DNA of 64,000 nucleotides from Pristiophorus japonicus (Eukaryota). The stretch spans positions 4,340,001-4,404,000 of the forward strand of contig NC_091995.1 in the NCBI RefSeq assembly GCF_044704955.1, written 5' to 3'. Both the position numbers and the translations under genes were made by a program. Shown one piece after another: positions 1-64,000 of the stretch. Each line of letters begins with the position of its first letter. Positions within the stretch are counted from its first letter, which is position 1. The notes under the pieces were generated by a model. It had not been told where the DNA came from. It made no database searches and was given only the letters and a program-made list of their open reading frames with translations.

Positions 1-755
1 CGCTTTGAGACGCTCGATGGTCATGGAAGGTGGTGTAGAAATCAAAGTCTTTCTTTTTGATGCTTTTTTTAACCACTTTCTCACCCTACCCTGCCACGTA
101 CAATGATTTGGGTACATATTCACCCAGGTCTCTCTGTTCCTGCACCCCCTTTAGAATTGTACACCAGTTTTTATTGCCTCTCCTCGTTCTTGCTTCCAAA
201 GTGTCTCACTTCGCACTTTTTGGTGTTTGCTTAAAAGATAAAAAGATGTAGGAGAATCTGTCTGCCCACCCGCCCCACAGACACCGCCCCCCGTCTCATC
301 CTGGGGCCCTCCCTCGACACGGAGATACCTGGCATAGCCCCACCACCAGACCGTCTCTCCCCTTCCCCCCCCTCCACACACACACTGGGCCCGGTTCCCC
401 GGAGCCGCTGCCCCCCACATTCGGCCCTCTCCCCCCGGGCCTGGATCCTCTCCCTCCCCCACCACCCGGCTCACCGCCCCACAAACAGCACCAACACCGC
501 CACCCATCTCACCCTGGGGCCCCAACACACCGTCCACCAACACGGAGAGCACCAGCACCGTCCCTCTCTCCCTCTCCACACCCGGCCTTCTCTCTCCCAC
601 ACTCACTGGGCCCGGATCCCCAGACCCTCGCGCCCTCTCCTCTCCCCGGGGTCCCGGCTCACTCCCTCACTCCCCCAACACACTTCCCGCCCAGACCCTC
701 TCTCCCCCTCAAAGCAGAAGCCGCGGAACGCCCCCCGCTTTGCCCGCGGACCCGC

Positions 756-819
756 CTTTCTGCAGCGCCTGGTATTTCTCCAGCTCCGCCTGAAGCTTCC
801 GCTGCACCGTCTCCGCCAT
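756..819 (-). CDS. PFDN6: Prefoldin subunit 6, first coding exon; rest of gene outside window
   Basis: Encodes MAETVQRKLQAELEKYQALQK plus 1 nt, matching the recalled human PFDN6 N-terminus MAELIQKKLQGEVEKYQQLQK(D). Start context AAGATGG, CpG-rich surroundings, 64-nt phase-1 exon followed by GCGGGT. Confidence 0.88.
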
Positions 820-859
820 CTTCTCTCCCGTCACCTGAGCAACGGGCCTGACCCCTGAC

Positions 860-1060
860 CCCCGTTGCCCCAGCGTCACAGCACGGCCGGCCGCACGTGA
901 CTCTCCCCGGTCCCGCCCCCTGCTGCACGTCAGCGAGCCCAGGGATAGGGCCATGTGACCCTGCCACCCTCCTGGCCTGACGTCACAGAGCCCGGGACAG
1001 GGCCACGTGACCCCGGCCAAGCGCCACATGACGTCGCAGCTCCACCACATGACATCGGAA
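860..1060. promoter_or_regulatory. CpG-rich PFDN6 promoter with E-box/CRE cluster
   Basis: CACGTGAC at 894 and 1004, CATGTGAC at 952, perfect CRE TGACGTCA at 978-985, plus further CACGTCA/CACATGAC sites. Confidence 0.6.
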
Positions 1061-1352
1061 TTTCCCCAAACCCACCTGAACCCCCAACCCACCTGAAACC
1101 CCCCCTCCCTCAAGCCCGCCTGAATCCCCCGGACCCATCTGAACCCCCCTAGACTATACCTCAATCCCCCGGACCCCCCCTGAACTCCCCAGACCCCACC
1201 GAACACCCCCAACCTCCTCTCCCGGAACCCCCTGGACCCAAAATCTCCTGAATCCCCCAGCGTCCCCTGAACCCACCAGACCCCCAACCACCCTGAAGCC
1301 ACCGAACCCCCCCAGACCCACCTGAACCGCCCGGACGCATCTGAACCCCCAC
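1060..1352. repeat. C-rich degenerate tandem repeat
   Basis: Repeated CCTGAACCCCC / CCCCGGACCC motifs. Confidence 0.6.
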
Positions 1353-1354
1353 CT

Positions 1355-1719
1355 GAGGGGGCTCGACAAGGTAGATGCAGAGAGGATGTTTCAACTCGTG
1401 GGCGAATCTAGAACTAGAGGGTGTAGTTTCAGAATAAGGGGCCGTGCATTTAAAACGGAGATAGGAGGAATTTCTTCTCTCAGAAGGTCGTGTATCTGTG
1501 GAATTCTCTGCCTCACAAAGCTGTGGAGGCTAGGTCATTGAATATTTAATGTGGAGAAAGACAGATTTTTGAGCGATAAGGGAATAAAGGGTTATTGGGA
1601 GTGGGCAGGGAAGTGGAACTGAGCCCAAGATCCGATCAGCCATGATCTTATTAAATAGTGGAGCGGCTCGAGGGGCCAAATGGCCGACTCCTGCTCCTAT
1701 TTCTTTTGTTCTTATGTTC
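1355..1719 (+). mobile_element. CR1 LINE 3' fragment
   Basis: ORF2 C-terminal sequence and 3'UTR ending ...CTCCTGCTCCTATTTCTTTTGTTCTTATGTTC; matches other CR1 tails in the window. Confidence 0.85.
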
Positions 1720-1987
1720 ATTACAGGGTAAACAGATCACTGTTGGACTCGGCAGCAGATAGGAAGGTCCGTGGATAGAAGAGGGAACGGGAGCAGCAGC
1801 AGCAACAAAAGATTTCAGCCATCAGAGTGAGTGCTCTCTCCGCTGTCTCTCTCGGGCCTGGGTCCCCCCACCCCCGCTCTCGGGCCTGGGTCCCCTCCTC
1901 TCTTGGCCCTGGAAACCCCCCCCCCCTCTCTCGGACCTGGGTCCACCCCTCCTCCCTCGGGCCTGGGTCCACCCTCTCTCGGGCCTG

Positions 1988-4900
1988 CGTAGAGGCCCAA
2001 CCTACTCAACCATCCCTCACAAATCAACCTCCTCATCTCTGGAATCAACCTAGTAAACCTTCTCTGAATTGTCTCCAAAGCAAGTATATCCTTTCGTAAA
2101 TATGGAAATATGGAAACCAAAACTGCACGCAGTATTCCAGGTGTGGCCTCACCAATACCCTGTATAACTGCAGCAAGACTTCCCTGCTTTTATACTCTAT
2201 CCCCTTTGCAATAAAGGCCAAGATTCCATTGGCCTTCCTGATCATTTGCTGTACCTGCATACTAACCTTTTCGTGTTTCATGTACCGGGACCCCCAGGTC
2301 CTGCTGTACTGCAGCACTTTGCAATCTTTTTCCATTTAAATAATAACTTGCTCTTTGATTTTTTTCTGCCAAAGTGCATGACCTCACACTTTCCAATATT
2401 ATACTCCATCTGTCAAATTTTTGCCCACTCACTTAGCCTGTCTATGTCCTTTTGCAGATTTCTTGGGTCCTCCTCACACATTGCTTTTCCTCCCATCTTT
2501 GTATCGTCAGAAAACTTAGAAGAAGGGACCGAGTGTAAAGTAGCCAAGTCGTTAATAGATTGTAAATAGTTGGGGTCCCAGCACTGATCCCTGCGGCACC
2601 CCACTAGTTACTGATTGCCAACCCGAGAATGAACCATTTATCCTGACTGTTTTGTTTTCTGTTGGTTAGCCAATCCTTTATCCATGCTAATATATTACCC
2701 CCAACCCCGTGAACTTTTATCTTGTGCAGTAACCTTTTATATGGCACCTTGTCAAATGTCTTCTGGAAGTCCAAATACATCACATCCACTGGTTCCCCTT
2801 TATCCACCTGTTGGTTACATCCTCAAAGAATGCCAGCAAATTTGTCAAACATGACTTACCCTTCATAAATCCATGCTGACTCAGCCTGACCGAATTTTGA
2901 TTTTCCAAATGTCCTGCTACTGCTTCTTTAATAATGGACTCCAACAATTTCCCAACCACAGATGTTAGGCTAACTGGTCTATAGTTTCCTGCTTTTTGTC
3001 TGCCTCCTTTTTTAAATAGGGGCGTTACATTTGCAGTTTTCCAATCTGCTGGGACCTCCGCAGAGTTCAGGGAATTTTGGTAAATTACAACCAATGCATC
3101 CACAATCCTTGTCGCTACTTCTCTTAAGACCCTAGGATGAAAGCCATCAGGTCCAGGGGATTTATCTGCCTTTAGTCCCATTATCTTACTGAGTACCACC
3201 TCCTTAGTGATTGTGATTGTGTTAAGTTCCTCCCCGCCTATAGCCCCTTGACTATCCACTGTTGGGATATTGTTAGTGTCCTCTACCGTGAAGACTGATA
3301 CAAAATATTTGTTCAGAGTTTCTGCCAGCTCCATGTTCCCCATTACTAATTCCCCAGTCTCGCCACTCATTTCCTTTTTATATACCTATAGAAACTCTTG
3401 CTATCTGTTTTTATATTTCGTACTAGTTTACTTTCATAGTCTATCTTTCCTTTCTTAATCATTTTTTTAGTCATCCTTTGCTGGCTTTTGAAAGCTTCCC
3501 AATCTTCTGTCCTCCCACTAGTTTTGGCCACATTGTATGCCCTTGTTTTTAAATTGGATACAGTCCTTTATTTCTTTAGTTAGCCACGGATGGCTATCTT
3601 TTCTCTTACACCCTTTCCTCCTCACTGGAATATATTTTTCTTGAGAGTTATGAAATATCCCCTTAAATGTATGCCAGTGTTCATCAACCGTCCTACACTT
3701 TAATCTATTTTCCCACTCCACTTTCGTTAACTCTGCCCTCATATCTTTGTAGTCTCCTTTATTTAAGCTCAGTACGCTAGTTAGAGGTTCAGCTTTCTCA
3801 CCCTCCATCTGAATTTGAAATTCAATCATGCTATGATCACTCATTCCAAGGGGATCCTTTACTAGTAGATTGTTTATTAATCCTGTCTCATTATACAGGA
3901 CCAGATCTAAGATAGCCTGCCCCCTGGTTGGTTACGTTACATACTGCTCAAGGAATCCGTCCCTTATGCACTCTATGAACTTTTCCTTAAGGCAACCCTG
4001 ACCAATTTGATTTGTCCAATCAATATGGAGGTTCAAATCATGTATGATTATTGCTGTTCTCTTTTTGCAAGCCCCCACTATTTCCTGGTTTATGCTCCGA
4101 CCAACAGAGTTGCTACTGTTAGGGGGTCTATAGACTACGCCCACCAGTGACTTTTTCCCCTTATTATTCCTTATCTCCTCCCAAACTGTTTCAACATCCT
4201 GATCATTTAAGCCAATATCATTTCTCACTATTGCAGTGATCCCATCCTTTATCAATAGAGCTACCCCACCTCCTTTTCCTTTCTGTCTGACCTTCCGGAT
4301 TGTCAAATACCCCATAATATTTAATTCCCAGTCCTGGTCACGTCTCTGTAATGGCTATCAGATCATACCCATTTGATTCAATTTGAGCCGTCAACTCATC
4401 TATTTTGATACAAAAGCTGAGTCCTTTAAATTTGTTTTTTTACTTTTTTTCCTGCTCGTTTCCTCTCCTTCAAACTCTCTTTCGTTATTTTTGCTTTCTA
4501 ATTCCAGCTTTACTCCTCTCCCTACTGAATCTATTTTCAAGTTCCCATCCCCCTGCCAAGCTAGTTTAAACTCTCCCCAACAGCAAACTCCCCCGCGAGG
4601 ATATTGGTCCCAGCTCTGTTGAGGTGCACCGGTCCGGCTTGTACAGGTCCCACCTCCCCCAGAAGCAGTCCCAATGCCTCAGGAAATTAAAGCACTCCCA
4701 CCTGCACCATCTCTTCAGCCATGTATTCATTTGCTCGAGAGGTGGGCGCCGGAGGGACTGGAGTGCATCATCACCCCCGGCAACCAAATTTTAATTTGAT
4801 TTTACATGTTTTCAAGTTTAATTTGTTTTAATTGCCGGGGCTTTAGTGTCCCCCTCCCCTTTTATAGGGGGCACTTGTAAATTATGTAATTTTAATGTCC

Positions 4901-5890
4901 CAAAAAAACACAAAAAAAACAAAAATAAAACCCCCCAAAAAAAAGAAAAAAGAGGGCAGTTAAAAGTGTCTGGAGTGTCCCCCAGATCGGGGGGGGGGGG
5001 CACTTGATCTAATGTTCATTTTGTTCCCCCCCAAAAGAGTTGTATTCATCTGCTCTATCCTCCTACTTCTGTATTCACTAACTCGTGGCACTGGGAGTAA
5101 TTGGAGATTACTACCTTTGAGGTCCTGCTTTTTAATCTCTCTCCTAGCTCCCTAAACTCTGCCTACACGACCTCATCCCTCTTCCTACCTATGTCACTGG
5201 TACCAATGTGGACCACAACCTCTGGCTGTTCATCCTCTCCCCCAGAATGCCCTGCAGCTGCTCAGTGACATCCTTGAACCTGGCACTAGGGAGACAACAT
5301 ACCATCCGAGAGTCACGTCTGCAGCTGCAGAAACACCTGTCTTCTCCCCTGACTATTGAATTCCCTACCATTATAGCTCTTCCATTCTTCTTCCATCCCC
5401 CCCCCCGCCCCCGTCCAGTGCAGATGAGCAACCCGTGGTGCTGTGGACTTGGCTCTGGCTGCACTCCCCAGAGCCACCATCGCCTTCACCGGTATTCTCC
5501 GATTGGAGAGCGAGATGGACTCAAGGGACTCCTGCACTCCCTGCCTAGTCCTCCTCTTCTGTCTGGCAGTCACCCAATCCCTATCTGCCTGCACACTCTT
5601 AAGCTGCGGGGTGACCACTTCTAGAAACGTGCTAGCCACGTAGCTCTCAGTCCCGTGGATGCACCGCAGTGACTCCAGCCGCCACTCAAGCTCCAAAACA
5701 CGGAGCTCGAGTTGGTGTAGCTGGAGACACCTCCTGCACACATGGTCGTCCTGGCTGCGCAAAGCATCCAGGATTTCCCACATGCTACAGGATGTGCAAT
5801 CCATGGGACTGAGCTGCCCTGCCAACCCTCTAGTTACACTCGCAACTATCAAGAAGATCTAAACCTTAGCAAAACACCCCAGCCGCTACT
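1988..5890 (-). mobile_element. Near full-length degenerate CR1 LINE (ORF1 zinc finger/esterase; ORF2 endonuclease and RT), 3' end missing
   Basis: ORF1 CxxC...CxxC motif (5313-5852) and esterase-like VGNSIVRG (5189-5464); APE motif VYRPP (3932-4315); RT motifs KSPGPDG, NYRPVSLTS, FSDDTK. Confidence 0.92.
4737..5040 (+). mobile_element. 5'-truncated Tx1-like non-LTR element inserted in CR1
   Basis: Starts with RWAPEGLECIITPGNQILI* (Tx1-like ORF2 end) followed by a 3'UTR. 15-bp TSD TGTATTCAT(T/C)TGCTC at 4722-4736 and 5041-5055. Confidence 0.7.
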
Positions 5891-7194
5891 CAGCAAACAG
5901 CTGATTTAATGAACTGGTTCTCCTTAGATAAAGATCACATATATTTAATTGCAGTTCCTAACTTACAACAATGCCAAAGGTTTCTATCGCGGTACTCTAA
6001 TTATGTTTCACAACTCATTTGGTAGGAACAGTCGAGCAGTCTGCAGACCCGGATCACATCTGAGTTCACTAAAATGCACCAGATTCTCACTGAGAAAGAG
6101 CAGCGTTTAATCCGAGATCTCGGAACAAAATGGAGAAAAACCTTCGAAAAATTCAAGAGAATTTAAATTATATTAAGGAAGAGCTCTCGAAGTTACAGAA
6201 AGAGATGGAGCAAAAAGACGGGCTGACATTTCTGAAGGTGAGGATTATATCACGGGTCAGTTCAATGAAACTTCAGTCACAAAATAACCGATGATAACTG
6301 AAATAAGTGCAGTATTTGCTGAATATTTCAAAACTGATTTAAACCGATTGTTTTGTCTATTTCGGGGTGGTTCTGTTCACAGTGAATTAATCAGCTCCCA
6401 CAGTGTCCGCACAATCCCAGGAATACCTGAGACCTCCTGGAAGTCACTTTGCAATCGAGTTCCAGTCCCATGTTGTGAGTGTGTGGGTGTGTGTGGTACG
6501 GTGGGTGTGACAGTCACTGTGGCTGTGAATGGCACTGATGTTGAGTTCCAGTATCTGACACAAATCAGACGTTTGAATTACTTACAATCATAGAATCCTA
6601 CAGCACAAAGGCCCACTAGTTAAAAGAGCGATCCAATTAGTCCCACTCCCTGACCCCTGCTCTTTCCCCATGGCCCTGAAACTATTTTTACCTTTTTGAA
6701 GTTTATATCCAATTCTGCAGTGTTTTGTGGTGTGACCTGGTACTTGGTGAAATGGAATGAGGGTGAAAGATTGGAAACATTTCACAAAACTGTCTGTGGG
6801 TCAACACCACTGATAGAGCCTTGCACACAATAGGTGGCTTATTGGACATTTCAAGGCCCTGATTTTCACTCCCTATAATGTCGATGAAGGTAAAATAGTG
6901 GGAAGTGATTGACTGTTAGTGGGAAGAGGTGAAGCAAGATTTTCTGATCATCCACACACTATGTGCAAGGCTTCACTGGTGATACTGGGTGTTGGATAAC
7001 TCTACCCTCGAGGTTTATATCAGTGGGGTCAGAGGTGAGGTTGGTTGATGCAATAGTTCTGCTCTGCATTTTCTACCTCAGGGTGCATCAGAGAAGATGA
7101 GCAGAGCCCAGAGGTAGGACTGGAATTCTGAATCATGCAGGAGGGTCGGTTTGAGGCTCTGATTTCTGGAGAGGGAATAATTGGTGCATGTCCT

Positions 7195-7708
7195 TGTTAA
7201 TGAAAATAAATTCACATAGACTCTAGTAAAGTAAGAGAGACACCTTTATTGCTAACAGAGCTCTGGGAGAAGAGTTGAGGTCCCGCGACCTGCGAATCAC
7301 CTTCTCCCAGAGTGCCTTGTGCCGCGGGGTTATAAGCAGTTTATAGGGGGCGGAATACAATCATTTAAATTCATTTACATACAACCAATCAATCCATATG
7401 GCAACGCAATTCATTTACATACAACCAATCAATCCATATGGCAACGCAATTCATTTACATACAACTTTTTAGTCCTAGTGAAACCTGATAGCATGGCGTG
7501 AGTTTGGGGGCCCTTCCTCTGTATCTTCTTTTGTGGTTAGTTATTCTGTTGCAAAGCTTTCTATGAAACTGTGGCCTGCACCTGGCCAGGAGTCACTTGT
7601 TGCTGCAGAGTTCATATCAGGGACAGCAGATAGGCTTCTTGGTACAAAGTTCATTTAGTGGTAGCTTACCCCATCCTGCTTTGCTATGTCCGAAAATCCA
7701 CTCCAACA
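7195..7708 (-). mobile_element. Solo LTR (ERV- or Gypsy-like)
   Basis: TGTT...AACA termini; TATA-like motif near 7340 and AATAAA near 7245 on the minus strand; internal 40-bp tandem duplication. TSD only partial (GTCCT / GTCT). Confidence 0.6.
7368..7465. repeat. 40-bp perfect tandem repeat, about 2.4 copies
   Basis: Unit AATTCATTTACATACAACCAATCAATCCATATGGCAACGC. Confidence 0.95.
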
Positions 7709-7712
7709 GTCT

Positions 7713-8440
7713 CATCATCATCATAGGCAGCCCTTCGACATCGAGGAAGACTTGCTTCCACTCTAAAAGTGAGTTCTCAGGTGACTGTACAGTCCAATGC
7801 GGGAATTACAGTCTCTGTCACAGTTGGAGCAGACAGTAGTTGAAGGAAAGGATGGGTGAGGAGTCTGGTTTGCCGCATGCTCCTTCCGCTGTCGGTGCTT
7901 GATTTCTGCATGCTCTCGGTGACGAGACTCGAGGTGCTCGTCCTCCCGATGCCCTTCCTCCACTTTGGGCAGTCTTAGGCCAGGGATTCCCAGGTGCCAG
8001 TGGGGATGTTGCACTATTAAGGAGGCTTTGAGGGTGTCCTTGAAATGCTTCCTCTGCCAACCTGGGGCTCACTTGCCGTGTAGGAATTCTAAGTAGAGCG
8101 CTTGCTTAGGGAGTCTCGTGTCGGGCATGCATATGATGTGGCCCGCCCAACGGAGCTGGTAGAGTGTGGTCAGTGCTTCGATGCTGGGGATGTTAGCCTG
8201 AGTGAGAACACTGATGTTGGTGAGTCTATCCTCCCAGTGGATTTGCGGAGGCAGCGCTGGTGGTCCTTCTCCAGCGCTTTGAGATGTCTACTGTATATAG
8301 TACACGTGTCTGAGGGCGGGTATCAATACTGCCTTGTAGACCATAAACTTGGTGCCAGATTTGAGGTCCTAGTCTTCAAACACTCTCTTCCTCAGGCAAA
8401 CGAAGGCTGCATTGTCACACTGAAGGCGATGCATGTCCTA
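7713..8440 (-). mobile_element. RTE-clade LINE 3' fragment
   Basis: C-terminal CSNCDRDCNSRIGLYSH motif, (ATG)n tail, upstream LRWAGH-like segment. Confidence 0.85.
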
Positions 8441-8988
8441 TTGGCCCAATGTCACCACATGTAATGTGGGATCGCTGGGCTTGCTTCAGGGACAATTATC
8501 TGTCCTGGACCGTGTCTAGTGTAGGTTCCAGGAGAAGATGGATTCCTTCTCTGTGGGTGATGGGGTCCCTGAATTTGGGGCTTTCCCGGTTGTTGCAGTT
8601 TTGCTTGTATTCCTGGTCAGGCTGTTGCTCAGCTCATGATGTGGGCCGCAGCTTCTTCCTCAACTTCTTCATTCTCCTGCTCCCACTGTTCTAGTTCCCC
8701 TCTTGGATTCTTTATTCTTTCCCTTTCTCCCCTTTCTCCTTTGTTAGCTCTTTTCCTCCATTCTTCAGCAGTATCTCTTCTTTCTTTTGCTGCAGCAATC
8801 TTGTATTTCCATTTCTTCTTCTGAAGTTTTATTTTAAATTCAGTTCCCCTCTTCATTTTTTTTATCTTATTAACTTTTTACCTTTTTCCTTCCGTTCTCT
8901 CTTTTCTCCTGGTGTTGGTGCTTTCTCCCTCTCCACACATCGACAGCGCTGATTAGTGGTGTGTGGGGCCCGCTTCCAGAGAGATTGC

Positions 8989-9140
8989 GGTAAAATTAGT
9001 CTGGGTAGTAACACAACATGGGCGATTGTAAATCACCCAACATTAATTCCCACTGAAGTGCATTGAAATGAATATTGAGCAGAGCGTGATATGAGCTGAT
9101 AATTCACGATCGCCTCAAACAGTCAGAGACCAATTTCACC
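8989..9140. mobile_element. MITE-like element
   Basis: Ends GGTAAAATTAGTCT...AGACCAATTTCACC; related to 36697-36810. Confidence 0.5.
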
Positions 9141-9369
9141 AACTGTGTCTCCAACCCACATTCGAGCTCCTGTCACTGATTCCTTGTTAATTTTTAAGGC
9201 CGTGATGCCCTCTGCAGGCAATGAGAATAGCGGGAGATTGGGGCTGCAGAGTTCCTCACAGTGGGTCAAGAGTGGTACAGGATGTCAGAGGCAAAAGAAA
9301 CCAACAGAAACCCACAACTAACTTCCCAGTGTCTGTGGAGCACTTTCTGACTGTCTTTCCACACACCCT

Positions 9370-10545
9370 GCTCTCTCCACCACCTCCCCCTCCACCCCCG
9401 CTCTCTCTCTCTCCCCCTCCACCCCCGCGCTCTCTCTCCCCCTCCACCCCCGCGCTCTCTCTCCCCCTCCACCCCCGCTCTCTCTCTCCCCCTCCACCCC
9501 CGCTCTCTCCCTCCCCCTCCACTCCCGCTCTCTCCCTCCCCCTCCACCCCCGCTCTCTCTCCCCCTCCACCCCCGCTCTCTCCCTCCCCCCCCCCGCTCT
9601 CTCTCTCCCCCTCCACCCCCGCTCTCTCTCTCCCCCTCCACCCCCGCGCTCTCTCTCCCCCTCCACCCCCGCGCTCTCTCTCCCCCTCCACCCCCGCTCT
9701 CTCTCTCCCCCTCCACCCCCGCTCTCTCCCTCCCCCTCCACTCCCGCTCTCTCCCTCCCCCTCCACCCCCGCTCTCTCTCCCCCTCCACCCCCGCTCTCT
9801 CCCTCCCCCCCCCCGCTCTCTCTCTCCCCCTCCACCCCCGCTCTCTCTCTCCCCCTCCACCCCCGCTCTCTCCCCCTCCACTCCCGCTCTCTCCCTCTCC
9901 CTCCACCCCCGCTCTCTCTCTCCCCCTCCACCCCCGCTCTCTCTCTCTCCCCCTCCACCCCCGCTCTCTCTCTCCCCCTCCACCCCCGCTCTCTCTCTCT
10001 CCCCCTCCACCCCCGCTCTCTCTCTCTCCCCCTCCACCCCCACTCTCTCTCTCTCCCCTCCACCCCCGCTCTCTCTCTCCCCCTCCACCCCCGCTCTCTC
10101 TCTCCCCCTCCACCACCGCTCGCTCTCTCACCCTCCACCACTGCTCGTTCTCTCTCCCTCCACCCCAGCTCGCTCTCTCCCTCCACCCCCGCTCGCTCTC
10201 TCTCCCCCTCCACCCCCGCTCTCTCTCTCTCCCCCTCCACCCCCGCTCTCTCTCTCTCCCCCTCCACCCCCGCTCTCTCTCTCCCCGTCCACCCCCGCTC
10301 TCTCTCCCCCTCCACCCCCGTGCTCTCTCTCCCCCTCCACCCCTCTCTCTCTCTTTCCTCTCCTCCCCCCACTCTCTCTCCTCCCCTCCCCCCGCGCTCT
10401 CTCCTCCCCTCCCCCCGCGCTCTCTGCTCCTCCCTCCTTCTCTCTCTCTCTCTCTCTCCTACTCCCCCCACTCCCACCTCCCCCTCTCTCTCCTACTCTC
10501 CCCCCCCCCCCCTCCCCCACTCTCTCTCATCCTCTCCCCTCTCGC
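9370..10545. repeat. Pyrimidine-rich minisatellite, variable unit of about 20-26 bp, CCCCCTCCACCCCCGC(TC)n
   Basis: Directly visible tandem array; source of the long spurious Pro/Ser and Gly/Glu/Arg ORFs. Confidence 0.95.
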
Positions 10546-10739
10546 GCTGTGTCCAGTGGTTTTTGGGTCTTTATCTCCAGGTGGTCAGGCCTGAAATCGA
10601 CTTACATCTACCCCTGGAATGGGAGCAGATTCCATGGATACAACCGACAGCCCGAGTGGGCCCTTAAAAAAGGAAAGAGTTTGAATAAATCACAGCAAGA
10701 AACTAATTCACAGATTGTGTTATTTTAACTTTCCCCCAG

Positions 10740-11257
10740 CTCCAGCCTCTCTGACTCTGGATCCGAACACAGCCCATCCTCGGCTCATCCTGACTCAGGG
10801 CCGGACCCGTGTGAGACTTCGAGACAAATGGCAGATGCTCCTTGACAACCCGGAGAGGTTTGATCCCTGGCTCCATGTCCTGGGATCGGAGGGATTCACT
10901 TCAGGAAGACATTACTGGGAGGTGGAGGTGGGGAACAAGAGTCGGTGGGGTATGGGAGTGACCCGAGAGTCTGCCGGGAGGAAAGGGGGATTCACCCCGA
11001 GCCCTGAGACCGGATACTGGATTGTGGGGCTGACACAAAGTGGATATTTTGCCCTCACCTCACCCGCAAGGACCCCCCTCACCCCAAGTGAGATTCCACG
11101 GAAGATAGGGGTGTACCTGGATTTTGAGGGTGGACAGGTGTCATTTTACAATGTGGAATACATGTCCCAATTCCACACTTTCACTGAGAAAATCTTTCCC
11201 ATCTTCAGTGAGAAAAACTCTGCACCGCTGACAATCTGCAGGGTTAAAGGTAACTAA
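10740..11257 (+). pseudogene. Orphan B30.2 (PRY/SPRY) exon, TRIM39/butyrophilin-like subtype; frame open but probably decaying
   Basis: Acceptor TTCCCCCAG; [38 protein letters not shown]. The C-terminus looks shortened and no linker exons were found upstream. Confidence 0.75.
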
Positions 11258-11534
11258 CAGGTCCATCCCATAATTTCAGCCTGCCTCCTTCCGTCGGTTT
11301 CAGTCACAGGTGGTGCAGATGGTCCAAATGTCAGCTGAGGTCAGGGCGGCTACAACCGAGTGACAATGTCTTGTTGGTGAGACGTGTTGTTTGATTGGTG
11401 CAATGGAACAAACTCGTGGCAACTGCTCCAGAGAATCCTGTCAAATTAATTAAAAACCTCAAGAACATTGAGAACCATCGGGGCCCAGAGACAGAGGAGA
11501 ATTAAACCACGGGCAGAAATACACCAAGGGAACA

Positions 11535-14155
11535 AAGAAACATAGAAAATAGGTGCAGGAGTAGGCCATTCGGCCCTTTGAGCCTACACTACCATTCAAT
11601 ATGATAATGCACTTCAGTACCCCATTGTTGCTTTCTCTCCCTATCCCTTGATTTCTTTAGTCGTAAGGGCCACATCTAACTCCCTTTTGAATATATCTAA
11701 CGAACTGGCCTCAACAACTTTCTGTGGTAGAGAATTCCACATGCTCACAACTCTGAGTTAAGAAGTTTCTCCTCATCTCGGTCCTAAATGGCTTACCCCT
11801 TATCCTTAGACTGTGACCCGTGGTTCTGGACTTCCCCAACATCAGGAACATTCTTCCTGCATCTAACCTGTCCAATCTCGTCAGAATTTTATACATTTCT
11901 ATGAAATCCCCTCTCATTCCTAAATTCCAGTGAATATAAGCCTAGTCGATCCAGTCTTTCTTCATATGTCAGTACTGTCATCCCAGGAATCAGTCTGGTG
12001 AACCTTCGCTGCACTCCCTCAATAGCAAGTATGTCCTTCCTCAGATTAGGAGACCAAAACTTTTCATAATATTCAAGGTGTGGCCTCACCAAGGCCCTGT
12101 ACAACTGTAGTAAGACTCCCCTGCTCCTATACTCAAATCCCTTCACTATGAAGGCTAACATGACATTTGCCTTCTTCACCGCCTGCTGTATCTGTATGCC
12201 AACTTTCAATGACTGATGTACCATGACACCCAGATCTCGTTGCACCTCCCCTTTTACTAATCTGTCACCATTCAGATAATAATATGCATTCCTGTTTTTA
12301 CCACCAAAGTGGATAACCTCACATTTATCTACATTATACCGTATCTGCCATGTATTTGCCCACTCACCTAACCTGTCCAAGTCACCCTGCAACCTCTTAG
12401 CGTCCTCCTCACAGCTCACACTGCCACCCAGCTCAGTGTCATCTGCAAATTTGGAGATATTGCATTCAATTCCTTCGTCTAATTCATTCATGTAAATTGT
12501 AAATAGCTGGGGTCCCAGAATTGAACCTTGCGGTACCCCACTAGTAACTGCCTGCCATTCCGAAAGGACCCGTTTATTCCTACTCTTTGCTTCCTGTCTG
12601 CCAACCAGTTCTCTATCAGTACATTATCCCCAATACCATGTGTGTTAATTTTGCACAATAATCTACTGTGTGGGACCTTGTCAAAAGCCTTTTGAAAGTT
12701 TAAATACACCACATCCACTGGCACCCCCTTATCCACTCTACTAGTTACATCCTCAAAAAATTCTAGAAGATTTGTCAAGCATGATTTCCCTTTCATAAAT
12801 CCATGCTGACTTGGACCGATTCTGTCACTGCTTTCCAAATGTGCTGCTTTTGCATCTTTAATAATTGATTCCAACATTTTCCCCACTACCAATGTCAGGC
12901 TGACCAGTCTATAATTCCCCGTTTTCTCTCTCCCTCCTTTTTAAAAAAGATACATTAGCTACCCTCTAGTCCATAGGAACTGATCCAGAGTATATAGAAT
13001 GTTGGAAAATGACCACCAATGCATCCACTATTTCTAGGGCCACTTCCTTAAGTACTCTGGGATGCAGACTATCAAGCCCGGGGGATTTATCAGCCTTCAA
13101 GCCCATCAATTTTCCTAACACAATTTGCTGACTAATAAGGATTTCCTTTAGTTCCTCTTCTCGCTAGACCCTCAGTCCCCTAGCATTTCCGGAAGGTTAT
13201 TTGTGTCTTCCTTAGTGAAGACAGAACCAAAGTATTTGTTCAATTGGTCTGCCATTTCTTTGTTCCCCATTATAAATTCACCTGATTCTGACTGTAAGGA
13301 ACATTTGTCTCCACTAATCTTTTTCTCTTCACGTATCTGTAGAAGCTTTTGCAGTCAGTTTTTATGTTCCCTGCAAGCTTACTCTCATATTCTATTTTCC
13401 CCCTCCTAATTAAACCCTTTGTCCTCCTCTGCTGAATTCTAAATTTCTCCCAGTCCTCAGGTTTGCTGCTTTTTTTGGTCAATTTATATGCCTCTTCCTT
13501 GGATTCAACACTATCCCTAATTTCCCTTGTAAGCCACGTTTCAGCCACCTTCCCCATTTTATTTTTACGGGATGTACAATTGTTGAAGTTCATCCATATG
13601 ATCCGTAAATGTCTGCCATTGCCTATCCTCTGTCAACCCTTTAAGTATCATTCGCCAGTCTATTCTAGCCAAATCACGTCTCATACCATCGAAGTTATCT
13701 TTCTTTAAGTTCAGGACTCTCGTCTCTGAATTAACTGTGTCACTCTCCATCTTAATGAAGAATTCTACCATATTATGGTCACTCTTCCCCAAGAGGCCTC
13801 GCACAACAATTGCGAATTAATCCTCTCTCATTACACAACACCCAGTCTAGAATGGCCAGCTCTCTAGTTGGTTCCTCGACATATTGATCTAGAAAACCAT
13901 CCCTTATACACTCCAGGAAATTCTCCTCCACCGTATTGCTACCAGTTTGGTTAGCCCAATCTATATGTAGATTAAAGTCACCCATGATAACTGCTGTACC
14001 TTTATTACACGCATTCCTAATTTCCTGTTGATGCCATCTCCAACCTCACTATGACTGTTTGGTGGCCTGTACACAACTCCCACTAGCGTTTTCTGCCCTT
14101 TGGTGTTCCGCAGCTCTAGCCATACAGATTCCATCTCATTCACGCTAATGTCCTT
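11535..14155 (-). mobile_element. CR1 LINE (ORF2 endonuclease-RT plus 3' tail), degenerate
   Basis: Tail AAACATAGAAAATAGGTGCAGG; FADDT, HGFMKGKSCLTNL, GVVYRPP and GDFN motifs. Confidence 0.93.
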
Positions 14156-14160
14156 CCACA

Positions 14161-16156
14161 GGGCCCAAGTTTCCGCATGATTTGCGCCTGATTTTTAGGA
14201 GCAACTGGTGGAGAACGGACTATCTTAGAAATCGCAATTCTCCACATTTTCTTTTCTGCAGTTCTAGTCAGGTAGAACAGTTCCACTTTGGAACAGAATT
14301 TTTTCTTCAAAAGGGGGCATGTCCGGCCAGTGATGCCTGATTTCAAAGTTTCCACAGTGAAAACGTACTCCAAACTAACTTAAAATGGAGCAAGTGAAGA
14401 TTTTTGTAGAACTGAAAAAACCTGTTCTACACATTAAAAAATCAGGCGCAGGTTACAAATTAGGCGTCCAGAACGAGGTGGGGGGGGAAGGGAAGTCATT
14501 AAATTCTACAATAAATCCTTATTTATACTTATACAAATATTATACAAATAAATCCAACCTGAATAAAAATTTATAAGCAAAGAAAAGATTAAATAAACCA
14601 TCTTCCAACCTGTGTGAAAGTGCTTCAGCCAGGAAGAATGCTGCAGGAAGCCTCACAAAATGAGGCAGCCGTTCCCGAAGGCGGGCGGGCGGGCAGGAGG
14701 GACCCAACCGACCGAACGCAGGGGGGGGGGGAAGGAAGCCGTTCCAGACGGCGGGCGGGAGGGGACCGACCGAACGCAGGGAAGCTGTTCCAGATGGCAG
14801 GGAGGGACCCAACCGACCGAACGCAGTGGGGGAGAGGGGAGCCGTCCAGACGGCGGGCGAGCGACCGAACGCAGTGGGGGAGAGGGGAGCCGTCCAGACG
14901 GCGGGCGAGCGACTGAACGCAGACGGTGGGCGAGCGACCGAACGCAGGGGGGGGGGGGGGGGGGGGAGCCGTTCCAGACGGCGGGCGGGAGGGGACCGAC
15001 CGAACGCAGGGAAGCTGTTCCAGATGGCAGGGAGGGACCCAACCGACCGAACGCAGTGGGGGAGAGGGGAGCCGTCCAGACGGCGGGCGAGCGACCGAAC
15101 GCAGTGGGGGAGAGGGGAGCCGTCCAGACGGCGGGCGAGCGACCGAACGCATTGGGGGAGAGGGGAGCCGTCCAGACGGCGGGCGAGCGACCGAACGCGG
15201 GGGGGGGGGGGGAGCCGTTCCAGACGGCGGGCGAGCGACCGAACGCAGTGGGGGAGAGGGGAGCCGTCCAGACGGCGGGCGAGCGACCGAATGCAGACGG
15301 TGGGCGAGCGACCGAACGCAGTGGGGGGGGGGGAGCCGTCCAGACGGCGGGCGAGCGACCGAATGCAGACGGTGGGCGAGCGACCGAACGCAGTGGGGGG
15401 GGGGGAGCCGTCCAGACGGCGGGCGAGCGACCGAACGCAGTGGGGAAGAGGGGAGCCGTCCAGACGGCGGGCGAGCGACCGAATGCAGACGGCGGGCGAG
15501 CGACCGAACGCAGTGGGGAAGAGGGGAGCCGTCCAGACGGCGGGCGAGCGACCGAACGCAGTGGGGGGGGAGCCGTCCAGACGGCGAGCAAGCGAGCGGG
15601 CGGGAGGGACCCAACCGACCGACCGAACGCAGCGGGGGGGGGGAGGAAGCCGTTCCAGACGGCGGGAGGGAGGGAGGGAGGGAAGGAGACAGAAGGCTGC
15701 AGGAAGCCTCAGAAATTGAGGAGCCATTTCCCGACGGCAAAAGGGAGAGGTCGTCGGGATACGGCTGCCTCAACTTTCTGAGGCTTCCTGCAGCCTTCTC
15801 AGTGCTGATGGCAATGTGTTTTTATAAAAAAATGTTCAAAAACTAAACAGCTACAAAGAACTACAAAAATGGCCGAGTGCCAATGTTTTCTTCACACTGC
15901 GCATGCGCGAACGCTCCAACGCGCACGCGCAGCATTGCCGGCAGGAAAAAAACTAATTTAAATAGTACCCGCCCCCTCTCACTTACAAAATCGGTGCGAG
16001 TGTAGGCTCCGCCCCCCTGGGCGCCACGCCAAACAGACAAGGAGCTGCAGGGCTCTCCAGAATCGCGAGTTTTTTTTCCGGCGCTGTTTTAGGCGCGAAA
16101 AACGGGCACCCAGCTCAGAGGGGCGCCCGTTTTTTATCGTGTGGAAACTTGGGCCC
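14161..16156. mobile_element. Non-autonomous TIR DNA transposon (probably PIF/Harbinger type)
   Basis: Perfect 14-bp TIRs GGGCCCAAGTTTCC (14161-14174 and 16143-16156); flanks ACA/ATA; no transposase. Confidence 0.8.
14670..15670. repeat. GC/CpG-rich compound minisatellite inside the TIR element
   Basis: Recurring GAGCCGTCCAGACGGCGGGCGAGCGACCGAACGCAGTGGGGGAGAGGG units of about 49 bp and variants. Confidence 0.92.
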
Positions 16157-16863
16157 ATAGACTCCAGCTGAGAAGTTAAAGGTAAAGAGGGGCAGGGGAG
16201 AAGAACTAGGGTGAGACAGAACACCAGTGGGAAGGACATGACAAAGGGGACCATCTGAGGCATGGCAAATTTAATAATACCCACCCGGGGGAAGGGAAAA
16301 GTAAAAGGGGGCACCAGATAGAAGTGAAATCAAAAGAGAACGGGGAGAGTGTCAGAAACATGGGAAAATCCATGGGATGGAAATGATCAGAACATTCATG
16401 CATATGGAGTGTTTAGAATAGAGAGTGGACAAGGTCATCACCTGTGGAGAGAGAAGACAGGTTAATATTCCGGGAATACACCCTGCATTGGAACTGGGAA
16501 CTGAAAGATCAGCGAGGGCCTCTGTAGGGCTGGGGGAAGAGAAGAAACAAACCAATGGTGAACTGTAGAGAGGAACCTACTGGGTGGAATGAGCTGTGAA
16601 CGGCATTTATTAAAAACAAAGCAATTCGGTGCTTAATTACATTCCAGAAGCATAAACTAAAGGCGCTGTTTGTTTTATTTGCACCTTGCTCCAGACTCTG
16701 GATCCTTAACTGGATCCGAACTGATGGGGCTGATTTTAAGAGCCCCCGCCTGGTGTAACCGGAGCGATAGTGCCCAGAATTGGACCCAATGCTCAAGCTG
16801 GGGCCGAACTAGTCTTTATATAGGTTTTATATTGATCCCTGAACCAGCATTAGTACAACAATA

Positions 16864-17020
16864 TCAGATTGCTGTTTGTGGCAGCTTGCTGTGCAAAAAT
16901 TGGCTGTCGCGTTTCCTACAATAAAACAGTGACTACACTTCAAAATACTTCATTGGCTGTAAAACGCTTTGGGCATCCTGAGGCTGTGAGAGACGCTATA
17001 TAAATGCAAGTCTGTCTTTC
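16864..17020 (+). mobile_element. DeuSINE (SacSINE1/AmnSINE1-like) 3' fragment
   Basis: ATTGCTGTTTGTGG...CAGTGACTACACTTCAAAA...GCTATATAAATGCAAG. Related pieces at 1-58, about 58200-58410 and 59020-59100. Confidence 0.7.
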
Positions 17021-17699
17021 ATATTCAGATCAAGGTCATTTTTAAATTGCAACTGTGTTTGAGAGTTTGATCAGCTGGTTTTAAATGTTTTATTCTGCAG
17101 AGTTTAATAGGAAGCAAAGTATATAATTGTAACCAAGTGTTGAAACTGTTTGATAAATTATAAAGTGCTGTCTCCTTGTACCCTGCACACAGAAATACAA
17201 GTATCTGCTCCACCTGTCTGCAGAGTCTGTCTAAATCAGAAGGTGGTCTCAGAATTGCCGAGCACTGCTTGGTGTGTTCTGAGACACACAGACCAGGGAG
17301 GTTCAAGGCTGGATTGCTGGTGAAACACACTATCTGAAGCAGAGTGACAGTGGAGGTGCAGAGATGGGCCTGAGCATACCCGGGTCCGGGGTGGGCAAGG
17401 ATCAGCCCGGGGGGGGGGACCTGTTCCTGGGGATGTGGATCTTTGCTGAGAATTGGGCCCGGCTTGTTTTCCAGAGCTCTGTCCCTCTGGACACTTACTT
17501 TCTGGGCTGACCCAGGAGCAGGAGAGAAAGGTGCTGAGGGTTTCTGCCTCCAGCACCCTGTGCACACCTCGGGCACCCTCTGGGTGAAAAAGGTTCTCCT
17601 CAACTCCCCTCTCATCCCGGAGATTTCGGGCCTGGGCTTCGGGAGAAACCAGCCCAACCCGAACAAATATTGTTCGTATACCGACCTGTTGTCCCGCTC

Positions 17700-17918
17700 C
17701 CGGCCAATCACAGCACACAGCCCGCGCCCGCTCACAGGGGCAAAGATTGACGGCCGTTAAACATTAAATATTTAAACCCAACCGGCAAGTTCCGAGCCCG
17801 AGCCTCTAGCAACCCAAATCATGGCGCAAACCCCGCCTCCCGGCGGCGCTGATTGGCCAGTAACGCCGCGGTGAGGAGCTCCGGGGGGAGTGGATTGGTC
17901 GGAGCGCCTGTCACTCAG
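17700..17918 (+). promoter_or_regulatory. Truncated duplicate of the CCAAT/GC-box promoter at 45996-46285
   Basis: Near-identical to 45996-46200 (CCAATCACAGCACAC...GGCAAAGATTGACGGCCGTTAAACATTAAATATTTAAACCCAACCGGCAAG...CTGATTGG); ends before the ATF6B-like exon. Confidence 0.75.
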
Positions 17919-18044
17919 TCAGTTGGGGGCTGAGGACAGGGGATGATGGTAAGGAGAAGGAGGAGAAATTGGGGGGGGGGGGGGGGTGTTGTGGAAGCGG
18001 GCGACTGGGGGGATGGGAGGGTAAGGAGGATGAGGAGGGGTCAC

Positions 18045-18255
18045 TTATGTATGAATAAGGAGTCTGACTGGATATTGTGAGCTCAAAGTAAAATGTGACG
18101 TTAGTCTTTTGTACAGGTCTCCAGAGTGCCTCTCCAACCTGTGAAGCCTCCTTAAGTACCTGTGATCCCAAGGGATTGTGGAATCCATTGGGACTCTGGG
18201 GGATGAGCCCTCTGGTGGCTATACAAGGTATATACAGGTTTATATATATATAACA
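18045..18255 (-). mobile_element. Gypsy solo LTR, same family as 19632-28230
   Basis: Homologous to the ~210-bp LTRs; 5-bp TSD GTCAC (18040-18044 and 18256-18260); terminal TG lost. Confidence 0.88.
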
Positions 18256-18682
18256 GTCACCATGCCTCTATTGTCAGCACCTGGAATCATAGAAACACAC
18301 AGCACAGGATGAGGCCATTTGGCCCATCGTGCCTGTGCTGGCTCTTTGAAAGAGCTGTCCCATTAGTCTCACTCTCCTGCTCTTACCCCAGAGCCCTGTG
18401 AATGTCTCCTATTCAACAATTCATCCAATTCCCTTTTGAAAGTTACGATTGAATCTGCTTCCCCCGCCCTCTCAGACAGGGCACTCCAAATCACCATAAC
18501 TCGCTGCATAAAAATGTATCTCCTCATTTACCCCCTGGATTTTTTTTGCATTTGCCAATTATCTTCAGATCTCACTGAGTTTCAATCCCAGGAGAGAATG
18601 AAAGCAATTCTGCATTCTCTGAGGCAGAAGAAAACCTCTTTTGAATATTTTGAGTTTGAGCAGCAAGAGAGCATCTACGAAA

Positions 18683-19631
18683 TAAGAACATAAGAAATAG
18701 GAGCAGGAGTAGGCCATAGATCCCCTCAAGCCTGCTCCGCCATTCAATAAGATCATGGCTGATCTGATCATGGACTCAGCTCTACTTCCCCGCCTGCACC
18801 TCATAACCCCTTATCATTTAAGGAACTGTCTATTTCTGTCTTAAATTTATTCAATGTCCCAGCTTCCACAGCTTTCTGAGGCAGCGAATTCCAGATTTAC
18901 AACCCTCTGAGAGAAGAAATTTCTCCTCATCACTGTTTTAAATGGGCGGTCCCTTTTCTAAGATCATGCCCTCTAGTTCTAGTCTCCCCCATCAGTGGAA
19001 AGATCCTCTCTGCAACTACCTTGTCAAGCCCCCTCATAATCTTGTGTTTCGATAAGATCGCCTCTCATTCTTCTGAACTCCAATGAGTAGAGGCCCAACC
19101 TACACAACCTTTCCTCATAAGTCAACCCCCTCATCCCCAGAATCAACCTCATGAACCCTCTCTGAACTGCCTCCAAAGCAAGTATATCCTTTCGTAAATA
19201 TGGAAACCAAAACTTCATGCAGTATTCCAGGAGTGGCCTCACCAATACCTTGTTTAGCTGTATAAAGACTTCCCTGCTTTTATACTCCATCCCCTTTGCA
19301 ATAAAGCCCAAGATACCATTAGCCTTCCTGATCAGTTGCTGTACCTGCATACTATCCTTTTGCATTTCATGTCCAGGTACCCCCAGGTCCCGCTGTACTG
19401 CAGCACTTTGCAATCTTTCTCCATTTAAATAATAGCTTGCTCTTTGATTTTTTTTCTACCAAAGTGCATGAGATCACACTTTCCAACATTATACTCCATC
19501 TGCCAAATATTTGCCCACTCCCTTAGCACATCTATGTCCTTTTGCAGATTTTTTGTGTTCTCACATATTGCTTTTCCTCCCATCTTTGTATCGTCAGTCC
19601 CTTCTTCCAAGTCGTTAATATAGATTGTAAA
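18683..19631 (-). mobile_element. CR1 LINE 3' part; resumes at 28231-28244 after the Gypsy insertion
   Basis: TAAGAACATAAGAAATAGGAGCAGG tail; RT C-terminal ORF 19024-19413. Confidence 0.9.
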
Positions 19632-22600
19632 TGTAGTGTATGAATAAAGAGTCTGACCAGATACTGTGAGCTGAAAGTAAAATGACACCGTAGTCTTTTA
19701 TTGCAGGTCTCCAGAGTGCCTCTCCAGCCTGTGAGGCCTCCTTAAGTACAGGTGCTCCCAAGGGATTGCGGGATTCCTTGGGACTCCAGGGGATTCTGGT
19801 GGTTAAACAAGGTATTTACAGGTTTACATATATAACACTACCCCCACACTCCCGCCCCCCCCCCCCCCCCACCCCTCCAAAGTCAATAGTGTAACGATTT
19901 ACAAGGTGAGTCGCTGGTTGATCGTTTCGGTGTAAATGCTGGTTTTGGTGAGTCATTTGTTGGGCCCTCGCTGGGCTGCTGTGCAGCTGGCCTTGCTGGG
20001 CTGCCTAGTGTGATGAGTCCTGCTGGGCTGCAGCAGGTGTTGGGTTCTGCTTTGTGTTCAACCGCTGTGTCGGGGGGTCAAAAAAGGTAGGGTCTAATGT
20101 GGGTTGCACTGGATAGTCCGTGAATCTGAGTTTGGTTTGGTCCAAGTGTTTCCTGTAGATGAGTCCATTTGAAAGTTTGACCCAAAATACCCTACTCCCC
20201 TCTTTGGCCACGGCAGTGCCGGGAAGCCACTTGGGACCTTGTCCACAGTTCAACACAAATACAGGATCATTAATCTCAATTTCGCGTGACACATTTGCGC
20301 TATCATGATATGTACTTTGTTGAAGCCGCCTGCCCTCTACCTGTGTAGATCAGGGTGGACTAATGAGAGCCTTGTCTTAAGTGCCCTTTTCATGAGCAGT
20401 TCAGCGGGTGGAATCCCAGTGAGCAAGTGGGATCTCATGCGGTAACTGAGCAGGACTCTGGATAGGCGAGTCTGCAGTGAGCTTCAGTTACTCTCTTCAA
20501 GCTCTGCTTGATTGTTTGCACTGCTCTCTCTGCCTGACCATTGGATACTGGTTTGAACGGGCAGATGTGACATGTTTGATCCCATTGCAAGTCATGAACT
20601 CTTTGAACTCAGCACTGGTGAAACATGGCCTGTTGTCACTCACAAGGACATAATGTTGTGTATGGAGAAAGAGTCAGACTGAACACTGTGAGCTCAAAGT
20701 ACAGTGTGACCATCGTCTTTTATTGCACATCTCCAACATGCCTCTCCAACCTGTGAAGCCTTCTTAAATACCTGTGCTCCCAAGGGATTATGGGATCTCT
20801 TGTGACTCCAGGCAATGAACCCACTGATGGCTGTACAGAGTAAATACAAGTCCACATATATAACAACATTCCCCGCCAAAGTCAATAGTGTAACTATTTA
20901 CAATGTGAGTCAATCTGGGTCCCTTCTTGCCTTGGTTGACCGTCTCGGTGTGAAAGCTGGTGTTGTTGAATCATTTGTTGGGCCCTCGCTGGGCTGCTGT
21001 GCAGCTGGCCTTGCTGGGCTGCCTGGTGTGTTGGGCCCTGCAGGGCTGCTGTGGATGATGGGTTGTGCTTCGTGGTCAACCGTGGTGTTGGTTGCCACTG
21101 GTGTGTGTGTTGGGGGATCAAAAAAGATAGGGTCCAAGGTGGGTTGCTCAGGGTAGTCCATGAATCTGAGTTTGATTTGGTCCAAGTGTTTCTGCTGAAT
21201 GAGTCCATTTGAAAGTTTGACCCGAAACACCCTGCTCCTCTCTTTGGCCACAACAGTGCCAGGAAGCCACTTGGGACCTTGTCCATAATTTAATACAAAT
21301 ACAGGATCATTGACTTCAATCTCGCGTACACATTTGTGCTATAATCGTATGCACTTTGTTGAAGCCGCTTGCTCTATACCTGTTCATGTAGATCAGGTTG
21401 AACTAATGAGAGCCTTGTCTTAAGTGCTCTTTTCATGAGCAGTTCAGCAGGTGTGATCCCAGTGAGTGAGTGTGGTCTCGTGCGGTAGCTAAGCAGGACT
21501 CTGGGTAGGCGAGTCTGCAGTGAGCCTTCAGTTACCCTCTTCAAGCCTTGCTTGATGGTTTGCACTGCTCTCTCTGCCTGACCATTGGACGTTGGTTTAA
21601 ACGGAGCAGATGTGACATGTTTGATCCCGTTACGGGTCATGAATTCTTTGAACTCAGCACTGGTAAAACCTGGCCCGTCGTCACTCACCAGGACATCGGG
21701 TGAGCCGTGTGTGGCAAACATGGCCCGCAGGCTTTCAGTGGTGGCAGCGGACATGCTAGTCAACATTATCTCACATTCAATCCACCTTGAGTACGCGTCT
21801 ACAACCACAAGGAACATTTTACCCAAGAACGGGCCTGCACAGTCGACGTGTACCCTAGACTACGGTTTGGAGGGCCAAGACCATAAACTTAGCGGCGCCT
21901 CCCTGGGTACATTGCTTAACTGCGAGTATGTATTACATCTGTGAACCCAGGACTCTTAAGACTGCATCGATACCAGGCCACCACACGTGGGATCTGGCTA
22001 TCGCTTTCATCATTACAATGCCTGGGTGGGTACTGTGGAGGTCATTGATGAAGGTGTCTCTGTCGTTCTTGGGGACCACGACTCAATTGCCCCACAGAAG
22101 GCAGTCTGCCTGTATAGACATTTCATCTTTGCGCCGCTGGAACGGCTTTATCTCTTCCTGCATTTCCACTGGGACACTGGACCAGCTCCCGTGAAGCACA
22201 CAGCTTTTGACTAGAGATAATAAGGGGTCCTGGCTTGCCCAGGTTTTGATCTGACGGGCAGTGACGGGTGATTGCTCACTCTCAAATGCTTCCATAATCA
22301 TGGCTAGATCTGCGGGCAGCACCATTTCCACTCCCGTGGTGGGCAGTGGCAGCGTACTGAGAGCATCGGCGCAGTTTTCTGTACCTGGCCTGCGGCGGAT
22401 GGCGTAGTTGTATGCGGACAACGTGAGCGTCCATCTCTGAATGCGGGCCGATGCGTTGATATTTTTCCCTTTACTCTCGGAAAACGGATATAAATGGCTT
22501 ATGGTCAGTTTCCAAATCGAATTTTAGCCCAAACAGGTATTGATGCATTTTCTTTACCCCATAGACACACGGTAACACTTTTTCAATCATGCTGTAGGCT

Positions 22601-25600
22601 CTCTCGGCTTTAGACAGACCCCTCAATGCATAAGCAACCGGTTGCAGTTTCCCGAAATCATTAGCTGGTTGCAATACACACCCAATGCCATATGACGACG
22701 CATCACATGCTAGTACCAAACGCTTACATGGATCATACAACACAAGCAATTTGTTTGAGCATAACAATTTTCTTGCTTTTACAAAGGCATTTTCTTGGCT
22801 TTTGCCCCAAACCCATTCGTCCTCTTTTCGTAGCAAGACATGTAGTGGTTCTAGCAGGGTGTTAAGACCTGGTAAGAAGTTACCAAAGTAGTTCAAGTGT
22901 CCCAGAAACGACCGCAGCTCCGTCACATCTGTAGCCTCGGTGCGTTCGCGATTGTCTCCGTCTTCGCGTTGGTGGGCCTGATGCCGTCCGCCGCAATCCT
23001 CCTTCCCAGGAACTCCATTTCAGGTGCCAGGAAAACACACTTCGAGCATTTTAACCTGAGCCCCACGGGGTTGAGTCGACTAAGAACCTCCTCCAGGTTC
23101 TGCAGGTGCTCGACTGTGTTCCGACCTGTGACCAAGATGTCGCCCTGGAAGACCACGGCATGCGGGACCAACTTCAGTAAACTTTCCATATTTCTCTGGA
23201 ATATCGCCGCCGCTGATCGGATTCCAAATGGGCAACTGTGATAAACAAAAAGACCTTTGTGCGTGTTGATGCAGGTGAGAGCCTTCGACGATTCCTCCAG
23301 TTCCTGCGTCATGTAGGCTGAAGTCAGATCCAGCTTTGTGAACATCTTTCCTCCCTCCAGAATTGCAGAGGTCTTTTGGTAATGGGTATTGGTCCTGCAG
23401 GTAGAAACGATTGATAGTTACTTTGTAATCGGCACAGATTCTGATGGTGCCGTCTCCCTTGAGGACTGGGACAATGGAACTGGCCCACTCGCTGAACTCG
23501 ATCGGTGAAATGATGCCCTCTCATTGCAGCCGGACTAGCTCGATCTCTACCTTTTCTCTCATCATGCACGGTACTGCTCTCGCTTTGTGATGGATGGGTC
23601 GCGCCCCCGGAATTAGGTGGATCTGCAGTTTTGCTCCTTGGAATTTCCCGATGTCTGGTTCGAACAGCGAAGAAAATTTGTTTAAGACCTGGGCACACAA
23701 AGTGTCATCAGCGGGCGATAGCACTCTGACGTCCTCCCAGTTCCAGCGTATCATTCCCAGCCAGCTCCTGCCAAGCAGCGTGGGACCATCGCCTGGTACC
23801 ACCCAGAGTGGTAGCCTGTGCACCGCTCCATCGTAAGAGACCTTTACAGTGGCACTACTGATTACAGGAATCAACTCTTTCGTGTAAGTTATTAATCTCG
23901 TGTGAACTGGAATTAAGACTGGCCTTGAGGCCTTTTGCACCACAACCTTTCAAAAGTCTTTTTGCCCATGATGGACTGGCTCGTGCCCGTGTCCAGCTCT
24001 ATTGACAGCGGGAGTCCATTTAGCTCAACATTCAGCATTATCGGGCGACAATTCGTGGTGAATGTGTGCACCCCATGTACCTCTGCCTCCTCTATCTGAG
24101 GCTCTGGTTCGTAATGATCCATCGTGGATGTATCCTCCTCTGCAACGTGATGGTTTGCAGGTTTAACAGGCTTAGCAGCTCACCTGCACACTTGTTGGAG
24201 GTGTCCCATTGTTCCACAACTCTTGCAAACGTATCCTTTGAATCGACATGAATGGAAACGATGATCATCCCTGCAGCGCCAACAAGGCGTTAATGGCCTT
24301 GCATTCATCACCTTTAATGATGGACTCTGAGACATCTCCGGACGTGTAGCTGCAGGTTTGCCTGACCTGCCCTGTACGTCATGATTCGAAAATAACATCA
24401 CTTTGTTCACAGTACTTGTAGCAGCACTTGTGTGCTGAGAGATTTGCTGAGTATTGTCACTGGTGGCAATGAACTCCTGGGCTATCGTTATGGCCTTACT
24501 CAAGGTTGGGGTCTCTACAGTCAAAAGCTTGCGAAGTATGGTTTCGTGACCAATGCCAAGTACGAAAAAGTCTCTGAGCATGTGCTCCAAACGTCCTTCA
24601 AATTCGCAATGTCCTGCAAGGCGTCTCAGCTCGGCGACATAACTTGCCACTTCCTGGCCTTCAGACATTTTGTAGATATAGAACCGGTACCTCGGCATCA
24701 GAACGCTTTCCTTCGGGTTCAAATGCTCTCGGACCAGTGTGCACAAATCGTCGTACGATTTCTCCGTGGGTTTCGCTGGAGTGAGCAGATTGTTCATGAG
24801 GCCATATGTTGGTGAGGAGGATCGCTCTGCGTTTGGCAGCGCTCTCTTCCCCATCGAGCTTGTTGGCCACGAAGTATTAGTCGAGTCGCTCCACAAAAGT
24901 TTCCCAATCATCTCCCTCTGAAAATTTCTCCAGGATGCCCACTGTTCTCTGCATCTTTGGGTTCGCTATCTGTATCTCGTCGCCAGTTGTTGTGTATGGA
25001 GAAAGAGTCAGACTGAACACTGTGAGCTCAAAGTAAAGTGTGACCTTAGTTTTTTATTGCAGGTCTCCAGCGTGCCTCTCCAACCTGTGAAGCCTTCTTA
25101 ATTACCTGTGCTCCCAAGGGATTATGGGATCCCTGTGACTCCGGGGAATGAGCCCTCTGGTGGCTGTACAGAGTAAATACAAGTCCACATATATAACACA
25201 TCAGGCAGGTCGTGCGTGGCAAACATGGCCCGCAGGCTTTCAGTGGTGGCAGCGGACGTGCTTGCCGACATTATCTCACATTCAATCCATTTGGAGTATG
25301 CATCTACAACCACTAGGAACATTTTCCCCAAGAACGGGCCTCCATAGTCAACAGGACCCGAGACCACTGTTTGGCAGGCCAAGACCATAAACTTTGTGGC
25401 GCCTCCCTGGGTGCATTGCCTAACTGTGAACATGTGTTACAGTTGTGCACGCAGGACTCTTAAGTCCGCATCGATACCGGGCTACCACACGTGGGATCTG
25501 GCTATCGCTTTCATCATTACAATGCCTGGCAGGGTACTGTGGAGATCGCTAATGAAAGTGTCCCTGCTCTTTTTTGGTACCACTACCCAATTACAGGCAG

Positions 25601-28230
25601 ACTGCCTTCTGTGGGTTAAAGACATTTCCTCTTTGCGCCGCTGGTATGGCTTTATTTCTTCCTGCATTTCTAATGGGACACTGGATCTGCACCCGTGAAG
25701 CACACAGTTTTTTTTTTAACTAAGGGGTCCTGGCTAGTCCAGGTTCTAATCTGTCGGGCGGTAACAGGTGATTGCTCGCTCTTGAGTGCTTCCATTACCA
25801 TAACTAAATCTGCGGGCTGTGCCATTTCCAACCCCATGGTGGGCAATGGCAGCCTACTGAGGGCATCGGTATAGTTTTCTGTCCCTGGCCTGTGGTAGAT
25901 AGCGTAGTTGTATGCGGACAACGTGAGCGCCCATCTCTGGATGTGGGCCGATACATTAGTATTTATCCCCATGCTTTCCGAAAAGAGGGATATCAGTGGC
26001 TTATGGTCAGTTTCCAGTTCAAATTTGAGCCCAAACGGATATTGATGCATTTTATTTACCCTATAAACACATGCTACCGCTTCCTTTTCGATTATGCTAT
26101 AGGCTCTCTCAGCCTTGGACAGACTTCTGGATGCATAAGTTGCAATTTCCCAGATTCATTAGCTTGTTGTAATACACACCCGACATTGCATGACGATGCA
26201 TCACAAGCTACTACCAAACGCTTACATGGATCATAGAACACAAGCAATTTGTTTGAGCATAACAGTTTTCTAGCTTTTATAAAGGCATTTTCTTGGTTTT
26301 TACCCCATGCCCATTCGTCTCCTTTACGCAGTGAAGCGTGCAGTGGTTCTAACAGTGTGCTGAGACCCGGTAAGAAGTTACCAAAGTAGTTCAGGAGTCC
26401 TAGAAACGACCGCAGCTCCATCACGTTCTGTGGCCTTTGTGCCTTCTTGATTGCCTCCATCTTCGAATCAGTGGGCCTGATGCCATCCACCGCGATTCTT
26501 CTCCCCAGGAACTCCACTTCAGGCGTCAGAAAAACGCACTTCGAGCGTTTTAACCTGAGAGAGAGAGAGTGAGAGAATTCAGTCGGCGAAATGATGCTCT
26601 CTCGTTGCAGCCGGTCCAGCTCCATCTCAACCCTCTCTCATCATGTACGGTATTGCTCTCGCCTTGTGAAGGATGGGTCGCGCCCCTGGAATTAGGTGGA
26701 TCTGCACTTTTGCTCCTTGGAACTTCCCGATGCCTGGTTCGAACAGCGAGGGGAACTTGTTTAGGACCTGGGCACATGAAGTGTTGTCGATGGGTGAGAG
26801 CGCTCGGACGTCATTCCAATTCCAGCGTATCTTTCCCAGCCAGCTCCTGCTGAGCAGCCTGGGGCCATTGCCCGGTACCACCCAGAGTGGTAACTTGTGC
26901 ACCGCTCCAGCGAAAGAGACCTTTACAGTAGCACTGCCGATTACGGGAATCAGTTCCTTTTGTGTATGTTCTCAGTTTAATGCGAATGGGACTTAGGACT
27001 GGCCTTGAGGCCTTGCCGCACCACAATTTATCAAAAGGACACCGGGAGTCCATTTAATTCAACCTTCAGCATTATCGGGGGACACTTTGTGGTAAATGTG
27101 TGCACCCCATGTATCTCTGCCTCCTCTGTCGGAGGCTCTGGTTCATCGTGATCTGCCGTGGATCTGTCCTTCTCTGCAACATGGTTTGCAGCTCGCCTGC
27201 ACATACATTGGAGATGTCGCATTGTTCCACAGCCCTTGCAAACGTATCCTTTGAAGTGGCATGAATGGAAACGATGATCACCCCTGCAACGCCAACAAGG
27301 TGTTAACGGGCTAGCATTCATCACCCTTGATGCTAGACTCAGACATCTGCGGACGTGCAGCTGCAGGCATGTGAGGCCTGCCCTGTATGTTACAATTCAA
27401 AAACAACATTACTTTGTTCACAGTACTTGTAGCGGCACTCGTGTGCTGAGAGATTTGCTTGGTATTGTCACTGGTGGCGATGAATGCCTGGGCTATCGCT
27501 ATGGCTTTATTCAAGGTTGCGGTCTCTACAGTCAAAAGTTTGTGAAGTATTATTTCATGGCCAATGCCAAATACAAAGAAGTCCCTGAGAATGTACTCCA
27601 AATGTCCTTCAAATTAGCAATGTCCTGCAAGGCATCTTAGCTTGGCGACATAGCTCACCACTTCCTGGCCTTCAGACCTCTTGCACGTGTAGAACTGGTA
27701 CCTTGCCATCAGAACGCTTTCCTTCGGGTTAAGATGCTCCCGGACAAGTGTGCACAAATCATCATACGATTTCTCTGCAAGTTTCGCTGGAGCAAGCAGA
27801 TTTTTCATGAGGCCATACGTTGGTGCCCCGCAAACGGCGAGGAGAATCACCCTTCGTTTGGCAGCGTTCGCTTCTCCTTCCAGCTCGTTGGCCACAAAGT
27901 ATTGGTCGAGTCGCTCCAAGAAGGCTTCCCAATCATCTCCCTCCGAAAATTTCTCTAGGATGCCCACTGTTCTCTGCATCGTTGCGGTGGGGTTCGATAT
28001 CTGTATCTCATAGCCAGTTGTAGTGTATGAATAAAGAGTCTGACCAGATACTGTGAGCTCAAAGTAAAGTGTGACCGTAGTCTTTTATTGCAGGTTTCCA
28101 GAGTGCCTTTCCAGCCTGTGAGGCTTCCTTAAATACAGGTGCTCCCAAGGGATTGTGGGATCCCTTGGAATTCTAGGGGATGAGCCCTCTGGTGGTTAAA
28201 CAAGGTATTTACAGGTTTACATATATAACA
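19632..28230 (-). mobile_element. Gypsy (Mag-like) LTR retrotransposon A, outer element, degenerate
   Basis: LTRs 19632-19837 and 28019-28230 (TG...CA); 5-bp TSD GTAAA; gag from 27979 with CCHC-type knuckles; RNase H and integrase fragments; RT core deleted near 26560-26580; purine tract next to the left LTR. Confidence 0.93.
20654..25198 (-). mobile_element. Gypsy (Mag-like) LTR retrotransposon B nested in the integrase of A
   Basis: LTRs 20654-20865 and 24988-25198; TSD CATAA/CATCA; PBS TGGCGACGAG (complementary to tRNA-Ser GCU 3' end); gag, protease LDTG, RT FQGD, RNase H CDAS, integrase VVDAYS/SNGQAER. Confidence 0.93.
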
Positions 28231-28637
28231 GTAAATAGTTGGGGTAAATAGTTGGAAATGAAGATGAATTCTCAGTGGGCCGATGTGGGCTGTGCATGTA
28301 TGGGTAGCGTGTTATGCACCCCATGCCCGGCTAACAGAACTCTATCCCTGTGCATTTTCAGCAGCGTGGCTTGGTGTTTATTAAGCATTGTGATCAATGT
28401 GCTGGTGACCTGTGATAGTTTTGCTTCCTTCTTTAGCAAACTTTTTTTGTCTTCACAGGAGCAGTCGAATCAATCGCAGAACCTCATTGACTCTGAACTT
28501 TCTACATTGCGCAATATTTTGGATGAAAAGGAATGGAACTTGGTCCAAGAACTGAATGAGGAAAAGGATATATTTTACTCAGAATGGAGACACATCTGCG
28601 AGAAATCCGAGACCATTCACGATAAGCTTTCCTTGTT

Positions 28638-29530
28638 GTAGATAAATGACCTGAATTTGGGGATAGTAAGTACAATTTTGAAATTATCATATGATACAAA
28701 ACTTGGCAATGTAGTGAATAGTGAGCAGGATAGTAGCAGACTTCAAGAGGACATTGACAGACTGGAGAAATGGGCAGACACATGGCAGACACAAGTTAAT
28801 GCAGATGAATGTGAAGTGATGCACTTTGGGGGGGGAACAACATGGAGAGGCAGTATAATCTAAATGGTGCTATTTTGAGGGTAGTGCAAGAACTGAAGGA
28901 ACTGGGGTGCAGGTTCACAAATCTTTGAAGATAGCAGGGCAAGTTGATAAGACAGCCAAGAAAGCTTGTGGGATACTTGGCTTTGCTAATGGGGATATTG
29001 AATTCAAAAACAAGGAAGTTATGCTGAACCTTTACAAATCACTGGTTAGGCCGCAACTGGAGTATTGTGTAGAATTCCGGAAACCACACTTGAGGAAGGA
29101 TGTCAAGGTCTTGGAGAGGGTAAGAAGGAGGTTTACTAGGATGATAGTAGGTATGAGGGACTTCAGTTATGTGGAGAGCTTGCAGAAGCTGGGATTGTTC
29201 TCCTTGGAGCAGAAAAAGTCAAAGGGACACCTAATAGAGGTATTCAAAATTCTGAGGGGTTTTGATTGAGCAAACGGGGAGAAACTGTTTCTTCTGGCAA
29301 GTGGATCGGTAGCCAGAGGTCATAGATTTAAAATAATTGGCAAGAGAACTTGAGGGAAAATGTGGAGATATTTTTTCAGATTTTTAGATTTGGGACCTGA
29401 ACGGGCGGTGGAAGCAGATTCCAGAGGGACTTTCAAAAGGCAATTGGACATGTACTTGAAGAGAACTAATTTGCAGGGTTATGGGGAAAAGGCTTGTGTG
29501 TGGGAATAAATTGGGTAGCTCTTTCACAGG
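28638..29530 (+). mobile_element. CR1 LINE 3' fragment (older subfamily)
   Basis: YDTKLG, LVRPQLEYC and LERVRRRFTR motifs. Confidence 0.85.
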
Positions 29531-30184
29531 ATGAACAGCTTTAATCGCCTCGATGTCTTTCTGACATCCAGGCCCACATTACATCCTTGCTGTTTACTCT
29601 GCTGTGCCTGAATACTTTTTTTAAAATTCATTCACAGGGTTTTGGAAATCTGGAACTCTCTCCCTTAAAAGATTGTGCATGCGAGGATCAAACGGGAGGA
29701 GCTCCTCGGCCACAGGGAGAAGACGTTTGAGGAAGACTCTAGCGACGACTTTCCCTGTGGCCGACTCTGTAATTGCCACAGTCGGACTTGTCCCCTTTTT
29801 TAAAGATGGTCAAGATCACTCCATCTCTCAGATCTGCTGGCTTAAAGCGGCACTACAATGGCCTGCAAGGGAACGTTAAACACTCTGGGGTGAATTTTCA
29901 CTTCTACCCCCGGGAACAAAACAGGCATTAGTGGATCGATCGCCCATTTTATAACCCGCACGGCCGTAAAAGTGAACATTCAGCCTTTTAAACCGAAGAT
30001 TTACAAACTCCCGGTCTTTTTGAAGAGAGATAGTTTGTGTATTTCTCATCACCAATGGTGCGTGGTGCTGAATACCTGAGGCATGTGCTCATTTTCAGAG
30101 CACAACTTATACCTGCTTTTTAATACAAAGGAGCGGGGCAGTGATGAGAAAGGGCGGGGTTGGAGTTGCTGTCGGCTTTTACTT

Positions 30185-30190
30185 TTTATT
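30185..30190 (-). terminator. Polyadenylation signal of the intact TRIM gene
   Basis: AATAAA about 170 nt after the stop; conserved in the paralogous 3'UTR at 57698-57703. Confidence 0.6.
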
Positions 30191-30362
30191 TAAGTCTCCT
30201 CACATTTCATATTTTTATCGGTGTATTTACAGCCTCATTGGGATTTTACAATGCATCATTTCGAAATTACATTTTCTAACTCCCGCCCCCGACCCTATCC
30301 ACACGGGATCAAGTCATTGTGACGTCACGGATGACGTGGGCCGGCCTGAGGCCCCACCCCTT

Positions 30363-33300
30363 TTACAGACCCAGATCAGATCCAGAGCAGATTCTCAGCC
30401 ACTTGTTCTCATCCCAAGTCCCGAAGAAAGGATAAAGTTTCTTCGTGAATTTATTCCCAGTGAAGGTGTGGAGATGGGACTTGGTGTCTGCGCTGTAAAA
30501 TGAAACTGTCCCGGACTCGTAACTGAGATAAACTCCCACCTTCCCGGGGATCTGACTGGCAGGGACAGGGGATGGAGGGGAGGAGTTTACATTAAACCGA
30601 TCATTGTACCGCCCAATGGTCCAGAATCCATTCTCCGGGCTCAGACTAACCCCTCCCTTCCTCCCCACAGACTCTGCGGCTACTCCCAGACTCCAGCCCC
30701 GATTCCCCGCCACCTCCACCTCCCAGTAATGTCTCCCCGATGTGAATCCCTCCGATCCCAGCACACAGAGCCAGGCTGTAAACCTCTTCTCGGTGTCAGG
30801 GAGATTCCTCCGGGTCCCGGTCCATCTCGCACTCTTCAGATCGTCAGACACCTCGAGACATGGATTCGCTGATTCCACATCCAGGGACACAGAGACTGGG
30901 AGGAAAAAGCAGAGAGTTGAAGAGATTCACCCGGGATTGGAGAGATTCACCCGCGATTAGGGAGACTCACCCGGGATTAGGGCGTTCCTCAGCAACTACT
31001 TAGTACTAACAGATATTCTCCATGGTATTTTTATGTACAAGGAGTCAAATTATGAGATTATAAATCAGGACAAAGGAACATATATGAGTTTTACCGGGGT
31101 TAATGGTGTCCATCATTTCTCTCCACACTGTAAACAGTAAAGGACCGGCGAATTTTTCGATCGACATGGCGGCATCTGATAATGTCAGTGTATAACCGTC
31201 ATCACTGATCCTGCAAATATCAAACAATTGGTTACAAATTGAACATAACAGTTTTGAGTTATTTTACCAAATTATGTATTAAAGAGCATGTCCTACCTCC
31301 TCTTCTGACGGGTTTCCTCCTGAAATAAATAAAACACAAATCTGAGTTGATAGACTGACCATCTAAATCCGGACCACACAAATGACTCCCAGATTGTGAC
31401 AAGCTGCTGATAATTCAAAACTCTCAATGCTAAAGACTCACAGATACGAAGAGGATATTAGAAAAATAATATAGATGCACAGGAGAAAGTATCCAAAAGA
31501 TTTACAAGAGTTATACCAGAACTGCAGGAGTACAACTAACGGGTAAGTCTGAACCATCTTTATCTCATTGAAACTTATAAAATTCTGAAGGGGGCTTACA
31601 GGGTAAATTCTGAGAGGCTGTTTCCCCTGGCTGGAGAGTCCAGAACTAGGGATCATAGTTTCAGGATAAGGGGTCAGCTATTTATGATTGAGATGAGGAG
31701 GAATTGCTTCATTCAGAGGGTTGTGAATCTTTGGAAATCTCTGCCCGAAGAGCTGTGGATGCTCAGTCCTTGAGTATTTTCAGGCTGAGATAGATAGATT
31801 GACTCCAAAGGAATCAAGGGATATTTGGATCGGACGGGAAAGTGCAGTTGAGGTTGAAGATCAGGCCTGATCTCATTGAATGGCGGAGCAGGCGTGAGGG
31901 GCCGAATAGCCTACTCCCACTTCTAATTCTTATGTTCATATGTTCACAGACAGCAACACCATTCTCTAGAGAAGAGAAGACTGAGCAGTGATAGAGGTGT
32001 TTAAAATTATGAAAGGATTGGATAGGGGAGGTGTAGAGAAGTTGTTTCCACTTGTGCTGTGGGGAGTCCAAAACTAGGGGCTATAAATATAAGATAGTCA
32101 CTAATAAATCCACCAGGGAATTCAGGATGAATCTCTTTAGTTAAGAAAATGGTTAGAATGTGGAACTTGCTACCACATGGAGTAGTTGAGGGGAATGGTA
32201 TAGAAGCATTTAAAGGCGAGTTAGATTTGCAGCTCGGGCCAGCCCACACTGTGATATGTGTGCACACTAGGTCCATGCAGCAGAGCAGGTCTCCAGTGGT
32301 CCTGGTTAACCTTTGCCAGTGGATAAAGGCCTAGCTCTGTCAAGCCCATGTGGTGGCTGATGTGCAACGGCCACCACATGTTAAAAAATCCACGCATAGG
32401 CATCTTCCACCCTTGGATTTCAGGACTGGAATATCAGGTCCTTCATTGAAACATCTATAAACTCATCCCTTTTGGTATGGAAGCAAGTCATCCTCATTCA
32501 AGGGACCGCCTATGATGCCGAGATAGACACATGCGTGAGAACAGAACAGCAGAATATACTGATATGGGGGCGGAGGGAGAATGAAGTAAGGTGGGAGGAG
32601 GTTTGTGTGGAATATAAACACCGTCATAGACCTGTTGGCCCAAATGTCCTGTCTCTGTGATGTAAAACACTCTGTAATTCTATGTAAAATATATTTGAAA
32701 ATCAGACAGTAGAAATTGGACCAAAATTATTTCATGCAGAGAATAGAAAGAGGGTATAGTTGATTAAATGTTAATTGTGTCAGATACTGGAAACCAACAT
32801 CAGCCCCACTCACAAACACAGTGCCCCTCACACCCACCGTGCCACACACACACCCGCACACTCACAACATGGAACTGGAACTGGATTGCAATGTGACTTT
32901 GAGGAGAATATTAAAGTTGGGCACCGCAGAAATAATTACAATCTAAGTCTCGATCAGGGCAACTCATTCCCGGGAGGTTGCGGCTATTCGCGGAATTCTG
33001 TAGATATTGTGGGAGACCGATTAGTTTGGTGACAATCGCAGATTCGCCCCAGAATAGTCAAAACAATCGATCGGTTTAAATCAGATCCGAATTATTGGGA
33101 AATGCTGCATTTATTTCAATATTATCTCCGATCATTTTGTGACTGTGAACTTTCACTGAAATAAACTGAAATATAATCCTCACCTTTAGAAATATCAGTC
33201 CGTCGTTTTGTTCCATCTGTTTTTGTAAATTTGAGAGCTTCTCCTGAATGGAATTTAAATTCTCTTGAATCTGTCGAAGGTTTTTCTCCATTGTTTCTAC

Positions 33301-34107
33301 AATCTTCCCCTCTTGTTCCCTGAGATCTTGGATTAAATGCTGCTCTTTCTCAGTGAGAATCTGGTGCATTTTAGTGAACTCGGATGTGATGCGGGTCTGC
33401 AGACTGCTCGACTGTTCCTACCAAATGAAATGTGAAACATAATTAATGTACCGCGATAGAGGGAACAAAACTAACCGAGATCCCCGAAAATCAGCTCAGG
33501 GAGACCTTACCCTAACTCCGGTAATCTGCTGTTTCTGTTTTAATTCTGTTTCGAGAGCCGCCGATTTCTTCTCTGTGAGAGAATCTAAGAAAGATTTCAG
33601 CTGATCCTGGGTTTGGGAGAGAAAATCACGGAGTAAACGTGTTAGACCATGAAAATATGATAAAATAATTGGGTGATCAAATCTGTTCCCTTTTACCTTG
33701 TAGATTCCAACAGCTTCTTCAATGGGCGTGAAGCGGTGCTCTCTGTGTTCCCGCGCAACTGCACAAACGAAACACATCAGTTTCTTGTCAGTTTCACAAA
33801 ACAGCATCAGTTCTTCCTGATGTTCCTCACAATGAAGTTTACTTTCCTTCTCTTTCAGATTCTGGGTTAATTTTCGAGCTTTCTCAGCCACACTCGCTAA
33901 GGGCCGATTAACCTTGAGGTTTATTTCTGGAAACTCCTCTCTACATTCCGGGCAGGAGTGTATTTCCTTCTTTTCCCAACAGTGTGTGATACAGGAGCGG
34001 CAGAAGTTGTGCCCACACTCCAGTATTACCGGATCGGTGAAGAAATCCAGACAAATGGGGCAATTTAAATCCTCTGTGAATGTCTCGGCCTCAGTTCTGG
34101 AAGCCAT
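30363..34107 (-). CDS. Intact TRIM E3 ligase (RING, B-box, coiled coil, B30.2; A33/NF7/TRIM39-like), 470 aa. Exons 34107-33697, 33606-33511, 33417-33184, 31319-31297, 31210-31095, 30895-30363
   Basis: C3HC4 RING CPICLDFFTDPVILECGHNFCRSC...CPEC; B-box CEEH...C...C..C...H..H; [16 protein letters not shown]. Exons of 411/96/234/23/116/533 nt sum to 1413 nt, all GT-AG with consistent phases and no stops. Confidence 0.93.
31480..32690 (+). mobile_element. CR1 3' fragments in TRIM intron 3
   Basis: Two CR1 3' ends (to about 31940 and 32690). The second is shared with the paralogous intron at 44150-44630. Confidence 0.75.
32228..32518 (+). mobile_element. Non-autonomous RTE-tailed SINE-like element
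   Basis: Body shared with 45515-45805, 46715-46890 and 47030-47300; 3' end GGAAGCAAGTCATCCTC...GCCTATGATG matches the RTE tail at 7713-7760. Confidence 0.8.
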
Positions 34108-34528
34108 GTGCACACTCAGCACTTCCTGATTCAATCCGCTCTCAGTTACAGTGTTTACTGAGCTGCTGAACACTTAAGTTCAGTGATTTCCCGATGAAGT
34201 TCACGGCAATACTCACGGAATTATTATTATGCACTCGTGTAGGTCCCGTCGACTTTTACACGGGGAGACAAAACCTAGAGCAATTTGAAGGACAAACAGG
34301 GTTAGAGCACAGAGGGGAATAACTGAGCCCTCTCCGGGAGTGTGTCAGTCCCTGGGGTGTTGGCAGTGGGAGGAGTTAGAGAGAGGGAGGGAGGAGGCGG
34401 AGATGGACGGGGCTCGAGATTCCAGTGCACTTTGCTCCAGACAGAACTCACTGCCGACTGCACAGCCTCTGGTGAAACTCGGTGTGAGATAAACAAACTG
34501 AATCATGTTAATGATCGCAGCCACTCAC

Positions 34529-34576
34529 CCTAAAACACAAAGTGCCCTCAATGTCAAGGAGCTGTCTGGAAGCCAT
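34529..34576 (-). other. Candidate upstream mini-exon / uORF MASRQLLDIEGTLCFR
   Basis: ATG context duplicates the TRIM start (AATCAGGAAGT...ATGGCTTCCAGA); donor AGG|GTGAGT in phase 0; conserved at 60974-61021. Confidence 0.5.
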
Positions 34577-35339
34577 GCCCAGTGGCAGTACTTCCTGATT
34601 GAAACTGCTGGAGTCATGTTTTTGCGGGTGGATCCAGACCCGGTTCCCAGTCACAGATCACTTTGAGTCCCTGGAAGTGCTGCTCACATCTGGATGAAAT
34701 AGAATCGCATTTAAAAGTCTGTAAAGTTTCGGGATGAGCCCACTGTCATACTGGGAGTCAGACGGGCATTTTACTGAGGCTGGGAAGCAGAATAGGGGAA
34801 AATAAGGAGGGCAGGGGAGAGATGAATGCTGATTTGGAAGAAAGCATTTTATTTTATAGATTTTATAAGCAGTGTTATGATGCACAATGTTCCATCCCTG
34901 TCGTCATACCCAACATTGGGGGGATTTTGGTCTTTACCATCCGGCATTAGGCATCACATGGGCGGAGAGCAGAAATGAAAATCTGGTCGGCGGATCTCAC
35001 GCCTGTAACAGAACCCACAATACATTTTTACTGCATTCAATGGAAGGAAAGTCAGGCGGGTTCTGTGATCAGCGTATGATCCTCTGTGCCCCATGTTCCT
35101 TCCTGTGCTGTGTCCAAGTGACCCTCTCCCGATCACAGCCCACTCCCTCCTAACCAATTCCCCTCCCCTCGGAGCTAGCTGGGAATGTACAGCAGGTTTC
35201 TGCAGCTCGGCAGTTACATTTCATTCTCTCTTGCCAGAGAGGAGCGAGCAGGCAGCTTCACCGGGATAGCAGACTCCGTGGTGCTGGGAGCCATTGACTG
35301 ACACATGTCGCTCTGTGGGCTCCACATCTCAATTCGGTG

Positions 35340-35740
35340 ATGTACCGCACCCACTCCCTCAATATCCAGCTGGTGTGTGACCATACTCAGCACATCTTGC
35401 AGGTCAGTGCTCGGTATCCTGGCAGCAGCCATGGTGCCTTCATTCTGCAGCAGCCCGCTGTACCATCAGCATTTGAGCCACCACAACAAACCAGAGGGCG
35501 GCTACTGGGCAACAAGGGCTATCCACTGACCGCCTGGCTCATGACTCTGCTACGCTACACGTGGGCAGTGTGCATATAATGAGGGTCATGCCGCCACATG
35601 GAATCTGATAGAGCAGACCACTGGCATCCTTAATCAATGCTTCGGCTGCCTGGACTGCTCTAGAGGAGCCCTGCAGTACTCACCAGAGCGGGTCTCAAGA
35701 TTCACCACAGTCTTCTGCATGCTCCATATCCTCGCCATCA
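35340..35740 (+). mobile_element. PIF/Harbinger transposase fossil (HARBI1-like DDE domain)
   Basis: HSLNIQLVCD...ARYPGSSHGAFIL...LLGNKGYPL, then frameshifted ...IEQTTG...CLD...LQYSPERV...CMLH; catalytic acidic residues look mutated. Confidence 0.85.
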
Positions 35741-36004
35741 TGAGGGCACAGCTCCTACCACCAGACATATGGTGACCATCTGAGCAGGAGGAGGAGGAAG
35801 AGGTGTTGGAGATAGTGGGAGAGGAGGGGAGGAAGTGGAAGGGAGGAGACAACCCAGCCAGCCCCTTTCTACCCCGGGTGTCCGTGATCCAATCATCCGA
35901 CTGCGGTACCAGTGAACGCAACCCCAATTCCCCATTCAACAATAGTCCCACACCTTACCTCCCCTCTGTTACTGACTATCACAGCGTCCTCTTGACCACA
36001 ATCT

Positions 36005-36400
36005 CTATTAGGTCACCTCTCAGTCTTCACTTTTCCAGAGGAAAGAGCTCCAGCCTGTTTAATCTTTCCTGATAGGTATAACCTCTCAGATCTGGATAAA
36101 TCTTTTCTACTATTTCTCCAGGGCCTCTGTATCCTTTGTGTTATATGGTGACCAGAACTGTGTCCATTGCACAGAAAGTGTGGTCTAACCAAGCTTCTAT
36201 ACAAGTGAAACATAACTTCTCCAATTTTCAATTCTATTCCTCTCGAAATGAACCCTGGTGTTTGAATTTTCTGGCCTTGTTAACTTGTGTTGCTACTTTT
36301 AATGATTTGTGAATCTGTAGCCCTAGATCCCTTTGCTCCCCACACCCATTTAGATTCTTATTTCCCCAGGAGTATGTGGCTTCCTTATTCCTCCTACCAT
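36005..36400 (-). mobile_element. Old CR1-like fragment
   Basis: LYRSLVRPH motif in ORF 36013-36231. Confidence 0.65.
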
Positions 36401-36696
36401 TTGTCTCTTCTCTCCCACTCCTTCCCCCGGCCCTACGGAGGTCCTTGCTGATCTTTCAGTTCCCAGTTCCTCTGCAGGGTGTGTACCCGAAATACTCACC
36501 TGTCTATATATAATATAATATTGATTATATCTGCATATACCTCTGCACCATTGTTCCTGAATGATCACAATTTTTTAAATACAGAAAATCTCTGCATTTT
36601 TGTTGCATATCCTGCTTCTATTTCGAACAATTGGCGAGAGGATCCCCGGAAATTTCAGCTCAAGTTCTTATCGCTCCCAGGAAACCAGACTGGAAG

Positions 36697-36810
36697 GGGG
36701 TGAAATTGGTCTTTGGGCAGAAGCACAAATCAGGCGATCGTGAGTTGGCAGTTTTACACTTGCCCATTTCCTGGAAATTTTGCATTAGTGCCCGAGACCA
36801 ATTTCACTCC
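36697..36810. mobile_element. MITE with TIR GG(G/A)GTGAAATTGGTCT
   Basis: GGGGTGAAATTGGTCT...AGACCAATTTCACTCC. Confidence 0.65.
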
Positions 36811-39163
36811 AGAATTCCTGCATTGAGTTTTTTTGTTCTTAATGAAAATGCATTCAACCAGCAATCACATGAGTTTAGAGTGGTCTCACCATCTTTATTA
36901 CTCCCATTAATCTAACAATTCATATAAAACAAATGAAAAGAAAAAAAACATATGCCAGACAACAACTCTGAAGCAGGAAGGCGAAGCGCTGGTTACTAGT
37001 CAATCACTAACTGCATTGCTATTCACTACAATATCACAGTGAATATTTAGAAGCACAGTCCCAATGGATGAATTTTCTCTGTTTAAATTGCAGAACTGAC
37101 TAGCACTGGGCGGTTGTTTCTGTGTTCTACCAAGTGATCTGAGGCGGTAAAGCACTTCATAAGGTTGTAAAAGACACTATATAAATGGAAGTCACATTTT
37201 TTTATAGTCGTGGCCACTAACGTTATTAATTTGAGACAGTTGCTAGAATAAAATAGGATGATAATCTTGTCAGTAAATTATTGAGTTACATAAAACTTCA
37301 AAGAGGCTGCATTACCTCCTGTTCTCATCAGCTGCCTGATAAACACACTGTCACTCACACTGACTGTTCTGTGCTTAATAGATTGTCAGGCATGTGGTAG
37401 CAAGATCAATCATATCAAAGTGATTGCAAAACTATCAATGCCTCGATATTCTCACTGCGATAATGACAGAAACAAATTAGATTTGGAAACATAGAAAATA
37501 GGTGCAGGAGTAGGCCATTCAGCCCTTTGAGCTTGCACCACCATTCGATAAGATCATGGCTGATCATTCCCTCAGTACACCTTTCCTGCTTTCTCTCCAT
37601 ACCCCTTGATCCCCTTAGCCGTAAGGGCCATATCTAACTCCCTCTTGAATATTCCAATGAACTGGCATCAACAACTCTTTGCGGCAGGTCCACAGGTTAA
37701 CAACTCCCTGAGTGAAGAAGTTTCTCCTCATCTCAGTCCTAAATGGCCTATCCCTTATCCTAAGACTGTGTCCCCTGGTTCTGGACTTCCCCAACATCGG
37801 GAACAATCTACCCGCATCTAACCTGTCCCGTTCCGTCAGAATCTTGTATGTCTCTATGAGATCCCCTCTCATCCTTCAAAACTCCAATATATAAAGGCCC
37901 AGTTGATCCAGTCTCTCCTCACATGTCAGTCCAGCCATCTCAGGAATCAGTCTGGTGAACCTTCTCTGCACTCCCTCAAAAGTAAGAATGTCCTTCCTCA
38001 GATTAGGAGACCAAAGTTGAACACAATATTCCAGGTAAAGCCTCACCAAGGCTCTGTACAACTGCAGTAAGACCTCCCTGCTCCTATACTCAAATCCCCG
38101 AGCTATGAAGGCCAACATACCATTTGCCTTCTTCACCGCCTGCTGCACCTGTATGCTAACTTTCAATGACTGATGAACCATGACAGCCAGGTCTCGTTGT
38201 ACCTCCCTTTTTCCTAATCTGCCACCATACAGATAATATTCTGTCTTTGCGTTTTTGCCCCCAAAGTGGATAACCTCACATTTATCCACATTATACTGCA
38301 TCTGCCATGCATTTGCCCACTCACCTAACCTGTCTAAGTCACCCTGCAGCCTCTTAGCGTCCCCCTCACAGCTCACACCGCCACCCAGTTTAGTGTCATC
38401 TGCAAACTTGGAGATATTAAACTCAATTCCTTCATCCAAATCATTGATGTACATTGTAAGGAGCTGGGGTCTCAGCACTGAGCCCTGCGGCACTCCACTA
38501 GTCACTGCATGACATTCTGAAAAGGACCCGTTTATCCCAACTCTCTGCTTCCTGTCTGCCAACCAGTTCTCTATCCACGTCAGTACATTACCCCCAATAC
38601 CATGTGCTTTGATTTTGCACACCAATCTCTTGTGTGGGACCATGTCAAAAGCCTTTTAAAAGTCCAAATACACCACATCCACTGGTTCTCCCTTGTCCAC
38701 TCTACTAGTTACATCCGCAAAAAAATTCCAGAAGATTTGTCAAGCATGATTTCCCCTTCATAAATCCATGCTGACTTGGACCGATCCTGCCACTGCTTTC
38801 CAAATGCGCTGCTATTTCATTCTTAATAATTGATTCCAACATTTTCCCCACCACTGATGTCAGGCTAACCGGTCTATAATTAACCACTTTCTCTGTCCCT
38901 CCCGTTTTAAAAAGTGGTGTTACATTAGCTACCCTCCACTCGATAGGAACTGAGCCAGAGTCAATGGAATGTTGGAAAATGACTGTCAATGCATCCGCTA
39001 TTTCCAAGGCCACCTCCTTAAGTACTCTGGGATGCAGTCCATCAGGCCCTGGGGATTTATTGGCCTTCAATTCCATCAATTTCCCGAACACAATTTCCTG
39101 CCTAATACGAATATCCTTCAGTTCCTCCTCACTAAACCCTCGGTCCCATAATACTTTCAGAGG

Positions 39164-40992
39164 GAAAGTAAAGTAAAGAGAAAAAGGTTAGTAAAGACAA
39201 ACGTAGGTCCCCTGCAGTCAGAATCAGGGGAAGTCATGACGGGGAACAAAGAAATGGCAGACCAATTGAACAAGTACTTTGGTTCGGAGGACACAAACAA
39301 CCTTCCGGATATAAAACGGATCAGAGGGTCTAGTAAGGAGGAGGAACTGAGGGAAATCCTTATTAGTCGGGAAATTGTGTTGGGGAAATTGATGGGATTG
39401 AAGGCCAATAAATCCCCAGGGCCTGATGGACTGCATCCCAGAGTACTTAAGGAGGTGGCCTTGGAAATAGCGGATGCATTGACAGTCATTTTCCAACATT
39501 CCATTGACTCTGGATCAGTTCCTATCGAGTGGAGGGTAGCCAATGTAACCCCACTTTTTAAAAAAGGAGGGAGAGAGAAAACAGAGAATTATAGACCGGT
39601 CAGCCTGACCTCAGTCGTGGGTAAAATGATGAAATCAATTATTAAGGATGTCATAGCAGCACATTTGGAAAGAGGTGACATGATAGGTTCAAGTCAGCAT
39701 GGATTTGTGAAAGGGAAATCATGCTTGACAAATCTTCTGGAATTTTTTGAGGATGTTTCCAGTGGACAAGGGAGAACCAGTTGATGTGGTATATTTGGAC
39801 TTTCAGAAGGCTTTCGACAAGGTCCCACACAAGAGATTAATGTGCAAAGTTAAAGCACATGGGATTGGGGGTAGTGTGCTGACATGGATTAAGAACACGT
39901 TGTTACACAGAAAGCAAAGAGTAGGTGTAAATGGGTACTTTTCAGAATGGCAGGCGGTGACTAGCGGGGTACCGCAAGGTTCTGTGCTGGGGCCCCAGCT
40001 GTTTACACTGTACATTAATGATTTAGACGAGGGGATTAAATGTAGTATCTCCAAATATGCGGATGACACTAAGTTGGGTGGCAGTGTGAGCTGCAAGGAG
40101 GTTGCTATGAGGCTGCAGAGTGACTTGGATAGGTTAGGTGAGTGGGCAAATGCATGGCAGATGAAGTATAATGTGGATAAATGTGAGGTTTTCCACTTTG
40201 GTGGTAAAAACAGAGAGACAGACTATTATCTGAATGGTGACAGATTAGGAAAAGGGGAGGTGCAACGAGACCTGGGTGTCATGGTACATCAGTCATTGAA
40301 GGTTGGCATGCAGGTACAGCAGACGGTTAAGAAAGCAAATGGCATGTTGGTCTTCATAGCGAGGGGATTTGAGTACAGGGGGAGGGAGGTGTTGCTACAG
40401 TTGTACAGGGCCTTTGTGAGGCCACACTTGGAGTATTGTGTACAGTTATGGTCTCCTAATTTGAGGAAGGACATTCTTGCTATTGAGGGAGTGCAGCGAA
40501 GGTTCACCAGACTGATTCCCGGGATGGCGGGACTGACCTATCAAGAAAGACTGGATCAACTGGGCTTGTATTCATTGGAGTTCAGAAGAATGAGAGGGGA
40601 CCTCATAGAAACGTGTAAAATTCTGATGGATTCAGACAGGTTAGATGCAGGAAGAATGTTCCCAATGTTGGGGAAGTCCAGAACCAGGGGTCACAGTCTA
40701 ATGATAAGGGGTAAGCCATTTAGGACCGAGATGAGGAGAAACTTCTTCACCCCGAGAGTGGTGAACCTGTGGAATTCTCTACCACAGAAAGTTGTTGAGG
40801 CCAATTCACTAAATATATTCAAAAAGGAGTTAGATGAGGTCCTTACTACTAGGGGGATCAAGGGGTATGGCGAGAAAGCAGGAATGGGGTACTGAAGTTG
40901 CATCTTCAGGCATGAACTCATTGAATGGCGGTGCAGGCTAGAAGGGCTGAATGGCCTACTCCTGCACCTATTTTCTATGTTTTTATGTTTCT
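39164..40992 (+). mobile_element. 5'-truncated young CR1 LINE (RT plus 3' tail)
   Basis: ORFs 39236-39784 and 39747-40895 with YADDTKLG; tail CCTATTTTCTATGTTTTTATGTTTCT. Confidence 0.95.
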
Positions 40993-42299
40993 ATTTGTGT
41001 CTTGCTTCATGAATTGGTCTGCCATTTCTTTGTTCCCCATTATAAATTCACCTGAATCCGACTGCAAGGGAGCTATGTTGTCTTCACTAATCTTTTCTCT
41101 TCACATATCGATAGAAGGTTTTGCAGTCAGTTTTTTTGTTCCTGGCAAGCTTCTTCTCATACTCTATTTTCCCCCTCTTAATTAAACCCATTGTCCTCCT
41201 CTGCTGAATTCTAAATTTCTCCCAGTCCTCAGGTTTGCTGCTTTTTCTGGCCAATTTATATGCCTCTTCCTTGGATTTAACACTATCCCTAATTTCCCTT
41301 GTTATCCACGGTTGAGCCACCTTCCCCGTTTTATTTTTACTCCAGACAGGGATGTACAATTGCTGAAGTTCGTCCATGTGATTTTTAAATGTTTGTCCTT
41401 GCCTATCCACCGTCAACCCTTTAAGTATCATTTGCCAGTCTATTCTAGCCAATTCATGCCTCAAACCATCGAAGTAACCTTTCCTTAAGTTCAGGACCCA
41501 AGTTTCTGAATTAACTGTGTCACTCTCCATCCTAATAAAGAATTCTACCATGTTATGGTCACTCTTCTCCAAGGGGTCTCGCACAACAAGATTGCTAATT
41601 AGTCCTTTCTCATTACACATCATCCAGTCTAGGATGGCCAGCTCCCTGGTTGGTTCCTCGACATATTGGTCTCGAAAACCACTCCAGGAAATCCTCCTCC
41701 ACCGCATTGTTACCAGTTTGGTTCGCCCAATCAAAATGTAGATTAAAGTCACCCATGATAACTGCTGTACCTTTATTGCATGCATCCCTTATTTCTGTTT
41801 GATGCTGTCCCCAACCTTACTACTACTGTTTGGTGGTCTGTACACAACTCTCACTAGCGTTTTCTGCCCCTTGGTATTCCGCAGTTCAACCTATACCGAT
41901 TCCACATCATCCTTTCTTACTATTGCATTAATTTCCTCTTTAACCAGCAATGCCACCCAGTCTCCTTTTCCTTTCTGTCTATCCTTCCTAAATGTTGAAT
42001 ACCCCTGGATGTTGAGTTCCCAGCCTTGGTCACCCTGGAGCCATGGCTCCGTGATGCCAATTATACCATACCCGTTAACTGCTATCTGCGCAGTTAATTC
42101 ATCCACCTTATTCCGAATACTCCTCGCATTGAGGCACAGAGCCTTCAGGCTTGTCTTTCTAACACACTTTGCCCCTTTAGAATTTTTCTGTAATGTGGCC
42201 CTTTTTTCTTTTTGCCTTGGATTTCTCTGCCCTCTATTTTTACTTTTCTTCTTTCTATCTTTTGCTTCTGCCCCCATTCTACTTCCCTCTGTCTCCCTG

Positions 42300-42790
42300 T
42301 GTGAATGTAGGTGGAAGAATCATGAAAGCGTTAATAAAATGGTTCTACGAATCAATAAGAAAATAACAAAAGACAGAATTAGTTTCCCGTGAGAAAGTAG
42401 TGGACAAAGTAGCTTGTGTGACCATCACTGATAAACAAGGGTTTATGGCCATGACTTGATATGGTGCACATTTGCTTCGTGTGATTAAGCTGGGCTATTC
42501 CACTCATAAAAGCATAAAGTGTTCTAAAGATAAACAGGCTGTCAATTCATGAAGCCCTAGTAACACACTGTGATTGGTGAAGCAGGCCATACCTCCTTCG
42601 GTTTGTAAGAATAAAAGGGATGCGTCTGTGAGGATAGGCAGACCTTTTGTCTGCCTGCCCCGGAATCTGTAGACTCTGTGCTGGCAGTTTGGTAACAGGT
42701 CCGAAGCTGCTTCAATAAAGACGTAAAGATTGAAGGTATCTGACTCGATTATTGTCGAATGCAGCTGACCACCCGAACTAGGACTTAACA
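42300..42790 (+). mobile_element. Solo LTR (491 bp) inserted in CR1
   Basis: TG...CA termini; 4-bp TSD CCTG/TCTG; CR1 continues on both sides; ATTGG, TATA-like motif and AATAAA (42714) occur in LTR order. Confidence 0.75.
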
Positions 42791-45089
42791 TCTGCAAAAG
42801 TTCCCACCCCCCTGCCATGTTAGTTTAACTCCTCCCCAACAGCACTAGCAAACACTCCCCCTAGGACATTGGTTCCGGTCCTGCCCAGGTGCAGACCATT
42901 CTGTTTGTACTTGTCCTACCTCCCCTAGAACCGGTTCCAATGTCCCAGGAATTTGAATCCCTCCCTGCTGCACCACTCCTCAAGCCACATATTCATCTGA
43001 GCTATCCTGCGATTCTTACTCTGACTAGCACATGGCCCTCGTAGCAATCCTGAGATTACTTTTGAGGTCCCTCTGGAAAGTTATATTTCTGTGTCGTTAT
43101 GGACATTGACAGGAAGTTAGTCCCACTGACACTTGGAAACATACATTGGAACTAAAATAAGTTTCCAAGATCATTACAGATGAGGGAGGCCATTCTGCCC
43201 ATCTTGAGGCATCAGAGAGATCTTCACATCATCCCATTGTACCAAAGACTTGTTTATTAAATTATTCCAGGGTTTGTGTCTCCATCACTCTATCTGGAAC
43301 TTCACTCCACATTGTGATGACTCTGGGGTGGGGGTGGGGAGAGATTTTGAAGCCTACCACTGCTGCAAACAAGGTGGCAGTGCCATAAAAATGTTCTGAC
43401 CACTGGTGGTCACTGTGACCCTGACCTCTACAAGGAGCCCTGCGGCCCCCGGTCTCCTGCAGTTCTCAAGCAGAATGATGTGTGCAAAGTATTGCAGGTC
43501 TCTGGAGGCAGTGGTTCATCCAAGGAAGCCTGTATTTGTTATATTGGGAGAGCTGAAATTTCAGCTGACTACTTGAGGCACTGTTTTAGAAAGTGGTTTT
43601 GTTGCAGGAATAAGTTTAATTCCACTCAGCGCCATTTTTAACCCCGATACATTGCAATAGCTTAAAAATCGTCTTTGATATGATTTGTTCATTGTACATA
43701 ACGTGAGTTATAAATCAGAACATAGGAACCTATGAGTTTTACCGGGGTTAATGGTGAATATCATTTCTCTCCACAGTGTGCACTGTAAAGGGCCGTTGAA
43801 TTTTTCCAAGGACACGGCAGCATCTGATAATATCAGTATAGTCCTCGCCAGTCCTGCAAATATCAAACAATGATTATAAATTGACCATAAACACTTTTCT
43901 CAGCTATTGTACCAAACTGTGCAGAGTTTTAGTAAAGAGCAAGTTCTACCTCATCTTCTGACAAGCTTCCTCCTGAAATATTAGAAAATACAAATCTGAG
44001 TTGCCAGAGACTGAGCGTCTATATCCGGACAGAAGAAATACACCCAGGTAATTACAAGCTGCTGATCATTCTGCATTCTCACTGCTGCCGACACACAGAT
44101 AGAAAGAGGTTATAATAAAAGCAAGATTGAAACACAGGAAAAAGTGCAACACAGATGTACACGGATGATACCAGAACTCAGTGGGTACAACCGTCAGCAA
44201 AGATTACAACAGGCTGGGGAACTTTCCTCTTGATCAGAGAAGACTGAGAAGTGTCCCGATGGAGGTTTTTAAAGTTATTGTGGGTTTCGATTGGGTAGAT
44301 GTAGAGAAGATGTTTCCACTTGTGGGAGAGTCGAAAACTCGGGGCCATAAATATAAATTAGTCGCTAATAAATCCAAAAGGGAATTCAGGAGAAATCACT
44401 TTACTCAGAGAGTGGTGAGAATGTGGAACTCACTACCACAGTGAGTAGTTAAGGCGAATAGCATCGATGTATTTAAGGGGAAGGTAGATAATTACATCAG
44501 GGAAAAAGGGACAGAAGGATATATTGATCGGGTGAGCTGTAGTAATGTGGGAGGAGGTTTGTGTGGAGCATAAACCTGTTGGACCGAATGGCCTGTCTCT
44601 GTGCTGTAAAATCTATGTAATTCTCTGTTGAATATATTTGAAAAACGGACAGTAGATATTAGAAACATAGAAAATAGGTGCAGGAGTAGGCCATTCGGCC
44701 CTTCGAGCCTGCACCGCCATTCAATGAGTTCATGGCTGAACATGCAACTTCAGTACCCCATTCCTGCTTTCTCGCCATACCCCTTGATTCCCCCTAGTAG
44801 CAAGGACTACATCTAACTCCTTTTTGAATATATTACACCCAAAGTATTTAAAGCAGCTAATAGAAAAAGGATATAGTTGAAAATGGGAGTTGTGTCAAAT
44901 ACTGGAAACCAACATCAGCCCCACTCACAGAAACAGTGCCTCTCATACCCACCGTGCCACACACATCACACACTCACAACATGGAACTGGAACTGGATTG
45001 CAATGGGACTTTCAGGAGAATATTAAAGTTGGGCACCACAGAAATAAATACAAGCCGAGTGTCAAGATCACGGCAACTCATTCCCCGGG

Positions 45090-45810
45090 TCATTCGTTGA
45101 TCGTGGGCCACCCAGACCTGCGAGAGGACAACACCGCAGGTCGGGAGGATAAAAGAGCAGTGCAGGCCTTGAAACATCATGGGCCATCCCGACTTGCGAG
45201 AGGACACCACCGCAGGTTGGGAGGATAAAAGAGCAGTGCAGGCCCTGAAACATCATGGGCCATCCCGACCTGCGAGAGGACACCACCGCAATTCGGGAGG
45301 ATAAAGAGCATACCACTGCAGCTTCCAGCGTGAACTGCTTCAAGACTGTGATGGCTTCAAGGTGGGTGACTGGATGACGTCATCAAAACCCAGGTCGCGG
45401 TTTGGAGCATGGGCAGCAACATCAGTGGGGTCCAGTACATCAGAGGAGCGGGAAGGTCGGGGCAGAGGTGCAGCGACTGAGGGTACGGGGCCCAGACGAG
45501 CCGAGGGCCCAGGGGCAGCACGGGCCAGCGCACACTGCGATATGTGAGTGCACTGGGTCCGTGCAGCAGAGCAGGTCTCCAGCCGTCCTGGTTAACCCTT
45601 GCCACTGGATAAAGGCCGAGCTCTGTCAAGCCCGTGTGGTGGCTGATGTGCGACGGTCACCACACGTTAAAACAATCCAGGCTCAGGCATCTTCCACCCT
45701 TCAATTGGAGTTCAGGACTGGAATATTAGGTCCTTCATTGAAACATCTGTGAACCCATGTGGAAGCAAGTTCTCCTGGTTCCAGGGGCCGCCGATGATGA
45801 TGATGAAGAC
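45090..45810 (+). mobile_element. Long copy (about 720 bp) of the RTE-tailed non-autonomous element
   Basis: TSD CATTCCC(C/G)GGG at 45079-45089 and 45811-45821; absent from the paralogous intron at about 32965; (GAT)n tail. Confidence 0.82.
45105..45310. repeat. 76-bp tandem repeat, about 2.7 copies, each with a stem-loop
   Basis: Units start at 45105, 45181 and 45257; consensus stem TCCCGACCTGCG / CGCAGGTCGGGA. Confidence 0.9.
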
Positions 45811-45995
45811 CATTCCCGGGGAGGTTGCGGGTATTCCCGGGATTCTGTAGATATTGTGGGAGGCCTAGTTCGGTGACAATCGCAGATCCGCCCCGGAATA
45901 GACAAAACAATCTGTGAGCCTCCTGTGAAGCGCCTGGGGACCTTTTACTGCGTTAAAGGCGCTATATAAACACAAGTTGTTCTTTTCTCCCTCCC

Positions 45996-46522
45996 CGCCA
46001 ATCACAGCACACACCCCGCGCCCGCTCACAGGGGCAAAGATTGACGGCCGTTAAACATTAAATATTTAAACCCAACCGGCAAGTTCCGAGCTCGAGCCTC
46101 TTTCAACCGAAATCATGGCCGGAAACCCCACCTCCCGGCGGCGCTGATTGGCTAATGGCGGCATGGTGAAGAGCTCTAGGGGAAGCGGATTGGTCATCAC
46201 GACTGTCGCTCAGAGCGAGCGAGGCGGGTTTCCGGGGCGGGGCTCTCCTGGGGGAAGCGGATTGGCCAGAGCGCCTGTCACTCAGAGCGAGGGAGGCTAG
46301 TTTCCGGGGTGGGCCCGGACCTCACTGGAAGTTGGATTCGGAGTTCGGGCAGTGTGTTTGGGCTGAGCGCCAGTGACGCAGCGCTGGGCCCTTGTCTCGG
46401 CGAGTTAGAGCCGGTGGGAGCGGCTCACGGCGGCCGCCGCCTGCTTTTATACTCCGGGGGGGATTTAATTTCACACTTTGTATTATTCTTGTTATTATTC
46501 ACTCGGGGGGAGCCGGGGCGTC
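45996..46522 (+). promoter_or_regulatory. CpG-island promoter / 5'UTR of the ATF6B-like exon
   Basis: CCAAT at 45998; ATTGG at 46147, 46189 and 46261; GC box GGGGCGGGG; TGACGCA; internal ~72-bp duplication (46179-46313). Confidence 0.7.
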
Positions 46523-46592
46523 ATGGCAACGGGTTTGGTGAGCGAGGTGGACAGTCGCTTCATCCCCGGGAACCTGCTGAGCGGTGGCTGCG
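46523..46592 (+). CDS. ATF6B-like first coding exon (diverged; no later ATF6B exons recognised in window)
   Basis: Strong Kozak GTCATGG; MATGLVSEVDSRFIPGNLLSGGC resembles the recalled ATF6B N-terminus (human MAELMLLSEIADPTRFFTDNLLSPEDW); donor G|GTAAGG in phase 1. Confidence 0.6.
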
Positions 46593-46659
46593 GTAAGGAC
46601 AGTATTTAAACAGTGTGCAAGTTCCAGGTTACCATAATCCAGGCCGCTGATTGGAGGTG

Positions 46660-47300
46660 GGCAGGTACAGCAGGAGCGACGAGAGATTGCAGAGAGATGT
46701 GATCGGGGCCCAGAGGCAGCACGGGCCCAGCCCACACTGCGATATGTGAGTGCACTGGGTCCGTGCAGCAGAGCAGGTCTTCAGCCGTCTTGGTTAACCC
46801 TTGCCACTGGGTAAAGGCCGTGTGGCGGCTGATGTGCGATGGTCACCACACGTTAAAAAAAATCCAGGCACAGGCATCTTCCACCCTTCAACATGCCTCC
46901 TTGATAAAGTGCAGCATTCCCACCGACACCTGGGAGTCCCTGGCCAACGACTGCCTTAAGTGGAGGAAGAGCATCCGAGAGGGCACTGAGTACCTCGAGT
47001 CTTGTTGCTGAGAGCATGCATAGTATAGTATTAGGCAGTCCCTCATATCGAGGATAACCTGCTTCCACACCAAAAATAGATGAGTTCACAGGTGTTTCAG
47101 TGAGGGACCCTACAATCTAGGTCCAGAACTGCATACTAAAGGATGGAAGATGCCTGTGAATGGATTCTTTTAATGTAGGGTTGTTGTTGCACACCAGCCA
47201 CCACATGGGCTTGACAGAGCTAGGTCTTGATCCAGTGGCAAGGGTTAACCAAGACGACTGGAGACCAAGCTCTGCTGCACGGACCTAGTGCGCACGGACG
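46660..47300. mobile_element. Two RTE-derived elements tail-to-tail (plus to about 47015; minus 47030-47300)
   Basis: The plus copy joins the SINE-like body to RTE ORF sequence ASLIKCSIPTDTWESLA...WRKSIREG; the minus copy carries the RTE tail. Confidence 0.75.
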
Positions 47301-47469
47301 CACCTACTATCCATAGATCGCCTTGTGGGTTGGTCTATGCTGCCACTGGGCCCTCCTCATCTGGGCAGAAACCAAGCGCAGGCAGGGGAAGGAGCGCGTT
47401 GCAAACCAGACTCACTCCCACCCTTTCCTTCAATGACTGTCTGTCCCACCTGTGACAGAAACTGTAATT

Positions 47470-49103
47470 GGCCTCACTAATACCCTGTATAACTGTAGCA
47501 AGACTTCCCTGCTTTTATATTCCATCCCCTTTGCAATAAAGGCCAAGGTTCCTTTGGCCTTCCTGATCACTTGCTGTACCTGCATACTACCTTTTCTGTT
47601 TAATGCACCAGGTCCTGGTGCGCTGTAGCACATTGCAATTTTTCTACATTTAAATAATAACCTGCTCTTCATTTTTTTTTCTGCCAAAGTGCATAACCTC
47701 GCACTTTCCAATATTACACTCCATTTGCCAAATTTTTGCCCACTAGCTTAGCCTGTTTATGTCCTTTTGCAGGTTTTTTGTGTCCTCCTCACACATTGCT
47801 TTTCCTTCTATCTTTGTATCATCAGCAAACCTGGCTGAGTTCATCCAAGTTGTTTAATATCTATTGTAAATAGTTGGGATCCCAGCACTAATCCATGCAG
47901 CACCCCACTAGTTACTGATTGCCAACCCGAGAATGAACCATTTATCCCGACTCTCTGTTTTCTGTTAGCTACCCAATCCTCTATCTGTGATAATATATTA
48001 CCCCCCCAACCCCGTGAACTTTTATTTTGTGCAATAACCTTTTATGTGGCACCTTGTCAAATGCCTTCTGGAAATCCAAATACACCACATCCACTGGTTC
48101 CCCATTATCCACTCTGTTTGTTACATCCTTAAAAAACTCCAGCAAATTTGTCAAACATGACTTCCTCTTCATAAATGCATGCTGACTCTGCCTGACTGAA
48201 TTATGCTTTTCCACATGTCCTGCTACTGCTTTAATAATGGACTCCAACATTTTCCCAACCACAGATGTTAAGCTAACTGGTCTGTAGTTTCCTGCTTTTT
48301 GTCTGCCTCCTTTTCCAATCTGCTGGGACCACCCCAGAATCCAGGGAATTTTGGTAAATTGCAACCAATGCATTCACTATCCCAGCCACTACTACTCTTA
48401 AGACCCTAGGATTCAAGCCATCTGGTCCAGGGGATTTATCTGCCTTTAGTCTCATTATCTTACTGAGTACCACCTTCTTAGTAATTGTGATTGTGTTAAG
48501 TTCCTCCCCCCTATAACCCCTTGACTATCCACTGTTGGGATATTGTTTGTGTCCTCTATTGTAAAGACTGATACAAAATGTTTGTTCAGAGTTTCTGCCA
48601 TCTCCATGTTTCTCATCAGTAATTCCCCAGTCTCGTCCTCTAAGGGACCAACGTTTACTGTAGCTACTCATTTCCTTTTTATATACATATAGAAACTCTT
48701 GCTATCTGTTTTTATATTTTGTGCTAGTTTACTTTCATAGTCTATCTTCCCTTTCTTAATCATTTTTTTAGTCATTCTTTGCTGGCCTTTAAAAGCTTCC
48801 CAATCTTCTGTCCTCTCACTCATTTTGGCCACTTTGTATGACCTTGTTTTTAATTGGATACCATCCTTTATTTAGCCACAGATGGCTATCTTTTCTCTTA
48901 CACCCTTTCCTCCTCGCTGGAATGCATTTTTGTTAGAGTTATGAAATATCTGGTTTGAGTTCCAACTTTCTTGCCCTCCATCTGAATTTGAAATTCAACC
49001 ATGTTCTGATCACTCATTCCAAGGGGATCCTTTACTAGCAGATTGTTTATTAATCCTGTCTCATTACACAGGACCAGATCTAAGATAACCTGCCCCCTGG
49101 TTT
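47470..49103 (-). mobile_element. CR1 LINE ORF2 fragment
   Basis: KSPGPDG, NYRPVSLTS and YLDFQKAFDKVPH motifs; same subfamily as 1988-5890. Confidence 0.92.
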
Positions 49104-49139
49104 CAGGGAGGATAAAGAAAAAAAGGGAGGCTTATCAGA

Positions 49140-52100
49140 GATTGCAAGAGAGATTGAGTACAAAAGCAGGGAGGTCCTGCTGCAACTGTATAGGGTATTG
49201 GTAAGGCCACACCTGGAGTACTGCGTGCAGTTTTGGTCACCTTACTTAAGGAAGGATATACTGGCTTTGGAGGGAGTACAGAGACGATTCACTAGGCTGA
49301 TTCTGGCGATGAGGGGGTTACCTTATGAGGATAGATTGAGTAGACTGGGTCTTTACTCGTTGAAGTTCAGAAGGATGAGGGATGATCTTATAGAAACATT
49401 TAAAATCATGAAAGGGATAGACAAGATAGAGGCAGAGAGGTTGTTTCCACTGGTAGGGGAGACTAGAACTAGGGGGCACAGCCTCAAAATACGGGGGAGC
49501 CAATTTAAAACCGAGTTGAGAAGGAATTTCTTCTCCCAGAGGGTTGTGAATCTGTGGAATTCTCTGCCCAAGGAAGCAGTTGAGGCTAGCTCATTGAATG
49601 CATTCAAGTCACAGATAGATTTTTAACCAATAAGGGAATTAAGGGTTACGGGGAGAGGGCGGGTAAGTGGAGCTGAGTCCACGGCCAGATCAGCCATGAT
49701 CTTATTGAATGGCGGAGCAGGCTCGAGCGGCTAGATGGCCTACTCCTGTTCCCAATTCTTATGTTCTTATGATTAGCAGCTTTGAAAGTGGATAAGTCCC
49801 CAGGTCCAGATGAAATGAATCCCAGGTTGTTACGCGAAGCACAATCCTCTCTGGCTTCAGGTCTGGTGCCAGAGGACTGGAGGACTGCTAATGTGGTACC
49901 TTTGTTTAAGAAGGGAGAAAGGAATAGACCAAGTAATTACAGGTCAGTCAGCCTAACCTCAGTGGTGGGAAAATTATTGAAAAAAATCCAGAAGGACAGG
50001 ATAAATCTTCACTTAGAAAGATTAGTCAAGGACAGTCAGCATGGATTTATTAAGGGAAGGTCGTTTTCTGACTAACTTGATTGAATTTTTCAAGGAGGTA
50101 ACCAGGAGGGTCGATGAAGGGAAAACGTATGATGTAATGTATATGGATTTTAGCAAAGCTTTTGATAAGGTCCCACATGGCAGACTGGTCACGAAAGTAA
50201 AAGCCCATGAGATCCAGGGCAAAGTGGCAAGTTGGATCCAAAATTGGCTCCGAGGCAGGAAGCAAAGGGTAAAGGTTGATGGGTGTTTTTGCAACTGAAG
50301 GATGTTTCCAATGGGGTTCTGCAGGGCTCCTTTGCTTTTTGTGATATACATCAATGATCTAGACTTGAAAATAGGGGGTATGATTAAGAAGTTTGCAGCT
50401 GCTACTAACATCGGCTGTGTGGTTGATAATGAAGAAAGATGCAGACTGCAGGAAGATATCAATCAAGTGGGCAGAACAGTGGCAAATGGAATTCAATCCA
50501 GAGAAGTATGAGGTAATGCATTTGGGGAGGGCTAATAAGGAAAGGGAATACACATTAAATGATAGGATACTGAGAAGTGTAGAGAAACAAAGGGATCTTG
50601 GAGTGCATGTCCACAGACCCCTGAAAGTAGCAGGTCAGGTAGATAGGGTAATTAAGAAGGCATACAGAATGCTTGCCTTTATTAGCTGAGGCATAGAATA
50701 CAAGAGCAGGGGGGTAATGCTTGAACTGTATAAAACACTGGTTAGGCCACAGCTGGAATACTGCATGCAGTTCTGGTTATCGCCTTACAGGAAGCACGTG
50801 ATTGCACTGTAAAGGGAACAGAGGAGGTTTACGAGGATGAGCTATGAGGACAGATTAGATAGACTGGAATTGTTTTCATTGGAACAGAGGAGGCTGAGGG
50901 GAGATTTCATAATTTTATATACCTTAATGAGGGGTCTGGATTTGTGGATAGAAAGAACATAACATAAGAACATAAGAATTAGGAACAGGAGTAGGCCATC
51001 TAGCCCCTCGAGCCTGCTCCCCCATTCAACAAGATCATGGCTGATCTGGCCGTGGACTCTGCTCCACTTACCCGCCCGCTCCCCGTAACCCTTAATTCCC
51101 TTATTGGTTAAAAATCTATCTATCTGTGATTTTAAACAGAGGCGTTATATTAGCTGCTTTCCAATCCGTTGGTACCTCCCCAGAGTCCAGAGAATTTTGG
51201 TAGATTATAACGAATGCATCTGCTATAACTTCCGCCATCTCTTTTAATACCCTGGGATGCATTTCATCCGGACCAGGGGACTTGTCTACCTTGAGTCCCA
51301 TTAGCCTATCCAGCACTACCCCCCTAGTGATAGTGATTGTCTCAAGGGCCTCCCTTCCCACATTCCCGAGACCAGCAATTTTTGGCATGGTTTTTGTCTT
51401 CCACTGTGAAGACCGAAGCAAAATAATTGTTTAAGGTCTCAGCCATTTCCACATTTCCCATTATTAAATCCCCCTTCTCATCTTCTAAGGGACCAACATT
51501 TACTTTGGTCACTCTTTTCTGTTTTATATATCGGTAAAAGCTTTTACTATCTTTTTATGTTTTGTGCAAGTTTACTTTCGTAATCTATCTTTCCTTTCTT
51601 TATTGTTCTTGGTCATTCTTTGCTGTCGTTTAAAATTTTCTCAATCTTCTAGTTTCCCACTAACCTTGGCCACCTTATATGCATTGGTTTTTAATTTAAT
51701 ACTCTCCCTTATTTCCTTGGTTATCCACGGCTGGTTATCCCTTCTCTTACCGCCCTTCTTTTTCACTGGAATATATTTTTGTTGAGCACTATGAAAGAGC
51801 TCCTTAAAAGTCCTCTACTGTTCCTCAATTGTGCCACCATTTAGTCTGTGTTTCCAGTCAACTTTAGCCAACTCTGCCCTCATCCCACTGTAGTCCCCCT
51901 TGTTTAAGCATAGTACGCTCGTTTGAGACACTACTTCCTCACCCTCAATCTGTATTACAAATTCAACCATACTGTGATCACTCATTCCGAGAGGATCTTT
52001 TACTAGGAGATCATTTATTATTCCTGTCTCATTACACAGGACCAGATCTAAGATCGCTTGCTCCCTTGTAGGTTCTGTAACATACTGTTCTAAGAAACAA

Positions 52101-52486
52101 TCCCGTATGCATTCTATGAATTCCTCCTCAAGGCTACCCCGTGCGATTTGATTTGACCAATCGATATGTCGGTTAAAGGACTTATTTCCCTTAGCAGAGG
52201 GGTCAACTACCAGCGGGCATAAATTCAAAGTAATTGGTAGAAGGTTTCGAGGGGATTCGAAGGGAAATTTCTTCACGCAGAGGGTTGTGGTGGTCTGGAA
52301 CTCACAGCCTGAAAGGGTGGTCGAGACAGAAACCCACACCATACTTGGATGTGCACCTGAAGTGCTGTAACCTACAGGGCTATGGACCGAGAGCTGGAAA
52401 GTGGGATTAGGCTGGATAGCCTCTTGTTAGCCGGCATGGACACGATGGGCCGAAAGGGCCAGCTTCTGTCATTCTATGATTCTATG
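49140..52486. mobile_element. Cluster of four CR1 fragments (+49140-49772, +49773-50955, -50956-52177, +52178-52486)
   Basis: RT motifs and 3' tails. The minus copy has its tail joined directly to upstream ORF2 near 51130 (internal deletion). Confidence 0.88.
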
Positions 52487-52742
52487 AAATGAGCAAAGCC
52501 GAAAAGCTTGTCTCTTATCTCAGTCTCTGGAATTCCATGAATTCTCTCAGCTTTTCTCACAGACTGGTTGTCGCTTTGCTAACAAGGCTTGTTAAAGTCT
52601 GCATTTTTAATATTTGGTCAAGCAGGCCCAATGCCTCTGTCTTCCATGTTAAATCTAACTGGGTCCACCCAAGGCATGTTACACTACTTTATAAGCATGA
52701 TTATTTAAGAATCGGCATGCACTGATAACAGTTACAAGGAAC

Positions 52743-53118
52743 GGTAGTATAGTGGTAATATTACTGGACTAGTAATCCAGCAGGTCTGGACTAATGATCA
52801 GGGGACAGGAGTTCATATCCTACCATAGCAGCTGGGAAATTTAAATTCAGTTAAATAAACCTGGAATAAAAAGCTAGTATCAGTAATGGTGACCATGTAA
52901 CTATCGGATTGTCATTAAAAACCCATCTGGTTCACTAATGTCCTTCAGGGAAGGAAATCTGCCGTCCTTACCCGGTCTGGCTCATATGTGACTCCAGACC
53001 CACAGCAATGTGGTTGACTCTGAACTTCCCTCAGACATGGCCGAAAGCCTCTCGAGGATAATTAGGGACGGGCAATAAACACTGGCCTTGCCCACATCCC
53101 ACGAATAAATAAAAAAAT
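52743..53118 (+). mobile_element. tRNA-derived SINE, near full length
   Basis: A-box-like TAGTATAGTGG and B-box-like AGTTCATATCC; tail GGGCAATAAA...CCCACATCCCACGAATAAATAAAAAAA. Confidence 0.8.
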
Positions 53119-53184
53119 ACAAACTTAAACCTACAACTAATAATGCTTATTTCATTTCATCCGTGTTCGCTCGGAGCTCATGGA

Positions 53185-54362
53185 CTTCTTGTCTGAAAGA
53201 TTGGGACCATCCACTCAGCTGCCTCTGCAACTTCCCTTCCTTCCCCTAGCCCACCGGGCCAAACTTCCTCTGAGGCTCCCCCTGCCTTAGCCCTGAACTC
53301 GCATCTTTCTCCAGTTTCTCTCTGATCTCCCCTTGACCACGAGACCCACTTGCTGCTCCCTTGACCCTATTCCCACCCAACTTCCTTTTCTGACTCCCAT
53401 GTTGGCAGACATTGTTAATGGTTCTCTCTCCTCAGGTACTGTCTCCCTCTCCTTCAAATCTGATGTCATGACCCGTCTCCTCAAAAAAAACAACCCTTGA
53501 CCCCTCCGTCCTTGCAAACTACCGCCCCATCTACAACCTCCCTTTCCTCTCCAAAGTGCTTGAACGTTGTCACCTCCCAAATCTGTGCCCACCTTTCCCG
53601 GAACTTCATGTTTGAATCCTTTCAAACTGGATTCTGCCCCTGCCACAGTACCGAAACGGCTCATCAAAGTCACATGATATCCTTTGAGTGTGTGACAATT
53701 GCAAGTGAATCCTTCATGTCCTTCTCGACATGTCTGCAGCCTTTGACATGGTTGACCTCCTCCAATGCCTCCCCGCCATCGTGGATAGGACAGCACTCGC
53801 CTGGTTCCATTCTTATCTATCTAACCGTAGCCAGAATATTACCTGAAATGGCTTCTCTTCCCACATCGTAACCTCTGGTGTCCCCCAAGGATCTATCCTT
53901 AGCCCCCTCCTATTTCTCATTGATGTGCTGCCCCTTGGCGACATCATCCGAAAGCACAGTGTCAGTTTCCACATGTATCCTGATGACACCCAGCTCTACC
54001 TCACCACCACTTCATCCACGGTCTCTAAATTGTCAGACTGCTAGTCCGACCTCCAGTACTGGATGAGCAGAAATTTTCTCCAAATTGCGTTGCCTAGCCA
54101 ACGACTCCATCCCTCTCCCTGGCATCTGTCTGAGGCTGAACCAGACTGTTCGCAACCTAGGTGTCATACTTGACCCAGAAATGAGCTTCCGGCCACATAT
54201 CTGCAGCATAACTAAAACCGCCTATTTCCACTCCGCAACATCGCCCGCCTCCGCCTCTACCTCAGCTCATCTGCTGCTGAAAGTCTCCTCCATGCCTTTG
54301 TTACCTCTAGACTTGACTACTCCAAAGCACTCCTGGCTGGCCTCCCACATTCTACCCTATGT
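53185..54362 (+). mobile_element. L2-clade LINE RT fragment
   Basis: [43 protein letters not shown] and VRNLGVILD motifs. Confidence 0.88.
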
Positions 54363-54622
54363 AGGATTTCTAAATCTCTCTGGGTTTATATTTGATGGTG
54401 AGACGATTCGTTCAAAACAATTGGAAGGGTTTATTAAAAACATACACACATGCACATTAGCAGCAGTGATCAGTTATCTTAAAAAGACACACACATGCAC
54501 ATTATCAACAGTTGTCAATTATGTTATAACAGAACTACAATGAGGTTATAATAACAAGCGATTACTTCCCTTTTGCTGACTGGTTTGGACACACGGCTTG
54601 CTGTTTTAACTGGTCTTCAGGG

Positions 54623-55390
54623 ATTTTTTTTTCAAAAATATACTTTATTCATATAAAATTTTCACAATACATTGGAAAATAGTTCAGTGCCTTGCGGTCA
54701 GCAATTCCATACAATTCGTTTGGAAGCTGACAGCCGTTCCGTACAATGCACTAGTGTGCATTTCATTTCAAGGTGCAGTTTAGTACATTCCGTAAATCAC
54801 GTTACATGTAGTACTGTGCAAATGAGGGTATTACATGGAGCAGAGATGAGAACTGGTTTACATTAGATTCCAGGATACATTTCAGTCCTGATCACAAATC
54901 ACATTACATGTAGCACTAATAAGATGAATGCAGTACACGGACCGGATGGGGGTACATTTACATTTCTTTACGAGTTACTAAACAGTGCAGAGACTTTCAT
55001 TATACATGGCACACACACATGTTTTTCAGCACAGATGTTTTTCAGTACATGGTGCTCTATGTATACAAGCAGTTTAACAAGTACATCTCGAGGGGAGTCT
55101 GATTCCATCCCCTGGGTTTACCATGGCAGAAGGGCCTTAAACTGTGGCTCTTCCCCATCGTGCCTTTGCGGCAACTGCACCAATCTTTAGTGCGTCCCTC
55201 AGCACGTACTCCTGGACCTTGGATTGCGCCAGTCTGCAACACTCGGCCATGGATATCTCCTTGCTCTGGAAGACAAGCAAGTTTCGGGAAGACCAAAGTG
55301 CGTCTTTCACCGAGTTGATGGCCCTCCAGCTGCAGATGATGTCTGTCTCAGTGTGCGTCCCTGGGAACAGTCCGCAGAGCAGAGTTCTGT
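54623..55390 (-). mobile_element. Tx1-like non-LTR 3' fragment
   Basis: ...KDALWSSRNLLVFQ...KARWGRATV*, then 3'UTR, AATAAA (about 54645) and poly(A). Confidence 0.78.
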
Positions 55391-55391
55391 C

Positions 55392-56495
55392 TACATTGAA
55401 AGTTGGCATACAGATACAGCTGGTGGTGAAGAAGGCAAATCGTATGTTGGCCTTCATAGCTAGTGGATTTGAGTATAGGAGCAGGGAGGTCTTACTGCAG
55501 TTGTACAGGCCTCACCTGAAATATTGTGTTCAGTTTTGGTCTCCTAATCTGAGGAAGGACGATCTTGCTATTGAGGGAGTGCAGCGAAGGTTCACCAGAC
55601 TGATTCCCGGGGTGGCTGGACTGACATATGAGGAGAGACTGAATCAACTGGGCCTTTATACATTGGAGTTTAGAAGGATGAGAGGGGATCTCATAGAAAC
55701 ATATAAGATTCTGACGGGACGGGACAGTTTAGATGCGGGTAGAATGTTCCCGATGTTGGGGAAGTCCAGAACCAGGGGACACAGTCTTAGGATAAGGGGT
55801 AGGCTATTTAGGACTGAGATGAGGAGAAATTTCTTCACTCAGTTGTTAACCTGTGGAATACCCTACCGCAGAGAGTTGTTGATGCCAGTTCATTGAATAT
55901 ATTCAAGAGGGAGTTAGATATGGCCCTTGCGTCTAAGGGGATCAAGGGGTCTGGCGAGAAAGCAGGAAAGGGATACTGAGGGAATGATCAGCCATGATCT
56001 TATTGAATGGTGGTGCAGGCTCGAAGGGCCAAATGGCCTACTCCTGCACCTATTTTCTATGTTTCTATGTGCCCGTTTGAGGATACTCTTCAAATTGAAC
56101 CTGTTTTTAGGGATACAGGCACTAGTAGGCACGTCACATAGAAATTAGGTGCAGGATTCGGCCCTTCGAGTCTGCACCGCCATTCAATAGATCTGGCTGA
56201 TCATTCAACCTCAGTACCCCTTTCCTGCTTTCTCTCCATACCCCTTGATCCCTTTGGCCATAAGGGCCATATCTAACTCCCTTTTGAATATATCTAATGA
56301 ACTGGCCTCAACAACTTTCTGTGGCAGAGAATGCCACAGGTTAACCACTCTCTGAGTGAAGAAGTTTCTCCTCATCGGTCCCAAATGGCTTACCCCTTAT
56401 TCTTAGACTGTGACCCCTGGTTCTGGAACTCGCCAGCAACAGGCCTCTAACCTGTCCAATCCCGTCATAATTTTATATGTTTCCACATGTTTCTA
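55392..56495. mobile_element. Two CR1 3' ends tail-to-tail (+55392-56068, -56135-56495)
   Basis: RT C-terminal motifs and tails in opposite orientations. Confidence 0.88.
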
Positions 56496-56989
56496 TTATA
56501 ACATTTCTGTGAAGCACCTTTGGATGTTTTACTACATTAAAGGCGCTATATAAATACAAGTTGTTGCTGTTCTTGTTGCTGAGTATGGAAGGTGTTTAAC
56601 CCCCCAGGTATTTAAACCCCAATTTGTGGTGCATTAAACTGGGAACAGTATTCAGTTGTACATTGAGGCGTCAGTTCCAGATTTTGTTCATTTTATTTTT
56701 TACATTACCACAAAATACCACAGTGCTGAGGCGGGTGGGTGTAATGTGATTTTCAGAAACTGTGACCTCCCTCGCTGGAAGTCCCGGTGTTTTCTGCTGT
56801 TCTCAGATTCTCGTTTCCTCCCCTCGGGGCGGCTCTTTTCTCCTGTTGAGAAACAGGAAATCAGTCAGAAAGGGGGATCTTGGTGAAAGCATCTCTCCCC
56901 CGATCCCCGGCGCATCCCTCCCCTGATCGCCAGCGAGTTTCTCCCCCAATCCCGGGTGAATCTCTCTAACTCTCTGCTTTTTCTCCCAG

Positions 56990-57510
56990 TCTCTGTGATC
57001 CTGGATGTGGAAACAGCGAATCCATATCTTGAGGTGTCTGAGGATCTGAAGAGTGTGAGATGGACCTGGACCAGGAGGAATCTCCCTGACACCAAGAAGA
57101 GGTTTACAGCCCGGCCCTGTGTGCTGGGATCGGACGGATTCACATCGGGGAGACATTACTGGGAAGTGGAGGTGGCAATGAATCGGGGCTGGATTCTGGG
57201 AGTAGCCGCAGAGTCTGTGGAGCGGAAGAGAGGGGTCAGTTTGAGCCCGGAGAATGGATTGTGGACCATCGGGCGGGAGGATGATCGGTTTACTGTAAAC
57301 TCCTCCCGTCCATCCCTTCTCCATGTCAGTAAGATCCCCGGGAAGGTGGGAGTTTATCTCAGTTACGAGTCCGGGACACTTTCATTTTACGCCTTGGACA
57401 CCCGGTCCCATCTCCACACCTTCACTGGGAATAAATTCACGGAGAAACTTTATCCTTTCTTTGGGATTTGGGATGAGCACAAGTGTCTGAGAATCTGCTC
57501 CAGTCTGTAA
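56990..57510 (+). CDS. Orphan B30.2 (PRY/SPRY) exon with intact frame, close paralog of the last exon of the intact TRIM gene
   Basis: Acceptor TTTTTCTCCCAG in phase 1; no stops; GRHYWEVEV and VGVYLSYESG motifs; 3'UTR 57511-57940 homologous to about 29825-30362 inverted, with AATAAA at 57698. No 23-nt or 116-nt linker exons upstream. Confidence 0.7.
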
Positions 57511-60479
57511 AAGGGGCGGGGCCTCAGGCCGGCCCACGACATCCATGACCTCACAATGACTTGACCCCGCACGGATAGGGTCAGGAGCAGAGGTCAGGGA
57601 TCAGTTGTTAGAAAATGTAATTTCCAAATAATGCCTTGTAAAATCCCAATGAGACTGTAAATACAACCGATACAAATATAAAATGTGAGGAGACTCAAAT
57701 AAAAAGTAAAAGCCGACAGCAACTCCATCCCAGCCCTTTCTCATCACTGCCCTGCTCCTTTGTATTAAAAAGCAGGTATAAGTTGTGCTCTGAAAATGAG
57801 CACATGCCTCAGGTATTCAGCACCACACAGCATTGGTGATGAGAAACACACAAACTATCTCTTTTCAAAAAGAGGGGAGTTTGTAAATCTTAAGTTTAAA
57901 AGGCTGCACGTCATTGTAGTGCCGCTTTCAGCCAGGAGATGGTGATGGCGAGCTGAACAAAGCTCTGTAAAGTTTTACAGTGCAATATCACCACCTGCTG
58001 GAGTAAATCAGTACTGCGGACATACCAAAAAATTTAGAAACACTCAACTAACTTAACAATTCAGGTCAGATCTTTCTGCAGAACTGAAAGATAATTGGAT
58101 CAGAAAGAAGGACGTAAACTAAACAGGGGCCTAGAAAGATTAAAGCCCCTGAGTACATAACCTGAGCTGACATTCCAGTGCAACACTGAAACAATCAGAA
58201 GGAAGGAGCTTGCATTCATATCAGTCCTTCAGGATCTCAAGACATCCCAAAACACGTCACAGCGCAGTGAAGTGCAGTCACTGTTATTTAGAGGCACCAT
58301 CTTTAGGTTGAATTGTTGGAGACCCTGTCTGCCTGTTCAACTGGATATTAAAGATCAGGAGACACTATTCAAATAAGGGCAGGCAGTTTACCCATGTCCC
58401 GGCCAACATTCCTTCTGCAATCAGTTGGTGGATCTGGGGGAGTTGGCCAATGGAACTTGCCCTTATTTACAAAGCTGACATGGTAATTTGGTGGGTTTTT
58501 CAGTGAATGGTCTAAAAATTTACAGCTGGATCTCGGTAATTTACAAGAAAGTTGGCAGTCAGGCTGGGTTTAAATAAAACGAATAAATATGATAAGTAGT
58601 TGTTATCTGGATGGCCAGTACCGGATGTAATTTACTGTTCCTGTATTGAGGTCAATTCAGGACACCAGGGGAATGAGTTTCATGTCGGAGACCAGCAGTG
58701 TCAGGTTGCCAACACTTGATTTCAAGGAAATGCATTTTGCATTTAAAATGGAAACATCTTGTGTGCAGACACTGAGACTTGATTATGGAATCAAAATAAA
58801 CCAAAGGTTAAAAAACTCTGTCAGTGTAAGTAAGGGGTGCTGGATTATCCACCCATTTCCACTCTCTATTGGTGGTCCGCTCCATCATTGCATACGGTCG
58901 AGGTTCCATTGTAGTTTATTTCGAGAGAGAGAGATGATTGTGACGTCTCTCTGTGCTGATTGGATCAGTTGCTACTATTTGATTACAGTTTAGAGTTTAG
59001 AATTCCCTGTGTGTGGCCCTGATGGCTCAGTGGGTAAATGCTCAGCCTGGTGTGTGTGGTACTGAGCTGTGCAGAGCTGGGAGGGCCCCAGCCTGTACTG
59101 AATTAACAGAACAATGGTGGGGATACTACGGCTGTCAGAGGGGAGCGAGTTCCACATTCTCATCACTCACTGGGTAAAGCAGTTTTTACTGACTTCCCTA
59201 TTGGATTTATTGATGACTATCTTATATTTATGGCTCCTAATCCTGATCTCCCCCGCAAGTGGAAATATCTCCTATACATCCACCCTAACCTTTCATCATT
59301 TTAAAGACCTCTATCAGGTCACCCCTCCCTCAGCCTTCTCCTTTCTAGATAAAAGAGCCCCAGGCCGGGGACTATCCAGTGACTCCTCTTGCAGGTGAGG
59401 ACACAACTGAGCTCAGCCCTGCTGTTCCCGAGCCTCTAGTTAGTGCCTTCAGGAGGAGAGGCGGGGAAAGTGAGGTCGAGGGACTTCTACAAAGAAAGCC
59501 ACAGTATAAACAGGCTTTGTACTGGCTGTGCTGGTGCTCTGCTTACTGTGCCACGGTGCACGCTGCACTCCACACATGGGGATCTCCCAGTCTGAGCTGT
59601 GCTGCCCTCTAAGCTGGACTGAAATCTCCCTTACAGTCTCCAATGCATTTACAAAGTGTTGTTCTCCGGCAGTTTTAGAAACTACATTTCCTGATTCACC
59701 TCGGAGTCAGGAATGAAAATATTATCAGGAAACTGTGATTTTACAGACCAGCTCTCTGGTATTTTTTATTTGCTTTACTCTTTCTTTCTTTAAACAGGTA
59801 AATGGTAAGGATTTGAAACCCTGCTCCCACTATTGGATCACACTTTATTTTCGCCCATTTACTGAATGTCTCCTTTTGCACATCAATTACTTTCATCATA
59901 ATTGATGTAAATATTGTAAAACAATTTTCTCAATTAAAGTAAACTCGAAATCTATTAACTGACTTTGATAATTGTAATCACCCTGTACATCAATAAAGAG
60001 CCTGTTTTAATCTCCCTCTGGCGTTGTCTGAAGGTTGGTTGAGGTAACACGAATTTTAAAAGGAAGCCATTAGATCAGAGATGTATCTCACACGCATTTT
60101 AAAAGACAGATGAATTCATGTGAACTTCAGCGCAAGGCAAAAACTATTCGTCACCCTGTTTTATGAGGTTACTGACTTTCCCAGATACACAGATGGTGCC
60201 CACATTGCTGGGTAAACCCGTACATTTTACCCCCTTGACACAAAGGGTTTACATTCGCTGAATGATCAGATTGTGTATGACAACATGCAAAGGCTCCATC
60301 CAAGACGCCATCGAATTTCAAGACCCAAATGTTTCCCAGATTTATCTCAACAATCGCCAAAATTATATACAATTGGTGAAAGTATGTTCCAGCTTACAAT
60401 GAAGTAGATTTTAGTCTTTCTTGCCGGGGTGTTGTGTTGCTTGTTAAAACGCACAATGAAAAATGTGATACAGAGGATC

Positions 60480-61121
60480 GTAGGCTGATAACAGAAACCG
60501 CCTGATTTCATCCCATTCATTTCAGTTGAAATGAATTTGTGTTCTGTTACCGGGGTGTGATCCGCTGAGCAGATTTTTTTTTCTGCTCCCCGCTCAGATG
60601 ACCCGGAATATCGGATGGTAAAGACAATCATTCCAATGTTGGATATGATGACTCAAGTGGAACATTTTGCATGATGGCATTGCATAAAAAATCTATGCAA
60701 AAGATTAATTTATTTCAAATCAGCATCGGTCTCTCCTCTGTCCCCCTCCTTTCGTCCCGCCCTTCCCCCACGCTCAGCACAATACCCATTTGTCTCAGTC
60801 TGATCCAAGGTGCAAAGTGCAACGTCATAGACAGTGAATTTAACAGTATTTCATCGAGATGTGAGCAGCACTTCCAGGGATTCAAAAAATGATCTGTGAT
60901 TGGGAACCGGGTTTGGATCCACCCACAGAAACATGAGTCCAGCAGTTTCAATCAGGAAGTACTGACACTGGTCATGTCTTCCAGACAGCTCCTTGACATT
61001 GAGGGCACTTTGAGTTTTAGGGTGAGCGGCTGCAATCATTAACACGATTCAGTTTATGGATCTCTATCTCACACCGTGTGTCACCAGACCGTTTGTAGTC
61101 AGTAACGAGTTGGGTCTGGAG
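60480..61121 (+). promoter_or_regulatory. Inverted duplicate of the TRIM upstream region, including mini-exon 60974-61021
   Basis: Reverse-complement homolog of about 34434-35080; MSSRQLLDIEGTLSFR|GTGAGC; truncated at a hAT-like end. Confidence 0.8.
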
Positions 61122-61941
61122 CAGTGTTGGGCAATATACGTCCCGCGGGCCATATCCCTCCCGCGAAGTCATTCTATCCGGCCCGCTGGACGGGACGAGT
61201 AGTACGCGAGCAGGAGCTTGAGCTGCACATTCGTCTATCCACTTTCACTTCTGATCGGTCAGAGACAGAACCGAACTGGAGCCGAGGAAAAGCCATAGTA
61301 ATACTTAATTCAAATTAATAATTCGCAAAAGCGATTCTCCCTAAACCAATCTGAAAAGGACCGTTCCGCGAGTCTGGGCCCCAATGGCGGATGGACGTAC
61401 CCAGTATGCACGGCGCAGTGGAATATGCCCTATCCATTTTAGAGTGGGGTCATGGCAGCTCATCGCCACAACTCATTTACCGCGCTGCACCTTTCCTCTC
61501 GCTGTATCCAGAGTACGACGGCAGGGGAGTTCTCATCTGGCACCAATTGGGACGGCATTAGTCATCTGTGCAGCGGGACATGAGGATGCCTGAGGTGGGG
61601 AATTGATGCTGACACAGGCTCTAAAGAGGGAATAGTTCTATTTCACAGCACTGAGTTACAGAGACCAGAAGATACCACAACATTTTCAACTTTTATATTT
61701 GATCCATTTCTAAGCAATACCGAACACACGTTGTGTGTGTAAAATAGAACCTGACTACAATCTGAATTTATGTTTATGCAACGTTTATGTTGTGTGCAAT
61801 GTTGGCTCCAATTGTTTTCACTCACGGCCCTTTAAATTTGCTGCCCGTCCGGCCGCGATTGGTGGAAGGTTGGTGGACGGCCCCCAACAACTCACCAAAA
61901 CTTGTTAAGTGCCCTCCAGCCCAAATAATGTCCCAGCCCTG
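61122..61941. mobile_element. hAT-like non-autonomous element
   Basis: Left end CAGTGTTGGGCAA...CCCGCGGGCC...CCGGCCCGC and right end ...CCCAGCCCTG. The 8-bp flanks do not match. Confidence 0.55.
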
Positions 61942-63089
61942 TACCAGAGTGAGCTGTGAGCTGCAGGAACCCGGGGACCTTGCTGCCTGTAATATTGCTC
62001 CACAGGCGGAAGGTGGCGCTACACCGCCGTGTCTCAAGTGGATTGCCGCTGTCCGGGTCACTCCAGCTGCTTTCCCACAATGGCCATTGGCCACACTTCC
62101 CCAGGGGCCGCCAGCTTCACTCACTCTCGGAAGGAGCCAGATGGAGCTTCCTTGAATGAACAATTCCTGAATCTGTTCAGCGACCCGTCTGTGTGAGATT
62201 CAGAGTCTGAAATAGAAAAGCACGCGTCCAGTGACAATGATCTTGTCAATGGTGAGTTCTGAGCCCAACCTCATCAGATCTGTCTCATTTTAATCGGTGT
62301 TTAACTGCAGAGCAGAGGGGCGCTGCAGGGTGAGTGAAGGCGGCTGAAGAGCGGGAGGGGGGAGCTCGGGGAACGCCTCAGAGCCCCGGGAAAGACCGGC
62401 TTTAGAAAGGTCCAGAGTCCAAATCCATCGGTGGGGGTTCCCGGGGACACTTGGAGACATTTGCCGAGAGTCAGTCCGCCTCTGAGGGTAAGTCCGCGGG
62501 CCGGATGAACCTGTTCCAGGGTCTGATCCCACACCCCTGCTGTAAACAGATGTTTCCCCTCACCATCCAGATGCTGTCACTTTTTCCCATTTGCTCCTCA
62601 CAGCAGCGGACATCTGGGGCATTACCAGAAACCTCAGTGGCTGTAATTTACTGACTGAATTCAATCTAGTCTCCTCCTACAATACTAAACTCTCTTTAAA
62701 TAGTAGATATTATCACAAAGACCAGAGGTTTACCGATTGAAATGACTGAAATATTTAGCTGAAATTAAACAGTGGTGTGAGACACTGAAATATGGCAAAG
62801 TCTAACGGAGTGATCTATATAAAAATAGTTGCCACGCTAAAGTTACCAGCGGCTCAGTTGACCCTGGTGAGATTATCTGGAGATGCAGTATATAAATCAG
62901 TGGAGTTTAGCCTCAAATCCCTGGGCTGGGAACTCCCACCCTCCCTTTGGCAATTAATGGGCAGGGCTGGGGGAGTGAGTGGGGCCTGGGCGCGGTCCAT
63001 CTATTTCACCGGCCATTGGATTTCCTACCACACACGGACTGGTGAATTGAAATGAAATTGAAAGGTCAGAATTACTCCAGTTTTAAATA

Positions 63090-63215
63090 CAAAAACAAAA
63101 TACTGCTGATGCTGGAAATCTGAAATATCATAAAATGCTAGAAACACTCAGCAGGTCAGGCGGTATCTGTGGAGACACAAACAGAGTTAATGTTTCAGAT
63201 CAATAACCTTTCAAA
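63090..63215 (-). mobile_element. Penelope-like pLTR fragment
   Basis: GATGCTGGAAATCTG...ACTCAGCAGGTCAGGC...CTGTGGAG...GTTAATGTTTCAG; related fragments at 16440-16545 and 36405-36505. Confidence 0.6.
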
Positions 63216-63314
63216 TATTGGGACTCGGTCTTTACTGAAATGTGACTGCCGAGCAGCAGAAACCTTCTGTGCTATCCCAGGTATGTCCTAGGTTCGGGGA
63301 ATGGGAGTTGGAGG

Positions 63315-64000
63315 GAGCGGGCAGTGATGGGGAGAGCGAGAGGGGGCTGTGATGGGGAGAGGGAGGGGGCAGTGATCGGGAGAGGGATGGGGCAGTGATG
63401 GGGAGAGGAAGGAGGCAGTGTTGGGGAGCAGGAGGGTTGGCGATGAGGAGAGGGAGGGGTGGTGATGGGGAGAGGAAGGGGGCAGTGATGGGGAGAGAGA
63501 GGGGCAGTGATGGGGAGAGGGAGGGGGCAGTGATGGGGAGAGGGAGGGGGCAGTGATGGGGAGAGGGAGGGGTGGTGATGGGGAGAGGGAGGGGTGGTGA
63601 TGGGGAGAGGGAGAGGCAGTGATGGGGAGAGGGAGGGTGCAGTGATGGGGAGAGGGAGGGGGCAGTGATTGGGAGAGGGAGGGGCCAGTGATGGGGAGAG
63701 GGAGGGGACAGTGATGGGGAGAGGGAGAGGTGGTGATGGGGAGAGGGAGGGGCAGTGATGGGTGGTGATGGGGAGAGGGAGGGGCAGTGATGGGGAGAGG
63801 GAGGGGGCAGTGATGGGGAGAGGGAGGGGCCAGTGATGGGGAGAGGGTGGGGGAAATGATGGGGAGAGGGAGGGGGCAGTGATGGGGAGAGGTAGGGGCC
63901 AGTGATGAGGAGAGGGAGGGGGCAATGATGGGGAGAGGGAAGGGCAGTGATCGGGAGAGGTAGAGGGCAGTGATCGGGAGAGGGAGGGGGCAGTGATGGG
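63315..64000. repeat. 23-bp G-rich minisatellite (CAGTGATGGGGAGAGGGAGGGGG)n
   Basis: Directly visible; continues beyond the window end. Confidence 0.95.

Follow-up and report, generated by a model that had tools for sequence, protein, structure and literature searches.

Fish class IV TRIM39/bloodthirsty-like (btr) genes, which have an RBCC-B30.2 architecture, form an MHC-linked multigene cluster with fast-evolving B30.2 domains, and new domain combinations created by exon shuffling have been reported among fish btr/TRIM genes (PMC3137616, in the part available). The same part describes TRIMCyp and a zebrafish finTRIM-cyclophilin fusion, both shuffled at the B30.2 exon boundary (PMC3137616). 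In the available part of a further source, the 3′-truncated segmental duplicates SRGAP2B/C, ARHGAP11B and NOTCH2NL-NBPF still have the promoter of the ancestral gene and are fused to exons lying downstream (PMC6169893).

The shark locus described here resembles the btr genes in its B30.2 domain, which shares ~73–81% protein identity with neighbouring shark TRIM39-like exons, and in its position in an MHC-linked cluster. It differs from them in lacking a linker exon as well as RING, B-box and coiled coil, in taking its 5′ end from an unrelated gene and in not being an E3 ligase by itself. Although it was likewise shuffled at the B30.2 boundary, it is the mirror image of TRIMCyp and finTRIM-cyclophilin, which keep RBCC and replace the B30.2, whereas the shark gene keeps B30.2 and replaces RBCC. 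As in the SRGAP2B/C group, a partial duplicate has kept its promoter and first exon and gained exons by splicing, but the shark donor gives only 23 codons and the acceptor gene supplies almost the entire protein; the reading frame also stays open across the fusion, and the donated cassette is present in ~50 copies. Ohanin/vespryn of snakes is a PRY-SPRY-only protein that is secreted with a signal peptide. It too is a stand-alone B30.2 behind a borrowed N-terminus, whereas the shark leader is acidic and Gly/Pro-rich and the shark protein is predicted to be cytosolic, with no evident venom link. We found no account of an ATF6B origin for this chimera in the open-access literature searched, and TRIM, B30.2 and ATF6B are not mentioned in the available main text of a paper on the cartilaginous-fish MHC (PMC10751288).

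Results

Structure of the locus

The window, the whole 64,000-nt stretch of DNA analysed, carries on its forward strand a gene that an earlier note had proposed as an ATF6B-like promoter and first exon spliced to a B30.2 exon. The CpG/CCAAT promoter, 70-nt exon, strong Kozak context and phase-1 donor described in that note are all in place. The promoter (45983–46330) is a CpG island copied from ATF6B, 86–87% identical to C19:6982344–6981633; GC content over 46001–46500 is 0.59 and CpG o/e 0.94, with a CCAAT box at 45998, ATTGG boxes at 46147, 46189 and 46261, and ETS-like and GC boxes detected by a motif scan of 45983–46330. Transcribed exon 1 measures ~260 nt. Its 5′ UTR part (46331–46522) has RNA cover beginning at ~46331–46339 and contains no upstream ATG, and its coding part (46523–46592, forward strand), derived from ATF6B exon 1, amounts to 23 codons and one further nucleotide; its ATG has G at both −3 and +4, and its phase-1 donor is GTAAGG.

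The intron (46593–56989; 10,397 nt, GT..AG) consists mostly of LINE/SINE-like repeats, as judged by repeat depth, and combines ends of two origins. Its 5′ end (46593–47019) derives from ATF6B intron 1 (84% identity to C19:6981680–6981256), and its 3′ end (56484–56989) from the intron that comes last in TRIM39-like genes, being 84–88% identical to the sequence preceding the B30.2 exons at C19:4.049, 3.987 and 3.949 Mb. A polypyrimidine-CAG acceptor lies directly ahead of 56990. No RING, coiled-coil or linker exon was found between the two exons on the forward strand. The segment 54625–55390 was considered as a synteny marker and rejected; it is low-copy, also occurs at C19:9.446 Mb and behaves as a separate insertion.

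Exon 2 (coding part 56990–57510, stop codon 57508–57510) encodes a complete PRY-SPRY (B30.2) domain, with both PRY (PF13765) and SPRY (PF00622) above the Pfam cut-offs, and joined to exon 1 it gives a frame of 196 aa with a terminal stop only. The 3′ UTR (57511–57800) is TRIM-derived, with homology to TRIM 3′ flanks reaching ~57900, and holds AATAAA at 57698 and ATTAAA at 57764. Contig cover reaches at least 57800; since junction contigs extend to this point, the end of the stretch compared, and so beyond AATAAA at 57698, that motif is only a candidate poly(A) signal. The stop-free B30.2 exon with its phase-1 acceptor and AATAAA, and the 196-aa joined ORF, are as previously described, as is the damage to coiled-coil remnants elsewhere in the window (a frameshift at ~6130 and a LINE-like truncation at ~28640).

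Transcription and splicing

The earlier note had asked for RNA across the 46592-to-56990 junction, and contigs spanning it, in the paralog allele, were found. The GT..AG junction (46591/2 to 56989/90) is present in contigs from three runs (X22, X23, X24; depth 316, 107 and 108) of the four compared, the fourth being from another organism; all three belong to one study with no library type on record, and the evidence is in the form of assembled contigs. In both conspecific runs compared, exon 1 is covered and intron positions 46605–46660 are at zero. Two runs from other organisms (X1 and X2) gave nothing on exon 1, which does not prove absence, and runs with shares of 0.04–0.05 were left out of the evidence. 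Exon 1 is spliced to the B30.2 exon and not to ATF6B exon 2.

Both of the junction contigs examined at this site carry C at 56999, the paralog allele (Thr27; Ile27 in the window), and at 57030 and 57241 the window letter occurs in no contig. That the cassette is transcribed and its exon joined to B30.2 therefore holds for the three near-identical copies of the gene (see below) as a group, the window copy itself being only a candidate for this splicing. A 91-nt contig over 46425–46515 matches only the window copy among the copies compared, and a second window-specific contig covers 57432–57569 (depth 122). The window-specific 5′ UTR contig has a depth of 19, compared with 147 for a variant contig spanning the same positions, although contigs lose rare variants, their depth cannot rank genes, and the animals sampled for RNA may carry other alleles.

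The cassette has another splice partner in RNA, a coiled-coil remnant, and the products are short or out-of-frame, so that splicing from the cassette is not in itself a sign of function. No loose end joining exon 1 to a type-B B30.2 exon was seen for the tandem array (12 of 14 rows), and in the one array unit checked a TRIM linker exon precedes the type-B B30.2 exon. Taken as a whole, the spliced chimeric gene is almost certainly real.

The ATF6B parent gene

The parent of the cassette is an ATF6B gene 2.6 Mb distant on C19, at ~6.98 Mb, with exon 1 at C19:6981753(−), the bZIP at 6892997 and luminal exons to 6814502; the bZIP and luminal exons occur at the parent locus only. This bears out the proposed ATF6B source of the peptide and places the parent gene, with downstream exons of its own. 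A fibrinogen-C gene lies nearby at 6.555–6.576 Mb, and a second ATF6 paralog is on C8. In sharks ATF6b is found near TNX (PMC11401434, in the part available). The exon 1 and promoter of the chimera are homologous to the TNX/MHC-linked ATF6 paralog, and the parent was assigned to ATF6B and not ATF6A by synteny and known motifs rather than by a tree.

The chimera shares with ATF6B the promoter, the 5′ UTR, the phase-1 donor, ~430 nt of intron 1 and the first 8 codons, which are identical, but has no bZIP, membrane or luminal domains, and the latter half of the motif conserved in exon 1 is now Gly-rich. The coding part of exon 1 differs from the parent by 11 substitutions and one codon gap, and promoter positions −520 to −181 diverge by 12.8%. 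The parent exon-1 peptide is conserved in 12 of 12 matches, one of them named as trout and none carrying B30.2. A protein search with the parent 52-aa frame returned 0 scoring matches among 11 candidates; this search was insensitive, as it also failed to recover the 196-aa UniRef cluster representative. An Atlas search with an ATF6 luminal stretch yielded nothing usable.

Motif scans found no exact ERSE, ERSE-II or UPRE in the window, paralog or parent promoter, leaving ER-stress inducibility unsupported; a single-mismatch ERSE occurs once, in the window promoter only, and 45983–46330 holds no exact ISRE.

Copies of the gene and of the cassette

The chimera exists in three copies, one in the window and paralogs at C19:4.71 and 4.91 Mb, with exon 2 ~98% identical. 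The cassette of promoter and exon 1 has 51 copies genome-wide, in the TRIM cluster and elsewhere; many lie upstream of a broken coiled-coil exon, and some are spliced to it in RNA. The idea of exon shuffling under a captured promoter stands in so far as the gene is spliced and has two parents, but the capture is not a unique event, given the 51 cassettes and the three chimeras. A processed retrogene reading fails, as the 10.4-kb intron is present, and neither an intronless copy nor a match spanning residues 1–196 was found among the 58 matches listed (150 of 502 candidates scored).

UniRef holds all three 196-aa models (P0122 is that of the window), which were named automatically as ‘E3 ubiquitin-protein ligase TRIM39-like’ yet have no RING, B-box or coiled coil; the cluster representative (P0001) has only PRY and SPRY. 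A search with the leader found only this representative among 7 candidates, and the leader is in 0 of 119 other listed B30.2 homologs, a set with no other squalomorph shark, which weakly suggests a lineage-restricted leader. Fourteen other B30.2 exons of the same type have no RING or coiled-coil match within ~9 kb upstream, so ‘orphan’ status by distance alone proves little.

Predicted protein

The C-terminal B30.2 is of the TRIM39-like type, and the RING, B-box and coiled coil of a class IV TRIM were not encountered; bZIP, transmembrane and luminal domains are likewise absent from the 196-aa frame. A structure model (pLDDT 86, 82-row alignment) has a complete domain fold with residues 1–19 disordered. 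The exon 2 domain model has a TM of 0.90 to the BTN3A1 B30.2, and its closest folds are butyrophilin B30.2 domains. The sole hydrophobic stretch of the leader overlaps the first domain strand; by hydropathy only, the best 11-residue mean in the first 35 residues is 2.22, which we take to mark this stretch. The protein is predicted to be cytosolic.

Sequence evolution

Exon 2 differs among the three copies by 6 silent and 3 replacement changes (p = 0.025 after transition correction), a test resting on 9 differences, and the window and 4.71 Mb copies show 2 replacement differences against 9.6 expected from 2.7% non-coding divergence (P = 0.004). The coding part of exon 1 differs at 0 of 70 positions among the trio against 6–7% in the 5′ UTR, and the window promoter is 7–8% divergent from the paralogs. 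Codon counts, taken pairwise and at private sites in place of branch-specific dN/dS, argue modestly for purifying selection on the frame since the three copies split.

Private to the trio are 14 residues, clustered at 130–138, 154–162 and 183–189, and at 9 of these sites the 21 other B30.2 exons show no variation; two of the three stretches are presumably near the B30.2 loops v3 and v4. The private bases (15 replacement, 3 silent) are compatible with neutrality (p = 0.17). Positive selection on the stem was accordingly dismissed as not significant, and since the ratio is not beyond neutral, a past period of relaxed constraint on the stem is possible. The ratio of 15:3 before the split differs from 3:6 after it (Fisher p = 0.026), and neither a stop nor a frameshift is present on the long stem branch (0.084). 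dN exceeds dS against 20 of 21 TRIM-linked B30.2 exons, so conversion from such exons would import mostly replacements. The expectation that the B30.2 exon evolves non-neutrally gains support from the modest silent excess among the trio.

Discussion

We favour, as the probable explanation, that the window holds one of three near-identical two-exon chimeras, in which the ATF6B promoter and exon 1 are joined in frame with a TRIM39-like B30.2 exon, and that the predicted product is a cytosolic PRY/SPRY-only protein, a likely decoy in competition with neighbouring TRIM ubiquitin ligases. Translation is a prediction; that the 196-aa protein is translated and selected seems likely, and a decoy function in preference to another role is a tentative suggestion. 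An early cassette copy may have preceded a TRIM coiled-coil exon that a LINE subsequently truncated; cluster rearrangement could then have brought one copy in front of a solitary B30.2 exon with a phase-1 acceptor that fits the phase-1 donor of the cassette. The leader apparently no longer has the acidic/aromatic half of the motif conserved in ATF6B and is predicted to be disordered, so it would probably serve only as start codon and spacer. A protein without RING, B-box and coiled coil does not ubiquitinate or dimerise as TRIMs do, so a chimera bound to a TRIM target would, as a candidate role, shield that target.

The gene could instead be a transcribed by-product: a strong housekeeping promoter, multiplied through duplication, would splice to any acceptor that follows, and the frame would be intact only because it is young. 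The number of cassettes, the broken coiled-coil remnants among the other splice products and the neutral-looking private changes fit this account, and fusion transcripts from human segmental duplications are common, with the ORF rarely altered (PMC6169893, in the part available). We nevertheless consider it unlikely: replacements are deficient among the paralogs, the coding part of exon 1 is unchanged beside a diverged 5′ UTR, the long stem has no stop or frameshift, and conversion from TRIM-linked exons would bring mostly replacement changes. The clustered private residues, the shift in replacement ratio at the split and the butyrophilin-like fold would suit neofunctionalisation: rather than competing with its parent TRIMs, the protein would act on its own as a sensor or adaptor and engage a new ligand or partner, for instance by pairing with another B30.2 in the manner of butyrophilin B30.2 domains. 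This is slightly less probable still, as the private excess falls short of significance when set against neutrality, no effector domain is present in the protein, and likeness to the butyrophilin fold is general for the family.

Compatible with the preferred chimera, and a real though not the likelier prospect, is that the gene is functional while its window copy is weak or silent, the 4.71 and 4.91 Mb copies making most of the RNA. The paralog-type base at 56999 in the junction contigs, the shallow window-specific 5′ UTR contig and the divergent window promoter point this way, against which stand the two window-specific contigs and the limits on reading contig depth given above. That the B30.2 exon merely ends an ordinary TRIM gene with its upstream exons elsewhere, exon 1 belonging to another transcript, is highly improbable: the fourteen other B30.2 exons with no nearby RING or coiled-coil match would allow it, but the direct 46592-to-56990 junction largely refutes it and the intron contains no TRIM exon. 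More speculatively, and doubtfully, the cassette may be a mobile ‘first-exon module’ at ~50 sites that repeatedly switches on TRIM fragments. PRY/SPRY decoys without a RING would then make up a family under selection, comprising the three chimeras and perhaps another nine open B30.2 exons of type B in a 39-kb tandem array, and would damp the large MHC-linked TRIM repertoire of the shark.

The birth of a gene can be followed here in a single genome, within a shark MHC-linked TRIM cluster, from its two parents through intermediate forms to the splice junction, and a single housekeeping promoter with its first exon has been put to use dozens of times. Annotation is corrected as well, in that three UniRef ‘TRIM39-like E3 ligase’ proteins have no ligase domain. 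If the decoy role is true, TRIM immunity in sharks would be under a regulator that consists of B30.2 only.

Exon 1 is spliced to a B30.2 exon

The earlier note proposed that an ATF6B-like promoter and first exon had been joined to an orphan B30.2 exon. The CpG-rich promoter with CCAAT boxes was present as described, as were the 70-nt coding exon (46523-46592) with its phase-1 GTAAGG donor and the stop-free exon 2, which follows a CAG acceptor at 56989, ends at 57510 and has an AATAAA at 57698. Joined across an intron of 10,397 nt, they give the anticipated 196-aa frame, and exon 2 encodes a full PRY-SPRY domain. The window (C19:4,340,001-4,404,000) lies in a 5.9-Gb genome, in a large TRIM39-like cluster adjoined by a prefoldin-6-like gene. 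UniRef holds three 196-aa Pristiophorus japonicus proteins with this structure, automatically named TRIM39-like E3 ligase, and one, P0122, has the window copy's residues. The gene model is already in automatic annotation, under a name from which its origin is absent.

We found the postulated junction, 46591/2 to 56989/90 with GT..AG ends, in contigs of three sequencing runs from a single study (X22, X23 and X24; depths 316, 107 and 108); it was absent from X1, a run from another organism. In two of the three junction runs, re-examined on exon 1, cover spanned ~46331-46592 and was zero at 46605-46660, and with exon 1 covered and the adjoining intron at zero the pattern is as RNA would give. No intronless genomic copy of the protein was found among 58 listed matches (150 of 502 candidates scored). 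The splice of exon 1 to exon 2 is real.

The chimeric unit is present three times, with exon 1 at C19:4386523, 4711054 and 4910127. In the junction contig, 76 nt of exon 1 unique to this trio run into an exon 2 that has C at 56999; this letter is shared by the two paralogs and differs from that of the window copy, whose letters at 57030 and 57241 were in no contig. Two contigs were specific to the window copy, one in the 5' UTR (depth 19) and one of 138 nt at 57432-57569 (depth 122). Two further contigs from exon 2 are an exact fit to none of the three copies, which makes it probable that the animals sampled for RNA have other alleles; contigs also lose rare variants. Transcription and splicing are established for the trio as a group.

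Origin of the two exons

Synteny and known motifs identify parent 1 as ATF6B. The peptide of the parent exon (73 nt, phase 1; C19:6981753(-)) has matches in 12 proteins, of which one is named as trout; most of them share the exon end. Farther along that strand the rest of the parental gene was located: its bZIP exon is at 6892997 and its luminal exons extend to 6814502. We call it ATF6B because its tail-to-tail neighbour (6.555-6.576 Mb) is a fibrinogen-C gene, the second ATF6 paralog is on C8, and shark ATF6b is placed near TNX in PMC11401434. Window copy and parent diverge by 12.8% in the promoter and 9% in the 5' UTR, and share ~430 nt of ATF6B intron 1. Exon 1 of the window copy has lost one codon and carries 11 substitutions, each of these changes lying beyond codon 8; they delete the acidic residues and the tryptophan from the second half of a conserved motif. 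Leader residues 1-19 are predicted to be disordered and the B30.2 fold to be complete (pLDDT 86); the model has a TM of 0.90 to the BTN3A1 B30.2 and 0.85 to TRIM21.

By sequence similarity, parent 2 is the last exon of a TRIM39-like gene: an 84-92% match to cluster B30.2 exons was seen for exon 2, for the intron's final 500 nt and for the 3' flank. In the B30.2 exon tree the trio clade had support of 100 and the nearest-relative node 55. A 24-bp unit ahead of the acceptor (56892-56966) has grown to kilobase tandem arrays in several paralogs, for example at G000:C19:4181005-4182551 and 9716433-9719877.

Tests of selection on the chimera

As the fusion is common to all three copies, differences among the trio arose after it. 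Neutral evolution of the B30.2 exon would have told against the proposal; on small numbers, we observed a modest excess of silent change. Of the differences in exon 2 across the trio, 6 are silent and 3 are replacements, against an expected silent share of 0.30 with a transition bias of 5.9 (p = 0.025). Between the window and 4.71-Mb copies, 2 replacements were observed versus 9.6 expected from 2.7% non-coding divergence (P = 0.004), and the coding part of exon 1 is identical across the trio. Before the copies split, 14 private residues arose in the B30.2 domain (15 replacement and 3 silent bases), a pattern differing from that after the split (Fisher p = 0.026). These private changes did not depart significantly from neutrality (p = 0.17), so relaxation and adaptation are indistinguishable. 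Other B30.2 exons have dN of 0.087 and dS of 0.069 (210 pairs); dN likewise exceeds dS for fish TRIM39-like domains according to PMC3137616.

A dispersed promoter-exon 1 cassette

The first 20 coding bases of exon 1 occur 51 times in the genome at ≤1 mismatch (control pattern, 0), 31 of them on C19, parent included. ATG, open frame and phase-1 donor are intact in 33 of 53 cassette copies examined (parent counted), and in 25 of 31 on C19. A coiled-coil remnant with a LINE-like cut occurs 27 times within the 1.46 Mb examined, mostly 3' of a cassette. RNA contigs join cassettes to this remnant either at the usual donor (from C19:5046537 to 5043101) or at an internal one (C9/C3678 type), giving short or out-of-frame products. 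In some copies a phase-0 donor inside exon 1, just past codon 5 (window 46523-46542), is spliced in frame to the remnant. A RING-less gene combining coiled coil and B30.2 may have been the original form of the chimera. The trio is the sole set found with a complete spliced frame.

Many dispersed cassettes start 134-228 nt before the ATG, close to the RNA start, which suggests that they arose by retroposition. Five dispersed copies (G000:C4:127472901, C4:142007922, C6:233165719, C7:46841540 and C29:15768981) form a clade with support of 100; their exon 1 breaks off after ~11 codons and runs on into LINE-like sequence, and the clade behaves like a small retroposed family. At G000:C12:111286105 (-) (L106) a processed copy of the cassette-to-remnant splice has an ancestral-type exon 1 fused without a gap to the coiled-coil remnant and to a LINE fragment; X24 contains a contig that matches it (depth 9).

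Each unit of a tandem array of ~39-kb period (G000:C19:5.13-5.58 Mb and 5.86-5.87 Mb) contains a copy of exon 1, has a complete TRIM gene on the other strand, and carries a type-B B30.2 exon ~11.4 kb on in the orientation of exon 1. Ten units have this arrangement, with 9 of the 10 type-B exons open. Among 12 of 14 loose ends, none joined exon 1 to a type-B B30.2 exon; in the one unit checked, a TRIM linker exon lies between the two.

Neighbouring features

Window 762-818 (-) holds the first exon of what we take, from its peptide, to be a prefoldin-6-like gene (G000:C19:4333259), with a further exon 7.5 kb past the window edge. It is single-copy bar a partial match on C9, and fits an MHC-region location. 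An apparently intact TRIM39-like gene (34110-30366, -) has RING, B-box, two coiled-coil exons, linker exon and B30.2, and in a broken TRIM (6026-11257, +) the coiled-coil exon is frameshifted and the type-B B30.2 exon after it is open. A second ATF6B promoter copy that has lost exon 1 (17689-17918, +) lies 10.5 kb 5' of a LINE-truncated coiled-coil remnant of the cassette family (28456-28650, +). At least two decayed gag-pol-like stretches (~20000-28100, -) in the ORF list have reverse transcriptase, RNase H and integrase motifs, presumably of Ty3/gypsy type.

Formation and possible role

The cassette would first have landed ahead of a coiled-coil exon, and a rearrangement would then have set it ahead of a lone B30.2 exon. 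At G000:C19:9437693-9450556 (L089, L090) a B30.2 exon and 3' flank collinear with window 56611-63377 have the opposite orientation to an exon-1 copy close by and are flanked by opposed LINE ends; inversion would interconvert the two layouts in either direction, a lead on the rearrangement history.

The chimera lacks the defining features of both TRIM and ATF6 proteins and is neither. It belongs with the chimeric genes known from 3'-truncated duplicates that retain their own promoter (PMC6169893), and is a mirror image of the TRIM-cyclophilin fusions. Zebrafish NLR B30.2 exons undergo gene conversion and shuffling, according to 10.1101/027151. Searches of the open-access literature showed no report of an ATF6B-B30.2 fusion, and the leader is absent from 119 other listed B30.2 homologs; the chimera could perhaps be restricted to this lineage.

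The predicted product is a monomeric domain in the cytosol; its promoter would be of housekeeping type, and a motif scan found no exact ER-stress or interferon element there. According to PMC5445110, zebrafish FTR83 activity requires RBCC as well as B30.2, and the related full-length FTR82 had no dominant-negative effect, so a decoy effect is not to be assumed. That the chimera is a functionless by-product seems unlikely, and that it is an adaptor with a new ligand seems slightly less likely. Its most probable, putative role is as a competitor: the 196-aa protein would bind the targets of neighbouring TRIMs while being unable to ubiquitinate them.
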